This document shows positions 1 through 64,000 of a stretch of DNA of 64,000 bases, in pieces; positions within the stretch are counted from its first letter, which is position 1, and each line of letters begins with the position of its first letter. The stretch is from an uncultured Clostridia bacterium. Its GTDB lineage: Bacteria > Bacillota > Clostridia > TANB77 > CAG-508. Under the pieces are notes generated by a model. The model was not told the DNA's origin. It ran no database searches and saw only the letters and a list, made by a program, of their open reading frames with translations. The translations under genes were made by a program, and so were the position numbers. Location of the stretch: positions 20,179 through 84,178 of the forward strand of contig CALXZU010000002.1 in the NCBI GenBank assembly GCA_944393325.1, written 5' to 3'.

Positions 1-45
1 CTAAATAATTCTCTTAATTCTTTTTTTAGTATATTTAGTAAATTA

Positions 46-804
46 TTATTCTCCATCTAAAACACCTCCTATCATAGAGAAAAATGCATCACGTAAATTG
101 GTGGTTTTTGTTTTATTTTTTATTTCTTCTGGTGTTCCTTCAGTAACTACAATTCCTTTATTTATCATTATTACTCTATCACATATATTTTCTGCCTCTT
201 CCATATAATGTGTTGAATATATAATTGTTTTGTTCTTTTTCTTTTCTTCTTTTATGAAATTTAAAATAATTTGACTAGATATTATATCTAACCCTGTTGT
301 TGCTTCGTCTAATATATAATATTTAGGATTATGGATCATACATCTTGCTATATTTACTTTTTGTGTCTGTCCAGTTGATAGACTTCCTATTTTATTATAT
401 AAAAATCCTTCTATATTTAATCTTTTAGCTATTTCTTTTATTCTTTTTTCTGTTTCTTTTTCTTCCACTCCATATATGTTTGCACACATTTTTAATAATT
501 CGTAACAAGATATTGTGTCATATAATTTTGTATTTCCTGATAGATATGCCAAGTTCCCTTTTATTTCTATCTCATTATCTTTATAATTTAAGTTATCAAA
601 TTTAATACTTCCTTCTGTTGGTTCTAATATTCCTGCAATCATCCTTAATAATGTTGTTTTTCCCGCTCCATTTGGTCCCAATATTCCTATTATTTCTCCA
701 TCTTTTGCTTCAAAACTTATTCCATTGTCTGCATAAAATTCTTCTTTTTCTTTTTTATTTTTATAACGTACAAATTTCTTTTTTACATTATCAACTTTAA
801 TCAT
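46..804 (-). CDS. ABC transporter ATP-binding protein
   Basis: Walker A GPNGAGKTT, ABC signature LSTGQ, Walker B ILDEAT; last gene of a 3-gene minus-strand operon. Confidence 0.85.
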   Translation of the reverse strand: MIKVDNVKKKFVRYKNKKEKEEFYADNGISFEAKDGEIIGILGPNGAGKTTLLRMIAGILEPTEGSIKFDNLNYKDNEIEIKGNLAYLSGNTKLYDTISCYELLKMCANIYGVEEKETEKRIKEIAKRLNIEGFLYNKIGSLSTGQTQKVNIARCMIHNPKYYILDEATTGLDIISSQIILNFIKEEKKKNKTIIYSTHYMEEAENICDRVIMINKGIVVTEGTPEEIKNKTKTTNLRDAFFSMIGGVLDGE

Positions 805-830
805 TTCCGCTTTCCCCTTTCTTATATTTT

Positions 831-2411
831 CTATATCCTTAATTTAAATGTTTTTGGTGCATATTTATATACTAATATTAGTGCTATTATTGAATATAAC
901 AAGCAAAATACAACTGTTGCTATTCCAAAGTATAATGTAGGTAGCTTTGTTTGCATAAACATATAACATACCAAATATGTAACCCATTGCACTACACTAT
1001 ATGTACTACTTTTCATTTCTATATTTACATTATATGGTTGAAGTAAATAATACATAACTAAGTAGTGTACTGAGAAGAATATGCTCATAGCTAATATTGA
1101 TATAAATAATATTATATAATTTATATAATTATCAGTTCCTCCTGTTATATATAACAAAATAGGTAAACCTATTGATATTACAATTGCTGGTAATAAATTT
1201 ATTTTTATTAATGTTTTTAGTCTTTCTTTAAACAATGCAAGTATTACTTTTGGTGTTTTATAAAATCTATATGTTAGCATACTATGGTCACAATTCATAA
1301 ACATACTTTGTGTTACTACTGTTCCTCTATTTATTATATACATTACAAATACAAACCATGGAAGCATTGTCATTAATAATTCATTTATTCTTGTTTTTAC
1401 ATCAGAATTTGTATATGCCAGTATAATTAATCCTAAAAATATTATACTTATAATTATTGCTGTCTTTTTTGCTGATTTCATTAGTATTTTCTTATGTCTT
1501 TTTACAAATATGTCGTGGAAATATGCAAATCCTGTTTTATTACTTGTTATTCCTTTTTCTAATTCTATTTGTTCCAATGTGTTATTTTGTATCATTTCTC
1601 CACTTGATAGTTGTTGTACACTATATATATTATCATGTGTAAGTAAGCTCTTATATACTTTTTTATATTCTTTAAATCTTGCTATATATCTAAATGCAAT
1701 TATTCCAAATATAGCTGTTATTACAAACAATATGTAAAATATATTTTCTGTTATTGTGAAATTTAAAGCTGGTAATCCATATGCTAATATTACAAAAATT
1801 GCAATTAAAAGCCATATTCCTTTAGTTGGTGTGTTTTCATTTTTTATTTTTCCATTTTTATTATAGTCATATAAAATATAGCTATTATATATTGTTTTTA
1901 TAAATATCACAAAAATAGGCATTAAAATACATGCAAATATTGATATACCATTTAACATTCCAAATATTATTGTAAATGGTAGAAGTCCTATAATTAATTT
2001 TAGCATTGCATAATAATAATTTGATAAGGTGTATTTTTTTGCATTCATATTCATTAAAACAATTGCATAATATTTGTCTTTAGTTGGATTAAACATATAT
2101 GTATTTAGCATTCCTCCTGCTATACTTAAAAATACGAATATGTTTATGAAATTACTAGCGTTATTTCCGCCTTCATATACTCCCAGCATTGCTATTATCA
2201 TTAACAATACATATAATGCTTTTCCTAAAAATATATTTAATATTTCTAAAATTGTACTTATTATATTTCCTAAAATTTTCAATCCCCTACTTGCATATAA
2301 TGCTGTTGGGAGTTTTTTTCCTATTAAAGGCAATTGCTTTATTGAATATATTATACTATTTACTCTATATGTATTTCGTAGTTTATAAGATAGGATAAAT
2401 GATTTAAACAT
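831..2411 (-). CDS. polytopic membrane protein, probable permease partner of the flanking ABC ATPases
   Basis: 526 aa, many hydrophobic helices; overlaps upstream ATPase stop by 8 nt (translational coupling). Confidence 0.5.
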   Translation of the reverse strand: MFKSFILSYKLRNTYRVNSIIYSIKQLPLIGKKLPTALYASRGLKILGNIISTILEILNIFLGKALYVLLMIIAMLGVYEGGNNASNFINIFVFLSIAGGMLNTYMFNPTKDKYYAIVLMNMNAKKYTLSNYYYAMLKLIIGLLPFTIIFGMLNGISIFACILMPIFVIFIKTIYNSYILYDYNKNGKIKNENTPTKGIWLLIAIFVILAYGLPALNFTITENIFYILFVITAIFGIIAFRYIARFKEYKKVYKSLLTHDNIYSVQQLSSGEMIQNNTLEQIELEKGITSNKTGFAYFHDIFVKRHKKILMKSAKKTAIIISIIFLGLIILAYTNSDVKTRINELLMTMLPWFVFVMYIINRGTVVTQSMFMNCDHSMLTYRFYKTPKVILALFKERLKTLIKINLLPAIVISIGLPILLYITGGTDNYINYIILFISILAMSIFFSVHYLVMYYLLQPYNVNIEMKSSTYSVVQWVTYLVCYMFMQTKLPTLYFGIATVVFCLLYSIIALILVYKYAPKTFKLRI

Positions 2412-3110
2412 TTTGCTCCTCCTTTAAACTTTGTATTATTCTTTCTTTTGTTTCTTCTTTATCTATTTCATTCATATCTATTTTTTCTAAGTATCCTTTA
2501 TTTAAAATAACTATTTCATCACATAAATCAAGTGCAAGTTCCATTATATGTGTTGAAAATATTATTATATGGTCTTTTTTTATGTCTTTGAGCATTTGCT
2601 TCATTTCTTCTGCAACTACTACATCAAATGATGTTAATGGTTCATCTAATAACAAAACTGCTGGACTTGCTATTATATTTACAAGCATTTGCATTTTATT
2701 TTTCATACCATGTGAATAATCTTTTAAAAGTTTATTTCTATCTTCTTTTTCTATTTTCATAAAATCAAAATATTCGTCTATTGTTTTTAGATTTCTTATT
2801 TTATCTTTGTTTATTTCTATAAAAAATTTTAAAAATTCTCTTCCTGTTAAAAATTCTGGAACTACTGGCGTTGATAATACATATCCTATATCTTCTGGTT
2901 TTATTTTTCTTTTTATATTGTTTTCTTCTATATAATATTCTCCACTATCTATTTCTAAATCTTCATTTAAACAATTGAAAAATGTTGTTTTTCCTGCACC
3001 ATTTCTTCCTAGTAGCCCATATATTTTTCCTTTTTGAAATTTAAAATTTAATCCTTTTAGTACTTCTTTTTTTCAAATTTCTTTTTTAAATCTTTTACTA
3101 CTAATTCCAT
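2404..3110 (-). pseudogene. ABC transporter ATP-binding protein interrupted by a frameshift in an A7 homopolymer (~3067-3073)
   Basis: ATG at 3110 reads MELVVKDLKKKFEKKKY then stops. The -1 frame continues KKEVLKGLNFKFQKGKIYGLLGRNGAGKTT... (Walker A) into listed ORF 2404..2760 with signature, Walker B and H-loop. One extra or missing A restores a ~235-aa ATPase. Confidence 0.7.
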
Positions 3111-3195
3111 CTTTTTACTCCTTTTCTTTTCATGACAAAATAATACAATATTAGTCTTTATAAAGTCAAGAAAAAAATAAAAATTAAGAATTTAA

Positions 3196-3225
3196 AAAGA
3201 GGCTCTAATAAGAACCTCTTAAAAA
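3196..3225 (-). terminator. intrinsic terminator after 3228..4073 gene
   Basis: Minus-strand stem aagagg/cctctt followed by a T-tract. Confidence 0.35.
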
Positions 3226-3227
3226 TA

Positions 3228-4073
3228 TTATGCAGGTGAACAATATAATTTTATAATTTGAGCAGCACCTAATATTTCAGCATATATTTCCAGCTTTTTT
3301 GTTAAACTTATATCAATATCAAGATAATTAAGAAAGAATTTTAAATCCATATATAACACAGGTCTTACTGGCATTGAAAAACCTTTTTCTTCCCCTTTTG
3401 TATTAAACAATGTTTCACAATTGTTATTACATACAACAATGTGATGTTCTGCACATCCTACTCCGAATTCTGCATAATCTTCACTAACTTGACAAAAAGT
3501 ATTTGCAACCCAATGCTCTGTTGGTGTAAAGATGTTTTCCTCCTTTTCTGAAGAGTTTATAATAATTAGACGTGTCGATGTATTAACTTCTATCTTTCCT
3601 TCTATTTCAGTCATTCCTGAAATAAAACTTTGTGGAGAATAATCACCTTTTCTATATGTATATTCTTTCTTTTCGATTATTGGTATTTTGCCTTCTGTAT
3701 TTATAAGATTCAGATAGTCTTCCAATCTAATAGACCTTGCATATATTATACCTGGAACAAAAAGTAATCTTGCAATTTTGTCCAAAATATTTCTTGAATT
3801 TATTAATCCTGTTGCACCAAATAGTGGCACATTAAATATTGGTTCTGCAAAAAATACAAGTTCTGTTTTTTCCTGACTTACACTTTTAAGCCCCACATAG
3901 GTGATTTTTAATTTATTTCCTATTTCCCGTGTTGTCCATGTAGTATCCCCATATCCATTATCTTCTTTTTTTATGGTACAAGTATTTTGTTCTATTTTTC
4001 CCATATCAAGATAGAACACATCTCCAGGATATATCCCAAAACTAATTCCTTCAATTCCCTTCAGTTCCCACAT
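3228..4073 (-). CDS. hypothetical protein
   Basis: 281-aa ORF, no recognisable motif. Confidence 0.45.
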   Translation of the reverse strand: MWELKGIEGISFGIYPGDVFYLDMGKIEQNTCTIKKEDNGYGDTTWTTREIGNKLKITYVGLKSVSQEKTELVFFAEPIFNVPLFGATGLINSRNILDKIARLLFVPGIIYARSIRLEDYLNLINTEGKIPIIEKKEYTYRKGDYSPQSFISGMTEIEGKIEVNTSTRLIIINSSEKEENIFTPTEHWVANTFCQVSEDYAEFGVGCAEHHIVVCNNNCETLFNTKGEEKGFSMPVRPVLYMDLKFFLNYLDIDISLTKKLEIYAEILGAAQIIKLYCSPA

Positions 4074-4314
4074 AATAATTCCTTTCTACTATCGGTTGTC
4101 TCTTTTTATTGTCATTCCCAAGCTCCATTTGTTTCTTAATAGTAAATAAAGGTTTCTTAAATATTTTACCATGTTTTACATAATTTTTAAAGTGTTTTTT
4201 CATTTTATTTTAAAATTTTACAAATTTTACTAGACAGTTTTTTGTCTTTGTGATATTATATATTTTGTAAAACAAAAGATATGAAATATTTTTATTTCAT
4301 TTGGGAGGTTTAAT

Positions 4315-4806
4315 ATGTACAAATTTAAAAAATTGAAATTTATAACATTTACTTTGATATTTGTTAGTTTAATATTTTTATTAAATAGTTGTTATGCTGT
4401 TGATTTAAATTTAAGTACTGATTTAACATCTAATATGTCAACAAATTCTATTGATGAGAATGAAAATACTGATTCAAATACAACTCAAGATGATGAACTA
4501 AATCAATCATCAGATGATGAAAATACATTAAATACTACAAGTAGCAATACTCAAAATAGTTCAAGTAATTCTTCATCAAATAGTAGTAATAGTAGTTCAA
4601 CACGTTCTAATTCAACTTCTTCAGGAAATTCAAGTAGTTCAAATACTTCTTCTACTTCTTCTGGAACATCTGGAGCAGCAACAGTGACAAATGCTGAATC
4701 TGAAGGTGATTTAGGAATGTCAGGTATTATAAATATTGTTTTAATTGTAATTGGAGTTTTACTTATTTTACTTGCCATTGCTATTTTGATTAGATTAAAT
4801 GGTTAA
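4315..4806 (+). CDS. Ser/Asn/Thr-rich secreted protein with C-terminal hydrophobic anchor
   Basis: N-terminal signal peptide, low-complexity S/N/T stretch, C-terminal TM IINIVLIVIGVLLILLAIAILI. Confidence 0.55.
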   Translation: MYKFKKLKFITFTLIFVSLIFLLNSCYAVDLNLSTDLTSNMSTNSIDENENTDSNTTQDDELNQSSDDENTLNTTSSNTQNSSSNSSSNSSNSSSTRSNSTSSGNSSSSNTSSTSSGTSGAATVTNAESEGDLGMSGIINIVLIVIGVLLILLAIAILIRLNG

Positions 4807-4985
4807 AAATTTTAAAATTTAAATTTTTTATTTATATTTATTTAAGAGCTTTATTAAAATTTAGCTCTTATTTTTTTATTTTTAATGTATATTTTATTAA
4901 AAAATTAAAATACTAATATTAGAATTTATTTTTCATATTTTTATTATGGAAAATATTGTAATATTTTTTATAGGAGGATTTTTTT

Positions 4986-5445
4986 ATGTCACGAAAATTA
5001 ACAATTGGTACATGTATTTTATTTGTAGCTGTTTTCTTTTCATTTAATTTTTGTCTTGCAAATGATGCTACAAATATGCTAGAGAATGTTACAAATGGTG
5101 TAAGAAATGCAGTTGGTGGTGCTGAAAACATGATTGAAAATGCTGCAGGTCGGTGTTTCTAATACTGCTAAAAATGTAACAGAAGACATGGAAAATGGTG
5201 CTAAAAACATGACTAATTCTGTTTCAAATACAATGTCTTCTGGTAGTACTCGTAATTCAGATAATAATAATTATACTGCTACTAGAACAATGGCAGATAC
5301 TTCTCCTGCAACTTTTATGGGAATGACAGCAAATACATGGACTTGGTTAATCATGGGAATTGCTGCAATTGCAATTATTGCATTAGTATGGTATTATTCA
5401 AATCAACTTCGTACTTCTAATTATGATGATACTGACAGGTTCTAA
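4986..5445 (+). CDS. small secreted Asn/Met/Thr-repeat protein with C-terminal TM, split into two frames near 5150-5160
   Basis: AGGAGG RBS then ATG ~4986 gives a signal peptide plus NDATNMLENVTNG... ending ~5160. Overlapping ORF 5134..5445 continues the same repeat style and ends in a TM (LIMGIAAIAIIALVWYY). Confidence 0.4.
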
Positions 5446-5584
5446 GCAAAAGATTATTAATAATGCACTTTAAAATTTTTTTTATTTTAAAGTGCATTAT
5501 TTACATATTTGTGTTATAATATTTGTGTTAAAAAATTTATTTTAAAAAATATTAAATATTTTTATAAAAATTAGGAGAAAATAT

Positions 5585-6043
5585 ATGAATACAAAATTGA
5601 TTTCAAAAAATCCAACAGCATACCATAATTATACTATTGAAAATAAATTAGAAGCTGGAATCGTACTTTCAGGTACGGAAATAAAATCAATTAGAAGTGG
5701 AAAAGCAAATTTGAAAGATAGTTATGCAATAATAAAAAATGGAGAAGTTTTTGTTGTTGGTATGCATATTAGTCCATATGAACATGGGAATATTTTTAAT
5801 AAAGATCCATTGCGTAATAGAAAACTTTTACTAAATAAGAGAGAAATTAATAAATTAATTGGTTTAACAAAACAAAAAGGATATAGCTTGGTTCCTATTA
5901 GTTTATATTTCAAAGGTAGTTTGGTAAAATTAGAATTAGGCATTGGAAAAGGTAAAAAATTATATGATAAACGTGAAGATTTAGCAAAAAAAGATGCTTT
6001 AAGAAAAATAAATCAAGCAATGAAAGAAAAATACAGAGGATAA
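5585..6043 (+). CDS. smpB: SsrA-binding protein SmpB
   Basis: 152 aa, recognised SmpB sequence ([19 protein letters not shown]..., [12 protein letters not shown]). Confidence 0.95.
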
Positions 6044-6119
6044 TTTCCTTTGTATTTTTCTTTATTCTTATTTTTTATTTTTCAATTTTAATTGTTATTT
6101 TAATTTTTGTTATAATTTA

Positions 6120-7049
6120 TTATATTTTATTACTTGATCCAAAAACATCTATCATTTTATGCTTTACTGTTTCTTTAATTAATTCTCTTGCTTCACCTAA
6201 GTATTTTCTTGGATCAAATGCACTAGGGTCTTCTACAAATATTTTTCTTATTCCTGCTGTCATTGCTAATCTTAAGTCTGTATCAACATTTATTTTAGAA
6301 ACACCTGATATACTTGCTTCATGTAACATTTCATCTGGTACTCCTTTTGCTCCTGGAATATTTCCACCATATTTATTACACATATCAACAAATTCAGGAA
6401 TTACTGTTGATGCCCCATGTAATACTATTGGTGTATTTGGTATTCTTTCCTTTATTTCTTTTAAAATATCAAATCTAAGTTTTGCTTCTCCTTTAAATTT
6501 ATAAGCACCATGACTTGTGCCTATTGCAATTGCTAAAGAGTCACAACCTGTTCTTTTAACAAATTCTTCAGCTTGAGCTGGATCTGTATACATAGCATCT
6601 GACGCATCTACATTTACATCATCTTCTATTCCTGCTAATTTTCCAAGTTCTGCTTCTACTACAACACCATGTTCATGAGCATAATCAACAACTTGTTTTG
6701 TTAGTCTTACATTTTCCTCAAAATCATATTTAGAGCCATCTATCATAACAGATGTAAATCCGCTATCTATACACATTTTAGCTGTTTCAAAATCTGGTCC
6801 ATGGTCTAAATGAATAGCAATTGGAACTTCTGGGTGCTCTTCCACTGCTGCATCTATCATTTTCATTAAATATCCCATTCTCGCATATTTTATAGCACTT
6901 GAAGATGCTTGTAATATAACTGGAGATTTAGCCTCTGCTGCAGCATCTACAATTCCTTGTATTATTTCCATATCATTTACATTAAATGCTCCTACTGCAA
7001 AACCTTCTTTCATTGATTTTTCAAACATATCTTTTGTTGTAACTAACAT
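6120..7049 (-). CDS. fba: class II fructose-bisphosphate aldolase
   Basis: Recognised class II FBA motifs (IHLDHG, LHGASTV); locally higher GC typical of highly expressed genes. Confidence 0.95.
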   Translation of the reverse strand: MLVTTKDMFEKSMKEGFAVGAFNVNDMEIIQGIVDAAAEAKSPVILQASSSAIKYARMGYLMKMIDAAVEEHPEVPIAIHLDHGPDFETAKMCIDSGFTSVMIDGSKYDFEENVRLTKQVVDYAHEHGVVVEAELGKLAGIEDDVNVDASDAMYTDPAQAEEFVKRTGCDSLAIAIGTSHGAYKFKGEAKLRFDILKEIKERIPNTPIVLHGASTVIPEFVDMCNKYGGNIPGAKGVPDEMLHEASISGVSKINVDTDLRLAMTAGIRKIFVEDPSAFDPRKYLGEARELIKETVKHKMIDVFGSSNKI

Positions 7050-7108
7050 AATAATTCCTCCTATCTTTTTTCCTTTATATTCTACTTTGTTATTTTATTT
7101 CTTTATTT

Positions 7109-8116
7109 TTAATATGTCAAGTGCTTTTGAGACAAAAAGTCTCCATCATCAAAACTTTCTCCTAACTCTGTTGACAAATATTTTTTATTGTCATCTGCAA
7201 ATATGGTTATAATATCTTTTTCCAGTTTATAACCCAATTTAATTGCTCCTACTAAATTTGCTCCTGATGATATTCCAACTCCTATTCCTAATTCTCTCGC
7301 CAATTTTTTTGCCATATTTATTGCTTCTTCATCACTTACTAATATAATATCATCTATCTTTTCCTTGTCTAAAAGTTCAGGTATGAAATCATCTCCTATT
7401 CCTTCTATTTTATGTTGTTCATACTTAATATTTTCTTTATTACTATTCTTTTCTATTTTCCCTTTTGCTTCTGATATTATTGGCATTTTTTCTGGCTCAA
7501 TTGCAACTATTTTTATGTCTTTATATTTTTCTTTTAATCTATCTCCTATTCCCATTAGTGTTCCGCCTGTTCCTACTCCTGATACAAACCCTCCTATTGA
7601 TTTTCCATTTTCTAATTGTTCTATAATTTCTTTTCCAGTTGTTTCATAATGTGCATTATAATTATCTTTATTACTAAATTGATTTACTAAAAATGCTTTA
7701 TTTTTTCTTGCAAATTTTTTTGCTTCTTCCACACACCTTATAAATCCTCCTTCTTCTTTAGAAATTAGTTTTACATTTGCACCATAACATTTCATTAATT
7801 TTATTCTTTCTTTACTTACCCAATCTGGCATAAATATATATACTGGATTATTATAATATGCGCCTATTGCTGATAAAGAAATTCCTGTATTACCACTTGT
7901 TGCTTCTACGATAGGCATTTTTTCTTTTAAAACTCCTTCTCTTTTTGCTTTTTCTATTATATATAATGCTACTCTATCTTTTATACTTCCTGTTAAATTA
8001 TAATATTCTAATTTTACAAATACATTTATTTCTTTTTCTATTCCTTTTTCATCTTCTCCTTTGTATTTAAATTTGATTTTTATCATTGGCGTGTTTCCTA
8101 TTAAATCATCTAACAT
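7109..8116 (-). CDS. PLP-dependent cysteine synthase family protein (CysK/CysM-like)
   Basis: LTGSIKDR lysine motif, SGNTG, glycine-rich GVGTGGT loop. Confidence 0.8.
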   Translation of the reverse strand: MLDDLIGNTPMIKIKFKYKGEDEKGIEKEINVFVKLEYYNLTGSIKDRVALYIIEKAKREGVLKEKMPIVEATSGNTGISLSAIGAYYNNPVYIFMPDWVSKERIKLMKCYGANVKLISKEEGGFIRCVEEAKKFARKNKAFLVNQFSNKDNYNAHYETTGKEIIEQLENGKSIGGFVSGVGTGGTLMGIGDRLKEKYKDIKIVAIEPEKMPIISEAKGKIEKNSNKENIKYEQHKIEGIGDDFIPELLDKEKIDDIILVSDEEAINMAKKLARELGIGVGISSGANLVGAIKLGYKLEKDIITIFADDNKKYLSTELGESFDDGDFLSQKHLTY

Positions 8117-8688
8117 TTTTCTTCACCTTCAATATTATTTTCACTTTTAGCTTCACTTATACACTTTTTATTTGGTTCTTCAAAACTTAAATACCAATTT
8201 ATTCCGTTTTTATTTTTATTTATATATTCTACTCTTTTTTCCAATTCCTCATATGTTTTAGGTGCTGGTATTATTACTGGCTGATTAGGCATCCAATTCG
8301 CAGCTGTAGCTCCTCCCATACAATCTACCATTTGTAATGCTCTTACCGTTCTTAATATTTCTGGTATAAATCTCCCAACATTCATTGGATATATTAATAT
8401 TGTTCTAATAACTTGTTTTTCATCTATTATATATACATTTCTAACTGTTTCTGTAGTACTTTCCTCATTTGAAATCATTCCATATCTTCTTGCAATTATG
8501 CTATTTCTATCTGCTATTATTGGAAATGATATTTTTATTCCTGTTCTGCAATATATATCATATACCCATGCTAAATGTGAACTTAAGCTATCTACACTTA
8601 AAGCTAAAATTTCTGTGTTTATTTCTTTAAAATATGTATTTGCTCTTGTAAATGCTATCATTTCAGTCGTGCAAACTGGGGTAAAATC
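8110..8688 (-). pseudogene. 1-Cys peroxiredoxin, 3' fragment (N-terminal ~50 aa removed by element insertion)
   Basis: In-frame upstream of the listed M the sequence reads ...EADFTPVCTTE-MIAF..., the peroxidatic Cys motif, then a stop. No start codon exists. The matching 5' fragment is at 16301..16462. Confidence 0.85.
8678..8688. repeat. attachment-site core copy 1 (ggggtaaaatc)
   Basis: Exact match to 16314..16324. Confidence 0.75.
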
Positions 8689-8705
8689 CGCTTCTTTGGA
8701 TGTAT

Positions 8706-10286
8706 TTATATTAGTTTTTTAATATCTGGTTTTAGTTTAAATCTAATTGTTTTATCTTTACTTATATAAATTTTATCTATTATCATTTGTAAAATCATTT
8801 TATTAGGTTTTTCTAAATCTATTATTTCATTAAAATATTCTACTGCTGTCTTTATCTTTTCCATTTTTTCTTCTAATTGTTCTTTTTCATCTTTTTTTAA
8901 TGTAGATTGTAAATATGATATATTTTTCTTTTTTTCATCTTCTAATTCCTTATATGTATTTTCTATAATTTCTCGTTCTATATTACTACTAGCTAGAGAT
9001 AAATCTTTTATCTTTTGATTAATTAGTAATTTATATTCCTCATTTAAAATATTTAGCTTGTTTTGTAATTTTAATTTGTTATTTCCTCTTTTATTTTGTT
9101 TAATTTCAATTTTTATATTTTTAATTTCTTCTAAATATTCTTTCTTTGTAAATTTCAAAAACTCTTTTAGATGAATTGATATATCTTTTTCTTTTACTTC
9201 ATGGCAACAGCAAGCCCTTGTTCCATACTGTCTATATTTTGAGCAATCATATCCTTTTTCAGGAACTTTTCTTTTAATCATTATTCCTGACATACCAGAG
9301 CCACATCCTTGGCATTCGCACATTCCTGAAAAATAATATTCTCTTTTTGTATTTGCTCCAGAAGTATTTTGTTTATTTCTCTTCTTTCTTATTTCCTGTG
9401 CCAAATCAAATACCTCTTTTGGAATAATTGCCTCATGATGGTTTTCAAATCTAAAATGTTCTTCTTCAGGTAATTTTACTACTTTTCCTCTAATGTTTAT
9501 ACTTTTCTTTTTATGAGTTATTAGTGTTCCTGTATAAATTTCATTTTTTAAGATGTTACTTACCATATCTTTTGTCCAAGACTTTTGAACTTTATGCTTA
9601 TATATTCTGCCTCTTTCTAAGTGTTTCGTTCTATAATATTCTGATGGAGTTGGATAATTATATTTTTCATTCAAAGCTTCACTAATCTTTTGAAATCCCA
9701 TACCTTCTTCTACATATAACTTAAATATTAGTTTAATTACTGGTCTTAGTTCCTCTATTACATATAGCATTGGCACATTATTTTTAAATATTTTTTCATA
9801 TCCATAGTAATTTCCCATAATAAGCCTACCATCTTTTTGTTTTGAATACATATGGTCTCTTGTTTTTCTTGAGCAATCTTTTACATATCTTTCATTAAAC
9901 CATGTCGTAATTCCAATAGTATCATCTCTATCATTTAGTACATCATAACTGCCACCCATTTCTGAAACTAGAATTAAGTTTTTTTGCATATTTTTAAATT
10001 CATCAATTAAAACTAAAACAAGTCCGTTGTTTCTGCCTATTCTTGATAAATCTTTTGCTATTACAACATCTATTTCTCCTTTCTGTACTTTTTCCATCAT
10101 TTTTGAGAACTCAGGTCTATTAAAGGTATATCCCGAAACATTGTCATCTATGTAGAAGTCATCATCAGAAATAAACCAATTACGTGAAATTGCATAATCT
10201 TTTATAATTCTTTTTTGTTCTTCTATGCTTGAGTAATTTTCTTTATCTTCATCTCTAGACAATCTACAATATCCTACAACTGTCAT
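8706..10286 (-). CDS. large serine recombinase (resolvase domain, recombinase domain, Zn-ribbon, coiled-coil)
   Basis: MTVVGYCRLSRDED catalytic Ser region, IAKDLSRIGRN, Cys-rich CECQGCGSG...CCCH, C-terminal coiled-coil. GGAGGG RBS before the internal ATG at ~10286. Confidence 0.85.
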   Translation of the reverse strand: MTVVGYCRLSRDEDKENYSSIEEQKRIIKDYAISRNWFISDDDFYIDDNVSGYTFNRPEFSKMMEKVQKGEIDVVIAKDLSRIGRNNGLVLVLIDEFKNMQKNLILVSEMGGSYDVLNDRDDTIGITTWFNERYVKDCSRKTRDHMYSKQKDGRLIMGNYYGYEKIFKNNVPMLYVIEELRPVIKLIFKLYVEEGMGFQKISEALNEKYNYPTPSEYYRTKHLERGRIYKHKVQKSWTKDMVSNILKNEIYTGTLITHKKKSINIRGKVVKLPEEEHFRFENHHEAIIPKEVFDLAQEIRKKRNKQNTSGANTKREYYFSGMCECQGCGSGMSGIMIKRKVPEKGYDCSKYRQYGTRACCCHEVKEKDISIHLKEFLKFTKKEYLEEIKNIKIEIKQNKRGNNKLKLQNKLNILNEEYKLLINQKIKDLSLASSNIEREIIENTYKELEDEKKKNISYLQSTLKKDEKEQLEEKMEKIKTAVEYFNEIIDLEKPNKMILQMIIDKIYISKDKTIRFKLKPDIKKLI

Positions 10287-10323
10287 TTTCCCTCCTTCTT
10301 GCCTGATATTGCTAGTTTCTATG

Positions 10324-10539
10324 TTAGCATACATGATGACTCAAGTCTACTTGTTTCGTAATTATTTTTTTAAGAATTTCGGGATAATTCTCTTTTCCAC
10401 TTACGAAAATGCTAACCTTATACTTTTGTTTCTTATATTTTTCAATTACTTCTTTTGTAGATTGTTTTTCTGATTCTTCATCAGTCAAATAAATTTGCAC
10501 ATATTTTTCATTTAAGATTTTATTAGAAGTAATTTCCAT
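10324..10539 (-). CDS. small hypothetical protein upstream of recombinase (possible directionality factor)
   Basis: 71-aa ORF overlapping the recombinase 5' end; no motif. Confidence 0.3.
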   Translation of the reverse strand: MEITSNKILNEKYVQIYLTDEESEKQSTKEVIEKYKKQKYKVSIFVSGKENYPEILKKIITKQVDLSHHVC

Positions 10540-10847
10540 CTTTTTAACTCCTCCATAATATTCCTCTTAAATACTATGCAAAAAGAAATTTAAAATTCTT
10601 TTCGTCTAAAAATCACTTCCAAAACCTAACACAAATTGTTTAAAAGCATCTACATATCACCTCCTACCTATTAAAAACACTAAAAAATTTCCAAATGGGT
10701 AATTCTAAGAATAAAAGTCCAAATTTTATTCTAATTGTTGCATTTTATGTCTTTTTACTAAATTATTTTTTATCTTCTCTACTATATACATTCCATTTTG
10801 CTATAAAAATGTCTAAATATTAAAAATAAAACATAAAAGTTTTATAA

Positions 10848-10893
10848 AAAAATAGGAGGCTAAGCATTATTTAATGCCTAACCTCGCTATAAA
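10848..10893 (-). terminator. intrinsic terminator after 10897..11652
   Basis: Minus-strand 13-bp stem (gagguuaggcauu/aaugcuuagccuc, two G.U) then U-tract. Confidence 0.5.
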
Positions 10894-10896
10894 ACA

Positions 10897-11652
10897 TTAT
10901 AAATCTTTACCGAGTTCTGTTCTTTTCATACAAAACTCTTTAAAATAGCATTCTTCACATTTTGGGCTTGTTGGTCTACAATATTCTCTACCAGCTACCC
11001 AAAAAGGAAGTGTTAATGAACCTGGAAATTCGTCACAAATTTCTCGTGCACTTGCTGTAACATCCTTAATATTGTCATTATCAGCAAGTCCCATCCTTAA
11101 AAATATTCTTCTCACATGCACATCATATGCAATATCTATGCAGCGAAGATTTTTTAAGTTAACACCAAAGTCACGTACCAATAGTAACGTTCCTAGTGCT
11201 GCTTTTTTGTGACTAATTCCCTTAAATTCTTCCAACCTAGCTATTATATGTTCTGCATTCAAATCATTTTTCCAAATGTTTTCAGCTTCTGAATTATAAT
11301 CTTCTACAACTTTTTTAATTGCAAAGAAAATATATTCAGCCATCTTTCTTGGATAACGATGTAATGCAGGTTTCTCTTTTATAATAGCTTCTAGAGATTC
11401 AGCACTTTCTTCTTTGGCAATTTTACCAAAGTCAAAATGCCCCAATCTTTTTGAAAGATAATAAGGTAATCTCCAAGCCATCTCTGCTTTTACTGATTGA
11501 TCTGAAATTAGTGCAATCAAAAAAGCATTCCAGTCTGAAAGCAAGAATTTTCTTTCTTCATCTTTTAGCATACTTAATATGCTATTGTCTTTAATAACTA
11601 TTTTAGACACCTCTTTGCATTTTTCGTTTAATCGTTCATAATACTTTTCCAT
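10897..11652 (-). CDS. HhH-GPD family (EndoIII/MutY-like) DNA glycosylase-like protein with Fe-S cluster loop
   Basis: C-terminal C-x6-C-x2-C-x5-C (CRPTSPKCEECYFKEFC), the [4Fe-4S] loop of the Nth/MutY superfamily. GC higher than host. Confidence 0.55.
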   Translation of the reverse strand: MEKYYERLNEKCKEVSKIVIKDNSILSMLKDEERKFLLSDWNAFLIALISDQSVKAEMAWRLPYYLSKRLGHFDFGKIAKEESAESLEAIIKEKPALHRYPRKMAEYIFFAIKKVVEDYNSEAENIWKNDLNAEHIIARLEEFKGISHKKAALGTLLLVRDFGVNLKNLRCIDIAYDVHVRRIFLRMGLADNDNIKDVTASAREICDEFPGSLTLPFWVAGREYCRPTSPKCEECYFKEFCMKRTELGKDL

Positions 11653-11663
11653 TTTTCCTACCT

Positions 11664-12599
11664 CTACTTTCTAAATTCTATTGGCCAATTGTCACCCATA
11701 ATTTCTTCTTGCTCTTTGTCTGTCAAAGCCCATTTTCTTGTCTTATCATACTTAGGCACTTTGATTTCACCCCAATCAACAATTTTCACAGGCTTATCCG
11801 TAAAAACTGTATTCAACATATATAGCTCTGCCAAGGTGTATTGATCTAGTCTATTCAATTCAGCTTCTAGATTAGTTGAATCAATACAAAGCCAGTACGC
11901 ATCAGACTTTGCGAGTAATGTGAGTCTATCCTTTAGATATTTTGACTTATCATCCGCAAATTCATGATACAAAAAATAGCTTAAAATATTCTGAGGTGAA
12001 ATAGGACAAACATGCTCTTTATAAGCCTGAACTCTCGCCCAATCAATATGTTTATAATTCACAAAATTTGCTCCTATATAAACTGTTTGATGGGTTGAAG
12101 ATTTATATGGAGTTAGCAAATTGTTGAAAATATCATTTCTGAAATCTTCATCTGTCATCCTGCTTAGCCACTCATCTAATTCCAAATAATTCATTTCAAC
12201 TTGTTCGCTTCCATAAATATTAGGAATAAATGTAGCTTTTTTATGCTTTACCTGACTCCATAGAAATATTTCAGCCATTATTCCTTCTGATAAAAGAGTA
12301 TTTGTATTACCATATACCCATAATCTATCAGAAAAAATTGCTAGAGTCAAACAGTCAGTCATGACATTAATTTTCTTTCCACCTAATGTTTCAGTAGAAA
12401 TGTAGTAACCCAATGCCATCTCTGGATTTAATGCAATCATATTATTTTTCAGCACTCTATTGCAAATTGCCAACATATGATGCATATCATCACCATCAAA
12501 AGATGTATAAACTACTTTCCGCAGAGGCTCTTGTCTAAATTCCTGAATAATCTGTTTTGTTTCTGATGTCAACATCCCATAAATTTTATCCTTGAACAT
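11664..12599 (-). CDS. hypothetical protein (middle gene of element cargo operon)
   Basis: 311 aa; 3-nt and 11-nt gaps to flanking genes imply an operon. Confidence 0.5.
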   Translation of the reverse strand: MFKDKIYGMLTSETKQIIQEFRQEPLRKVVYTSFDGDDMHHMLAICNRVLKNNMIALNPEMALGYYISTETLGGKKINVMTDCLTLAIFSDRLWVYGNTNTLLSEGIMAEIFLWSQVKHKKATFIPNIYGSEQVEMNYLELDEWLSRMTDEDFRNDIFNNLLTPYKSSTHQTVYIGANFVNYKHIDWARVQAYKEHVCPISPQNILSYFLYHEFADDKSKYLKDRLTLLAKSDAYWLCIDSTNLEAELNRLDQYTLAELYMLNTVFTDKPVKIVDWGEIKVPKYDKTRKWALTDKEQEEIMGDNWPIEFRK

Positions 12600-12602
12600 C
12601 TT

Positions 12603-13172
12603 TTATCTCCTTATACTTTGCATAATTAACTGTTGCAATGACAAGCATGACTTAATAGTGTAATCATTTACTATAACAATATCGAATAATTCCTTATTGT
12701 TATAAAAAAATTCCAGCTCGTCATCTATGTCCCTTAAACGCTTGTTCAAATCTTGCTGACTCATGTGTCTTGCCTCTAATTCTGCCTTTGTTCTTTCAAC
12801 ATCAATTGGCAAAATATAAACGCTTAAGACATTACTAAATTCTAATCTGAATTCACTTACATTTTTGTAAAACAATTCAGTAATTAAGTTGATACCCTTA
12901 TCACATAATTGAATCTGTGATTTTTTATATGCATACCAATTTCCAAACACCTCATTAACCACACAAAGTCTTCCAGAATGATTTTCTTGTTCGAACTCTT
13001 CTAATGAGTAGAAAAATTTGTCGACACCGTCTATTTCATTTTGGCGTCTCCCCCGAGTCGTTACTGAAATTAAAGATTGAAAATCTCTATTATTTTTCAG
13101 AATATACGATTTTAAGAAGGATTTACCTATTCCAGAAATTCCGGACAAAGTTACAATTTTACCTTTTTGCAT
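12603..13172 (-). CDS. guanylate-kinase-like P-loop nucleotide kinase
   Basis: P-loop SGISGIGKS, GMP-kinase-like TTRGRRQNEIDGVDKFFYSLEEFEQ. Confidence 0.6.
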   Translation of the reverse strand: MQKGKIVTLSGISGIGKSFLKSYILKNNRDFQSLISVTTRGRRQNEIDGVDKFFYSLEEFEQENHSGRLCVVNEVFGNWYAYKKSQIQLCDKGINLITELFYKNVSEFRLEFSNVLSVYILPIDVERTKAELEARHMSQQDLNKRLRDIDDELEFFYNNKELFDIVIVNDYTIKSCLSLQQLIMQSIRR

Positions 13173-13382
13173 GATACTTCTCCTTTCGCAACTGAAAAAT
13201 CTTATAATGTTTTATAGCCTCTCTCCTTAAAAAGTTTTTATTAGTAAAACTTTTTCATAATAATTTTACCAACAACAATATTATACAATATTTTCCATTA
13301 TTTTTTAATAGTTATGTAAATTTAAAATTGACTATTGTAAAAAAAATGATATAATATAAAAAAAATTTGGAGGTAATTTAAA

Positions 13383-13973
13383 ATGAAATTAATTTTAGCA
13401 TCAAATTCAAAAACAAGAAAAAACATTTTTGATATGGTTGGTTGGAAATATGAAATAATAACAAGCAAAGTAGAAGAACATAGTGATTCTACCGATCCCA
13501 AACAGTACGTAATTGACTTGTCAAAAGATAAAGCAAACTCAGTTGCTTCTCAAGTCAAAGATAAAGCACTAATTGTTGCTGCTGACTCTATTATATATAT
13601 GGATAATAAAAAGTTTAAAAAACCAAAAAGTAAAGAAGAAGCTTTTGAAAACATAAAGAAAATGAGCGGAAAAGTTAATTATGCTGTTACTGGAGTAACA
13701 ATAAAGGATTTATACAAAAATAAAGAAATTTCTTTTAGTGACACTACAGATGTATATTTCAAAAATGTTACTACTCAAGACATTTCTTGGTATGTGGAAA
13801 ACGAAAAATATTTATTAAATAGAGCAGGATATTCTATAGCAGGTAAAACATCTATTTTTATTGATAAAATAATCGGAGATTATTATAACATTTTAGGCAT
13901 GCCTATTAGTAAATTATATACAAAACTTAATGAATTAGGTTATACTATTTCGGATTTTGAAATGAAAGAATAA
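13383..13973 (+). CDS. maf: Maf/Ham1-type nucleoside-triphosphate pyrophosphatase (septum formation protein Maf family)
   Basis: N-terminal LILASNSKTRKNIF, typical Maf length and motifs. Confidence 0.8.
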   Translation: MKLILASNSKTRKNIFDMVGWKYEIITSKVEEHSDSTDPKQYVIDLSKDKANSVASQVKDKALIVAADSIIYMDNKKFKKPKSKEEAFENIKKMSGKVNYAVTGVTIKDLYKNKEISFSDTTDVYFKNVTTQDISWYVENEKYLLNRAGYSIAGKTSIFIDKIIGDYYNILGMPISKLYTKLNELGYTISDFEMKE

Positions 13974-13999
13974 AAATGCTTTTGTTTTATACAATATGT

Positions 14000-14108
14000 T
14001 TTGCAGGATCAGGGAGACGTCTCGGATCCCTGTAACTACCTAAAAACGTAGTTTTTAGCGGTCTACTCTTTAATTTCAGAGTAGACTGATGTACGTCTCG
14101 CTTTTTTA
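14000..14108 (+). ncRNA. GC-rich structured element (candidate small RNA / cis-regulatory RNA or protein-binding palindrome cluster)
   Basis: Local GC far above surroundings. 10-bp perfect palindrome GAGACGTCTC (~14014-14023) inside a 6-bp stem (caggga/tccctg). 9-bp perfect hairpin gtctactct/agagtagac (14061-14086). 3' acgtctc complementary to 5' gagacgt, ending cgcTTTTTT. Confidence 0.3.
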
Positions 14109-14110
14109 TG

Positions 14111-14150
14111 AAAAAACAAGTATAAATTTATATTTTTATACTTGTTTTTT
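14111..14150. terminator. bidirectional intrinsic terminator between maf (+) and 14155..14460 (-)
   Basis: 11-bp stem acaagtataaa/tttatacttgt flanked by an A-tract and a T-tract. Confidence 0.5.
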
Positions 14151-14154
14151 GGTT

Positions 14155-14460
14155 TTATTTAAGTTCTTCCTTTAGATTAATTCCATCTCTTAATCCTGCA
14201 AAATAATACTTTTTATAAAAATAATAACTCTCATAATCAATTGTTTCTATATAATCTTTTATTACTTTTCTAATGCTAACTTTTAACCAATTAAGATTAT
14301 ATGGAATTTTGTCTAATTCATCATTTAAAAGTTTAGATTTTTTACTTCTGTTTGCTTTGTCTTGACTCATAAATTTTTTATCATTTTCATCAATGAGAGC
14401 TAAGTCTCTTTCTCTTGCTTCAAATATTATTTCTAGCATGTTATAATTTTCTTTTTCCAT
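14155..14460 (-). CDS. hypothetical protein
   Basis: 101-aa ORF in element. Confidence 0.4.
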   Translation of the reverse strand: MEKENYNMLEIIFEARERDLALIDENDKKFMSQDKANRSKKSKLLNDELDKIPYNLNWLKVSIRKVIKDYIETIDYESYYFYKKYYFAGLRDGINLKEELK

Positions 14461-14511
14461 TTAACATCACCTCCAATTAGTTTGTGATATTAACTCTGTT
14501 CGAATTATTAT

Positions 14512-14946
14512 TCAAGTCTTTTCTATAAATAAATTATTAGCATATAAACTTGTCCAATCGAAATTATTATAATCCCTATGAGATTTATGTATTGATATTT
14601 TCTTATAATTTATTTTATTAATATTTAGTATATCTTTAACATTTTTATTAATAGGATTATTACAAATTTGTTTATCTGTATTAACATATTTATTAATAGG
14701 TGTAATTTTTCTCAAAGCAATTTCTCTTGAATTTTCTTTATATATCATTTGAATTTTTATATATTCTTTCTTTTTCAATGAATTTACTATTCTTGATGCT
14801 TGTATTTTTGTAATATCTAATAATTTACTTATATATGCGTTTGACATTATACATTCATTTTCTTTACTTAAATGTATAATCATAGAATATATAATTTTTT
14901 CTTTATCATTTAGTTTTGTATCTGTTAATACTTCATATGGAGCCAT
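14512..14946 (-). CDS. putative winged-helix DNA-binding protein (replisome-organiser/DnaD-N-like)
   Basis: N-terminal LNDKEKIIYSMIIHL...ISKLLDITKIQASRIVNSLKKKEYI resembles HTH/wHTH of phage or plasmid initiator proteins. Confidence 0.35.
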   Translation of the reverse strand: MAPYEVLTDTKLNDKEKIIYSMIIHLSKENECIMSNAYISKLLDITKIQASRIVNSLKKKEYIKIQMIYKENSREIALRKITPINKYVNTDKQICNNPINKNVKDILNINKINYKKISIHKSHRDYNNFDWTSLYANNLFIEKT

Positions 14947-14964
14947 ATTCCTTTAAATTCTTTC

Positions 14965-15000
14965 AATATTTATTTTCTTTCCAATCAATCGCTCATCAAT
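14965..15000. promoter_or_regulatory. ~35-bp conserved motif upstream of 14512..14946, repeated at 16170..16205
   Basis: ttttctt(t/c)(c/t)caatcaatcgctc..caat.gatt present in both upstream regions. Confidence 0.3.
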
Positions 15001-15094
15001 TGATTTCTTATCATTTTTATGACTTACTTGTTTTATTTAGTATATTTATCAAAATTCTATTTAAAATTTTAGAATAATATTTTTCATTATCTTT

Positions 15095-16075
15095 CTATCT
15101 CTCTTGTTCTTCAATCATTTTTTCTCTCATGTTACTATTAAAACATATTTTATGTGGATCTAGTTCGTATTTTCTAGCATTCCTGCTAATAATATCATTT
15201 AAGATTTTATATGGATTTTCTTCAGTTCTTTTATTTTCTATAGTACTATATGCTTCATTTATAGCATCTTCTAATAGCTCTGTAACCATATTATTATATG
15301 AGCCATACTTTTCTTTCATTCTTTCTGTTGGTTCTGTAGCATATCCTATCCAATTATCTATATATCCAGTAAGGATTGGTGGCTTATTACATCTAGATAT
15401 TAATTTTGGAAATCTATTGCCAATACTTTGTAAGATATTTATATATGCCAATAAATTTTCATCACTTGCATACATTACAATTGTATCATCTCTTTTCTTT
15501 TCAATTCCGTCATCAAATTTATAGTAAAAAGGAATTTCTTCTTTTAACGCTTCAATTGTAAATAATCCCAATAAACGATATGTATCATTTGGTTCTGGAT
15601 TTATGTATAATCTATGCTTTATATCCATATAATCTTCCTGCTTAGCACGTAATTCCCTTGAATAGACATGTACAAAACTTGTATTATTTTTAAAATAATT
15701 ATACCAGCAATATTGTTCTACTAATGGAAAACGATTAAATACTTGCTGCAATTCTTCATATGTATCTACATTTTTATCCTGTTGAGATAAAGAATCATAT
15801 AATTCATATATATTACCTTGATAACTTCCTCTTTGTTTTAAATCTAATAATTGCTGTTTACTTAATGATAATATATTATTTTTCCATACATTAAATAATA
15901 AAGCATACAGATTTTCTCTATAATCATATTCATATTTAAAATGTTTGTTTTTACTATTTTGTTTTATCAACTCAAAATATAAATTTTTATTCCTATAATC
16001 TGGTAATCTTCTTAATAAGTCACCATTAAACAACGGATTTTTTATACTATTATATAACTCTGTAAAATTTTGCAT
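15095..16075 (-). CDS. hypothetical protein
   Basis: 326-aa ORF in element. Confidence 0.45.
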   Translation of the reverse strand: MQNFTELYNSIKNPLFNGDLLRRLPDYRNKNLYFELIKQNSKNKHFKYEYDYRENLYALLFNVWKNNILSLSKQQLLDLKQRGSYQGNIYELYDSLSQQDKNVDTYEELQQVFNRFPLVEQYCWYNYFKNNTSFVHVYSRELRAKQEDYMDIKHRLYINPEPNDTYRLLGLFTIEALKEEIPFYYKFDDGIEKKRDDTIVMYASDENLLAYINILQSIGNRFPKLISRCNKPPILTGYIDNWIGYATEPTERMKEKYGSYNNMVTELLEDAINEAYSTIENKRTEENPYKILNDIISRNARKYELDPHKICFNSNMREKMIEEQER

Positions 16076-16169
16076 AATTTACTCCTATTTTTATATTATA
16101 TTTAGTATATTTTATCATGTTTCTTATTCACATACAATACCAACAATATAGACATATATCAAATTGTCT

Positions 16170-16205
16170 ACAATATTAATTTTCTTCTCAATCAATCGCT
16201 CCACA
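16170..16205. promoter_or_regulatory. second copy of conserved upstream motif
   Basis: See 14965..15000. Confidence 0.3.
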
Positions 16206-16300
16206 ATCGATTTTGTTCAATTTTTATTCAACTTTCGATAAACCCCATACCAGTATAAAAATATAAGCAATATCAGGATTTTTATTTATTCACCCAAAGA

Positions 16301-16462
16301 TTAGCATATTACCGGGGTAAAATCTCCTGGATGTGAAAATAATACAAGCCATTTTCCTTCATATTGTTTTAAATTTATCTTTCCCCATGTTGAACTAGCT
16401 TCAAAATTTGGTGCTTTTTCACCTATTTTCACATTTCCATTTTCTAATAATTCATAACTCAT
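16301..16462 (-). pseudogene. 1-Cys peroxiredoxin 5' fragment (53 codons) fused to element-derived stop
   Basis: AGGAG RBS then [53 protein letters not shown]. The sequence diverges from prx exactly after the DFTP core. Confidence 0.8.
16314..16324. repeat. attachment-site core copy 2 (ggggtaaaatc)
   Basis: Exact match to 8678..8688. Confidence 0.75.
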
Positions 16463-16606
16463 AAAAATAAACTCCTTTCATTTATATATATTATGAAAGA
16501 AGTTCTTTTTTGTTAATTTACTTTTATTTTTTTCTATGCCACTTATAAAATGTTCATATCATCTATCTTTTCCTATTCTTTGTATAACTATCCACTAAAA
16601 TTTAAT

Positions 16607-17134
16607 TTAAAAACCATATTCAAAAATTTCTGCTGGTTTCATATCTCCACAATCACAAATAGATTGAAAAGCCATTTTGTGTGCAACAATAATTACTGTA
16701 TCATAATTTTCTTTATATTTATTAATAACAGACATAACTCTATTTCTTAATTGTTCCTTTGTTTCCCAATTTCTTTTTTCGTTAATTGGATATACTCCAT
16801 GATTTTTAATATAATCATTATAATATTCCTGCATCTCTTCACCATTTTTGTATTGATATGTAAGATCTGGTTGCCATTCTCTTATATCTGGCTCAACTAC
16901 AATATCAAGTCCTGTTTCCTTAGATATTATACTTGCTGTTTGTAATGCTCTTGTATATGGTGAAGACACAATAATTTGTGCATTTTTTAATCTGATATCT
17001 TTTGATGTCTTTATAACCTCATCTATCCTTTCTTCTTTTAATGGTGCTAAATCATGTCCTTGACCTATAAATCCATGAGTATCTCCATATGTATAATCTG
17101 ATTTACCATGTCTAATTAAATAAAATTTTGCCAT
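16607..17134 (-). CDS. histidine phosphatase family protein (phosphoglycerate-mutase-like)
   Basis: LIRHGKS (RHG motif); start reassigned to MAKFYLIRHG preceded by AGGGAG. Confidence 0.75.
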   Translation of the reverse strand: MAKFYLIRHGKSDYTYGDTHGFIGQGHDLAPLKEERIDEVIKTSKDIRLKNAQIIVSSPYTRALQTASIISKETGLDIVVEPDIREWQPDLTYQYKNGEEMQEYYNDYIKNHGVYPINEKRNWETKEQLRNRVMSVINKYKENYDTVIIVAHKMAFQSICDCGDMKPAEIFEYGF

Positions 17135-17154
17135 TCTTTCTCCCTTATTACTTT

Positions 17155-18459
17155 CTAATCTACTATTTTTTCTATGTTTCCAATGCAATATAATGGTATA
17201 TTTATAAGACTTTCTTCTTTTCTGTAATTTGACATTGATGTTCTAATATTTTTAGTTGTTTTATATTTTTCTACAAAAGTTTTTAAACTTTTTGCTTGTA
17301 AATTTTCTTCTGATTTTACTTCTATTGGTATAATATCTATACCTAACTGTATTACAAAGTCGATTTCTGCTGTAGCCCTTTTAGCACTCCAATAATATAT
17401 TGGAATATCTTTATTTGATTTTAACTCTGTCAAAACAAATTGCTCAGTAAATGCCCCTTTAAATTCTGTAAAAATTTTATTTCCTTCTAACAATACTCTC
17501 TCGTCAATTCTTGTCATCGCTCCTAAAATTCCGACATCAAGAATAAAAAGTTTAAATGCACTTGTGTCTTGATAAGCTATAAGTGGAAGATTAGGTTTAT
17601 TTACTCTATCTACTTTATATATTAATCCGCAATCAATTAGCCATGATAATGCTAATTCATAATCTTTTGCTCTTGCTCCTTCTTTAATTAGTCCATAAAT
17701 AAATTTTTTATTTTCTTTTGCAAGTTGTGCTGGAATACTATTCCATAACATTTTCAGTCTTGGTACGATTTCACTTGGTGCATGTTTGGAAAAATCTTCT
17801 TCATATGAGTTTAGCAACCTTAATTGTGTTTCTCTTACTTTTCTAAAATTCTTAGTTTCTAAATATTTATTTATAACTGATGGCATACCACCAATAAAAT
17901 AATATTCTCTTAAATATAAAATTAATTTATCTCTAAAAACACTTATTAAATTCCAATCTTTTTTATTTAATATTTCTACTAATTGTTCTTCTCCTAATGC
18001 AAGTAAAAATTCTTTGAAATTTAGTGGATACAAATACATAAAATCCACCTTTCCTACTGGGAACGATGTTCCTTCATGTAATGCAACACCTAAAAGTGAA
18101 CCAGCTGCTATTATATGATATTCTCTTGCATTTTCACAAAAGTATTTAAGTGATGCAATGGCTTTTGGCACCTCTTGGACTTCGTCAAAAATTAGCAATG
18201 TGTCTTTTGCATCAATATCTACTTTTGTTTCTATCCTTAAACCTTGTATTATTCTATCTATATCAAAATCTGGTTCAAATAATTCTTCCATTCTTTTATT
18301 TCCATCAAAATTTATATATGCTACTTTTTTATAATTATCTTTACCAAATTCTTTCATTATCCATGTTTTTCCAACTTGTCTAGCACCTCTTATTATTAAT
18401 GGCATTCTGTCTTTAGAATTTTTCCATTCTTCCAATTCTTTTATTTTTTCACGATACAT
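17155..18459 (-). CDS. AAA+ ATPase with DUF4143-type C-terminal domain
   Basis: Walker A GARQVGKT, Walker B LLIFDEVQ; start reassigned to MYREKI after GGAGGG. Confidence 0.7.
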   Translation of the reverse strand: MYREKIKELEEWKNSKDRMPLIIRGARQVGKTWIMKEFGKDNYKKVAYINFDGNKRMEELFEPDFDIDRIIQGLRIETKVDIDAKDTLLIFDEVQEVPKAIASLKYFCENAREYHIIAAGSLLGVALHEGTSFPVGKVDFMYLYPLNFKEFLLALGEEQLVEILNKKDWNLISVFRDKLILYLREYYFIGGMPSVINKYLETKNFRKVRETQLRLLNSYEEDFSKHAPSEIVPRLKMLWNSIPAQLAKENKKFIYGLIKEGARAKDYELALSWLIDCGLIYKVDRVNKPNLPLIAYQDTSAFKLFILDVGILGAMTRIDERVLLEGNKIFTEFKGAFTEQFVLTELKSNKDIPIYYWSAKRATAEIDFVIQLGIDIIPIEVKSEENLQAKSLKTFVEKYKTTKNIRTSMSNYRKEESLINIPLYCIGNIEKIVD

Positions 18460-18546
18460 ATACTTCCCTCCATATTCATTATATGTATATTGTATCATAA
18501 TTATTACAAAAATTCAAATGACTTTTTAGTTTTTATCTACACTTTT

Positions 18547-19491
18547 TCAAAGGACTTTTTGTGCATAATACATATCATATTCTCCCCAAGATTTATTTTT
18601 TCCTTCAAATATTTCTGATAATCCCCATACGCCTCCACAATCATCTATAATACCATATCCTTTTCCAGATAAAACTTTAAACTTCTTTTCTTCTCCATAT
18701 CCATCAATAACTTTAGAAACTCTCAAATTAAATGTCCAACTATCTCCCCAATCATATACTATTTTTAATTTTTGAGCCTTTTGTAATTCTAAATAATTTA
18801 AATCTTGCTCATTTAAAACTTCATCATCAATATAGTCTTTTCCTTTTTTAAGTCCATATAAATGAGTTAAATCACCGTTCATTGAAGTAATTACACACCT
18901 TGTGAAAGTATCTAAATTCACATTGCTGTCTACTAATACTTTTCTCTTTATTTCTTTAGTAAATCCTTCTAAAGAAACATTTATCTCATAGCTTTTTGGC
19001 TGTAAATAGCTATAATATCTTTCTATACCTTCTTCTATCTTTTCATTTATAGTATTTATATCAAATTTATCTTCTTTGAATTCTATTATACCAGGAAATT
19101 GTCTTTTATAATACTTGCTATTATTCTCATCTACTTTTAATTTTAAAATCTCTTTTAAAAAACAACTTCCTCCACAATTTTCTAATATTCCAACACCTAA
19201 ACCACTTACAACCCTAAAATCTTTTTCATAGTTTCCTTTTCTTATATCAGTTATATTAATATAAAAATCCCAATCAGATGTAAAATCATAATTTAACAGA
19301 AGATAATCATTATTTTTCAGTTCTAAATCTGATAATTTCTTATTACTCATGATTTCCTCATTTTTTTCATCTTTTATATTACATCCATTACTTAAATAGG
19401 CATGTTCTTCATTTAACAATAATTGATATAAATGCTTACAATTCCCATTTAGCGAAACAATTACATGTTCACAAAAAGATTTTAAACTCAT
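18547..19491 (-). CDS. pRiA4b ORF-3-like family protein, tandem-duplicated domain
   Basis: Two copies of ...LTHLY...YDWGDSW...GIIDDCGGVWGL... / ...GILENCGGSCFL. Confidence 0.5.
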   Translation of the reverse strand: MSLKSFCEHVIVSLNGNCKHLYQLLLNEEHAYLSNGCNIKDEKNEEIMSNKKLSDLELKNNDYLLLNYDFTSDWDFYINITDIRKGNYEKDFRVVSGLGVGILENCGGSCFLKEILKLKVDENNSKYYKRQFPGIIEFKEDKFDINTINEKIEEGIERYYSYLQPKSYEINVSLEGFTKEIKRKVLVDSNVNLDTFTRCVITSMNGDLTHLYGLKKGKDYIDDEVLNEQDLNYLELQKAQKLKIVYDWGDSWTFNLRVSKVIDGYGEEKKFKVLSGKGYGIIDDCGGVWGLSEIFEGKNKSWGEYDMYYAQKVL

Positions 19492-19580
19492 ATTATCATT
19501 TACTTCTATTCTTCTATTTATTTGTTTTTTTAACCATCTACATATATTTCCATTTCTATTTTCATAATATTTTTTTCCAT

Positions 19581-21314
19581 CTATTCTAATTTTCCATGTT
19601 TTGCTTTAGACGTAAATATCCGAAGCTCCTCCCATACATTATATGCTAAATTTAATCTAAACAATAATTTAGGTTTAGCACCTGCTCTATTTTTATCTAC
19701 TACACATGCATAATATCTAACATCAGGATTTTCAAATTCTTTTAAATCAAAAAATTTCGTATCTACTTCATTTAAGGAATATTCATAATTTTTTAGATTA
19801 TCCTTATTTATTTGTTTCATTAAACAAAGTGTATCTAAAACCTCTTTTACAGTTCTACTTACTGCTAAATCATTTACATCTAAATTTACTGGTAATGTCT
19901 TGCTCTCTGCTAATTGTAATGTAGAACATATATATAAATTAAAGTTTTGTGCTAAATTTGAAAGAATTGTTGCTGTTTTCTTTAACTCTTCTCCAATACC
20001 TATATTGGCTGTATCTGTTTTTAGAGTATCGTAAAATACATATTCTATTTGTTCTTTATAATAATAATTCATAATTACTTTTTGTAATTCATCATTTGTA
20101 TGGTCTGTAATATTTATAAAATAAATTGCATTTTTCATTTCCTTATTTGCCCAATTAGTAATTTCAATTGTTTTTCTAAATTCTTCTGATTCTTTTTCTA
20201 ACCTTTTTACAAAATCTGCTTGTTTTTCCTTTGGCTTTCTTAATATAAAACCTTCTTCATCTGTCTCTACTTCTTTTGGATTATCTGCTCTAAATTTAAA
20301 CTCTAATAATTCTCCTTCTGTTTTGCTTAAATGAACACCATGTAAATTTTGAATTGCTTTATTGTTTATAATTGTTGTAATTAAGCATAGTTTCATTTTT
20401 TCTTCTGACATTTCATTTGAAATTACTAATACCTTCTTTTTATGAACTAATGCAACATGTGCTGCAACATCCATTGTAAATCTACTTTTACCAGCATTTG
20501 AAGGCATAGCAAAAGCCATAGTTTCTCCTTTTCTTATTCCTTTAAATACACTTGTAAGGATTGGAAAAGGTAATGGTAAACCATTTCTTAAATTATTATC
20601 TCCCGCTTCCAAAAATCTTGTCAAATTCTCATTTAAAACTGCTCTTTTAAATTTTTCTGTTGCATTAACTTGCTCAATTGCACTTTTTACTTCTTCAACT
20701 GACATTTTATCATAAAGAGTATATTTAGTAATTTCAACAACTCTATCTTGAATACTTTTAATTGGAATTGCTAAATAACTTTTTCTTAATGCAAATAATT
20801 TTCTTAATGCAATATATATTTTTTCTACATCGTAGTCTTCATCTTTTACTGCATTTTTTAAATCTACTTTAAACCTATACACTTCTTCATTATCTTTTGC
20901 AAAATTAAAACCTCTTTTTGCATCTTCTGAGCTATATGCCCCACCTTCAGTAAATATTACACTTTTATAGACATTTAAAGCATCTTGGTCTTCAAAATAA
21001 CATTCCTCAAACGGGAAATAATATTTAACAATAAGTTTAGGATCATTTAATAACTCACCTACAAATATACGTTCTAAATCAATATCACTTAATTCTTCTG
21101 GATAAATCCCTGTATCCTCATTTTTTTCCTCTACAAGTTTTTCCTCTTCTTCATTATCTTGTGAATTTTTTAATTCATCTATTTTTTTATATGCAGCCAT
21201 ATAATCTTTATTTAATAATTCATCTTTTATCTCATCTATTATTTTTTTATTTTTTTCAGTAACTTTAATATTATCTAATATTTCATATATAGCTTTAATT
21301 CTTTCTTCTTCCAT
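19581..21314 (-). CDS. DnaB-like (RecA-fold) helicase C-terminal-domain protein
   Basis: P-loop AMPSNAGKSRFTMDVAAHVAL...VLVISNEMS resembles DnaB/KaiC-type ATPase; N-terminal ~260 aa unassigned. Confidence 0.45.
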   Translation of the reverse strand: MEEERIKAIYEILDNIKVTEKNKKIIDEIKDELLNKDYMAAYKKIDELKNSQDNEEEEKLVEEKNEDTGIYPEELSDIDLERIFVGELLNDPKLIVKYYFPFEECYFEDQDALNVYKSVIFTEGGAYSSEDAKRGFNFAKDNEEVYRFKVDLKNAVKDEDYDVEKIYIALRKLFALRKSYLAIPIKSIQDRVVEITKYTLYDKMSVEEVKSAIEQVNATEKFKRAVLNENLTRFLEAGDNNLRNGLPLPFPILTSVFKGIRKGETMAFAMPSNAGKSRFTMDVAAHVALVHKKKVLVISNEMSEEKMKLCLITTIINNKAIQNLHGVHLSKTEGELLEFKFRADNPKEVETDEEGFILRKPKEKQADFVKRLEKESEEFRKTIEITNWANKEMKNAIYFINITDHTNDELQKVIMNYYYKEQIEYVFYDTLKTDTANIGIGEELKKTATILSNLAQNFNLYICSTLQLAESKTLPVNLDVNDLAVSRTVKEVLDTLCLMKQINKDNLKNYEYSLNEVDTKFFDLKEFENPDVRYYACVVDKNRAGAKPKLLFRLNLAYNVWEELRIFTSKAKHGKLE

Positions 21315-21372
21315 AATACAAATCCTTTCTAAACCACAAAATTAATTTTATATATTTTTAGGCAAGGAGAAT

Positions 21373-23289
21373 TTATCTTCCTCCTCCACCGCCTCCGGCC
21401 ACCGGCCACCTCCGACCGCCACCAGAGAATCCGCCTCCACCTCCAGAAGTAGACGAATACGCCGATGACATCGAACTACTGATTGCATTTGAAAAGCTAT
21501 TTGAAAAATCTGTATGTATCATTAAATACATATATGGATATGTACTAATATTTATATTATTATCTATATCTGGATAAACTATCTTTAATTGTTTTAATAC
21601 TTTATCTGCTATTCCAAATGCTGTTGCATAAACTAAAAACTCTTCCCATATTGCAATTTCTGGTATTTCTTTTTCATTAAGTAAAGAAAATTCCTCCATA
21701 TATTTTTTAAGCCCTTTCCACTTTTCACATTCATTTAATCCTTCTTTTGTAAATACATTAATCTTGTATAAAGCAATTCCTGTAACTACAATATTTATAA
21801 TTGCCATTACAATAGGAATAAGTGAAATTGCAATTTTCCCTATAACTTCCATTGTAAGCATAAATACAAGCATTCCAAATACAAAAGTTGCAACAACTGA
21901 AAATACTTGCTCTATAGACTCTTTTTCATATTGTTTTTTATTTTTTTCATCTATTAATTTAATATCTATTAACTTATCTTTAACACTATTTCTTATATCT
22001 TCTTGCATATTTAATAATTTTACTGATGATGTTTTTTTAATAAAACCTTCTAATTCTTTAACTGTTATTTTTGTAGTTTTATTTTTTTCAAATGCAGATA
22101 TTAAAAATTTTCCAATTGTTTTTTCATCTTTATTTTCTAAATTTGTTAATCCATCTTGATTTAACAAATTAATATATATATCTTCTTTTTTATGTCCATT
22201 GTTTTGAACTTCTATTTCTATGTACTTTTCTAATGCAAATTTTAACAATGTTGCTGAAAATATTTTACCAATATCATTTGGCTGTATGTCTGTTTTTGTC
22301 TTTCTTAGCAAGTATATAGCTTCTCCAGGTGATGCATCTTTTCTCGGTGTTTCTCTAAAATAGATTATATCTTCAGTTGGCTTATTTATTTTTCTATTTC
22401 TTATTACTTTTATTTTTCTTATTATATTTAAAAATAGTAAAATAGAAATTAATGCTACAGCTATGTACACACCTATTTCATATAATTTTTTCTGGTCTCT
22501 TAACCTATTTGCTTCTTCTGCCCATACTTTCTCTTCTTCTAAAACGGTGTTTAATATGGAATAATTATATGTCCTTGTAATATTGTTATTTAAAACATAT
22601 TTTGGAAATAAAGTTCTTATTTCTACATATACACCTGATTTAAAATTATTAATTGTAAATTCTATTTTATCTAAATCTGTTGCATATATTTCTCCATTTA
22701 AACCTTGTGTATGTCCCCATACGCGTAATTCATCTTTGTTTTCTACTTTAGATGGTAATGTTATTGTTCCTACAATATTTTTTGCATCTATTTCAAAATC
22801 TTCACCTACAAATTGCCAATAAAGCTCATTATAATCTGAATAACTACTTACGGCTCCTTCTACTAAATATGAGATTTCATAAACTCTTGTATCACTTCCA
22901 TCATCTAATCCTACTCCCCACGCAATCTCAAAATTATTATCATTATTAATTAGACCATAATAACAATCTTTTGTTACATGATACATTAGTTTTGAAGTTT
23001 CAGTAAAATCTTTGTTTATTCCATTTGTTATTTCTTCTACTTTTACATCCTTAATTCCTGTATACTTTTTTTCGTCAGTTTTAAAAGTTTTAAATAATGT
23101 ATTTGTGTCTTTTATGTTGATATTCCAAGTTTCAGTAACTTCCATATCTCCATTTTCTAAAATTTTTGTATTAAATTTTAAATTATTTAGATATAAATTA
23201 GATGCCGCATCAGATTTATTTCCTAGTATTATAAATAATAGTAAAAATATTAAACTAATTATTACTTTTTTAATTTTTTTCATTTTCAT
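21373..23289 (-). CDS. DUF2207-like membrane protein with C-terminal Gly-rich tail
   Basis: Signal peptide, extracellular domain, several TM helices, terminal SGGGGGFSGGGRRWPVAGGGGGGR (GC-rich 3' end). Confidence 0.55.
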   Translation of the reverse strand: MKMKKIKKVIISLIFLLLFIILGNKSDAASNLYLNNLKFNTKILENGDMEVTETWNINIKDTNTLFKTFKTDEKKYTGIKDVKVEEITNGINKDFTETSKLMYHVTKDCYYGLINNDNNFEIAWGVGLDDGSDTRVYEISYLVEGAVSSYSDYNELYWQFVGEDFEIDAKNIVGTITLPSKVENKDELRVWGHTQGLNGEIYATDLDKIEFTINNFKSGVYVEIRTLFPKYVLNNNITRTYNYSILNTVLEEEKVWAEEANRLRDQKKLYEIGVYIAVALISILLFLNIIRKIKVIRNRKINKPTEDIIYFRETPRKDASPGEAIYLLRKTKTDIQPNDIGKIFSATLLKFALEKYIEIEVQNNGHKKEDIYINLLNQDGLTNLENKDEKTIGKFLISAFEKNKTTKITVKELEGFIKKTSSVKLLNMQEDIRNSVKDKLIDIKLIDEKNKKQYEKESIEQVFSVVATFVFGMLVFMLTMEVIGKIAISLIPIVMAIINIVVTGIALYKINVFTKEGLNECEKWKGLKKYMEEFSLLNEKEIPEIAIWEEFLVYATAFGIADKVLKQLKIVYPDIDNNINISTYPYMYLMIHTDFSNSFSNAISSSMSSAYSSTSGGGGGFSGGGRRWPVAGGGGGGR

Positions 23290-24415
23290 TCCCCTTAATT
23301 TTATCTTTTACTTTTTTAATTCTTATATTTATCTCATCTGGTAAATTTTCTAAATATGGTATTTTTTCATTTTCAATTTTATATTTTTCTTTTAATTTTA
23401 ATATTCTTCTTACACTTTTATCTATTTTATATGGTTTTATTTTTCCACTTTTTATTATTTTATCTAATATTTTTTCATCTTTAGGTTTATATTTAAATAA
23501 AACAATATCATTTCCAGCATTAAGTGCTTTTTTTAGTGCTCTTTTTCTTCCATATAAAATTCTAACTGCTTTCATTCTTATATCATCTGTTATTATAACT
23601 CCATTAAATTTTAATTTTTTTCTTATATATTTTCTAACAAAACTTTTTGACATAGATGTCGGATACCCATGTGTTACATGCTTTATTCTCAAGTGACCTA
23701 CAAGTAATATATCTGCTCCATTTTCTATTGCTTTTTTAAATGGTATTATATCTTCTTTTTCTAATTTTTCATTTGCTTCTTCTATTACAGGAAGAGTGAT
23801 ATGTGAATCTTTTTTTGTTGCTCCATGACCTGGATAATGCTTTATTACTGGTACTACATTATTTTCTCTCATCTCATTTATGTAGATTACCCCACTTTTA
23901 CAAACTTCATCTACATTTTCGCTAAATGCTCTATCTCCTATTGCATGGTTTTCTTTAAATCTTTTTATATCAAGTACTGGTGCAAAATTAAAGTTAAACC
24001 CAGTTTTTCTTAGTAACTCACCTGTTATTTTACTTGCTTCTTCTACTAACCCTGCTTTTGATAAATCACTTGCAGATGGCAAATTTTCAAAATCGGAAGG
24101 CATTCTATTTACCCTTCCACCTTCTTGGTCTATTGCTATAAATAGTGGTATTTTAAGTTCATTTCCTAATTTTCTTAATTCATTTACTACTTTGTTTAAT
24201 TCTTTATAATCTTTATAGTCTTGTTTATATAAAAGAACTCCACCTATTTTATATTTTAGAATTAGTTTTTTTACATTTTCTATATGAACTGGGTTTCCAA
24301 TTCCAACCATTAGCATTTGACCTATTTTTTCTTCAATTGATAAATTTTCTAATTTTTCCATTATTACCTCTAAACTTTTTTCTACATTATATAATATGTT
24401 ATCTATTTTTATCAA
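23270..24415 (-). CDS. nagZ: beta-N-acetylhexosaminidase, GH3 family (NagZ-like)
   Basis: GQMLMVGI, AIDQEGGRVNRM, KHYPGHG motifs; overlaps next gene by 20 nt. Confidence 0.8.
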   Translation of the reverse strand: MIKIDNILYNVEKSLEVIMEKLENLSIEEKIGQMLMVGIGNPVHIENVKKLILKYKIGGVLLYKQDYKDYKELNKVVNELRKLGNELKIPLFIAIDQEGGRVNRMPSDFENLPSASDLSKAGLVEEASKITGELLRKTGFNFNFAPVLDIKRFKENHAIGDRAFSENVDEVCKSGVIYINEMRENNVVPVIKHYPGHGATKKDSHITLPVIEEANEKLEKEDIIPFKKAIENGADILLVGHLRIKHVTHGYPTSMSKSFVRKYIRKKLKFNGVIITDDIRMKAVRILYGRKRALKKALNAGNDIVLFKYKPKDEKILDKIIKSGKIKPYKIDKSVRRILKLKEKYKIENEKIPYLENLPDEINIRIKKVKDKIKGNENEKN

Positions 24416-24481
24416 TAGATTTTTCTTTATTTTTGTGATATACTAATTATTGTTAAAAAAATTTTAAAGGAGAGGTTTTAA

Positions 24482-26179
24482 ATGGCTTTTGATGGTATTA
24501 TTACAAAAACAATTTCTTCAGAACTTAATTTACTTTCTGGAGCTAGAATTGATAAAGTATTTCAGCCTAATTCTAATACTATAATTTTAGGCTTCTACTT
24601 GGATGGCTTAAATTATGCTTTAAATATTTGTATTAATCCTACATATTATAGACTTAATTTAACAACACATGTTAAAAAAAATCCTAAAGTTGCACCTAAT
24701 TTTTGTATGGTTTTAAGAAAACATTTACTTGGTTTAAGGATTAAAAATGTTATTACTAATTCTTTAGAAAGAATTGTAACTATTGAGTTTGAAGGTTTTG
24801 ATGATATAGATGATATTATTTCTAAAAAACTTATAATTGAGCTTATGGGAAAACATTGTAATATTATTCTTATTGATGACCAAAATATTGTTATTGATAG
24901 TATGAGACATATTAATAATGAAAGTGCAACTCATATTGTTATTCCTCATATCAAATATGAATATCCTAAAATTTCTAAGAAAGATTTTTTAGCTACTACT
25001 TTAGAAGATTTTGAAAATATTTTAACAAATAAAGATATAAGTTTATACCCTAAGATTATTAGTGATAATTATAATGGTATTAGTAAAAATTATATTTCTT
25101 TTATTATAGAAAAATTTGATTTAAATACTCCTTATGATACATATAACTTTTTAAATGATATTATTAATAGAACTAATTCATTAAAACTAAAAATTGAACA
25201 AAGTGATAATGATTATTTTCTTGTTCCTTATGATGATAATAATGATAATTTTTCTGTTAATTTTGCTATTGATGATTTTTATTATAACAAAGAAACAAGT
25301 GAAGAATTAAAAATTAATAGAAATAATGTACTTAAATTGATTTTATCTACATTAAAAAAATATAATAAAAGATTAAAAAATATTGATGATAAACTTGAAA
25401 GTTGTAAAAACATGGATATCTACAGACTTTACGGCGAGCTTATTACTGCTAATCTTTACAAAATTCCTAATGAAAATTTAAGTAGCATTGAGCTTGAGAA
25501 TTATTATGATAATAATAAAAAGATTACCATTCCTTTAGATAAAAAATATCTACCTTCTGTTAATGCTAAAAGGTATTTTAAAAAATATAGTAAACTTAAA
25601 AATGCTTTAGAAATTGTAAGTATGCAAAAAAAAGAAACTATTGAAGAACTTGATTATATTGAAAGTGTCGTTTATGAGTTAGAATCTGCAAATTCTATAG
25701 AAGAAATTGCTGAGATTTTAGATGAGATTTCTGAAAATGATATTTTTAAAGAGAAGACTAAAAATTTAAAGAGTAAGAAACAAAATAAGGTTAAAAAATC
25801 TAACCTTACTAAAAATAAAAATGTGAGTTTTAATCCTTTAAAATATAAAATAGATAATTTTACTCTATTAGTTGGAAGAAATAATAAAGAAAATGATTTT
25901 TTAACACTTAAATTTGCAAACAAGAATGATATATGGTTTCACACTAAAGATATTCATGGGAGTCATGCTGTGCTTTTCTTACAAAATCAAAAACCTTCTT
26001 ACGATATTCTTACTAAATGTGCTGAAATAACAGCTTTCCATAGTAAAGCAAAATTCTCTTCCAATGTGCCTGTTGATACTTGCCTTGTTAAATTTGTTAA
26101 AAAACCTAAAAACGCTAAACCTGGTATGGTTATTTATACAAATTATAATACTTTATATGTTAATCCTAAAAATAGATAA
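24482..26179 (+). CDS. rqcH: RqcH / fibronectin-binding protein A (NFACT family)
   Basis: N-terminal MAFDGI...ISSEL, 565 aa, NFACT-N and NFACT-R architecture. Confidence 0.8.
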   Translation: MAFDGIITKTISSELNLLSGARIDKVFQPNSNTIILGFYLDGLNYALNICINPTYYRLNLTTHVKKNPKVAPNFCMVLRKHLLGLRIKNVITNSLERIVTIEFEGFDDIDDIISKKLIIELMGKHCNIILIDDQNIVIDSMRHINNESATHIVIPHIKYEYPKISKKDFLATTLEDFENILTNKDISLYPKIISDNYNGISKNYISFIIEKFDLNTPYDTYNFLNDIINRTNSLKLKIEQSDNDYFLVPYDDNNDNFSVNFAIDDFYYNKETSEELKINRNNVLKLILSTLKKYNKRLKNIDDKLESCKNMDIYRLYGELITANLYKIPNENLSSIELENYYDNNKKITIPLDKKYLPSVNAKRYFKKYSKLKNALEIVSMQKKETIEELDYIESVVYELESANSIEEIAEILDEISENDIFKEKTKNLKSKKQNKVKKSNLTKNKNVSFNPLKYKIDNFTLLVGRNNKENDFLTLKFANKNDIWFHTKDIHGSHAVLFLQNQKPSYDILTKCAEITAFHSKAKFSSNVPVDTCLVKFVKKPKNAKPGMVIYTNYNTLYVNPKNR

Positions 26180-26417
26180 TAAATATAACAAAACAAAATG
26201 AAATAAAAGAAAAACTAAAATAAGATAGAAAAACACATTAGCTTCATAGACCTCGTAACCTACTATCTCCACATAAGCTTTGTTGTTAGCACCAATTTTT
26301 GAAAAATATTGATACTCTTAAAAATACATATTGTTATTAATTTTGTATCAAAAGTATTTAAAAACACACCTTATTGATACAGAATCAGTGAAAAGAATTA
26401 AAAAAACATAGATTCAA

Positions 26418-26466
26418 AAAATGTGAAACAAATTTTTAAAAAGATGCAAAAAAAGTTTCACATTTT
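26418..26466. promoter_or_regulatory. 11-bp perfect inverted repeat (aaatgtgaaac ... gtttcacattt) upstream of doc-like gene
   Basis: Arms ~26419-26429 and ~26455-26465, 27-nt spacer; a second 8-bp IR tgtatcaa/ttgataca lies ~60 nt upstream. Confidence 0.3.
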
Positions 26467-26517
26467 TTAAAATTTGTGTTATAACATAATTTTGCTTCAT
26501 TATGCGAAATAAACAAA

Positions 26518-26904
26518 ATGGTAGAAGAAGGATTTTATTATACAGCAGGTAAAGTAAGAAATACACCGGTAACAATAGGTGGAACAACATGGAAACCAGA
26601 TTTGCCTATTGAAAGTGTAATAAAAGAAGAATTAGAAGAAATTTTTAGTAAGGAACTGAATGATATAGATAGAGCAATCGAACTTTTATTATACACAATG
26701 AAAAAACAAGTATTTATAGATGGAAATAAAAGAACAGCTGTAATATATAGTAACCATTATTTAATTTCAAAAGGAAAAGGGATTATAGCAATTCCAGTAG
26801 AATTAACACAAGAATTTAAAGATTTACTAATTCCATACTATGAAGGAAAAGATGAAAATAAAATAAAGAAATTTATAAAAGAAAAATGTTATATGAGCAT
26901 ATAA
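26518..26904 (+). CDS. Doc/Fic-family protein with Gln in place of the motif His
   Basis: 128 aa (P1 Doc is 126 aa); QVFIDGNKRTAV aligns with Doc HxFx(D/N)(A/G)NKR at the same position. An in-frame TAA lies upstream, so the start is real. Confidence 0.5.
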   Translation: MVEEGFYYTAGKVRNTPVTIGGTTWKPDLPIESVIKEELEEIFSKELNDIDRAIELLLYTMKKQVFIDGNKRTAVIYSNHYLISKGKGIIAIPVELTQEFKDLLIPYYEGKDENKIKKFIKEKCYMSI

Positions 26905-26936
26905 AAAGGGAGGGAATATCATGGCAAAAGTTATAT

Positions 26937-27305
26937 TTAAAATTTTGAGCTAATCCACATTCCAAACTCAAAGGCTATATCCTTATGTGCATAAGTTCCC
27001 CCATATCTTCCTGTTTTCGCAAGTATTCCAACTGCATTTGTTTTATTTGACCACTCTTTAACACTTATTTGGTAACTATTTAAACCTGCTTGACTTTTAA
27101 TTATGGCGAATTCGCCATAATTAAAATTAGGATTATACAATTCTTCCCATATTCCCAAAAATTCAACTGTATTTCTATTTCTCAACCAATCTGAAATAAA
27201 GAATTCACTATCCTTTAATTTTAGCATATCTGTTAAAGATATATAATCTTCATTACCTTCGTTATAATAGTTTATTCTTGTATCTAAGACTTCGAAATTT
27301 TTCAT
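26937..27305 (-). CDS. KilA-N domain protein
   Basis: C-terminal GGTYAHKDIAFEFGMWIS matches the KilA-N core; start reassigned to MKNFEV. Confidence 0.55.
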   Translation of the reverse strand: MKNFEVLDTRINYYNEGNEDYISLTDMLKLKDSEFFISDWLRNRNTVEFLGIWEELYNPNFNYGEFAIIKSQAGLNSYQISVKEWSNKTNAVGILAKTGRYGGTYAHKDIAFEFGMWISSKF

Positions 27306-27420
27306 AATATCACATCTTTTTGGTAATTTTATCGAACATATATTATTTGTCAATTTAAAAATAGTATTTAACAAAAAATAAAGCATATGTATTAATAACA
27401 TATACTTTATTAATTATATT

Positions 27421-29265
27421 TTACTGCTCTTCTTCAGTTTCAAATTGAGAATTATATAAATTTTTATAAAATCCATCTTCTTTTGCAAGTAATTCTTCAT
27501 GTTTTCCTTGCTCTACAATATCTCCATGGTTCATGACTAAAATTAGGTCTGCATTTTTAATAGTTGATAATCTATGTGCTATGATAAAACTTGTTCTACC
27601 TTTCATTAAATTATCCATTGCATCTTGTATTTGTATTTCAGTTCTTGTATCAATAGAAGATGTTGCTTCATCTAATATTAATATTTTAGGATCTGCTAAT
27701 ATTACTCTTGCAATAGTAAGTAATTGTTTTTGTCCTGCTGATACATTGCTTGATTCTTCATTTAAAACAGAATTATAAGCATTAGGCAAAGTCTTTATAA
27801 AATGATGTACATGCGCTGCTTTTGCTGCTCTTATTACTTCATCATCTGTTGCATCTTCTTTTCCATATTTAATATTATCTTTTACAGTTCCTCCAAAAAG
27901 CCATGTATCTTGAAGAACCATACCAAACATTTGACGAAGTTTACCTCTCTCAAAATCTTTTATATTATGTCCATCTATTAAAATTTCACCACTATTTACA
28001 TCATAAAATCTCATCAAAAGTTTTACCATCGTCGTTTTTCCTGCACCTGTTGGACCTACAATTGCAATCTTTTGTCCATTTTTCACACTACAATTAAAAT
28101 CATTTATAATCGTTTTATTTTCATCATAACCAAACTTAACATGATTAAATACAATATTTCCTTGTAATTTTTCAGTATCTATTTCTCCTTTTGCTGTTTC
28201 AATCTCTTCATCTTCCTCTAAAAACTCAAATATTCTTTCTGCTGCTGCAACCATTGATTGCAGCATACTTGAGATTTGCGCTATTTGATTTATTGGTTGT
28301 ACAAATTGCCTATTATATTGTATAAAACTTTGGATATTACCAACTGTAATTGTTCCGTTAATCGCTAAATATCCACCAGCTACTGCAACTCCTACATAAC
28401 CAATATTTCCAATAAAGTTCATAACTGGATGTATTAAACCAGATAAGAATTGAGATTTCCAAGCAGAATGATATAAAGTATCATTAGCTTTTTCAAATTC
28501 TTTATTTACTTTTTCTTCAGCATTAAATACTTTTACAACATTTAAACCTCCATAAATTTCTTCAACTTGACCATTTACATGTCCCAAATAATCTTGTTGA
28601 GCTTTAAAATATTTTTGTGACTTACTTACAATAATTTTTACTAACACTCCCGCAATTGGAAGTATTATTAAAGAAATTATTGTCATTTGTACACTTATTG
28701 AAATCATCATAATAAGTATTCCAATAATTGTACAAATAGAGGTAATTATTTGTGTTACACTTTGATTCAAATTCATACTCAATGTATCTATATCATTTGT
28801 TATAATTGATAATACTTCACCATGTGTTTTTGTATCAAAATATTTCATTGGTAATTTATTTATTTTAGTTATAATATCATTTCTTAGTTTATATGTTAGT
28901 TTCTGTGATACTCCTGTCATTGTAAAACCTTGTACAAATGAGAATATTGCACTTAATAAGTATAAACCAAGTAATGTAAGCAAAATCGTTCCTACTTTTC
29001 CAAAATCTACTCCAGAACCTCCAGATATTTTACTTACTATCCCGTTAAAAATTTCCGTTGTAGCATTTCCAAGTATTTTTGGACCTACAATTGTAAAAAT
29101 TGTACTTCCAATTGCAAAAATCATAACTACGATTAATGCTATTTTATATTTTGCTAAGTAATCCCTAATTAATTTCATGGTTGTTTTCTTAAAGTCCTTA
29201 ACAGGTGGTGCAACAACCGGTCCTCTTCCCATTGGTCCTGGCATACTAATTACCTCCTTTCCCAT
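27421..29265 (-). CDS. ABC exporter, fused permease/ATPase (heterodimer subunit)
   Basis: 6 TM helices then Walker A GPTGAGKTT, LSAGQKQ, ILDEATS. Confidence 0.9.
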   Translation of the reverse strand: MGKEVISMPGPMGRGPVVAPPVKDFKKTTMKLIRDYLAKYKIALIVVMIFAIGSTIFTIVGPKILGNATTEIFNGIVSKISGGSGVDFGKVGTILLTLLGLYLLSAIFSFVQGFTMTGVSQKLTYKLRNDIITKINKLPMKYFDTKTHGEVLSIITNDIDTLSMNLNQSVTQIITSICTIIGILIMMISISVQMTIISLIILPIAGVLVKIIVSKSQKYFKAQQDYLGHVNGQVEEIYGGLNVVKVFNAEEKVNKEFEKANDTLYHSAWKSQFLSGLIHPVMNFIGNIGYVGVAVAGGYLAINGTITVGNIQSFIQYNRQFVQPINQIAQISSMLQSMVAAAERIFEFLEEDEEIETAKGEIDTEKLQGNIVFNHVKFGYDENKTIINDFNCSVKNGQKIAIVGPTGAGKTTMVKLLMRFYDVNSGEILIDGHNIKDFERGKLRQMFGMVLQDTWLFGGTVKDNIKYGKEDATDDEVIRAAKAAHVHHFIKTLPNAYNSVLNEESSNVSAGQKQLLTIARVILADPKILILDEATSSIDTRTEIQIQDAMDNLMKGRTSFIIAHRLSTIKNADLILVMNHGDIVEQGKHEELLAKEDGFYKNLYNSQFETEEEQ

Positions 29266-31519
29266 TCAATTCTTCTTCTGACAATTGTGATAGAGCTATT
29301 TGTCTATATGTTTCGCTGTTTTTCATAAGTTCATCATGTGTTCCTTTTCCTACTACTTTTCCTTCTTCTAATACAATTATTTGATCTGCATTTAAAATTG
29401 TACTAATTCTTTGTGCTACAATTATTACTGTTTTATCATGTGTTTTTTCTGATAGAGCTTCTCTTAAAGTTGCATCTGTTTTTAAATCTAATGCTGAAAA
29501 GCTATCATCAAATACAAATATTTCTGGGTCTTTTGCAAGTGCTCTTGCAATTGATATACGTTGTCTTTGTCCTCCTGAAACATTTCCCCCACCTTGCGAA
29601 ATTGGATCTTTATATTTCTTTTCCTTTGTTTCTATAAATTCAGTAGCTTGTGCAATTCGTGCTGCTTCGTACATTTTTTCATCATCCATATTATCATCTG
29701 AATATTTTATATTTGATTCTATTGTCCCTGAAAATAATAGTCCTTTTTGAGGTACAAATCCTATTATATCTCTTAAATCTTTTTGTGATACATCTTTTAC
29801 ATTTACACCATCTATTAAAAGTTCTCCTCCTGTAACATCATAAAATCTTGGAAGCAAATTCACTATTGTAGATTTTCCACTTCCAGTACTACCTATTATA
29901 GCTGTTGTTTCTCCAGGTTTTGCTGTAAAGTTTATATCTTCTAATATTTCTGTATCTGCATCTGGATATCTAAATGATACATTTTTAAATTCTACTAATC
30001 CTTTTTTATTTTCATCAAATTTCTTTAGTTCTCTTTCTGGTTTATCTTTTATACTAGGCTCTGTTTCTAATACCTCGTTTATACGTTTTGCTGATACTGA
30101 AGCTCTAGGAAGCATTATTGATATCATAGATATCATTAAAAATGCCATAACTATTTGCATTGTATATTGGATAAATGCCATCATATCTCCAACTTGCATA
30201 ATACCTTGATCTACATTATGTCCTCCTGCCCATATAATAAGTATCATAATAGAATTCATAACAAACATCAAAAGTGGCATCATCATAGACATTGTACGAT
30301 TAACAAATACATTAGTTTTCATTAAATTATTATTTGCTTTTTCAAATCTTTTTTCTTCTTTTTTCTCTTTATTAAAAGCTCTAATTACTTGCATACCACT
30401 TAAGATTTCTCTTGATACTAAGTTTAATTTATCTGTTAGTTCTTGTAATTTTTTAAATTTAGGCATAGCAACAATAAATAATGTAAGTACAATAAATAAT
30501 ACTGCAAGTATTGCAACTCCAATTATCCAAGCCATTGAACTATCACTTGTTGTTAATACTTTTGTAAAACCTCCTATACCAATAATTGGTGCATATACAA
30601 CTACTCTAAATAAAATTGCAATAAGCATTTGTATTTGTTGTATGTCATTTGTACTACGAGTAATAAGTGATGCTGTTGAAAATTCATTTAGTTCTCCTGT
30701 TGAAAAGCTAAGAACCTTTTTAAATACTTTTTCTCTTAAAGTTTTACCAAGTTTAGCAGCTACCCTTGCTGATAACAACATAATTGTTATTGCAGAAATC
30801 ATGCTAATTAATGCAACTCCAAGCATTTGTAATCCTTGGAATAATATATAATTGTTTTGAAGTTTATCAGTGTCAACGCCTAAATTGGAATATAAATTTT
30901 TAACTTCTGCAACTCCTGCTTGTTCTTTTATTGAACTTTCCATATTATCTACTTGCTTTGTAAACTCAGAAAGCATTGTATTTCTTTGTTCTTCAGGCAT
31001 TGTTTTTAATATTTCTAATACACTCATATCTTCTATTACTTGTTTTTGTGCTTCCGGAACTTTCGACATAAGTTCATTTTTAATTTCACTTTCTGTTTGT
31101 TCATTTGTTATTACACTATATTCCATTAATGGTTCTGAAAAAATTTCAGATAATTCTTCTTCTTTTTCATTATCAATATTATTTAATACATAAATTGTAT
31201 CGTTTTCTATTTCATAGTCTTTTCCTAAATAATCATCGATTATTTTCTGTTGTTCTTTTGAAACGTTGTTTCCTATTAATGAATAATTTTCTAAAATTTT
31301 TTCACCTTCGTTTGAAAAAATTAAAATATTATCCATATCTTCTTTGCTAATTATTTCAGGCACTGCGTTTTCTATCCCACCTGATTGTATGCCTATATTT
31401 ACAATTCTTGATGTAAAATCTGGTAATCTTAAATCAGCCTGTGCTTGTACTACTAATAATATTATTATCACTACTACTGACCAAAAAGATTTCTTTAAGT
31501 TTTTTAATATTTTTAGCAT
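29246..31519 (-). CDS. ABC exporter, fused permease/ATPase with ~200-aa extracytoplasmic insert (heterodimer partner)
   Basis: GSTGSGKST, VSGGQRQR, VFDDSFS; GGAGGA RBS before MLKILKNL; overlaps downstream partner by 20 nt. Confidence 0.9.
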   Translation of the reverse strand: MLKILKNLKKSFWSVVVIIILLVVQAQADLRLPDFTSRIVNIGIQSGGIENAVPEIISKEDMDNILIFSNEGEKILENYSLIGNNVSKEQQKIIDDYLGKDYEIENDTIYVLNNIDNEKEEELSEIFSEPLMEYSVITNEQTESEIKNELMSKVPEAQKQVIEDMSVLEILKTMPEEQRNTMLSEFTKQVDNMESSIKEQAGVAEVKNLYSNLGVDTDKLQNNYILFQGLQMLGVALISMISAITIMLLSARVAAKLGKTLREKVFKKVLSFSTGELNEFSTASLITRSTNDIQQIQMLIAILFRVVVYAPIIGIGGFTKVLTTSDSSMAWIIGVAILAVLFIVLTLFIVAMPKFKKLQELTDKLNLVSREILSGMQVIRAFNKEKKEEKRFEKANNNLMKTNVFVNRTMSMMMPLLMFVMNSIMILIIWAGGHNVDQGIMQVGDMMAFIQYTMQIVMAFLMISMISIMLPRASVSAKRINEVLETEPSIKDKPERELKKFDENKKGLVEFKNVSFRYPDADTEILEDINFTAKPGETTAIIGSTGSGKSTIVNLLPRFYDVTGGELLIDGVNVKDVSQKDLRDIIGFVPQKGLLFSGTIESNIKYSDDNMDDEKMYEAARIAQATEFIETKEKKYKDPISQGGGNVSGGQRQRISIARALAKDPEIFVFDDSFSALDLKTDATLREALSEKTHDKTVIIVAQRISTILNADQIIVLEEGKVVGKGTHDELMKNSETYRQIALSQLSEEELNGKGGN

Positions 31520-31615
31520 TTTTATCCTCCTTCTACACATATTTATAACACCATATCATTATATGTGACATGGTGTCATTTTGTCAATATTAATTAATAA
31601 TTGTTCACAAAAAAT

Positions 31616-32269
31616 TTACATTTTTCTAAATACTCCAGCAACTTTTCCAAGTATTTCACAATTAGGCACAATAATTGGATCCATTGTACTATTTTCTGGT
31701 TGTAATCTAATATGATCTTTTTCTTTATAAAATGTTTTAACAGTTGCTTCGTCTCCTATTAATGCAACTACTATTTCTCCATTGTTTGCTGTATTTTGTC
31801 TTTTAACTAATATATAGTCTCCATCTAAAATTCCAGCTTCTATCATACTCTCTCCTCTTACTGTTAGCATAAAACTTTCTGAATTACCAACAAAATCTAT
31901 TGGAATTGGAAAAGTATCTGTTACATTTTCTACTGCTAAAATTGGTTCTCCCGCTGTTATTTTTCCTATTATTGGCACTTCTACCATTTCTTTTTGTAAA
32001 TAGAAGTTTTTACTTGATGTTTGTTTTTCTTCTCCTGCTCCACCTTTAAGCAATCTCATTGTTCTACCTTTTTTGTCTTGTCTTTTAATGTAACCTTTTT
32101 CTTCTAGTCTTTTTAAATATCCATGTACTGTTGCTGTTGAATTTAATCCTACTGCTTTTCCTATTTCTCTTACTGATGGTGGATATCCTTCAGTCATTAT
32201 TTGTCTTTCTACAAATTTTAATATTGATTTTTCTCTTCCGTTTAGTTCTTCTTTATTGTTTTTTTCCAT
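31616..32269 (-). CDS. lexA: LexA repressor
   Basis: N-terminal wHTH ([11 protein letters not shown]), Ala-Gly cleavage region, S24 peptidase motifs (VRGESM, ...VKTF). Confidence 0.95.
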
Positions 32270-32388
32270 TTAAATCACTCCCATTAAAAATCTACATCTA
32301 TAATATCATACAAACAAAAGAATGTCAAACATTTTTTCGAGATTTTTTTAGAAATTTCTTGAATAATTTTAAAAATCAGAAAAAAGCA

Positions 32389-32417
32389 TTGACTTTACAT
32401 AAACATCGTTATATAAT
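32389..32417 (+). promoter_or_regulatory. consensus sigma-A promoter TTGACT-17-TATAAT driving the Ubl/rSAM-JAB islet
   Basis: Perfect -35 and -10 with 17-bp spacer, ~130 nt upstream of ATG 32546. Confidence 0.55.
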
Positions 32418-32425
32418 GCATGTGA

Positions 32426-32443
32426 AACTTGCAAATGCAAGTT
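32426..32443. promoter_or_regulatory. operator-like palindrome AACTTGCA-AA-TGCAAGTT immediately downstream of the -10
   Basis: 8-bp perfect arms with 2-bp spacer; a further 7-bp hairpin (tattgct/agcaata) at ~32457-32475 in the leader. Confidence 0.45.
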
Positions 32444-32545
32444 AATGTAGAATAGAGATATTGCTTTTATAGCAATACTCACGATTTTCCTAAAAGGAGG
32501 GTAGTTTTTTAGTAAATTAACACTAACTATTAGAAGGGAACTATC

Positions 32546-33001
32546 ATGTCCAACAAAGAGTTCATCAATGTAAAAGTACATCTTCGAACTAACGTAGATT
32601 CTGTAAAAATCCCAACTGATATTGACGAAATTCAGCTCAAAGCTCTGCTCAGAGACTTGGGATACATTTCTTCTTATATGGAGGCTTACCTTACAACCAG
32701 TGTGTATATTCTTTCTGACGATGGTACTAGGAGGGAAAAAGAAATTTGTCTTCCTGAATATCGTTCAATTACTGAACTGGGGATTAAAGAAGGTTCTCGG
32801 CTTTATATTATTCCTGGTGTAGAACCACTTCCTAAGATTGAATACCGAACTGTTTACAAAAATTCTAGTGGTTTTGGCTATGGAGGAGGTCGCGTTCTAT
32901 ATGGCTGTCCAATGGCTCAGAGCGTTGCAGATGCTATTAACAATGCCGAAGTTTATTCAGATGAAGATAGCATAACTACAACTGGCTTCATTAATAGTTA
33001 A
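32546..33001 (+). CDS. small beta-grasp/ubiquitin-like protein with Gly-rich (GFGYGGG) segment and 35-aa Cys-containing C-terminal tail
   Basis: 151 aa. INVKVHL...ELGIKEGSRLYIIPG resembles the Ub fold pattern, then SGFGYGGG-RVLYGCPMAQ.... GC ~38-40% versus ~25% host. 18 nt upstream of the rSAM gene. Confidence 0.5.
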   Translation: MSNKEFINVKVHLRTNVDSVKIPTDIDEIQLKALLRDLGYISSYMEAYLTTSVYILSDDGTRREKEICLPEYRSITELGIKEGSRLYIIPGVEPLPKIEYRTVYKNSSGFGYGGGRVLYGCPMAQSVADAINNAEVYSDEDSITTTGFINS

Positions 33002-33019
33002 TAAGAAACAGAGGTTTAT

Positions 33020-34642
33020 ATGAACAAATATCCTTTACATACACTATTTTTTGAAGTTACTAGTAGGTGCAATGCTCTTTGTGACCATTGTGGTAGCAGG
33101 TGTACAGCCATCAAAAAAGATGAGCTTTCCGCTGATGTTTTCCAAAGAGTGCTTAGCGATGTAGCTAAGAATTTTGGAACAAAAACAATTATGCTCAACA
33201 TTACCGGAGGCGAACCTCTTATTAGACGAGATTTGTTTGACATTACTAGCTATGCAGATAAACTCGGCTTTAAGTGGGGGCTAGTAACTAATGGTATGCT
33301 AATAACAGATGATGTTATTAGTAAAATGCGAGAAACTCATATGTCTACAATTACCATTAGTCTTGATGGTATGAAAAAAACTCATGAAGAGTTTAGGCAT
33401 GTGCCTGGTTCGTTCGATAAAATTATTTTAGCTATTGAAAAGCTAAAAAAAGCTAATTTTGTTGAACATATTCAGGTTACGTTTATTGCAACCAAAAAGA
33501 ACATCTCTGAGCTACCAGAAGTTTATCGGTTACTGACTATGTTGGGAATTGATTCTCTTAGGATTAGCGGAATTGATCCTATTGGTAGAGCCAAAGATAA
33601 TGAGGAATTGATGTTAAGTCAAGAAGATTATTTGTTCCTTTTTGACTTTATGAAAAAACATCAAGAAGGTCCTCTACAAGTAGTATGGAGTTGTACTCAT
33701 TATTTTGGTAATACTGATATTACTCCAGATCCAACTGGTAAAAAGTTTACTTGCGAAACTGGTATACATATTGCTTCTGTTCTTTCGAATGGTGATATTT
33801 TTGGTTGTCCAAACATCCCAAGAAGGAAAGAACTAATACAAGGAAATGTTCTTGAAGACGATTTTTGCAAAATATGGAATACCGGATTCCAATTTTATAG
33901 AAATCCTGATAGAACAAAATCTGAGCAATGTGGCGGGTGTAAATATTGGAAATATTGCAAAGGCGATAGTTTCCATACCTTTGACTTTGAAAGAGGTGTC
34001 CCCCAGTTTTGCTACAAAGATCTTTTCAGTAGTACACCAATGCTATTAGCAGACAAGATTCAAGATGTATCATTTGATGATATTATTTCATTGTTATCCT
34101 CCAAGAATGGAGTAATGAAACATCTTACAATAAAACCTGCTAATAGGAAAGCATCCCGAACTGTACTATTTACACCACAAGCTACAAAAGATTTATTCTC
34201 TATTTTTCATTATGGAGAAAAACATCCTAGTAACTTGTACGAACAGCTAGTTGCTCTTATTGGAAATCGATTTTCGGACATTTCCTTAGTCAAATATATT
34301 ATCCCAGTAACGTTGTACAATCGTGCTGGCAATATGGCTGTTTTGAATGAATTCTGTATTAGTCAAATTATGGATGAAATTTCAATTATTAATGAAAATT
34401 CTTCCTCTTCTGACCCTATATATCAGGACTCATTCGGAAATGTTCAGTTTCTTGGCTTTGCACACAGTCATCCTGGAGAGACGGATTTTAGATTTAGCAC
34501 TAATGATACCAAAAACCATGAGGATTTTGTAGATAGATTTAGTGACTTTATATCTATTATCCTTAATCCACAAAAGCAGAAAATTGTGTGTTTTTCTGGA
34601 AAGGATTGTGTCCAAGCGAAGTTAATGTTGCTTTACAAGTAA
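33020..34642 (+). CDS. radical SAM / SPASM-domain enzyme fused to C-terminal JAB/MPN (JAMM) metalloprotease domain
   Basis: CNALCDHC (CxxxCxxC) near the N-terminus, SAM-binding GGEPL. SPASM cysteines C..GDIFGC ... CGGCKYWKYC. C-terminal FLGFAHSHPGETDFRFSTND = HxH-x8-S-x2-D JAMM motif preceded by a conserved Glu region. Confidence 0.75.
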   Translation: MNKYPLHTLFFEVTSRCNALCDHCGSRCTAIKKDELSADVFQRVLSDVAKNFGTKTIMLNITGGEPLIRRDLFDITSYADKLGFKWGLVTNGMLITDDVISKMRETHMSTITISLDGMKKTHEEFRHVPGSFDKIILAIEKLKKANFVEHIQVTFIATKKNISELPEVYRLLTMLGIDSLRISGIDPIGRAKDNEELMLSQEDYLFLFDFMKKHQEGPLQVVWSCTHYFGNTDITPDPTGKKFTCETGIHIASVLSNGDIFGCPNIPRRKELIQGNVLEDDFCKIWNTGFQFYRNPDRTKSEQCGGCKYWKYCKGDSFHTFDFERGVPQFCYKDLFSSTPMLLADKIQDVSFDDIISLLSSKNGVMKHLTIKPANRKASRTVLFTPQATKDLFSIFHYGEKHPSNLYEQLVALIGNRFSDISLVKYIIPVTLYNRAGNMAVLNEFCISQIMDEISIINENSSSSDPIYQDSFGNVQFLGFAHSHPGETDFRFSTNDTKNHEDFVDRFSDFISIILNPQKQKIVCFSGKDCVQAKLMLLYK

Positions 34643-34652
34643 CTACATAAAC

Positions 34653-34688
34653 AAATACAGAGGAGGTTTGTAAACTTCCTCTGTATTT
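34653..34688. terminator. bidirectional terminator between rSAM-JAB gene (+) and M23 gene (-)
   Basis: 12-bp perfect stem aaatacagagga/tcctctgtattt with 12-nt loop. Confidence 0.55.
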
Positions 34689-34705
34689 GTTACTGTACTA
34701 TTTGT

Positions 34706-35557
34706 CTATTTCATAACAGTTGTTGGATCAATTTGTACTCCATCTTTCAATATTTCAAAATGAAGATGTGGCTCATCTGCAATTTCAAATGTAGCTGTAT
34801 TTCCAACAGTCCCTATACTTTGACCTTTATCTACTTTTTCACCTTCAATTACAAATTCAGAACTTAAAAGATTAGCATAAACTGTCTGATAACCATCATC
34901 ATGTTCTATAATAATAGTTAATCCATATCTTGGATCATTTTTAATAGTTTTTATAGTACCTGCTTCTGCTGCTTTTATAACAGTTGTTTTATCAGCTTTA
35001 ATATCTATTCCAAAATGTGTAGTCCATTCTTGTAAAGTTTCTGAATATACTAAATTATCTTTAGCATATGCTTTTATTATTTCACCATCTACAGGTCTTT
35101 CAAATGATAATTCTTTTTTAGTTTCTTCTTTTGTCTCTTTTTTCTCTTCTGTTTTACTTGCTGTATTAGCCTCTGTTGTTTTAGTTATATTTTCTTTTTT
35201 TGTAGTATTATTTTCTATCTGGTTTTGTGTACTATTTGCTGTATTATTACTATTATTTTCTACATTTGTAGTTGTACTATTATTTAATGCTTCATTTACT
35301 GATTTTCCAATCTCAGTACTAACACTTTCTGTATTTGCTGGATTTGTAGAATTTGTAGTATCATTATTTGTAGCATTTGTCATATCACCAAAATCAAGAA
35401 CATCTTGCTCTATATCTTCATTTAAATTTCTACTATACATAAGTAATCCAACTAAAACAATTGTTAAAAATCCTACTCCTATTATAGAATACATCAAAAT
35501 CTTATTTTGCATAATACTTTTTTCATTATTCCTTGGTCTATTATTTCTCCTCATCAT
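34706..35557 (-). CDS. spoIIQ: membrane-anchored M23 (LytM) peptidase, SpoIIQ-like
   Basis: N-terminal TM, Asn/Thr-rich linker, M23 motifs HFGIDI and HLHFEI. Directly adjacent to spoIID as in C. difficile. GGAGGA RBS before MMRRNN. Confidence 0.55.
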   Translation of the reverse strand: MMRRNNRPRNNEKSIMQNKILMYSIIGVGFLTIVLVGLLMYSRNLNEDIEQDVLDFGDMTNATNNDTTNSTNPANTESVSTEIGKSVNEALNNSTTTNVENNSNNTANSTQNQIENNTTKKENITKTTEANTASKTEEKKETKEETKKELSFERPVDGEIIKAYAKDNLVYSETLQEWTTHFGIDIKADKTTVIKAAEAGTIKTIKNDPRYGLTIIIEHDDGYQTVYANLLSSEFVIEGEKVDKGQSIGTVGNTATFEIADEPHLHFEILKDGVQIDPTTVMK

Positions 35558-35631
35558 AATATCCTCCTTAAAACTTTTATTAATACAAGTATTTCCTATT
35601 TTGAGGAGATTATACATTTTAGGATAAATTT

Positions 35632-36636
35632 TTATAATTTATTTTCTTCTGTAATTTCTACACCTATATAAAAATGTTTAATTATATCCTCACAAGTTTT
35701 TCCTTCTTTTGCTAAACTATCTGCTCCTGTCTGACTCATTCCAACACCATGGCCATATCCTTTAACCCAAAATTTTATATTTTCACCTTCTCTAACTATT
35801 TCAAAATTAGTGGACCTTAAACCAAGCAAAGTTCTTGCTTCTGTACCTGAAAGCTCATGATTTCCGAATTTTACAGTTTTTACTCTTCCACTATCTGTAT
35901 ATTCTAAAATTTTCAAATCATCATTATTAATAAAATCAATTGTAATATCTTCATATTTAGTTTTTAATTTTTCTATAAGCTCACTTTGAGATAAAATAAC
36001 TTCAGACTGATATTGTGAATATCCATCCTCTCCCGCTGTTTCTACTACTTGTAAATAAGGATAACCTGTTCCTCCCCAGACATTTACAGGTATTTCTGTT
36101 TTTCCACCACTATTTGAATGGAAAAATGCATTTATTGGTTTTCCTTCGTATGTAATTATTTTTCCTTTTGTCTCATATACACATTCTTCTATCTTTTTCC
36201 AATTACTTTCTCTTATATTTTCATCCCATTTAGCAAGTCTGTCTTCTTTAGAAATCCATGCTTGGCAACATGTAGAAACATCACAAATGTCTGCATTTTC
36301 ATGCTTTTTATTTTGAATTTTGTAAATAGTATATGTTCTTGCAACTATTGCTTGAGCTTTTAGAGCTTCTTTTTCAAAATCTGCAGGCATTTCAGCTGAT
36401 ACCACATTACATAAATATGTGTCTATTGGAACTTCTTCAATTTCATTTGTTTTTGTATGTAATAATTTTATTGTTCCATAAGTTTTATAATTGTATTGTT
36501 CTGTTTTTTCTTCTGCTTCTGTATTACTTGTTGTAACTTTTGCTTCTACATTTTTCTTTGTAAGAAGAGCCGGTAGGAAAAAGAAAATTAATAAAAATAT
36601 AAAAAAATAGATAAAAACTTTTTTCAAAAATATCAA
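35632..36636 (-). CDS. spoIID: stage II sporulation protein D (SpoIID/LytB domain)
   Basis: Signal/TM then SpoIID domain (AQAIVARTY, NAFFHSNSGGKTE, GHGVGMSQ). Confidence 0.85.
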   Translation of the reverse strand: MIFLKKVFIYFFIFLLIFFFLPALLTKKNVEAKVTTSNTEAEEKTEQYNYKTYGTIKLLHTKTNEIEEVPIDTYLCNVVSAEMPADFEKEALKAQAIVARTYTIYKIQNKKHENADICDVSTCCQAWISKEDRLAKWDENIRESNWKKIEECVYETKGKIITYEGKPINAFFHSNSGGKTEIPVNVWGGTGYPYLQVVETAGEDGYSQYQSEVILSQSELIEKLKTKYEDITIDFINNDDLKILEYTDSGRVKTVKFGNHELSGTEARTLLGLRSTNFEIVREGENIKFWVKGYGHGVGMSQTGADSLAKEGKTCEDIIKHFYIGVEITEENKL

Positions 36637-36662
36637 CTCCTAAAAAAGCCTATATAATTTAT

Positions 36663-37394
36663 TTATGAGCATAATTTAATTTTCATTCTATTTAAAGCTC
36701 TTCTTTCAATCCTAGATATCTGAACTTGTGTTACACCTAGTATTTTTGCTACTTCATTTTGTGTTTTTCCTTTAAAATATCTAAGTAAAATAACTTTTTT
36801 ATCTCGTTCTTCTAATTCTTCAATTAGCTCATTTATTACCATTTTATTAGTTAATATCTCTTCTTCGTTCTTATCAGTAGATAATTTGTCTATTAAATTA
36901 ATACTTTTTTCACTTTTAGAATTAATATTATTTATACTTCCTTCTATAGATTCTGGTTTCTTCGTTGCTTCAATTGCTAATATTATGTCCTCTTTAGAAA
37001 CTCTTAACTCTTTTTCTATTTCTTCAATAGTAATTTCTTTCCCCTTTTTATAAAAATATTCTTTTTGCAATTCTTTTATTTTAATTCCTAACTCTTTAAT
37101 ACTCCTACTTACTTTAACAGGTCCATCATCACGTATATACCTTTTAATTTCACCCAACATATATGGTACTGCATAAGTTGTGAGTTTTACTTCAAAACTT
37201 GTGTCAAATCTTTTAATAGCTTTTATAAATCCAATACATGCGATTTGATACAAATCTTCTATTTCATAACCTCTACCTTGAAACCTTCTTACTATTGACC
37301 AAATTAATCCATTATTATTTTTTATCAAATCTTCTAATTCTTTTGTTTCACCTTGCTTAGCCATTTTTATCAATTCTATATCATTTTCGTACAT
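36663..37394 (-). CDS. sigF: sporulation sigma factor sigma-F
   Basis: Region 2 GLIWSIVRRF, YAVPYMLGEI; region 4 HTH. Third gene of the spoIIA operon. Confidence 0.9.
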   Translation of the reverse strand: MYENDIELIKMAKQGETKELEDLIKNNNGLIWSIVRRFQGRGYEIEDLYQIACIGFIKAIKRFDTSFEVKLTTYAVPYMLGEIKRYIRDDGPVKVSRSIKELGIKIKELQKEYFYKKGKEITIEEIEKELRVSKEDIILAIEATKKPESIEGSINNINSKSEKSINLIDKLSTDKNEEEILTNKMVINELIEELEERDKKVILLRYFKGKTQNEVAKILGVTQVQISRIERRALNRMKIKLCS

Positions 37395-37411
37395 ATTCTC
37401 CTCTTTTCTTT

Positions 37412-37885
37412 TTAGCTATTTGTTGTCATTAGCATCTTAAATTCATCTTCGTCATTTTCTATTTTAGGTTTTATTATCTTAGACATAGTAATTTTAGTAC
37501 CTAATCCAATAACAGATTCTACATTCATTTTATCCATAAAACTCTCCATTATTGTAAAACCCATCCCAGATCTCTCCAAGTTTGGTTTTGTTGTATAAAG
37601 TGGCTCTTTTGCTTGTTCTATATTCTCTATTCCTTTTCCCTTATCTGAAATTTCTATTATTATTTCATTATTTTTAAGCCATGCTGAAATTTTAACAACT
37701 CCTTGTTTTTTATCATAACCATGTATAATACTGTTAGTCACAGCTTCAGAAACCGCTGTTTTTATATCTGCAAGTTCTTCAATTGTAGGATCTAATTGTG
37801 AAGCAAATGCTGCGACTGCAATTCTTGCAAATGCTTCATTTGAAGACTTACTTATAAATTCTAATTTCATTTCATTATTAAACAT
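37412..37885 (-). CDS. spoIIAB: anti-sigma F factor SpoIIAB (GHKL kinase)
   Basis: [10 protein letters not shown] aligns with B. subtilis MKNEMHLEF; GHKL N-box [10 protein letters not shown] and G-boxes; RBS AGGAAGGAAAG. Confidence 0.9.
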
Positions 37886-37960
37886 TTTTCTTTCCTTCCT
37901 TTTGTGGATAATTTTATAAATCTGTCCCAACTGCTCGTTTTCGAGCAAAAGGAAACGTCC

Positions 37961-38266
37961 CTATACAACTGGTATTAATTTTAAGATTCCACTCATATCA
38001 AAAATTCTTCTTACACTTCCAGTAAGATTTCTCATACAAATTTTTGCTCCAATCATATTTGCAAACTTATACCTTCCAATTATTAAACCTATTCCTGCAC
38101 TATCCATGAAAGTAACACTATCAAAGTCAAATACAATCTTTTTAGGCATATATCTCTCCATTTCATAATCTGCTCTCCTCCTTATCTTTTGTACACTATG
38201 TTCATCAATTTCATCTGTTATTTTTAAAACTAATAACTTGTCCTTTTCAAAAAATTCTGTTTCCAT
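37961..38266 (-). CDS. spoIIAA: anti-sigma F factor antagonist SpoIIAA (STAS domain)
   Basis: 101 aa, phospho-Ser motif region DSAGIGLIIG. Confidence 0.9.
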   Translation of the reverse strand: METEFFEKDKLLVLKITDEIDEHSVQKIRRRADYEMERYMPKKIVFDFDSVTFMDSAGIGLIIGRYKFANMIGAKICMRNLTGSVRRIFDMSGILKLIPVV

Positions 38267-38341
38267 ATATCTCCTTCCCTTCTAAATTAACTTTTTTTAT
38301 TATAATATTATTTACAATATTTTCCAAGAGCAAAATATAAG

Positions 38342-38379
38342 AAGTTTTGTCGATTTTTTAGAACTTTTCGACAAAACTT
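38342..38379. promoter_or_regulatory. 12-bp perfect inverted repeat with Spo0A-box-like TGTCGAA half-sites upstream of spoIIAA
   Basis: aagttttgtcga-N14-tcgacaaaactt ~80-115 nt upstream of the spoIIAA start; minus-strand reading gives TGTCGAA. Confidence 0.35.
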
Positions 38380-38442
38380 CTTACTATTAAAGTAGCAATA
38401 TTGCTCTTTATATTAAAACAAAGACATTGCCTTTGCTTATGG

Positions 38443-38826
38443 TTAGACTATTGATAATATTACACGCCTCCATGTTGGTAGCTTTTCATCTTTTCCATAA
38501 AGGATAATACCTTTATCTGATGTTGAGACTTGTTTTAGTCTCTTCAATATCTGAATAATCTGTACTTCATCTTGATTGTTGAAATACAAAGCCTCATCTA
38601 TTGAAAATTCGATATTTTCACATTCACAAAGCTCGACTATAAAATATCTTATCTTTTTTTCATATTCCACCCAATCACAATCTGTTACAATCTCAATATA
38701 TGTATCGTCCTTTTCTCTAAGATAAAAACTTTCAGATCTTTGACCATTGTCCATAACAATATACATTTTCCAATCATAAAAATGATTAGACTTGGCACTT
38801 GCAACAACAAGTCTCATAGCAAACAA
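38443..38826 (-). CDS. hypothetical protein
   Basis: 127-aa ORF between gpr and the spoIIA operon. Confidence 0.4.
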   Translation of the reverse strand: MFAMRLVVASAKSNHFYDWKMYIVMDNGQRSESFYLREKDDTYIEIVTDCDWVEYEKKIRYFIVELCECENIEFSIDEALYFNNQDEVQIIQILKRLKQVSTSDKGIILYGKDEKLPTWRRVILSIV

Positions 38827-38849
38827 AACTATACCTCCGTTTTCAGATT

Positions 38850-49435: not shown

Positions 49436-51115
49436 TTATATCTCTTCTACATATATTTTATCTACCACTGCTACTACTGTAAATCTTTTTAAATTCTTTG
49501 CCGCTTTCATTTCTTCTTTATTGCTATATTTTATTATTTGCTTTCTTGCTTCTTCTTGTTTTTGTCTCAAGTTATTTTCTTCATCTTTTTTTAAGTATTT
49601 AAATTCTATTAATATTGTATAATATCCTTTTTCAGTTTCTTTTGGTACTAACAATATATCTTGATATTCTCTTTCTATCTCTAATTCTGATTTTACCCAG
49701 AATGTTTTTAAACTCATTGCTATACAATAAAATATTACTTTTACATATTTTTCATCAAAGTTTTGATAATCTCTATTTGATAAATTACTTAAATATTTTC
49801 CAAGTAAATTTATTCCTTTTTCTATCTTTCCTTCAAGTGCCATCTCTAATGATATTTCTGTATATTCTTTATTATCTACACTAAAATTTTCTTCTTCACT
49901 TAATACTTTTAAGAAATATTCTCCATATATTTCTTTCATCGCTTTATTAGGTATTAATAGTTTTGGATAACCTCCTATTACATCTTTTATTGTTAAATAT
50001 CCTAAATAATATAACATTGATACCATTTCTGTTTCTTTAAAATCCATTTCTGGATTAAATTTTTCTGTTATTTCAGATATTATTCCCTCATCTGTCATTG
50101 TTTTATTTATTATTTTTAATCTTTCTTCACTTTTACATAATCTTAGCATATTTGCTATTTTACTATAATCACTTGCTATGTTTGTGTCTACAAGTTCGTC
50201 CGGTATTCTTCCTAACCTCATATATGAACTTAAAAAATATAAACACATTGTTGAATTATACATTCTTGTTGCTGAATTTTTATAAAATCTATACCCATCA
50301 TAATTTTCTTTCATTATTGGTAATAACTCTTCTTGTTTTTCTTTATCTATTTCTTGGTCTTCCATTATTTTTATTACTTCTTTTTCAGTAAAACCCATCA
50401 TTTCATTAAACTGTTCATCTCTTGTTAAATCTGTTACTATATTAAAACCTGATGTCATGCTATCTAACGTTATTGGTGCTACTCCTGTTATAAATATTCT
50501 ATCTATTACACTTTCTGTTCCTTCTTTCAATATCTCATAAAATTTTCTTACTTTTCCATTTTTAGCTACAAGACTTTTAAATTGTTCTGTTCTAAAACCT
50601 AACAATTCATTCGCAAAATGATCATATTCATCTATTATTACATATATCTTTTCTCCATTTCTTTGTTCTTCAAATGCTGTCATTAAACTTCCTAACAATC
50701 CTTCTGCTGTTAATTCTGAATTTAGATAAAAGTCTAATTTATATCTATTTACAAATTTTTGTATTGAATTTGTTACTTTTTCTTTAAAAGTATCTATTGT
50801 TGTTTTTTCATTTTCTGTATCTATTCCAGAAAAATTAAATCTTAATATATAATAACTATTTTTCATTTCTGTTGGATTTTTTCCTATATATGTTTCTTTA
50901 AATAGTTCTTCAAATTTATCTTTTTTATTTACATCATAATAATTTTCTATCATGCTTGTAAATAATGTTTTTCCGAATTTTCTTGGACGTAAAAACATTA
51001 TTCTTTTTTCTGCTAAATTTTCTAATTTTTCTATATATTTGGTTTTATCTACATAATAATAATTTTCTTCTATTAATTCATCATAATTACTTATTCCATA
51101 TGGTAATTTTTTCAT
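49436..51115 (-). CDS. predicted AAA-ATPase-like / PD-(D/E)XK family protein (paralog of 47928..49205)
   Basis: YGISNYDELIE...YYVDKT...RPRKFGKT; C-terminal D...ILIEFKY consistent with a PD-(D/E)XK core. Confidence 0.5.
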   Translation of the reverse strand: MKKLPYGISNYDELIEENYYYVDKTKYIEKLENLAEKRIMFLRPRKFGKTLFTSMIENYYDVNKKDKFEELFKETYIGKNPTEMKNSYYILRFNFSGIDTENEKTTIDTFKEKVTNSIQKFVNRYKLDFYLNSELTAEGLLGSLMTAFEEQRNGEKIYVIIDEYDHFANELLGFRTEQFKSLVAKNGKVRKFYEILKEGTESVIDRIFITGVAPITLDSMTSGFNIVTDLTRDEQFNEMMGFTEKEVIKIMEDQEIDKEKQEELLPIMKENYDGYRFYKNSATRMYNSTMCLYFLSSYMRLGRIPDELVDTNIASDYSKIANMLRLCKSEERLKIINKTMTDEGIISEITEKFNPEMDFKETEMVSMLYYLGYLTIKDVIGGYPKLLIPNKAMKEIYGEYFLKVLSEEENFSVDNKEYTEISLEMALEGKIEKGINLLGKYLSNLSNRDYQNFDEKYVKVIFYCIAMSLKTFWVKSELEIEREYQDILLVPKETEKGYYTILIEFKYLKKDEENNLRQKQEEARKQIIKYSNKEEMKAAKNLKRFTVVAVVDKIYVEEI

Positions 51116-51318
51116 CCTTATTACCTCTCTTTCTTAACTTACAATAATATTTTACTATATAATCAATAATAAATCAAGAAAATGAAAAACAAAAATCAAA
51201 TACAAAGAAAAAATATAAAAACAAAAATAAAAAAAAGGAATAAAAAATTAAGAAAATATCAAAGAAAAAATCAAAAAAATACAGCAACAATACATTAACT
51301 GTTACTGTATTTTTCATC

Positions 51319-51675
51319 TTATTGTCCTTGGCTTTCATTCATTATATTTACATAGTCTTCATAGAGTTTATTTAGTTCTGTAGTTTTTTCATCTATTTTT
51401 GCTTGTTTTTCCTCTATTTCTTTATTTATTAACTCTATTTTTCCTTGTAACTTTTCTATTTTTACTTCTTTACTGTCACTATTCTTTATTTTTATATCAT
51501 CTGCATCTTTTGCTCCTTGTACATACTCATTTACTAGTGTTCCATCTTCTGTAACTTCTTTTTTACCAAAATGACTAGCTATTCCATATATTATTAATGC
51601 TACTATTAATAATACCAAAACAATTAAAACTATTGGAACTCCTTTTTTCTTCTCGATTTTTTCTCTTTTTGCCAT
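51319..51675 (-). CDS. small N-terminally membrane-anchored coiled-coil protein
   Basis: Basic N-terminus, one TM, C-terminal heptad-rich region. Confidence 0.4.
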   Translation of the reverse strand: MAKREKIEKKKGVPIVLIVLVLLIVALIIYGIASHFGKKEVTEDGTLVNEYVQGAKDADDIKIKNSDSKEVKIEKLQGKIELINKEIEEKQAKIDEKTTELNKLYEDYVNIMNESQGQ

Positions 51676-51685
51676 CTTCTACCTC

Positions 51686-52030
51686 CTATTCTCCACTTTC
51701 TACACTTTCTTCATTTAGGTCTATTAGTTGTTGTTCTAAATTTGTTCTTTCTTCCATTAATGGTAACATTTCTTCATTTAGTTTATTTATTTCTTCTTCC
51801 TTTGAATTTATTTCCTTTTCCACTTCTTGTAATTTTCCATTATAGTCTTCATTTACTACTTGCTCTTCACTTGCCACATTTTCTTCCACATTACCATTAT
51901 CTTTATTTACTACAAATCTCCACACACCAAGACCTATTACCAATATTACTAACAACAACATAAATATCCACATTGGTTTTCCACTACTTTTTTTCTTACT
52001 TGTACTTTTCTTTTTCTTTTCTTCTGCCAT
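51686..52030 (-). CDS. small N-terminally membrane-anchored coiled-coil protein (paralog of 51319..51675)
   Basis: Same architecture; 10-nt spacing to the next gene. Confidence 0.4.
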   Translation of the reverse strand: MAEEKKKKSTSKKKSSGKPMWIFMLLLVILVIGLGVWRFVVNKDNGNVEENVASEEQVVNEDYNGKLQEVEKEINSKEEEINKLNEEMLPLMEERTNLEQQLIDLNEESVESGE

Positions 52031-52236
52031 TAGAAACCTCCTTTCTTAAAATTATTATTTTAAATTCATATTATAAAATTAAATAACTTTTTTATTAGCC
52101 TTATATCTGCTTTTTTAGCTTGTACTCATTATTATCAAAATATAAAATATTTTTAATGTCCTTTGGTAATATATTTATATAATTATAAATTAATTTTCTA
52201 CAATTATAGTAAGTGCTTAATAAAAGTTTGCTAATC

Positions 52237-52491
52237 TTACCCTTTGGCGGATATAGCTTTTTTAATTGCAACAATCCATCTGTCTACATCTTTGTCTATC
52301 TCTAATTGTCTTCTTATTAATTCTGTTATTTCTCCAGGTGTTATTGCTTTATTTATCATCAAAAACCTTATATCTGTCCAGATTTCAATATTCATTATGT
52401 ATTTTGCTTCTAACAAATAATTACGTTGTTCCTTTTTATCTTGACTTATAAGAGCTTCTAATGTTTTCTTTTCTACTTCTAACAAGTTCAT
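52237..52491 (-). CDS. hypothetical small protein
   Basis: 84-aa ORF downstream of the giant gene. Confidence 0.3.
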   Translation of the reverse strand: MNLLEVEKKTLEALISQDKKEQRNYLLEAKYIMNIEIWTDIRFLMINKAITPGEITELIRRQLEIDKDVDRWIVAIKKAISAKG

Positions 52492-52569
52492 ATTTAATTC
52501 TTCCTGAATTGAAACAAATGTAAATACTGTTTACATAACGCTTATTTTGGTTTCTAATTTTGTAAAAAA

Positions 52570-55500
52570 TTAGAAAGTCGTACACAGACGCACGTAGGCG
52601 AGGTTGTTCACGGTGGTGCCGTGGATATAATAACCACTAAAAGCCGCAGTGTAGACGTTGTTAGTACGTAATTGCGAAGATGTCCAGTATTCACTTTTTA
52701 ACTTATAAGTGCTATAATCACTCCTTGTTATTTCTAAGCTTCCTGCAAATGCTACCCATTCTTCTCTTGATGGTACGAACCATCCTTGTTTTACTTGGTT
52801 TTGTATTACTCCCCACATATCTCTACTATTTTGTGATCCGTATCCATTAGAGTTCCATTTTGCTACCATATTGGCTGTATTTGCTTTTCCTGTTCCAAAA
52901 CTCTTCGATGTTGTACTACTATAATCACTCATTTTTCCTGCACTATTATACCAATAAAACAATGTCTTTGAATCTTGTTTTATGTCTTCCAATGCCATTA
53001 TATAGAATCTATCATTTCCACTTGTTCCAGCTACCGGTGCTATTAATTTTCCACTCTTATTTCCAAATCTACTATCACTATAATTTTCGTTTGTTATATA
53101 ATATTCTTTTAGTCCGCTTGCTATTGGTATACTATAACTTTCTTCTAATCCTGTTCCACTTCCTCCTACTGCTAAATCAGCAAATATAATTCCATCTGCT
53201 GTTTCATCACCATTTGTGTCTGCATAATTTCCTACGTATGATTCACTTGTTGGTATTGAAGCTGTTAATGTTATTTTTATAGTTATCTTTTTATTTCCAT
53301 TCCCTTCTTTTACTACTACGCTTGTTTCTCCTCCTGCTTTTGGTACTATTGTAAGTGTACTTCCAGAAATTGAAGCAGTTGCTATACTTGAATTAGGTGG
53401 GGTTACTATTTTAAATGTTCCATGATTTGTTCCTCCTAGTGTTACTCTTTGGTTTCCATCACTTACATTTGCTGTTACACTACTTGGACTCGCTGTTATA
53501 CTTGTTGCTAAAACTGATATATTTATTGTAGCTGTTTTATTTCCATTTGACTCTTGTAATTCTAAACTTGTTGTTCCTACTGTATCAGTTGGTGTTATCG
53601 TTAGGCTTGTTCCACTTATACTTGCTGTTGCATATGTACCATTAGGTGGTGTAATTATATTTAAATTTCCCATATTTTGTCCTTGTATTGTTACTGTTTT
53701 TGCTGAACCTCCTGCATATACTTCTACTGTTTGTGGTGTTATACTTGGTAAAAGTACTGTTACTTTTATTGTCACTGTTTTTCCTGCATTCGACTCCGTT
53801 ACTGTTATATTTGTTGTTCCTGAACCTTTTGGTGTTATTGTTACTACTTTATTACTTATACTTGCTGTTGCTACAGTAGAGCTTGAACTTGTTACACTTA
53901 GCTTTCCTGCATATGTTCCACTTATTGTTACTGTTCCTGTATTTCCTCCTACATATAATGTTAATGTTGTTTTATCTGCTGTTATTGTGCTATCTCTTAC
54001 AGTTACTGTAACTGTTACTTGTTGATTCGCATTTGTTTCTTTTAAAGTTAGTGTTGCTGTTCCTGTTGTTGTTCCTGGTTTTATTGTAAGTGTTGTTCCA
54101 CTTATACTTCCTGTTGCTATATTTGAATTACTAGTTGTAACAGTTAATCCTGCATAATTAGAACCTGTAATTGTTACTGTCTGATTACTTCCTCCTTTAT
54201 ATGCTGTTACACTATTTGTTGATACTCCTAATGTTACTGTTTTTACTGTAACTGGTATTGTAACTGTCTTTCCTCCATTTGCTTCTTTTACAACTATATT
54301 TCCACTTCCTTGTGCTTTTGGTGTAATTGTCAATGTACTACCACTTATACTTGCCTTATAATAATTTGTTTCTCCTCCTGATGTTATACTAAATGCTCCT
54401 GCATTTGTTCCACTTAATGTTATTGTTTTATTTCCTCCACTTACATATGCTACTACACTTGTTGGTTCTGCTTTTATTGTTGTTGTTAATACTTTTATAC
54501 TTACTGTTACCTTAGCATTTCCATTTGACTCTGTTATTATTACACTTGTTGTTCCTTCTGCCTTTGGTGTTATTGTAAGTGTATTTCCAGAAATAGATGC
54601 AGTTGCTATATTTGTATTTATTCCACTTAAACTTAAACTTCCTTTATTACTTCCTTCTATTGTTACTGTTTTATTTCCTCCACCTACATATGCTGTTACA
54701 CTTGTTGGATTTGCTGTAACACTTGTTGCTAATACTTTTATACTTACTGTTACTGTTTTTCCTCCATTTGCCTCTTTTACTACTACATTTCCACTTCCTG
54801 CTGCTTTTGGTGTTATTGTTAATGTACTATTATTTAAAATTGCTGTATAAGCACTAGTGCTCGCTCCTGATGTTATACTTAATGTTCCTTTATTATCTCC
54901 ACTAAGTGTTACAGTTTTTGCTCCTCCTCCTATATATGCCGTTATACTTGTTGGACTTGCTGTAAGTGTTGTTGCTTTTACTGTTACACTAATAGTTTTT
55001 TGCTTATTTCCATTTCCTTCTTTTACTACAATACTTCCACTTCCTACTGCCTTTGGTGTTATTGTAAGTGTACTTCCACTTACAGTTGCTGTATAGTAAT
55101 TTGTACTTCCTCCAGAAACTATACTAAATGCTCCTGCACTTGTTCCTCCTAATGTTACTGTTTGATTATTTCCTCCTACATATGCTACTATACTTTCTGG
55201 GCTTGCTGTTATTGTTGTTGCTTTTACTGTTACTGCTATTGCAACTGTCTTTCCTCCATTTGCTTCTTTTATTGTTATATTTGTCGTACCTGCTGCCTTT
55301 GGTGCTAAAGTTAATGTATCTCCATTAAGTGTTGGTGTTACATAAGAATTTGTTGCTCCTGAACTTATACTTAATGCTCCTTTATTACTTCCTGTTATTG
55401 TTACATTTTGGCTTGAACCACCTACATATAATGTTACATTTTTATTGTTTGCATCTAATGTAGTTTCTAATACCTTAATATTTATTGTTTTTTGTACATT

Positions 55501-58500
55501 TCCATTCGCTTCTTTTACCACTACACTTGTATCTCCTGCTGCCTTTGGTGTAATTGTTAATGTTTTATTACTTATACTTGCTGTTGCTATTGTTTCTTTT
55601 GGAGATGTTACTATACTAAATGCTCCTGCATTTGTTCCACCTAAAGTTACTGTTTTTGCTCCTCCTCCTACATATGCTGTTACACTTGCTGGATTTGCCG
55701 TTATACTTGTTGCTAAAACTGATATATTTATTACAGCTGTTTTATTTCCATTTGCTTCTTTTAATGTTACTGTTGTTGTTCCTGCTGCTTTTGGATTTAT
55801 TGTAAGAGTTTTATTTGTTGCATTTAAACTTACTGTTGCTTTCGTTGTATCTGGTCCTTTTTCTATACTTAAAGTTCCCATATTTGAACCAGAAATTGTT
55901 ATTGTCTTACTACTTCCTCCTACATATGTTGTCACACTTTGTCCCGTTATACTTGTTGCTAAAACTGTTATATTTATTGTAACTGTTGCATTTCCATTTG
56001 CTTCTTTTACTGTTACACTTGTTGTTCCTGAACCTTTTGGAGTAATTGTTAGCACTTTTGAGCTTGTATTTAGACTTGCTGTCGCTACACTTGATGTTGG
56101 TTGTTTACTTATACTTAAAGCTCCTAAACTAGTTCCATTTATCGTTACTGTTCTATTTGAACCATTTACATATGCTGTAACGCTTGTACTCGTTGCTGTT
56201 ATTGTACTTCTTATTACATTTATATTAATTGTAACTTTTTGGTTTCCATTTGCCTCTTTTACAGTTACACTTGTTTTTCCTGCTGCTTTTGGTGTTATTG
56301 TTAATGTAGAACCACTTAAAGATGCTGTTGCATATGCACTATTTGGCCCTGTTTCTATACTAAATGCTCCTGCATATGTTCCACTTATTGTTACTGTCTG
56401 ATTTGCTCCTCCTACATATGCTGTTACATTTGTATTAGTTGCTGTTATTGTTGTTTTTCTTACTTCAATATTTATTGTAACTGTTCTATTTCCGTTTGCT
56501 TCTTTTACTACTACACTTGTCTTTCCTGCTGCTTTTGGTGAAATTGTAAGTGTACTTCCACTTAAAGTTGCTGTTACATATGTACTATTTGGTGGTGTTA
56601 ATATACTAAATGTTCCTGCATTTGTTCCTGTTATCGTAACTGTCTGGTTAGATCCTCCAACATAAGCTATAACATTTTTATTGCTTGCATCAATTGATGT
56701 TGCAATTACCGTTACATGTATTGTAACTTCTTTATTTCCATTTGCTTCTTTAACTACTATATCTGTTTCTCCTGCTGCTACTGGTCTTATAGTAAGTGTA
56801 CTACCAGATAAAGTTGCTGTTGCAATTGTACTAGTTGGTCCAGTCTTTATACTAAATGCTCCTGCTTGTGTTCCACTTATTGTTACATTTTGTGATGAGC
56901 CACCTACATATAATGTAACATTCTTATTATTTGCATCAATAGATGTTGCTGTTACTGTTATACTTATTGTAGCTTTAGCATTTCCATTTGACTCTTTAAT
57001 TGTAACACTTGTATTTCCTGCTTTTACTGGTGTTACTGTAAGTTCAGTTCCATTTAAATCTACTGTTGCAATTCCAGTATTTGGTCCACTTTCTATACTT
57101 AGACTTCCCATATGTTGTCCTGTTATTTGAATGTTCTTACTTGCTCCACCTTCAAAAACATTTACTGACTGTGCATTTACACTAGTTGCTAAAACATTTA
57201 TACTTACTGTTACTTTCTTATTTCCATTTGACTCCATTACTGTTACACTTGTTGTTCCTGCTCCTACAGGATTTATTGTAAGTGTATTTCCTGATAGACT
57301 TGCTGTTGCAACTCCCTCTTTTGGTTTTCCACTAATACTTAAAGCTCCTAAATCTGTACCATCTATTGTTACTTGTCTTGAATTTCCTCCAACATATGCT
57401 GTTACACTCGAACTACTCACCTTTATATCACTTTCTATTACTTTAACACTTATTGTAACCTTCTCATTTCCATTTGCTTCTTTTATTGTTATACTTGTTG
57501 TTCCTGCTACCTTTGGTGAAATTGTAAGTGTTTTTGAATCTTTATCTAAACTTGCTGTTGCTATTTTTTCATTTATAGGTGTTTCTACACTTAATTCACC
57601 CATATAATTTCCACTTAAAGTTACTTGTTGGTTAGAACCTCCAACATATGCTGTTACACTTTTTGGTGTTGCTATTATGCTTGTTTTTCTTACTGTTACT
57701 GCTATTGTAACTGTTTGCCCTCCGTTTGCTTCTTTTATTGTTATATTTGTTGTTCCTGCAGCCTTTGGTGTTAAAGTTAATGTATCTCCACTAAGTGTTG
57801 GTGTTACATAAGAATTAGTTGCTCCTGAACTTATACTTAAACCTCCCTTATTACTTCCTGTTATTGTTACATTTTGGCTTGAGCCACCTACATATAATGT
57901 TACGTTTTTATTACTTGCATCTATTGAGGTTGCTAATACTTTTATATTTATTGTTCTTTGTACATTACCATTTGCCTCTTTTACTACTACACTTGTATCC
58001 CCTGCTGCTTTTGGCGAAATTGTTAATGTTTTATCACTTAAAGTTGCTGTTGCTATCGTGTCATTTGGTCCTGTTACTATACTAAATGCTCCTGCATTTG
58101 TTCCTCCTAATGTTACTGTTTTTGCTCCTCCACCTACATATGCTGTTACACTTGCTGGATTTGCTGTTATATTTGTTGCTAAAACTGATATATTTATTAT
58201 AGCTGTTTTATTTCCATTTGCTTCTTTTAATGTTACACTTGTGTTTCCTGCTGCTTTTGGAGTTATTGTAAGAGTTTTATTACTTGCATTTAAACTTACT
58301 GTTGCTTTTGTCTCATCTGGTCCTTTTTCTATACTTAATGTTCCCATATTCTGTCCTTGGATTGTTATTGTTTTTGCTTCTCCTCCTACATATGTTGTCA
58401 CACTTTGTCCAGTTATACTTGTTGAAAGTACTGTTATCTTTATTGTAACTGCTGCATTTCCATTTGCTTCTTTTACTATTACACTTGTTGTTCCTGATGC

Positions 58501-61500
58501 TTTAGGTTTTATCGTAAGTGTTTTACCACTTAAACCTACTGTTGCAACCGATGTATCTGGTTTTCCTGATATATCTAAATTTCCTAAATCTGTTCCATTT
58601 ATTGTTACTATTTGGTCTGCTCCATCTACATATGCTGTTACATTTGTGTTGCTTGCTGTTATTGTACTTCTTATTACATTTATATTAATTGTAACTTTTT
58701 GGTTTCCATTTGCCTCTTTCACTACCACACTTGTTTTTCCTGCTGCTTTTGGTGTTATTGTTAATGTAGAACCACTTAAAGATGCTGTTGCATATGCACT
58801 ATTTGGCCCTGTTTCTATACTAAATGCTCCTGCATATGTTCCACTTATTGTTACTGTTTGGTTTTCTCCTCCTACATATGCTGTTACATTTGTACTAGTT
58901 GCTGTTATTGTTGTTTTTCTTACTTCAATATTTATTGTAACTGTTCTATTTCCATTTGCTTCTTTTACAACTACACTTGTTTTTCCTGCTGCTTTTGGTG
59001 AAATTGTAAGTGTACTTCCAGAAAGATTTGCTGTTGCTATTGTATTGTTTGACGGAGTTTGTATACTAAATGCTCCTGCTTGTGTTCCTGTTATCGTAAC
59101 TGTTTGGTTAGAACCTCCAACATAAGCTATAACATTTTTATTGCTTGCATCAATACTTGTTGCAATTACCGTTACATGTATTGTAACTTCTTTATTTCCA
59201 TTTGCTTCTTTAACTACTATATCTATCTCTCCTGCTGCTTTTGGTACTAATTTTAATGTATTTCCTTCTAAAGTAGGGGTTACAAAATTATTTTGTTGTC
59301 CTTCTTCTATACTTAAAGCTCCTTGATTTTCTCCTGTAATTGTTACACTTTGTGATGAACCGCCCACATATAAAGTTACATTTTTATTATTTGCATCAAT
59401 TGTACTTTCTCTTACTGTTACATTTACAGTAGTTTTTTGATTTCCATTTGTTTCTTTAACTATAATTTCTGTTGTTCCTACTCCTACTGGATTTATATTA
59501 AGTATTTTACCACTTATACTTGCTGTTGCTACTGTATCTTTTGGCCCAGTCTCTATAGCAAATTCATTAGTATTATCTCCACTAAGAGCAACTGACTTAC
59601 TTTGTCCTCCTACATACAAAAGTACACTTGCTGGCTCTGCTTTTATTGTTGTTTGTAATACTTTTATATTTATTATTGTAGTTTTATTTCCATTTAACTC
59701 TCTTATTGTTACACTTGTTTCTCCTTTTGCAACTGGCATAATTACTAATTCACTGTTATTTTCTGGATTAATCTCAGCTAGTGCAATACTTGGATTTGCT
59801 GGTGTATCTACAATAAATTCTCCTGCATTTTCTCCACTTAAAAGTACTGTTTTGCTTTCTCCACCAACATATGTTGTTACATTGCTCTCACTTGCTTCTA
59901 TTTCAGTTCTCTTTACTTCTAATTTAGCCGTATTACTTGTTGCTGTTACACTTGAACTTCCGTATTTTTGTGTAACTATAACATAGTAATAAGTATTATT
60001 TAAATCAGTTGTAACATTTTCCTTCGCTATTGTATATGTATCTCCTATTGCTCCTGGTATTTCTTCTCCACCTTGATTACTGTTAGTATTGTTTTTGTAC
60101 CATTTATATGTTTTAGTACCCTCTCCTCCTGCTATTACTCTAAATGTTACATCTTGTACTTTTTCAAATGTTGAAACATTGCTTGGGTTTGTATCTATTG
60201 TTACTTTTCCTGCTACACTTAATTTTGCTGCATTACTCTTTATTGTTTCTGTACTTGAACCATAACTTTGTGTTACCTCTACATAGTAATATGTCTCATT
60301 TAAAGCTGTTGTAACATTTTCTTTTGCTATTTTGTATGTATTACTATTAGCATTTTCTATTAATTCTCCACCTTCATTACTATCATTTGTGTTTTTATAC
60401 CATTTATATGTATATGTACCTGCTCCACTTGTATTTACTGTAAATGTTACATCTGTTATGCCTTCTATTACGCTTACATCATTTAATGTACTTACACTTA
60501 CTCCATCTCCTACTGTTAGTTTTGCTGTATTACTTGCTGTACTATATACTGAGCTTCCATATTTTTGTGTAATTACACAATAGTAATAAGTATTATTATC
60601 ACTTGCTGTTACATTTTCTGTTGTATAAGTACTTTTATCTGTTCCTGGTATTTCTTCTCCGCCTTGGTTGCTATTTTCTGTATTCTTATACCACTGATAT
60701 GTTATATCTCCTGTTCCATTTGCTACTGTTACTTCAAATGTAGCTTTTCTTCCTTCTGTTATTGTTACATCTGAAGGCTGTTTTTCTATACTTGCTCTTC
60801 CTGCTACTGTAACTAAAGCTTCATTTGAATTTTTACTTACAAATCCCATTCCATAACTTTGTGTTACTTTTGCAAAATAATATCTTCCATTTAGTTCTTT
60901 TGTAACCTCTTCTTTTGGTATTGTAAGTGTAGCTTCATTTTCTCCATTTACTGGTGTTTCCTCACCTTGGCTACTTGTTTTATAATACCATTGGTAACTT
61001 ACATCTCCTAAACCTTTTGTTTCTACTGTAAAGCTAATATCTTCTTGTCCTTCTATTACTTGTTTTGATTCTAATCTGTTTGTTACCTCTACTTCTGATA
61101 TTACTGTTAGTTTAGCTACATCACTTACATCTACATTTGTCTTTCCTCTATATTCTTGTGTTACTTTAACATAATAATATCTTCCACTTATACTTGCTGT
61201 AACATTATCTTTTGGTATTGTATATGTAGCTTCATTTGCTCCTACTATTTGGGTTCCTTCTTCATTGCTTCCTGTTGTATTATAATACCATTGATATGTT
61301 ATCTTTTCTTCTCCTGGAGCATTTACACTAAATGCTCCTGTTACATCAACACTAAAACTTATATCTTTTACATTACTTATTGTATCTATAGATATTGGCT
61401 GTCCCACTATTGCAAGTTTTGTTACATTCTTATCTGCAACTCTATCTCCATTTGTGTCTATATCTATATCTGGCTCATTGTCACCATTTGTATCAACATT

Positions 61501-64000: not shown

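Follow-up and report, generated by a model that had tools for sequence, protein, structure and literature searches.

The window analysed here, a 64,000-nt stretch of DNA from an uncultured Clostridia bacterium, carries a peroxiredoxin gene (prx) whose two parts flank an element of 7,636 bp, measured from core to core. The features of the split gene and its junctions are the following.

16487..16516, minus strand: prx upstream motif, TTAACA-N16-CATAATATA, of the sigmaK type AC-N16/17-CATAnnnTA
16470..16504, minus strand: prx leader hairpin, covarying; 7 pairs, 3 with compensatory changes
16314..16462, minus strand: prx 5' fragment, codons 1-50; its ORF extends into the element, with the stop at 16301
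16291..16345, minus strand: attR, comprising the attB left half (CATCCAGGAGATTTTACC), the central CC (16315-16314) and the attP right arm (GGTAATATGCTAATCTTTGGGTG)
8655..8705, minus strand: attL, comprising the attP left arm (ATACATCCAAAGAAGCGGATTTTACC), the central CC (8679-8678) and the attB right half (AGTTTGCACGACTG)
8110..8688, minus strand: prx 3' fragment, from Asp46; peroxidatic Cys within PVCTTE

The split peroxiredoxin gene and its attachment sites

The initial annotation described a large serine recombinase (LSR) element that precisely splits prx and leaves both halves readable. This description is fully supported, as the fragments, the cores and the joined ORF all check out. After the split point, the 5' ORF (16301-16462, minus strand) continues into element sequence and ends with the residues VIC before the stop; the 53-aa product of this fragment in sister contigs matches AhpC-TSA. 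The 3' part resumes at 8688 with DFTPVCTTEMIAF, lacks a start codon ahead of the Cys and terminates at 8110, its stop overlapping the start of a downstream PALP (cysteine-synthase-like) gene. The 11-bp core previously reported at both junctions is indeed found there (GATTTTACCCC on the minus strand, at 8678-8688 and 16314-16324). It occurs exactly twice in the window, with no third copy, against an expected count of 0.01, and two matches were obtained in 0 of 100 shuffles. The recombinase gene does abut the left junction, with 17 nt between its stop codon (8706-8708) and the core. Moreover, deletion of the interval restores prx as anticipated: joining 16462..16314 to 8677..8110 gives a protein of 238 aa in which both the AhpC-TSA and the 1-cysPrx_C domain are recognized.

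An uninterrupted prx was sought in related DNA, and the empty site is present on two metagenome contigs (L001 and L002), both encoding a protein (P0001) 100% identical to the joined product. L001 aligns to window positions 16857-16311 (99.5%) and 8688-7966 (97.9%), switching exactly at the core, and reveals that presence of the element is polymorphic within the host species. The possibility that this contig is an excision product was rejected because one flank differs by 2.1%, a difference that indicates a diverged strain rather than an excised copy of the window strain.

In the family of related elements described below, the two attP arms form an inverted repeat centred on a CC dinucleotide. 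Arms of two types occur, and they covary with the LSR clade. The spacing between a distal CATCCA motif and the centre can be read directly from the junction sequences: it is 12 nt for attB and 17 nt for attP. LSR sites are known to follow a rule of a 5-bp offset between attB and attP, and the difference in CATCCA spacing is this offset. We infer that a symmetric attP (CATCCA-N9-ATTTTACC-CC-GGTAATAT-N9-TGGGTG) was recombined by the LSR with an attB in prx (CATCCA-N4-ATTTTACC-CC-AGTTTGCACG). Crossover at the central CC would leave the 11-bp shared core at each junction and cut prx before the catalytic Cys.

Recombinase, p71 and cargo

The element itself contains the following features.

8706..10334, minus strand: LSR, 542 aa; Resolvase, Recombinase and Zn_ribbon_recom domains
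10324..10539, minus strand: p71, a 71-aa protein; overlaps the LSR start by 11 nt
10554..10606, minus strand: p71-LSR operon leader, conserved; AT-rich hairpin and T-run, then hairpin CATAGTATT/AATATTATG
10856..10885, minus strand: intrinsic-terminator-like hairpin closing the kinase/p311/HhH operon
10897..11652, minus strand: HhH-GPD-type glycosylase-like protein (TIGR03252 5e-25, below cutoff; Pfam HhH-GPD weak)
11664..12599, minus strand: 311-aa protein (p311) with two nucleoside-2-deoxyribosyltransferase (NDT)/TIR-like alpha/beta domains
12603..13172, minus strand: guanylate-kinase-like protein (Pfam 1.5e-19)
13383..13973, plus strand: Maf nucleotide pyrophosphatase (Pfam 4.8e-46; TIGR00172 above cutoff)
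14155..14460, minus strand: 101-aa protein, function unassigned; paired with the HTH_36 gene in 15 loci
14512..14946, minus strand: 144-aa HTH_36 protein, like the N-terminal wHTH of replication initiators
15095..16075, minus strand: 326-aa HopA1-like domain protein, itself without a Pfam match

The catalytic Ser of the recombinase was checked by alignment, and Ser26 (YCRLSRDED) falls within the catalytic motif of TnpX. The best NCBIfam match is XisF (2.4e-26); orthology with XisF was rejected, as the score is far under the cutoff (92.7 vs 375). Matches to CcrA/B/C (1e-16 to 1e-20) also score far under their cutoffs. p71, whose predicted structure is moderately confident (pLDDT 73), is present in 70 related loci, always directly ahead of the LSR and in this element family only. 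We regard it as a candidate recombination directionality factor. In the p71-LSR leader, hairpin CATAGTATT/AATATTATG (9 pairs, 4 compensatory) lies directly 5' of the ribosome-binding site. The leader also holds a CATAnnnT box. Of 72 leaders, 57 have such a box 39-45 nt ahead of p71, and 32 of these 57 carry ATA at -35. Of note, the leader is not uniform, with AATA in place of the CATA box in one LSR clade.

The cargo had been described as unusual, with nucleotide-related enzymes in place of phage structural genes. Domain annotation of the ORFs bears out the absence of phage structural genes, and the nucleotide-related genes are real, but they are not peculiar to this element: Maf, guanylate-kinase-like, NDT/TIR-like and HhH-GPD genes form a conserved four-gene nucleotide-processing cassette that is also found outside such elements. 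The Maf gene is divergent from the kinase operon, the HhH-GPD-type gene is a conserved partner within the cassette, and about 40 proteins of ~500 aa are fusions of a guanylate-kinase-like part with a p311 homologue. The cassette is a passenger acquired from elsewhere. As for the remaining cargo, several of the 595 homologue clusters of the 326-aa protein match PF17914 HopA1, and the HTH_36 gene recurs in 16 related loci.

An island family and its known counterparts

Relatives of the LSR (62-98% identical) were found in 79 uncultured gut Clostridia species. Among these 79 loci, 72 hold prx pieces; in 66, the prx 3' piece lies downstream of the LSR and prx is split at the same codons. The dedicated attachment site of the family is the DNA encoding the peroxidatic-Cys loop of a 1-Cys-type peroxiredoxin. 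These islands are small (3-11 kb) and their cargo is highly variable: 135 of 169 cargo families are singletons, and Abi_2, HepT/MNT, UvrD-like and radical-SAM genes are included. Tandem arrays and decayed LSR copies also occur, and the phage collections searched contained no relatives of the element. LSR identity and prx identity show a Spearman correlation of 0.28, and in many locus pairs the LSRs are 93-99% identical while the host prx genes are just 61-74% identical. Near-identical LSRs in hosts with divergent prx indicate that the elements move horizontally; judging from these comparisons, they spread between species. Another LSR family, unrelated to the first, also targets prx, which it splits at codons ~82-87; at least 14 species carry this split. 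In about 90% of loci, the reading frames of the split pieces have stayed open, which says little if the insertions are young, and recent transfer weakens any argument from these ORFs. Altogether, the interval is one integrated island of a large LSR-driven family in gut Clostridia that bear sporulation genes. Gene-intervening LSR elements are already known, but prx is a new target gene, and an island family targeting it in spore-forming gut Clostridia has apparently not been described so far.

The cyanobacterial heterocyst elements (such as the fdxN element with the LSR XisF) are also excised by LSRs and interrupt genes that a cell requires only once it has terminally differentiated, although phylum, target and cell type all differ from those of the prx element. 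Several heterocyst elements per gene are known. SCCmec-type cassettes (Ccr LSRs, rlmH) are, like the prx family, small LSR-mobilised islands with one dedicated chromosomal site, and both carry cargo that varies greatly, form tandem or composite arrays and spread between species. However, rlmH stays active after SCC insertion at its 3' end, whereas the prx element cuts its gene before the catalytic Cys. SPbeta of Bacillus subtilis, with its 134 kb, is a functional phage, unlike the prx element, which has no phage genes. SPbeta (SprA and SprB) is a still-mobile element interrupting the sigmaK-dependent spore-envelope gene spsM, and its directionality-factor promoter combines a perfect mother-cell -10 with an imperfect -35 (PMC4191935), to which the p71 leader is similar.

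The gin element in gerE of Bacillus cereus (GirC and GirX) resembles the prx element in several respects: both interrupt a gene without being prophages, both pair an LSR with a small accessory factor, and in both a short consensus core marks each junction. In contrast, gin has three recombinase genes and a GirX of 42 aa, against one LSR here (PMC5595907). The skinCd element of C. difficile (LSR CD1231, directionality factor CD1234) likewise lies inside a coding region of a clostridial sporeformer. Both skinCd and the prx element allow precise gene rebuilding on deletion and encode an orphan protein of ~71-72 aa near the LSR, CD1234 being a 72-aa protein under sigmaE control (PMC5025042). On the other hand, skinCd interrupts sigK rather than prx, CD1234 is a separate gene whereas p71 is translationally coupled to the LSR, and the prx element is far more mobile between species, with variable cargo. 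Experiments demonstrated the excision of gin, whose target is a proven sporulation gene, and skinCd has both excision and mother-cell control, whereas for the prx element both are proposed. Finally, Mageeney et al. (2020) recognize candidates for regulated gene integrity (RGI) by a tight integrase clade, disruption of the same Pfam domain without restoration and multiple independent integrations (PMC7192596). By this operational criterion, the prx family is an RGI candidate. The survey used isolate genomes, whereas the hosts of prx elements are uncultured MAGs, and its text and supplements, as far as available to us, contain no AhpC-TSA/peroxiredoxin disruption.

Sporulation context and alternative readings

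In 28 of 35 loci, AC-N16/17-CATAnnWTA precedes prx with constant spacing, and species with an intact prx have it too. The motif can alternatively be read as a weak sigma-70-like TTAACA-17-TAATAT or as an operator, and a single occurrence carries no statistical weight in DNA this rich in AT (4 observed vs 5.6 expected). By eye, it matches 10 of 15 positions of the B. subtilis Per-box consensus, and it appears to resemble sporulation-sigma promoters more closely than a PerR box. The 5' arm of the leader hairpin (AACTTCTTTCAT) overlaps the CATA box, and the ribosome-binding site falls within the 3' arm (ATGAAAGGAGTT). The window carries several sporulation genes (spoIID, a spoIIAB-like gene and sigma factor pair, and gpr), and in relatives the intact prx is followed by a gene of DUF1540, the family of the exosporium protein CdeA. 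Promoters read by sigmaK in C. difficile have AC at -35 and a CATA-type sequence at -10, and the gene for the coat peroxiredoxin CotE of this species is sigmaK-dependent (PMC3789822).

We propose that the island integrated in prx is excised via p71 and that the rebuilt gene is used in sporulation, a reading whose chances we judge to be almost even. LSR-driven excision would restore prx exactly and would need a directionality factor; p71, translated immediately ahead of the LSR, is the candidate for this role. The sporulating mother cell seems the most likely setting, although we hold this part a little more tentatively. There, excision would be set off from a sigmaE-like promoter within the p71-LSR leader. 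Expression of the rebuilt prx from the sigmaK-type promoter would follow, and the product might serve as a peroxiredoxin of the spore surface, while the forespore would retain the element. The skin-like, developmentally programmed excision raised in the initial annotation may operate here, on the circumstantial support of the sporulation genes, the sigmaK-type motif and the CotE precedent.

An active mobile island would account just as well as skin-like excision for a large family that moves horizontally and carries variable cargo. In such an island, devoid of host-programmed excision, a prx that these strict anaerobes can spare would be knocked out, excision would be rare and serve transfer, and the invariant active-site codons would have been chosen solely as an attB conserved across many species. 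This account is a serious contender, if clearly short of an even chance. It agrees with the extensive recent horizontal spread, with a variable cargo typical of accessory islands, with the tandem arrays and decayed LSR copies and with the statistical weakness of the promoter motif in a single sequence. The occupied form also predominates in the host species (at least 22 contigs vs 2 empty), and the exact LSR was found on 22 contigs, with the element integrated in 10 of 10 inspected. The circular attP-junction pattern had no match in viral contigs and a single one in metagenome contigs, rejected as an excised circle because it is a junction between tandem elements on an 87-kb chromosomal contig; nor did these viral and metagenome contigs yield a joined prx or circular product alongside the integrated form. 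Arguing against a mere island are the convergence of two unrelated LSR families on prx, the open split fragments in most loci, the retention of the sigmaK-type motif at fixed spacing, the coupling of a conserved small protein to the LSR, and the fact that every characterised Firmicutes LSR gene-intervening element interrupts a mother-cell gene (PMC4191935, PMC5595907).

A reversible vegetative switch of the "active lysogeny" type, in which oxidative or other stress causes excision, turns prx on and possibly allows re-integration, seems improbable. An antioxidant gene would be a fitting target, the RGI survey lists precedents at comK and mutL (PMC7192596), and the conserved, structured p71-LSR leader could sense a signal; LexA is encoded in the window, though nothing ties it to the element. 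However, neither a regulator nor an operator responsive to stress was identified in the element, the previously suggested redox-conditional excision is unsupported, and both the lack of excised forms in the contigs searched and the closer likeness of the prx upstream motif to a sporulation-sigma promoter than to a PerR box speak against such a switch. A chimeric join placing an unrelated element in prx has a negligible probability. The window assembly does contain indel errors, with uvrA needing at least 3 frame changes and gpr one, but this reading is effectively refuted by independent contigs and other species: at least 10 independent contigs, obtained from different samples and with different assemblers, reproduce both the junctions and the cargo, as does L003, and prx is split in the same way in dozens of species.

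Structure of the split peroxiredoxin gene and its element

The initial annotation held that a large serine recombinase (LSR) element precisely splits a peroxiredoxin gene (prx), and both halves of the gene can indeed be read. The 5' open reading frame starts at 16462 on the minus strand, reads MSYELLENG..., enters foreign sequence and ends VIC*, three codons inside the element. The prx frame DFTPVCTTEMIAF... picks up at 8688 and runs to 8110 on the minus strand, with no start codon ahead of the Cys. An 11-mer core, GATTTTACCCC, lies at both junctions and occurs nowhere else in the window; its expected count is 0.01, and two copies were reached in 0 of 100 shuffles. Core-to-core deletion (7,636 bp) yields a 238-aa protein with AhpC-TSA and 1-cysPrx_C domains, as the annotation had anticipated. 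The AhpC-TSA domain covers residues 13-142 of the joined protein and spans the cut at residue ~50. Disruption of a Pfam domain that attP-borne sequence does not restore, which is found in prx, is one mark of regulated gene integrity (Mageeney et al., 2020).

Junction features in the window
8678-8688: core, left junction
16314-16324: core, right junction

The joined protein is 100% identical to P0001, the uninterrupted peroxiredoxin encoded on two metagenome contigs (L001 and L002). The initial annotation had proposed to look for an uninterrupted prx at this locus in related genomes. When L001 was aligned with the window, the right flank (16857-16311) matched at 99.5% and the left flank (8688-7966) at 97.9%, with the switch exactly at the core. 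Hence, an empty site exists in the same species. This contig is not an excision product of the window's element, as its 3' flank is 2.1% divergent and therefore belongs to another strain. The exact LSR sequence was found on at least 22 other contigs, and all 10 that we inspected carry it integrated in the same context with the same cargo. Because these contigs come from different samples and assemblers, the structure is no assembly artefact. Of note, a PALP (cysteine-synthase-like) gene follows prx, with its start overlapping the prx stop, both in this species and in the relatives closest to it (window 8110-8116, minus strand; 4717-5757 in L094, a related locus with intact prx). The insertion therefore also cuts PALP off from the promoter of prx and places it immediately behind the LSR gene.

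Along the prx reading direction, the element encodes a 326-aa protein, a 144-aa HTH_36 protein with a 101-aa partner (p101), a divergent Maf protein, and an operon of guanylate-kinase-like, 311-aa (p311) and HhH-GPD-like proteins, followed by a terminator-like hairpin (10856-10885). The last unit comprises a conserved leader, a 71-aa protein (p71) and the 542-aa LSR, whose start overlaps p71 by 11 nt and whose stop lies 17 nt from the core, so that the gene abuts the left junction as first described. The p71-LSR leader (10554-10606, minus strand; ~70 loci) folds into an AT-rich hairpin with a T-run, and then a 9-bp hairpin abutting the ribosome-binding site. Four pairs of the latter show compensatory changes, and it has no Rfam match; known RNA families were not found in the window at gathering score.

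The LSR has a resolvase catalytic domain (PF00239, 8.2e-23, residues 19-170) and two C-terminal domains, Recombinase (PF07508, 2.9e-22) and Zn_ribbon_recom (PF13408, 5.3e-06), both above the gathering score. In the PHROGs collection it matches the integrase family phrog_95 (3.4e-87, residues 6-535). Aligned with the TnpX catalytic domain (2mhc), its YCRLSRDED motif matches LYERLSRDDD, which places Ser26 on the TnpX Ser that we take to be catalytic; the annotation had named lack of the catalytic Ser on alignment as a point against its reading. The protein thus shows the catalytic domain, C-terminal domains and att-site layout by which large serine recombinase integrases are recognized. Recombination of attP with attB by this enzyme is indirectly supported by recent same-site insertions in many species.

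We rebuilt the att sites from the attL and attR junctions, where element meets chromosome, of the window and ~60 loci. The arms of the window attP, the reconstructed element site, are inverted repeats (CATCCAAAGA/TCTTTGGGTG and TTACC/GGTAA) around a central CC, where crossover would be expected. Measured from the centre, the distal CATCCA is at 12 nt in attB, the empty prx site, as opposed to 17 nt in attP; such a 5-bp offset tells attP from attB half-sites of large serine integrases. Element arms come in at least two types, CAyCCAAAGA and TCCCCACATT, which track different LSR clades. The host side is fixed by the prx codons around the split, a 12-residue stretch.

We rejected a phage or plasmid origin of the element, as its LSR is at most 35% identical to relatives in the phage collection and at most 37% in the plasmid collection, and has no relative in IMG/VR. 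Matches to PHROGs were limited to integrase, guanylate kinase and a replication-initiator-like wHTH, with no capsid, tail, terminase or lysis genes in the element. Relaxase, coupling protein and T4SS genes were absent from its nine proteins in Pfam and NCBIfam searches. These data uphold the earlier description of a cargo devoid of phage structural genes and carrying nucleotide-related enzymes and a wHTH protein. Base composition does not set the element apart (26.8% GC; ~26% in the flanks).

As regards individual cargo proteins, p311 has 99 homologues, ~40 of which are ~500-aa fusions with a guanylate-kinase domain. The cassette of Maf, guanylate-kinase-like, p311 (tandem NDT-TIR-like) and HhH-GPD (250 aa) proteins recurs outside LSR elements, between Mur-ligase and SecA genes in three loci (L104-106) and as a kinase-p311 fusion with a 256-aa protein and Maf in four others (L100-103). 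It therefore resembles a pathway for nucleotide or nucleobase processing that the element captured as a passenger. We dropped an assignment to defence systems, as PADLOC returned no defence-system match for the cargo proteins and gave marginal matches only (VakA, 1.4e-4; ThsB, 1.6e-3; Cas6, 5.6e-3). The 326-aa protein is a distant HopA1-like domain protein.

Occurrences of the four-gene cassette
window 10897-13973
L100: 5375-8905
L104: 4594-7700

Spread of the element family

A scan of one genome per species recovered LSR relatives with 62-98% identity in 79 loci, including 'Clostridium sp. CAG:273'. All of these are metagenome-assembled genomes, from uncultured Clostridia living in the guts of humans, mice, rabbits, goat and chicken. 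Pieces of prx are present in 72 of the 79 loci. In 66 loci the LSR is followed by the prx 3' piece, starting at residue 46-48, within 150 nt in 39 loci and after one extra gene in 26. Where the contig is long enough, the 5' piece (residues 1-51) is found 3-11 kb further upstream. Thus, 66 species loci have the same domain split by one integrase clade, in multiple independent integrations, which is a further mark of regulated gene integrity. Their independence follows from many pairs of loci that combine LSRs of 93-99% identity with host prx 3' parts of just 61-74% identity.

Overall, LSR identity correlates weakly with prx identity (Spearman 0.28). In one related locus, L004, the LSR is 96% identical to that of the window element and prx is 80% identical. 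Together with the near-identical LSRs in diverged hosts, the weak correlation rules out vertical co-divergence of element and host, and shows that the elements move between species. Owing to this recent transfer, intact reading frames in the split prx prove little, whereas vertical co-divergence would have made them decisive.

LSR and p71 are kept in 76 and 70 loci, respectively, and no other protein is conserved family-wide. The HTH_36/p101 pair recurs in ~16 loci. Among 44 delimited elements, 135 of 169 cargo protein families are singletons, and the cargo includes Abi_2, a HepT/MNT toxin-antitoxin pair, a UvrD-like helicase, radical-SAM/SPASM enzymes and AAA_14/DUF4143 ATPases. Some loci hold two family members in tandem. 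Such pairs occupy one prx site in L005 (615-11653), L012 (1274-11858), L058 and L093 (1-4056), with attP-like hybrid junctions between the copies; the downstream copy in L093 has a decayed recombinase.

In at least 17 loci of one LSR clade, the same 1-nt insertion (GGA GTA AGT C GGT ATA ACC ATG) lies in the zinc ribbon after the first Cys pair, for instance in L069 (10990-11070), L062 (10990-11060), L067, L070, L077 and L005 (5470-5540). It splits the LSR into ~335-aa and 190-aa reading frames, both open across species. For a full-length enzyme, translation would have to shift by +1 at AGU-CGG, a rare codon; failing that, the LSR of this clade would be a two-piece one.

Moreover, a second element of 4-9 kb cuts prx at codons ~82-87 (SSHLAW) in at least 14 species, which leaves the gene in three pieces. 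The recombinase of this second family is only ~30% identical to the first and is encoded directly upstream of the downstream prx piece. The core of these elements is TCACATyTnGCAT and their inverted arms are GTTGGTAAC/GTTACCAAC, both distinct from those of the first family.

Examples of second-family elements in related loci
L012: 11977-20842
L024: 13292-20479
L069: 11771-16036
L071: 11728-15977

Possible programmed excision and its alternatives

The initial annotation likened the element to the skin-like elements of sporeformers, with developmentally programmed excision that here might be conditional or redox-related, and gave a cryptic element inactivating prx as the alternative. We found several lines of indirect support for this idea. 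The host belongs to an uncultured lineage represented by metagenome-assembled genomes and is a putative spore former, as genes for SpoIID, for the germination protease Gpr and for a SpoIIAB-like kinase adjoining a sigma factor gene all lie in the window; our literature search returned no usable paper on sporulation of the TANB77/CAG-273 lineage. The sole conserved feature upstream of prx is (G/T)TAACm-N16/17-CATAnnATATA, which ends ~20-25 nt before the ribosome-binding site. Of 35 loci, 28 have AC-N16/17-CATAnnWTA and 32 the CATA box, and the same sigmaK-type motif precedes intact prx in L094 and in a second relative, L097. The sigmaE and sigmaK promoters of C. difficile have a CATA-type -10 in common and are told apart by the -35, which is ATA for sigmaE and AC for sigmaK (PMC3789822). 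A sigmaK promoter has been mapped for the coat protein CotE of this species, a peroxiredoxin-chitinase (PMC3789822). Some relatives have a DUF1540 gene next after intact prx; the C. difficile exosporium protein CdeA belongs to the DUF1540 family, which tracks endospore formers (PMC7677010, PMC2955703). In addition, 57 of 72 p71 leaders have a CATAnnnT box 39-45 nt before the start codon, and 32 of these 57 also have ATA at -35. For skinCd, the directionality factor has been proven to be a 72-aa orphan protein, which sigmaE controls (PMC5025042), and p71 is a candidate for the same role. Finally, all characterized LSR intervening elements of Firmicutes lie in mother-cell genes (PMC4191935, PMC5595907), and the reading frames of the split prx pieces are open in ~90% of loci.

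Taken together, these data make sporulation-coupled excision a serious possibility, to which we give a little less than an even chance. Other observations have to be weighed beside it. As a single instance, the loose upstream motif is not significant in the AT-rich window DNA (4 observed vs 5.6 expected), and scoring of the same site upstream of prx also yields a weak sigma-70-like promoter. Across all clades, no clean sigmaE/K promoter for p71 holds up, since one LSR clade has AATA in place of CATA and a different CATAACA box further upstream. For the excised form, a degenerate attP-junction pattern had no match in IMG/VR viral contigs, and its one site in JGI metagenomes is a junction between tandem elements beside a decayed LSR; this outcome speaks neither for nor against excision. 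A plain island that knocks out prx is accordingly quite conceivable, if clearly short of an even chance; the mobility of the elements is at home in this reading, and the conserved motif upstream of prx and the coupling of a conserved small protein to the LSR fit it less readily. A switch that restores prx under stress in vegetative cells would suit an antioxidant enzyme, but we regard it as improbable in view of the sporulation-type signals.

Under sporulation-coupled excision, we tentatively propose that prx encodes a sigmaK-dependent spore-surface peroxiredoxin and that, in gut Clostridia, a whole guild of elements with cargo uses this gene as a germline 'safe harbour', a fuller picture that we consider possible and rather doubtful. 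Each element would carry an LSR and a dedicated 71-aa directionality factor, activated by a mother-cell sigma factor. Every sporulating mother cell would rebuild the gene, and the element would pass to the spore. Where prx is interrupted twice, restoration would require the firing of two orthogonal LSR systems, at codons ~47-50 and ~82-87. The elements would stay horizontally mobile, and developmental excision would therefore double as a launch step for transfer.

The prx leader can also form a hairpin (16470-16504, minus strand; ~30 loci), in which upstream sequence including the CATA box pairs with the ribosome-binding site; three of its seven pairs show compensatory changes. Speculatively, a transcript that begins past the CATA box would be without the 5' arm, and the ribosome-binding site would be masked in read-through transcripts only.

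Relation to known systems and further features of the window

The mechanism class is known from the gene-intervening LSR elements skin, SPbeta, vfbin, vrin and gin, from the cyanobacterial excision elements and from 'regulated gene integrity'. As in sporulation-specific intervening elements, a coding region is interrupted, and the gene is intact again once the prx element is deleted. Full-text literature searches returned no paper linking peroxiredoxin to such elements. What is new is the target gene, the scale (~80 species), the two unrelated recombinase families in one gene, the tight p71-recombinase pair, and heavy horizontal traffic combined with a possibly sporulation-linked site. If excision is programmed, a non-regulatory target, an antioxidant or coat-type enzyme, would join the short list of rearrangement-controlled sporeformer genes. 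The setting would be abundant uncultured gut Clostridia, in which one locus hosts dozens of element variants, with two orthogonal recombinase families and tandem arrays. Even without programmed excision, the family offers ~80 natural LSRs whose attP and attB are readable from genomes. For recombinase engineering, it provides arm-enzyme covariation, a naturally split LSR clade and a candidate cognate directionality factor. For gut ecology, prx is a hotspot for the movement of accessory genes between gut species, such as Abi, toxin-antitoxin, radical-SAM and nucleotide-processing cassettes.

Elsewhere in the window, His_Phos_1, AAA_14/DUF4143 ATPase and PRiA4_ORF3 genes (16607-19491, minus strand) stand between a DnaB_C-like gene and prx. 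They are not found at the syntenic site of intact-prx relatives (L094), and homologous AAA_14/DUF4143 genes lie inside prx elements, between LSR and attL, in ~16 other loci. This trio may be another insertion. At least three frame changes are needed to read uvrA (44943-47895, minus strand) and one to read gpr (39380-40316, minus strand). Many genes are split in sister long-read contigs as well, and the breaks in uvrA and gpr are probably assembly indel errors rather than signs of pseudogenes. An open reading frame of 3,206 aa occupies 52570-62190 (minus strand). Another, of 689 aa (41265-43334, minus strand), gives several weak HTH, sigma-70 region 4 and IS630-like matches and adjoins two HTH proteins (43404-44942), with which it may form another mobile or regulatory module.

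Follow-up and report, generated by a model that had tools for sequence, protein, structure and literature searches.

Enzymes of the DNPH1/nucleoside 2'-deoxyribosyltransferase (NDT) fold, among them DNPH1, the NDTs and the CMP N-glycosidases, work as dimers, and most characterised members acting on nucleoside monophosphates (NMPs) are hydrolases. Human DNPH1 (hmdUMP) with SMUG1, and MutT, Maf and MazG, are examples of nucleotide house-cleaning and base excision. Modified dNTPs are supplied in phage T4 by the dCTPase gp56, the dCMP hydroxymethylase gp42 and the dNMP kinase gp1, and in the S-2L-type pathway by MazZ/PurZ/DatZ with a guanylate kinase step. In the small clusters of the bacimethrin (BcmA-D) and mildiomycin (MilA, MilB) pathways, an NDT-like N-glycosidase occurs together with a SAM methyltransferase and a kinase. 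For Thoeris, an effector with a CMP-hydrolase-type domain has been suggested to act by manipulating the nucleotide pool (bioRxiv 10.64898/2025.12.03.692087). No described system matches the four-enzyme cassette reported here.

Layout of the cassette and its mobile element

Within the window (the whole stretch of 64,000 nucleotides that was analysed) the four genes, and the gaps of 11 nt and 3 nt between those on the minus strand, lie where an earlier reading of the sequence alone (the sequence-only reading) had placed them. The features are listed below.

8678-16324, minus strand: integrative element carrying the cassette, 7,636 bp
8706-10334: large serine recombinase on the element (Resolvase, Recombinase and Zn_ribbon_recom domains)
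10856-10885, minus strand: terminator-like hairpin, 13-bp stem plus T run, starting 12 nt past the HhH-GPD stop
10897-11652, minus strand: HhH-GPD-like protein of the EndoIII superfamily with a four-Cys Fe-S loop, 251 aa
11664-12599, minus strand: hub protein (the "311-aa unknown"), two tandem DNPH1/nucleoside-2'-deoxyribosyltransferase-like domains, DUF7768-type, 311 aa
about 11700-12104, minus strand: hub domain 2
about 12189-12527, minus strand: hub domain 1
12603-13172, minus strand: guanylate kinase (GK)-like P-loop nucleoside-monophosphate kinase, 189 aa
13173-13382, no strand: intergenic region between the divergent transcription units, with promoter-like sites for each
13383-13973, plus strand: Maf-family NTP pyrophosphatase, cassette-specific, divergent, 196 aa
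14512-14946: HTH_36/replication-initiator-like gene on the element
15095-16075: HopA1-like ORF on the element

The hairpin, the sole terminator-like site within 10300-14200, marks the end of the three-gene transcription unit. Promoter-like sites were located on the plus strand (TTGACT-16-TATAAT, 11/12, with a TG extension, 13328-13355) and on the minus strand (TTAAAA-17-TATAAT, 10/12, 13308-13280); these are consensus matches only, and their number in 13173-13382 is not above the shuffled expectation.

That the genes are cargo of a mobile element was borne out by a split peroxiredoxin gene, a core repeat and the serine recombinase. The element disrupts the peroxiredoxin gene, leaving its 5' part at 16301-16462 and its 3' part at 8110-8661, and the core GATTTTACCCC is present twice (8678-8688 and 16314-16324), enclosing 7,636 bp. 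A related element (L010) likewise sits in a peroxiredoxin gene, and other copies of the cassette are islands between direct repeats of 353 bp (uvrB) and 188 bp (prx). Some copies have decayed, with pseudogenised GK or truncated hub genes. The raised GC content ascribed to the cassette was modest (0.30-0.32, flanks 0.24-0.27), and such values are equalled elsewhere in the window. The cassette is rare, conserved and horizontally mobile.

The four encoded proteins

The 311-aa protein, which had been left as an unknown, indeed has no direct Pfam match, but its fold is recognisable and it is the hub of the module. Structure searches returned a DNPH1/NDT-like fold. The AF2 model (pLDDT 93) contains two alpha/beta domains, which aligned with each other in hhalign (probability 93%, E 2.8e-7); the hub is a predicted internal duplication, or pseudo-dimer, of two DNPH1/NDT-like domains. 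Foldseek matched domain 1 to DNPH1, NDTs and the CMP N-glycosidases BcmB and MilB, then to TIR domains (probability 1.0, TM 0.5-0.63, E about 1e-3), and in hub homologues each of the two domain positions matches Pfam DUF7768. The family has 44 invariant columns, Y31, D82, S104-E-G-x-x-A-E110, Y174 and E258 among them. The Tyr of strand 1, the Asp of helix 2 and the S-x-G-x-x-x-E motif sit where, as we take it, DNPH1 has Y24, D80 and E104. Alignment of the hub with human DNPH1 using hhalign gave nothing, and the modelled likeness to DNPH1 and the NDTs is at the level of fold only; since neither Pfam nor hhalign gave a match, the Tyr/Asp/Glu assignment is our own reading of the motifs.

The kinase matched Pfam Guanylate_kin (E 1.5e-19) and scored under the NCBIfam guanylate-kinase equivalog cutoff (101.8 vs 160.45 bits). 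The P-loop Lys, R38, R41, Y78, R135 and R146 are invariant in 26/26 family members, and the guanine-reading residues are swapped (E69 to V/T/L, S80 to Y/F, D100 to Y/F/H and Y50 to K). Reference residues are those presumed for yeast Guk1 and are backed in part only by an alignment with S. aureus Gmk (2J41), where the same guanine-pocket substitutions are visible. The earlier description as guanylate-kinase-like therefore stands for family and catalytic residues but not for specificity, the base pocket being altered.

The glycosylase matched HhH-GPD with E 1.8e-4, below the Pfam gathering score, and TIGR03252 in part (88 bits, below the cutoff); it scored 25 bits against the nth cutoff of 211.7 bits, although NCBI labels its homologues 'endonuclease III'. 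The C-x6-C-x2-C-x5-C motif seen previously is present as CRPTSPKCEECYFKEFC, and the Asp and all four Cys fall within an alignment to the EndoIII structure 1P59. Among 30 aligned family members the Asp of AYDxH is invariant, the Lys of GISHKKA is invariant or nearly so, and at least 90% of the members keep the Cys positions. The family also has conserved N-terminal motifs of its own (NAF..LISDQSVKAE.AW.LPY and KPALHRYP). The EndoIII catalytic Lys and Asp and the four-Cys loop are apparently retained; the reference positions, which we take to be those of E. coli Nth, are backed in part only by 1P59.

The Maf product matched Maf at E 4.8e-46 and passed TIGR00172 (165.5 vs 117.15 bits). Compared with B. 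subtilis Maf, for which we assume the motifs SPRR and AYGIQ, the cassette Mafs have S(K/R)(T/S)R and GYS(I/L)A, and they share a C-terminal LGYxxxDF. In Bacilli versions the gene is co-directional and last in the operon. Maf had been described as lying next to the operon; it does, but it is more than a neighbour: the cassette includes it as a fourth, conserved gene, and its sequence has a signature of its own.

Linkage, context and proposed role

The same gene set was found in 70 non-redundant hub loci, down to about 37% identity and fusions included, which supports one functional unit with a nucleotide- and base-handling theme; the linkage is far beyond chance. Among testable loci, the HhH-GPD gene is downstream of or fused to the hub gene in 47/54 (the tightest link, with overlapping genes and true fusions) and the GK-like gene is upstream of or fused to it in 45/64; where both flanks were available (37 loci) the fourth position is occupied by Maf in 23 cases and by a SAM methyltransferase of small-molecule type in 6. 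The kinase is fused N-terminally to a hub homologue in about 40 clusters, and hub fusions to HhH-GPD (P0101, L029, L030, L060, L066), CYTH (P0104) and SAM methyltransferase (P0138) were also found. In distant versions the place of Maf is taken by CYTH (L007, L013, L015, L027, L028, L074, L076) or by a MazG-like enzyme (L078, L080), while NUDIX adjoins decayed copies and is fused to a related domain in P0241. In some distant versions a cytidylate-kinase-like enzyme replaces the GK-like kinase, fused in L080 to a methyltransferase; distant versions also occur in which the glycosylase is missing and the pyrophosphatase and kinase are kept. The hub family is a very rare one, 1.84 billion proteins having yielded 169 representatives. 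No cassette matches were obtained in the phage and plasmid collections IMG/VR, INPHARED and PLSDB. PADLOC gave chance-level matches only, the family being absent from its models, and literature searches returned no description of this gene set, in agreement with the earlier statement that it is not a described system.

The methyltransferase subtype has a clear defence context; that of the window's subtype is weak, and the enrichment in defence islands suggested earlier is not seen there. Around the window's subtype the neighbours are mostly housekeeping genes, with few defence genes among 144 neighbouring ORFs scanned. In several Bacilli MAGs the cassette lies among rpsO-pnp, ezrA, smc, tsaE and uvrB; it came to lie beside uvrB through an insertion in which the 5' end of that gene was duplicated. 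In the methyltransferase subtype, L046 is flanked by a Lamassu system and by PRTase-CE and reverse-transcriptase genes; L030 and L060 both have a CAP12-type TIR gene as conserved neighbour, and L029 and L066 a PUA-like::phosphoesterase gene, yet the loci of each pair are just 35-58% identical. In L070 the cassette lies immediately downstream of the gene for an 878-aa protein that carries DNA methylase domains of Eco57I/N6_N4 type. Among the three functions offered by the sequence-only reading (DNA modification, nucleotide sanitising and anti-phage action), the evidence favours none over the others.

From the linkage, fusions, fold, residue patterns and mobility observed, we infer substrates, direction of flux and biological role as follows. 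The cassette seems to act on an unusual nucleotide in its triphosphate, monophosphate and diphosphate forms and in DNA, and we tentatively propose, as a possibility short of a probability, that the four enzymes are one self-contained, horizontally transferred pathway for making and controlling a non-canonical nucleotide. Maf (elsewhere a MazG-like, NUDIX or CYTH enzyme) would convert a nucleoside triphosphate to the monophosphate. The hub would break the base-sugar bond of that monophosphate, exchanging or removing the base, with E110 of its S-E-G-x-x-A-E motif as putative nucleophile. The GK-like kinase would phosphorylate a non-standard monophosphate that host kinases would refuse, and the EndoIII-like glycosylase/lyase would act on that base once it is in DNA, in the simplest case to protect the host genome. 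Because the distribution is patchy and mobile, use in conflict with phages or competitors is likely. Recruitment of two unrelated kinase families, together with the kinase-methyltransferase fusion, argues that phosphorylation of a modified NMP is a forward step. Against a pathway, a donor base has to be postulated, since none of the cassette genes would produce a new one; Maf and the kinase would oppose each other if they acted on the same nucleotide; and the Bacilli MAG cassettes lie among housekeeping genes.

Since NMP-acting members of the fold are mostly hydrolases, degradation fits as well as synthesis, and the cassette could sanitise a foreign non-canonical nucleotide (for instance a modified dNTP made by a phage, or a nucleoside antimetabolite) at each level, which we consider rather unlikely. 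Maf, MazG-like or NUDIX enzymes would destroy the triphosphate, a near-equilibrium kinase would drain diphosphate to monophosphate, the fused DNPH1-like hub would irreversibly hydrolyse the latter, the glycosylase would excise the base from DNA, and the methyltransferase, where present, would prevent re-salvage of the free base. Maf, MazG, NUDIX and DNPH1 are classic house-cleaning families, the best structural matches of the hub include the hydrolases DNPH1 and the CMP N-glycosidases, a DNA glycosylase is a natural fit, and the mobile, patchy distribution is what a resistance or defence trait would show; PUA-like domains read modified bases, and one is conserved beside the L029 and L066 cassettes. 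A dedicated kinase is unexpected under sanitation, yet it is nearly always present and often fused, a second kinase family substitutes for it in other versions (once fused to a methyltransferase), and the methyltransferase fusions look biosynthetic. It is quite improbable that the set serves abortive infection by nucleotide depletion, degrading canonical NTPs to NMPs and these to base and sugar phosphate, with the glycosylase/lyase damaging DNA. Such a set would resemble dCTP-deaminase or dGTPase defence and type VIII Thoeris, whose proposed effector ThsI is of CMP-hydrolase type (bioRxiv 10.64898/2025.12.03.692087); it would suit the CAP12-type TIR genes beside the methyltransferase subtype, the defence island of L046, and a Maf gene that, being divergently transcribed in the window, could be regulated separately. 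The cassette, however, includes no domain for sensing or triggering, emptying canonical pools would not call for a kinase whose base pocket is altered, and neither enrichment of the window's subtype in defence islands nor a PADLOC model of the family was found.

An ordinary housekeeping operon of reduced gut Firmicutes (guanylate kinase, endonuclease III, Maf and a salvage deoxyribosyltransferase), with the mobile copy incidental, is highly improbable. The Bacilli MAG copies between housekeeping genes, the 'endonuclease III' label and the salvage role of nucleoside deoxyribosyltransferases in lactobacilli speak for it; it is opposed by a kinase without guanine-binding residues and under the equivalog cutoff, by the low nth score, by the rarity of the hub family, by copies that are repeat-flanked, on a recombinase element or decayed, and by the origin of the uvrB adjacency in an insertion. 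Least credible is base replacement in DNA or a restriction-like system, in which HhH-GPD would remove a base and the hub and kinase would install another or recycle it. The hub-glycosylase pair is the tightest link, both proteins handle N-glycosidic bonds, and L070 follows a methylase protein. We know of no HhH-GPD or NDT-like enzyme that inserts bases into DNA, however, GK-type kinases phosphorylate phosphate groups and not sugar hydroxyls, and the cassette methyltransferases are of small-molecule type; moreover, the distant hub versions that keep pyrophosphatase and kinase without the glycosylase point to free nucleotides as substrates.

Comparison with known systems

DNPH1/Rcl, the NDTs and the CMP N-glycosidases (MilB, BcmB) have the same alpha/beta fold and order of secondary structure as hub domain 1, but no sequence similarity between them and the hub was detectable. 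Whereas DNPH1/NDT-type enzymes dimerise, the hub joins two domains in one chain, the second diverged; unlike DNPH1 and the NDTs it has a strongly conserved insert (NPE-x-x-LGYY-x-ST...K) after strand 2, and in most loci its gene is linked with those for a kinase and a DNA glycosylase. Nth and the uncharacterised TIGR03252 family share with the cassette glycosylase the HhH motif, the catalytic Lys and Asp and the C-x6-C-x2-C-x5-C loop; the cassette protein scores far below their cutoffs, has its own N-terminal motifs and is sometimes fused to the hub.

ThsI of type VIII Thoeris (CMP-hydrolase domain plus TPR) would share the broad enzyme fold of the hub and is proposed to manipulate nucleotides in anti-phage defence (bioRxiv 10.64898/2025.12.03.692087); TIR-domain genes are conserved next to the methyltransferase subtype. 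The cassette differs in having no TPR and no ThsB, and its neighbouring TIR is of CAP12/Pycsar type and missing from the window's subtype.

By analogy, the proposed pathway would resemble the modified-dNTP pathways of phages in combining an NTP pyrophosphatase, an NMP-converting enzyme and a dedicated NMP kinase. The converting enzyme is DNPH1/NDT-like rather than a homologue of thymidylate synthase or PurA, the set extends to a DNA glycosylase, and the cassette is bacterial. House-cleaning coupled to base excision would likewise be analogous, with an NTP pyrophosphatase, an NMP N-glycosidase-like protein and a DNA glycosylase directed at one aberrant base; its enzymes are unlinked, broadly conserved housekeeping genes, whereas the cassette is one operon, rare and mobile, with a kinase and sometimes a methyltransferase in addition. 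The bacimethrin and mildiomycin pathways are like the cassette in their NDT-like N-glycosidase, SAM methyltransferase and kinase, and BcmB and MilB are among the structural matches of the hub. In contrast to them, the cassette has no hydroxymethylase, its kinase is NMP-kinase-like and not ThiD-like, and a DNA glycosylase and an NTP pyrophosphatase are present.

Layout of the cassette and its carrier element

The ORF list bore out the arrangement proposed in the sequence-only reading, with four ORFs, of which the three on the minus strand are separated by gaps of 11 and 3 nt, and a Maf gene placed divergently. The cassette is 3.1 kb in length and lies in an integrative element, the features of which were as follows.

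Features of the cassette and of the element that carries it
8678-16324, integrative element of 7,636 bp, inserted in and splitting a peroxiredoxin gene
8706-10334, large serine recombinase, at one end of the element
10897-11652, minus strand, HhH-GPD-like glycosylase gene (ORF list)
11664-12599, minus strand, ORF of the 311-aa protein, termed the hub (ORF list; no Pfam or NCBIfam match)
12603-13172, minus strand, guanylate kinase (GK)-like gene (Guanylate_kin, E 1.5e-19)
13383-13973, plus strand, Maf gene (passes TIGR00172)
14155-14460, minus strand, 101-aa ORF adjoining the HTH_36 gene
14512-14946, minus strand, HTH_36/replication-initiator-like gene, resembling phage replication initiators and DnaD-like loaders
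15095-16075, minus strand, 326-aa ORF with distant homologues that match HopA1

A terminator-like hairpin with a 13-bp stem begins 12 nt past the HhH-GPD stop codon, and the 210-bp region between the kinase and Maf genes holds good promoter-like sites on both strands, located as sequence matches. The GC content of the cassette region was 0.30-0.32 vs 0.24-0.27 in the flanks.

An 11-bp core, GATTTTACCCC, is present at both element junctions (8678-8688 and 16314-16324). The insertion falls at the peroxiredoxin codons for D-F-T-P-V, just before the catalytic Cys, leaving the first 53 codons of this 1-Cys-type protein at 16301-16462 and the remainder, from profile position 45, at 8110-8661. The split gene, the repeated core and the serine recombinase together confirmed that the cassette sits on a mobile element, as had been supposed. 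The HTH_36 gene and the 101-aa ORF may serve replication or regulation of the element. The 326-aa ORF has only 21 database relatives, several distant ones of which (27-37% identity) match the Pfam HopA1 effector family; it was not linked to the cassette in any other locus.

Two further kinds of insertion were found. In a related element (L010, 5994-10650) the same peroxiredoxin gene is the target; the recombinase and kinase are absent, the hub gene is truncated, and both ends carry a 188-bp repeat (95% identity) of the 5' end of the peroxiredoxin gene, which is intact on one side. The HTH_36 gene and the 101-aa ORF also occur there. In MAGs of Bacilli (L015, 6090-10697; also L019 and L020) a 353-bp duplication (98% identity) comprising the uvrB promoter and the first 92 or so codons flanks the cassette on both sides, with a uvrB 5' stub upstream and full uvrB downstream; the cassette is thus an island without its own integrase at a repeated target site. 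Decaying copies were recognized by a split kinase gene (L042-L044) or a truncated hub (L009, L010, L012 and L038).

Just outside the element the window carries a histidine-phosphatase-family gene (16607-17188, minus strand) and a 447-aa ORF with the P-loop-like motif GARQVGKT (17155-18498, minus strand). At another locus (L035) a His_Phos_1 gene lies 9 kb downstream of the cassette, a shared neighbourhood that is probably coincidence. A single 3,206-aa ORF with a GTG start occupies a higher-GC stretch (0.33) at 52570-62190 (minus strand).

Linkage, fusions and genomic context

Loci were collected by genome and metagenome scans and contig look-ups, and then with HMMs built from family alignments, giving 70 non-redundant hub-encoding loci. 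This census, one of the checks proposed in the sequence-only reading, found the gene set recurring in linked form. The HhH-GPD gene was directly downstream of, or fused to, the hub in 47 of the 54 loci with enough flank, and the GK-like gene directly upstream of or fused to it in 45/64. Among the 37 loci having both flanks the fourth gene was Maf in 23, a class-I SAM methyltransferase in 6 (the methyltransferase subtype) and neither of these in 8; an additional upstream CYTH gene was present in 6. Close relatives from Clostridia have the Maf gene divergent, as in the window, and versions from Bacilli (approximately 46% identity) encode GK::hub, HhH-GPD and Maf on a single strand. The four genes, Maf included, are one conserved module.

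Kinase::hub proteins, each of roughly 500 aa, formed about 40 clusters, and the hub is joined to the glycosylase in P0101 and in L029, L030, L060 and L066, to a CYTH domain in P0104 and to a SAM methyltransferase in P0138. Weaker relatives of the hub domain are fused to NUDIX (P0241) or Ppx/GppA (P0196). Distant versions have as neighbours a MazG-like pyrophosphatase with a cytidylate-kinase-like kinase (L078), or CYTH with a membrane protein (L074, L076 and L077); in L080 a cytidylate-kinase-like kinase is fused to a methyltransferase. Three roles recur across these fusions and neighbours, filled by unrelated proteins: that of an enzyme cleaving triphosphates, that of the hub and that of an NMP kinase. 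Some versions have a methyltransferase or a DNA glycosylase in addition. A radical-SAM::hub protein (P0048) was rejected as a new architecture and taken to be a decayed copy, because this chimera has only the C-terminal half of the hub.

The hub family is rare: a search of 1.84 billion proteins gave 169 representatives with E values of 1e-3 or lower. The source of the window-type loci was MAGs of Clostridia and Bacilli from gut and rumen. These loci have varying chromosomal neighbours, for the most part housekeeping genes, and such genes also make up most of the 144 ORFs within 4 kb of the cassette. No relatives of the hub were found in IMG/VR, INPHARED phages or PLSDB plasmids, and for this reason the idea of a phage DNA-modification module was dropped. 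Neither the hub nor the glycosylase had a match in PHROGs. PADLOC-DB 2.0 returned no system-model match; the kinase matched VakA (1.4e-4) and the hub Cas6 (5.6e-3), both weak, generic leads that were set aside.

The strongest defence context was that of the methyltransferase subtype. Here L030 and L060 share a CAP12-type TIR gene behind the cassette, and L029 and L066 share a gene for a PUA-like::calcineurin-like phosphoesterase in that position, identity between the paired loci being only 35-58%. In a complete Mycoplasmatota genome (L046) the cassette has a Lamassu system on one side and DUF4238, PRTase-CE and reverse-transcriptase genes on the other. At L038 (10001-16472) a radical-SAM domain is joined to the C-terminal half of the hub in a chimeric gene that has a NUDIX gene directly upstream and is followed by the gene of the glycosylase, by a DpnII-type restriction-modification system and an AIPR gene, and by a fragment of a recombinase. 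The decayed cassette of L009 (8000-14800; hub truncated, kinase and Maf missing) is approximately 700 bp upstream of a type II CRISPR-Cas locus (Cas9, Cas1).

Predicted activities of the four proteins

The hub was modelled with AlphaFold from 19 homologues as two alpha/beta domains (pLDDT 93). Profile-profile comparison of its halves gave a probability of 93% (E 2.8e-7), and the protein thus originated by internal duplication. Two homologues match Pfam DUF7768, one at each domain position; the window protein itself had no direct Pfam match. When the whole 311-aa model was compared with the PDB by Foldseek, only poor global alignments (TM at most 0.25) resulted owing to the two-domain architecture, a problem solved by using domain 1 alone. 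Modelled separately (pLDDT 87.6), this domain had DNPH1 and nucleoside 2'-deoxyribosyltransferases (NDTs) as its top 11 matches (probability 0.99-1.0, TM 0.49-0.63); matched were human DNPH1, NDTs and the CMP N-glycosidases BcmB/MilB, followed by TIR domains. Of the profile and structure searches suggested for this protein at the outset, it was the structure search that led to the DNPH1/NDT fold.

Sequence and profile searches of the hub and its separate domains against the PDB gave chance matches only, and hhalign of either domain with human DNPH1, in the sequence we take to be the correct one, was not significant (probability below 1%). The hub is, by its modelled fold and not by sequence profile, a member of the DNPH1/nucleoside 2'-deoxyribosyltransferase superfamily, and is predicted to act on N-glycosyl bonds. 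Since sequence methods are blind to the kinship with DNPH1, the mapping of catalytic residues is a putative one: the invariant Y31, D82 and S104-E-G-x-x-A-E110 (that is, Y31, D82, S104 and E110) are placed by the model on strand and helix elements that appear to match those of Y24, D80 and S98...E104, presumably their counterparts in DNPH1. Enzymes of this fold work as dimers, which makes a tandem pseudo-dimer plausible for the hub.

The kinase scored 101.8 bits against the guanylate-kinase equivalog TIGR03263, below its cutoff of 160.45. K14, R38, R41, Y78, R135 and R146 (yeast numbering, on a reference sequence presumed correct) were invariant in 26/26 family members; they comprise the Lys of the P-loop, the two arginines for the NMP phosphate, Y78 and the arginines of the lid. 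The guanine contacts are replaced (E69 by V/T/L, S80 by Y/F and D100 by Y/F/H), Y50 has become an invariant K, and the same substitutions are visible in the alignment to S. aureus Gmk 2J41. We read the protein as a probably active NMP kinase for a base other than guanine. A PhnN-like ribose-1,5-bisphosphate kinase role was set aside, given the weak match (24.8 bits) and the aromatic character of the new residues in the pocket.

The glycosylase fell far below the cutoffs of TIGR01083 (nth; 25.1 bits, cutoff 211.7) and PRK10702 (19, cutoff 405), matched TIGR03252 in part, and scored 22.3 bits against PF00730, for which the Pfam gathering score is 26.2. A precomputed PF00730 match exists in many homologues at 50-57% identity, and P0101 scored 39.7 bits. 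The Asp and four Cys align to EndoIII 1P59, and the four-Cys loop noted earlier is present as CRPTSPKCEECYFKEFC. Across the family alignment (n=30) AYDxH has an invariant Asp, and GISHKKA a Lys that is invariant or nearly so; the Nth sequence used in comparing Lys, Asp and Cys is one we take to be correct. The protein also carries N-terminal motifs of its own. With Lys, Asp and Cys retained, a bifunctional glycosylase/lyase is predicted. Queuosine-type salvage, in which an HhH-like fold acts on a free nucleotide, is argued against by the retained HhH and Fe-S DNA-binding features. A stand-alone homologue of 52% identity, annotated as endonuclease III, occurs in Clostridium botulinum (L045; SWQW01000007.1, 8001-8798), without hub or kinase, in a region with HEPN, PIN and MazE genes.

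The Maf protein exceeded the cutoff of TIGR00172 (165.5 bits, cutoff 117.15) and passed none of the equivalog models. Consistently across 23 sequences, the place of S-P-R-R and A-Y-G-I-Q, which we take, from an assumed reference sequence, to be the canonical substrate-site motifs of the YhdE/B. subtilis-type Maf, is occupied in the cassette Mafs by S(K/R)(T/S)R and GYS(I/L)A.

Possible function and relation to known systems

The cassette genes make up a self-contained, mobile, multi-enzyme unit centred on the DNPH1/NDT-fold hub; linked to the hub are an EndoIII-like enzyme, an NTP pyrophosphatase and an NMP kinase whose base pocket is altered. Of the earlier interpretation three points stood, namely a theme of nucleotides and modified bases, mobility, and the absence of a described system, the last because neither curated models nor the searched literature contained a description of the gene set; its account of the Maf, the kinase and the hub was incomplete. 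A nucleoside monophosphate carrying a non-standard base is the inferred substrate.

Tentatively, a synthetic direction is favoured, in which the cassette would make a non-canonical nucleotide: a triphosphate would be cut to the monophosphate, the base of the latter swapped or modified, the product re-phosphorylated by the dedicated kinase, and the genome safeguarded by the glycosylase. The reasons lie with the kinase, which is nearly always present, was recruited twice from different families, and occurs in fusions with the hub and with a methyltransferase. The main rival, itself doubtful, would have the same enzymes intercept a foreign nucleotide at several levels; the kinase would then serve to drain the pool of diphosphate. 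Less likely are a defence by nucleotide depletion, an ordinary housekeeping role and replacement of a DNA base. An extended form of the synthetic reading, unlikely as a whole, would make the cassette a conflict system of a type not known before, in which a deoxyribosyltransferase working on nucleotides, coupled to a dedicated kinase, exchanges the base of a monophosphate and so yields a non-canonical nucleotide; the product would be an antiviral or antibacterial analogue or a base of host DNA, the glycosylase would protect or edit the genome, and the TIR or PUA-like proteins would be downstream partners in the methyltransferase subtype.

Were an unusual nucleotide made or intercepted, a new enzyme logic would be added to the immune and antagonistic systems that act on nucleotide pools, that of a monophosphate N-glycosyl enzyme coupled with a kinase, a pyrophosphatase and a DNA glycosylase of its own; DUF7768-type proteins, and with them an uncharacterised branch of the EndoIII-like glycosylases, would gain a function. 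In gut Firmicutes the cassette is frequent enough to have a bearing on how phages and hosts, or drugs and nucleosides, interact in the microbiome and, being small, self-contained and naturally fused, should be easy to clone and assay.

The order of pyrophosphatase, base change and dedicated kinase in the synthetic reading parallels the dNTP-modification triads of phages. The nearest published idea is the CMP-hydrolase effector ThsI proposed for type VIII Thoeris (bioRxiv 10.64898/2025.12.03.692087), a tangential likeness.

Follow-up and report, generated by a model that had tools for sequence, protein, structure and literature searches.

The window analysed here, a stretch of 64,000 nucleotides from an uncultured Clostridia bacterium, carries a pair of same-strand genes with LexA on one side (31616-32269, minus strand) and with an M23 peptidase, SpoIID and a sigma factor as further neighbours, a placement that had been noted before and that our annotation reproduces, the Pfam labels of these neighbours being taken from identical metagenome copies. 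Both open reading frames were found as previously described, with products of 151 and 540 amino acids. The GC content of this islet is indeed raised, reaching 35.2% (37.9% in gene 1 and 34.4% in gene 2) against 27.9% for the whole window, which places it at the top of 620 sliding windows of equal size, and GC3 amounts to 0.26-0.27 in the two genes versus 0.10-0.14 in five adjoining genes; the values of about 38-40% against about 25% given in the preliminary description overstated the difference. The features of the locus are the following:

32389-32417, plus strand: sigma-70-type promoter TTGACT-17-TATAAT, with 11 of 12 positions matching
32426-32443, plus strand: palindrome AACTTGCA-AA-TGCAAGTT, directly 3' of the -10 box
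32455-32480, plus strand: second leader hairpin with a GAG...CTC stem (MFE fold of the leader, z = -3.0)
32493-32515, plus strand: conserved leader box AAGGAGGGTAGTTTTTTAGTAA, whose core is SD-like and which is not followed by a start codon
32546-33001, plus strand: gene 1, 151 aa, partner (putative substrate) protein
32558-32818, plus strand: ubiquitin-like beta-grasp domain of gene 1, aa 5-91, from a confident structure prediction
32900-32911, plus strand: Tyr119-Gly120-Cys121-Pro122, proposed modification and cleavage site, invariant in 19/19 homologues
32912-32998, plus strand: acidic follower of 29 aa, MAQSVADAINNAEVYSDEDSITTTGFINS, after the motif, including a short predicted helix
33020-34642, plus strand: gene 2, 540 aa, rSAM-SPASM-JAB fusion enzyme
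33053-33535, plus strand: radical SAM core, aa 12-172 (Pfam PF04055, 3.4e-20, 73.3 bits against a cut-off of 29.5)
33752-34012, plus strand: SPASM auxiliary-cluster domain, aa 245-331 (PF13186, 5e-5, 23.9 bits against a gathering cut-off of 21.5)
34151-34639, plus strand: JAB/MPN+ (JAMM) metalloprotease domain, aa 378-540, from model, Foldseek and profile
34241-34243, plus strand: Glu408, JAMM catalytic residue
34463-34507, plus strand: H482-x-H484...S493..D496, JAMM motif
34644-34697, no strand assigned: 26-nt inverted repeat (arms 88% complementary, 2-nt loop), predicted bidirectional terminator

Promoter-like sites in the window are not in excess over shuffled sequences (11 versus 11.5). 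The promoter proposed in the preliminary description is present, and it is credible because its -35/-10 pair is kept upstream of the orthologous gene pairs in loci L003-L008, where the flanking genes are unrelated. The palindrome and the second hairpin described earlier were likewise recovered. The former takes the form AAATTTGCA-n3-4-TGCAAATTT in L003-L008, with a compensatory GTG/CAC change in L007. It sits where the transcript is predicted to begin, and it may be an operator, as the earlier suggestion of tight repressor control would require, or just as well a stem-loop at the 5' end of the RNA. The consensus structure of the leader shows some two-sided changes, and within L001 and L003-L007 the leader box is confined to the region upstream of the gene 1 orthologues. 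At the other end, the inverted repeat separates gene 2 from the convergent M23 peptidase gene.

The radical SAM and SPASM identity previously assigned to gene 2 is borne out by PF04055 and by a PF13186 score above the gathering threshold. The CxxxCxxC motif lies at aa 17-24 (33068-33091), and C17-x3-C21-x2-C24 is invariant. SPASM domains are defined by the pattern CX9-15GX4C...CX2CX5CX3C...C, which binds two auxiliary clusters; in this region C225, C245, C263, C304, C307, C313 and C331 are invariant, and the fourth cysteine of CX2CX5CX3C is Ser317 in gene 2, preceded by an invariant Asp316. An N-terminal RRE is not detectable, the rSAM motif starting at residue 17 with no PqqD/RRE Pfam match, nor is there a separate RRE protein, as judged from the lack of a conserved third gene in 10 orthologous loci. 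The best named NCBIfam match of the rSAM-SPASM part is TIGR04133 (273.5 bits over aa 2-332); the WgkB model comes third (134.5 bits), the mycofactocin maturase model is also among the top matches (128 bits), and the AhbD and NirJ models outrank peptide maturases. The closest solved structures are CteB, SkfB, PqqE and SuiB. The rSAM domain is not specifically near any characterised maturase, TIGR04133 itself being an uncharacterised family. A SCIFF system was considered and rejected: such a precursor has 45 residues and six cysteines, gene 1 encodes 151 residues with two cysteines, and no SCIFF maturase model is among the best 25 NCBIfam matches of gene 2.

The C-terminal part of gene 2, with FLGFAHSHPGETDFRFSTND at aa 478-497, had been proposed to be a JAB/MPN metalloprotease, and this assignment is supported. 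The domain is modelled with a pLDDT of 92 (92.2); Foldseek matches the model to an Rpn11 homologue, BRCC36, CSN5 and PfJAMM1 at 6e-9 (best 6.3e-9) and weaker, with JAMM/MPN proteins making up all of the top 50 PDB matches and JAMM-Ub/SAMP complexes at the very top; and a family profile searched against PDB sequences finds only JAMM proteins (best E = 1.6e-4). As a single sequence, it scores 14.6 bits on Pfam Prok-JAB PF14464, for which the cut-off is 25, and E = 0.024 on the PADLOC JAB model. E408, H482, H484, S493 and D496 are invariant in gene 2 homologues, and HxH-x8-S-x2-D is found in 38/38 fused enzymes, the spacer being 8 rather than the canonical 7 residues. The JAMM domain keeps its catalytic residues, and a protease role is predicted.

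Gene 1 contains the segments INVKVHL...GSRLYIIPG, SGFGYGGG and RVLYGCPMAQ as originally reported and is predicted to have a ubiquitin-like beta-grasp domain, followed by a disordered tail; the beta-grasp fold suspected from the letters alone was confidently predicted on structural modelling. That it matches no Pfam, NCBIfam or PADLOC family might suggest a spurious open reading frame or a chance neighbour of gene 2. However, a word search returned 18 homologues under strong purifying conservation, HMMER found 45 representative clusters among 1.84 billion proteins, and in every case gene 1 is found immediately upstream of the rSAM-JAB gene; with the confident fold and the motif enrichment given below, these co-occurrence data effectively refute a chance association, whose probability we regard as negligible. 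The most conserved part of gene 1 is the follower after YGCP. The suggestion that the JAB domain cleaves after GGG did not survive the comparison of 19 homologues, where GGG is limited to the query, its 97%-identical relative and, in part, one other, and where neither GG nor GGG, nor a terminal GG, is conserved.

From genomes we recovered 38 fused rSAM-JAB enzymes, down to about 34% identity. Every one of their loci (38/38) adjoins between one and five same-strand small YG[CA]P open reading frames, 52 in total and in some loci arranged as tandem arrays of 2-5, so that the RiPP hallmark of a precursor with conserved site residues beside its enzyme is seen at 38/38 loci. The motif is present in 52/52 partners, 13-34 residues from the C-terminus and in an unstructured region, and is 81-fold enriched at these loci (51 versus 0.63 expected, P ~2e-77). 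The residue before YG is [YLH] in all partners, giving Leu-Tyr-Gly in gene 1. Two of the 52 partners have Ala in place of Cys121, JAB-less relatives have Pro, Ala, Ser or Val there, and with such variation the defining modification is unlikely to be a Cys thioether. The N-termini of the partners comprise a ubiquitin fold, a helical domain, a lipoprotein signal peptide, an amphipathic helix or a zinc ribbon, and HHalign of the ubiquitin-like class against the zinc-ribbon class aligns the YGCP region alone. In one case (P0181, adjoining a 64%-identical enzyme) the same tail sits on a helical domain that is not ubiquitin-like. The idea of the ubiquitin-like domain as leader is therefore not general: the co-occurrence search shows that the fusion does travel with small neighbours, of which only some are ubiquitin-like and all carry YG[CA]P. 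These comparisons show that the constant companion of the enzyme family is the motif rather than the ubiquitin fold.

This bears on the second reading offered in the preliminary description, a ubiquitin-like modifier or sulfur-carrier pathway in which the JAB domain would expose a C-terminal Gly of the ubiquitin-like protein, to be activated, conjugated or thiocarboxylated, with the rSAM domain using or modifying this carrier. The predicted beta-grasp fold would suit it, JAB-Ubl pairing is classical, and cleavage between YG and C would leave a C-terminal Gly. Nevertheless, no E1/ThiF/MoeB, E2 or sulfurtransferase gene is conserved beside the pair in the 10 orthologous loci or lies next to it in the window, and most partners of the enzyme family lack any ubiquitin-like domain; because gene 1 and gene 2 alone are conserved across the ten loci and no terminal GG is conserved, we consider this pathway very unlikely.

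The motif extends beyond the fused enzymes. Of 42 rSAM-only loci, 28 have a same-strand YGxP open reading frame close by (61 versus 9.2 expected, P ~1e-29), and the JAB-less relatives have numerous YGPP repeats inside larger secreted proteins. The Bacteroidales enzymes belong to TIGR04133 (551-560 bits), and their partners, like those from Alkaliphilus, to TIGR04134. These "rSAM/lipoprotein" families, which are NCBIfam hypothetical equivalogs, share with our cassette the two-gene arrangement, an enzyme 35-46% identical to gene 2, and the Y-G-x-P motif of the partner. They differ in that gene 2 stays below the curated TIGR04133 cut-off (273.5 versus 425 bits) and has an extra JAMM domain of about 200 aa, never found in or beside TIGR04133 enzymes, while gene 1 and the small YGCP open reading frames match neither TIGR04134 nor any other NCBIfam family. 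Moreover, gene 1 has its ubiquitin-like domain, a single motif and then the follower, whereas in TIGR04134 the motif comes just after the lipobox and ahead of the folded domain.

Of the two earlier readings, comparative genomics favours the RiPP-like one, and we think it probable that the pair makes up a self-contained, RiPP-like cassette for maturation, gene 2 taking gene 1 as its substrate, with the rSAM domain modifying Tyr-Gly and the JAMM domain cutting. A 5'-deoxyadenosyl radical generated by the former would act on the Tyr-Gly site, perhaps crosslinking the Tyr to the residue at +2 in the manner of WGK/triceptide-type cyclophanes, or alternatively causing an excision at X-Tyr-Gly of the kind that spliceases perform. 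The fused JAMM would cut the partner beside the motif, after or before the rSAM step. The most plausible bond would be Gly120-Cys121, because JAMM enzymes cleave after Gly and because QbsD and Mec+ cleave Gly-Cys bonds; the cut may instead fall N-terminal to the motif, or the partner may not be cut at all. Cleavage at Gly120-Cys121 would free an N-terminal carrier (the ubiquitin-like domain and linker, ending in ...Leu-Tyr*-Gly) from the class-specific follower, which might serve as recognition element of the enzyme. The ubiquitin-like domain would be one of several interchangeable carriers, perhaps taken up on account of the natural affinity of JAB domains for beta-grasp folds. An antimicrobial RiPP would usually come with an exporter or immunity gene, and the cassette has neither.

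Alternatively, the JAB domain might leave the partner backbone uncut, either as a docking module that replaces the RRE and binds the ubiquitin-like domain or follower, or by hydrolysing a radical-generated intermediate or adduct, the product then being a full-length modified protein. The missing RRE, the affinity of JAB domains for beta-grasp proteins seen in the JAMM-Ub/SAMP matches, and the handling of YGxP proteins by JAB-less relatives with no dedicated protease nearby would all agree with this. A docking domain, however, would not need the invariant zinc and catalytic residues kept in 38 enzymes to about 34% identity, and JAB fusion correlates with single-motif partners having a short C-terminal follower, which fits a removable recognition peptide; we thus hold such a non-cleaving role to be unlikely.

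Comparison with known systems raises a further possibility. In mycofactocin (MftA/B/C/E) and PQQ (PqqA/D/E/F) biosynthesis, an rSAM-SPASM enzyme acts on a peptide Tyr and a metallopeptidase then cuts. By analogy, the cassette might make a peptide-derived small molecule or cofactor: the rSAM domain would crosslink or decarboxylate the Tyr, the JAMM domain and housekeeping peptidases would excise a Tyr-Gly-derived molecule, and only (C)-x-Y-G-C-P would matter, carrier and follower being discarded. It is in keeping with this that the four-residue motif alone is universal while both flanks vary by class, that the pairing of enzymes follows PqqE/PqqF and MftC/MftE logic, and that the mycofactocin maturase model and PqqE are among the matches of gene 2. 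Here, on the other hand, no RRE chaperone is present, and neither another tailoring enzyme nor a cofactor-dependent dehydrogenase is conserved in the neighbourhood; the peptidase is of another fold and fused to the enzyme; and the partners are protein-sized. They occur in tandem arrays and carry lipoprotein signal peptides or TM anchors, which favours exported, protein-attached modifications, and the YGPP repeats of JAB-less relatives within secreted proteins also speak against this possibility. A small-molecule product is accordingly rather improbable in our view.

The proposed maturation cassette resembles several other systems in part. QbsD/QbsE, Mec+/CysO, PfJAMM1/SAMP2, CBASS Cap3 and Bil likewise place an intact E...HxH...S..D JAMM beside a beta-grasp protein with a C-terminal extension, and QbsE (GG/CF) and the CysO-Cys adduct are precedents for Gly-Cys cleavage. 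In contrast to these pairs, ours lacks GG as well as any E1/E2 or sulfur-transfer partner, its JAMM is fused to a radical-SAM enzyme and has the 8-residue HxH-to-Ser spacer, and the ubiquitin-like domain is dispensable across the family. With WgkB/tryglysin and triceptide cyclophane synthases it shares an aromatic-Gly-X logic (W-G-K versus Y-G-C/P), and motifs are repeated within precursors in WgkB-type systems as in YGxP proteins; those pathways act on short leader-core peptides with separate proteases or exporters, and in gene 2 the WgkB match is confined to the rSAM core and falls far under its cut-off of 650. Bufferins, MNIO-modified RiPP precursors with Sec or lipoprotein signal peptides that are modified in the cytoplasm and then exported (PMC12452194), set a precedent for precursors with genuine signal peptides and resemble the lipoprotein-class partners of fused enzymes; they depend on an MNIO rather than an rSAM enzyme and on Cys-based motifs, and gene 1 has no signal peptide. 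Finally, spliceases (PlpX, RhaX) are rSAM enzymes that excise tyramine at XYG, can act leader-free and on whole proteins, and include two-component versions without an RRE (PMC11414181). The Leu-Tyr-Gly of gene 1 and the [YLH]-Y-G of all partners correspond to the X-Tyr-Gly splice motif as defined there, a likeness at the level of the motif. Spliceases need no protease, whereas gene 2 carries a fused JAMM, and the partners have an additional conserved Pro at +3 and often a Cys at -2 and +2, which are not known as features of XYG sites.

We found no description of an rSAM-SPASM and JAMM fusion in the searchable literature, in agreement with its earlier designation as an undescribed architecture, and the cassette hints at a system for the maturation of a protein or peptide that has yet to be described. 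It is tempting to speculate, if only tentatively, that the whole rSAM/SPASM clade (TIGR04133 and relatives, the fused form included) installs an undescribed Tyr-Gly-x-Pro modification, with the fused JAMM as a built-in follower or leader peptidase at Gly-Cys and the ubiquitin fold as a handle for the JAB domain and not a modifier. Tyr-Gly-x-Pro is a concrete, testable candidate substrate site for a widespread, uncharacterised radical-SAM family with members in gut and rumen Firmicutes, Bacteroidales, CPR bacteria and others. The family also sets the ubiquitin fold apart from ubiquitin-like function, the fold apparently being one interchangeable carrier of a short modified tail, and a JAMM acting as built-in RiPP peptidase would, if true, be the first such use as far as we found. 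Should the chemistry prove new or splicease-like, this compact two-gene cassette would serve as a tool for modifying proteins at specific sites, and modified peptides and lipoproteins of the gut microbiome could have a new source in it.

The pair comprises the two plus-strand ORFs that the preliminary description had proposed, and it lies between lexA on one side and a convergent block of M23 peptidase, SpoIID and sigma-factor genes on the other. The features of the locus are as follows.

31616-32269, minus strand: lexA
32389-32417: promoter, TTGACT-17-TATAAT
32426-32443: palindrome, AACTTGCAAATGCAAGTT
32455-32480: second hairpin
32493-32515: conserved 23-nt leader box, AAGGAGGGTAGTTTTTTAGTAA, of the form AAGGAGGGTAGTTTTT(T)AGTAAC, placed ~30-45 nt ahead of where gene 1 starts
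32546-33001, plus strand: gene 1, ORF of 151 aa
33020-34642, plus strand: gene 2, ORF of 540 aa
34644-34697: strong bidirectional terminator

The GC-rich islet reported for this pair is a genuine anomaly, ranking first among 620 same-size sliding windows, but its size had been overstated: the block has 35.2% GC against 27.9% for the window, rather than 38-40% against 25%. GC3 of the block is 0.26-0.27, versus 0.10-0.14 in five neighbor genes. The borders of the islet show neither convincing direct repeats nor insertion scars. A relative with 71% identity in gene 1 carries the pair in the same place, between lexA and M23, so the cassette was not acquired very recently, its anomalous GC3 notwithstanding. 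A sporulation or SOS role read from these neighbors was rejected, since the flanks differ across L001 to L010, ten loci carrying relatives of gene 2. In an otherwise identical metagenome copy of the locus (L083), gene 2 is called at only 211 aa (3475-4110), with the remainder uncalled, reflecting either a natural frameshift or nonsense allele or an assembly error.

In Pfam, the N-terminal part of gene 2 belongs to Radical_SAM, with E = 3.4e-20, and to SPASM, where it exceeds the gathering score. Among NCBIfam models, TIGR04133 ("rSAM_w_lipo") fits it best, reaching 273.5 bits across aa 2-332 but falling short of the cut-off of 425, followed by the AhbD, WgkB, NirJ and mycofactocin-type models, and the nearest solved structures are CteB, BlsE, SkfB, PqqE and SuiB. 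Because the rSAM motif begins at residue 17, the enzyme has no N-terminal RRE. A role in defense was rejected, as the PADLOC matches reflect only generic viperin/rSAM similarity. Within the SPASM motif CX2CX5CX3C (window 33929-33970, aa 304-317), Ser317, which follows an invariant Asp316, stands in place of the fourth Cys in 31 of 31 aligned homologues; this departure may mean that an auxiliary cluster has a non-Cys ligand. As a single sequence, the C-terminal part grazes Prok-JAB in Pfam at E = 0.03. Its residues E408, H482, H484, S493 and D496 are invariant among 31 full-length homologues with identities down to 43%, and a profile of the domain retrieves only JAMM/MPN proteins from the PDB sequences, with AMSH-LP as the best match (1.6e-4) and Sst2, STAMBP, an Rpn11-like protein, BRCC36 and CSN6 behind it. 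The AlphaFold model of the domain (pLDDT 92.2) matches an Rpn11 homologue, BRCC36, CSN5, PfJAMM1 and similar proteins in Foldseek, from E = 6e-9. These lines of evidence agree with the earlier rSAM/SPASM and JAB/MPN assignments, and they show a peptide-type rSAM-SPASM domain fused to a JAMM domain that, judged by its conserved residues, is catalytically intact.

The beta-grasp fold that had been suspected in gene 1 is borne out by the structure model, in which residues 5-90 form a beta-beta-alpha-beta-beta-beta arrangement (pLDDT 82-89), and disorder is predicted for residues 98-151, except for one short helix. Neither gene 1 nor the small YGCP ORFs described below have a family in NCBIfam, Pfam or PADLOC, and the gene 1 family is small: a word search gave 18 matches, and 1.84 billion proteins contain 45 representative clusters of it. 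The family alignment contradicts the proposed cleavage after GGG, a stretch that is not conserved, and reveals instead an invariant tail, L-Y-G-C-P-(M)-A-Q-S-V..A...A-E.Y-S..D-S. The ubiquitin-like (Ubl) domain also occurs by itself, in tail-less paralogues: L006 carries one (8834-9172) downstream of a complete pair, at a distance of 1.2 kb, and the proteins P0149, P0155, P0164, P0169 and P0178 are of this kind; P0169 stops precisely where the beta-grasp domain does, at ...IIPG.

When genomes were scanned with the gene 2 alignment, two groups of loci emerged: 38 full-length rSAM-SPASM-JAB loci (fused loci), nearly all from uncultured gut or rumen Clostridia, Lachnospiraceae, Ruminococcaceae and Oscillospiraceae, and 42 rSAM-SPASM-only loci, spread over many phyla. 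All 38 fused enzymes keep the complete signature HxH-x8-S-x2-D. The search for co-occurrence suggested in the preliminary description finds the small Ubl partner conserved beside the fusion in the ten closest fused loci, where gene 1 and gene 2 alone are conserved and every flank is different, so that the pair is a self-contained module. Three of these ten loci also hold a large serine-recombinase-like gene no more than a few kb from the pair (L010, 7893-9680; L003, 10404-12038; L005, 10848-12485), a hint that mobile elements occasionally carry the cassette. Among the more distant fused loci, essentially nothing matches the profile of gene 1. Every fused locus nonetheless encodes one to five small same-strand ORFs with the motif YG[CA]P placed 13-34 residues from the C-terminus (52 ORFs in 38 loci), and six-frame translations of the flanks contain the motif 51 times, where its frequency in the remainder of these loci predicts 0.63 (P ~2e-77). 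Chance adjacency of gene 1 and gene 2 is excluded. Across the fused loci, the N-terminal parts of the partners belong to unrelated classes:

Ubl domain: window and L001-L010
Lipoprotein signal peptide with canonical lipobox: L011, L013, L016, L019, L022, L025, L047
Amphipathic helices, in tandem arrays of up to five copies: L018, L023, L060 and others
Zinc ribbon plus another domain: L029-L034
TM helix: L017
Helical domain: P0181, with the same tail as gene 1 and a 64%-identical neighbor enzyme

The possibility that the zinc-ribbon partners share the Ubl domain was dropped because HHalign aligned only the YGCP region between the two classes. The enzyme is thus shown to be obligatorily paired with proteins whose sole common element is YG[CA]P, set in an unstructured region near the C-terminus. 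Cys is frequent at position -2 of the motif. The residues following it (the follower) are class specific, forming an acidic helix in gene 1, whereas the lipoprotein and amphipathic classes have a basic NSKKxxKLxLxKK; follower charge does not track enzyme-domain net charge. One fused locus, L017 (DALTWG010000001.1, 5486-7635), with two YGCP partners, one bearing the TM helix, comes from a bin labeled as a Methanocorpusculum MAG, a methanogenic archaeon, which reflects either bin contamination or inter-domain transfer. This breadth of partners also bears on the suggestion that gene 1 belongs to a ubiquitin-like modifier or sulfur-carrier pathway: we disfavor it because there is no E1/E2 and no GG, and because the Ubl domain is dispensable across the enzyme family.

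Turning to the rSAM-only loci, their flanks encode signal-peptide, lipoprotein or TM-anchored proteins with YGPP or YG[AVSC]P, often repeated. A same-strand YGxP ORF lies within ~0.9 kb of the enzyme gene in 28 of the 42 loci, with 61 motifs observed versus 9.2 expected (P ~1e-29). With 551-560 bits, the Bacteroidales enzymes pass the TIGR04133 cut-off, and the Bacteroidales and Alkaliphilus partners belong to TIGR04134, "radical SAM-associated putative lipoprotein" (97, 93 and 52 bits; cut-off 39.8). No separate JAB gene was found near the rSAM-only/TIGR04133 enzymes. By these comparisons, the window cassette is a sister branch, bearing a fused JAB, of the TIGR04133/TIGR04134 system, and Y-G-x-P is the partner signature throughout the clade. 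Downstream of one rSAM-only relative, a 248-aa protein (L039, 7401-8147) carries repeated V-I-Y-A-P-P-T-P units in place of YGPP, suggesting that the motif Gly may be replaceable by Ala in some lineages.

What, then, might the cassette do? We lean toward a general model of a maturation cassette, in which the rSAM domain would modify the Tyr-Gly site and the JAMM domain would cut the partner; our confidence that gene 1 is a substrate of gene 2 is considerably higher. JAMM enzymes cleave after Gly, and QbsD (GG/CF) and Mec+ (Gly-Cys adduct) are precedents for cutting between Gly and Cys, so the Gly-Cys bond would be the favored site. Removal of the C-terminal follower, the putative recognition element of the enzyme, is the more coherent direction, because an N-terminal cut would strip the signal peptide of the lipoprotein class before export; the product would be a carrier ending in ...X-Tyr*-Gly. 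The JAB domain could alternatively be a docking module or an intermediate hydrolase, a reading that the missing RRE favors, but the invariant catalytic residues and the correlation of JAB fusion with follower-type partners weigh against a pure docking role. By analogy, the modification may be a Tyr-to-(+2) crosslink like those of the WGK and triceptide families. Also by analogy, it may be an excision of the splicease type, which takes place at X-Tyr-Gly (PMC11414181). The modification that defines the system is unlikely to be a Cys thioether, since two partners have Ala at the Cys position and the JAB-less relatives have Pro, Ala, Ser or Val there. Signal peptides on such partners have a precedent in the bufferins, which are RiPP precursors (PMC12452194). 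The minimal conserved motif also favors a small-molecule pathway resembling those of PQQ or mycofactocin; against this stand the absence of tailoring genes and the fact that partners are exported and present in several copies.

The promoter, both hairpins and the 23-nt box are kept upstream of orthologous pairs whose flanks are unrelated, so the control region travels with the cassette. The box recurs in L001 (5477-5500), L003 (5472-5494), L004 (5473-5495), L005 (5476-5498), L006 (5466-5489) and L007 (5473-5495); its core is SD-like, no start codon follows it, and it may represent a cassette-specific cis-regulatory element that has not been described before. In the fold of the window's own sequence, the box pairs with the true SD region, but we do not claim an SD-sequestering helix, as the consensus structure of the alignment does not recover it. 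The palindrome lies at the expected transcript start and shows one compensatory variant, in L007; an operator and a 5' RNA stem-loop are equally likely. An Rfam search of the 5' leader gave chance-level matches only (all E above 0.4), with no known riboswitch or leader. The divergent lexA promoter (32300-32328, minus strand; TTGACA-17-TATTAT with an upstream TG) is 60 nt from that of the cassette, and an AT-rich palindrome (32334-32375) separates the two; no clear LexA box was recognized.

In full-text literature searches, we found no account of rSAM-JAB fusions, of YGCP/YGPP partners, or of functional studies on TIGR04133/TIGR04134, and an earlier bioinformatic mention is possible. We classify the cassette as an rSAM-SPASM peptide or protein maturation system, which is a known kind. 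What is new here is the fusion to a JAMM protease, a set of interchangeable carrier domains with a ubiquitin fold among them, and a candidate YGxP modification site that appears to extend across the clade.
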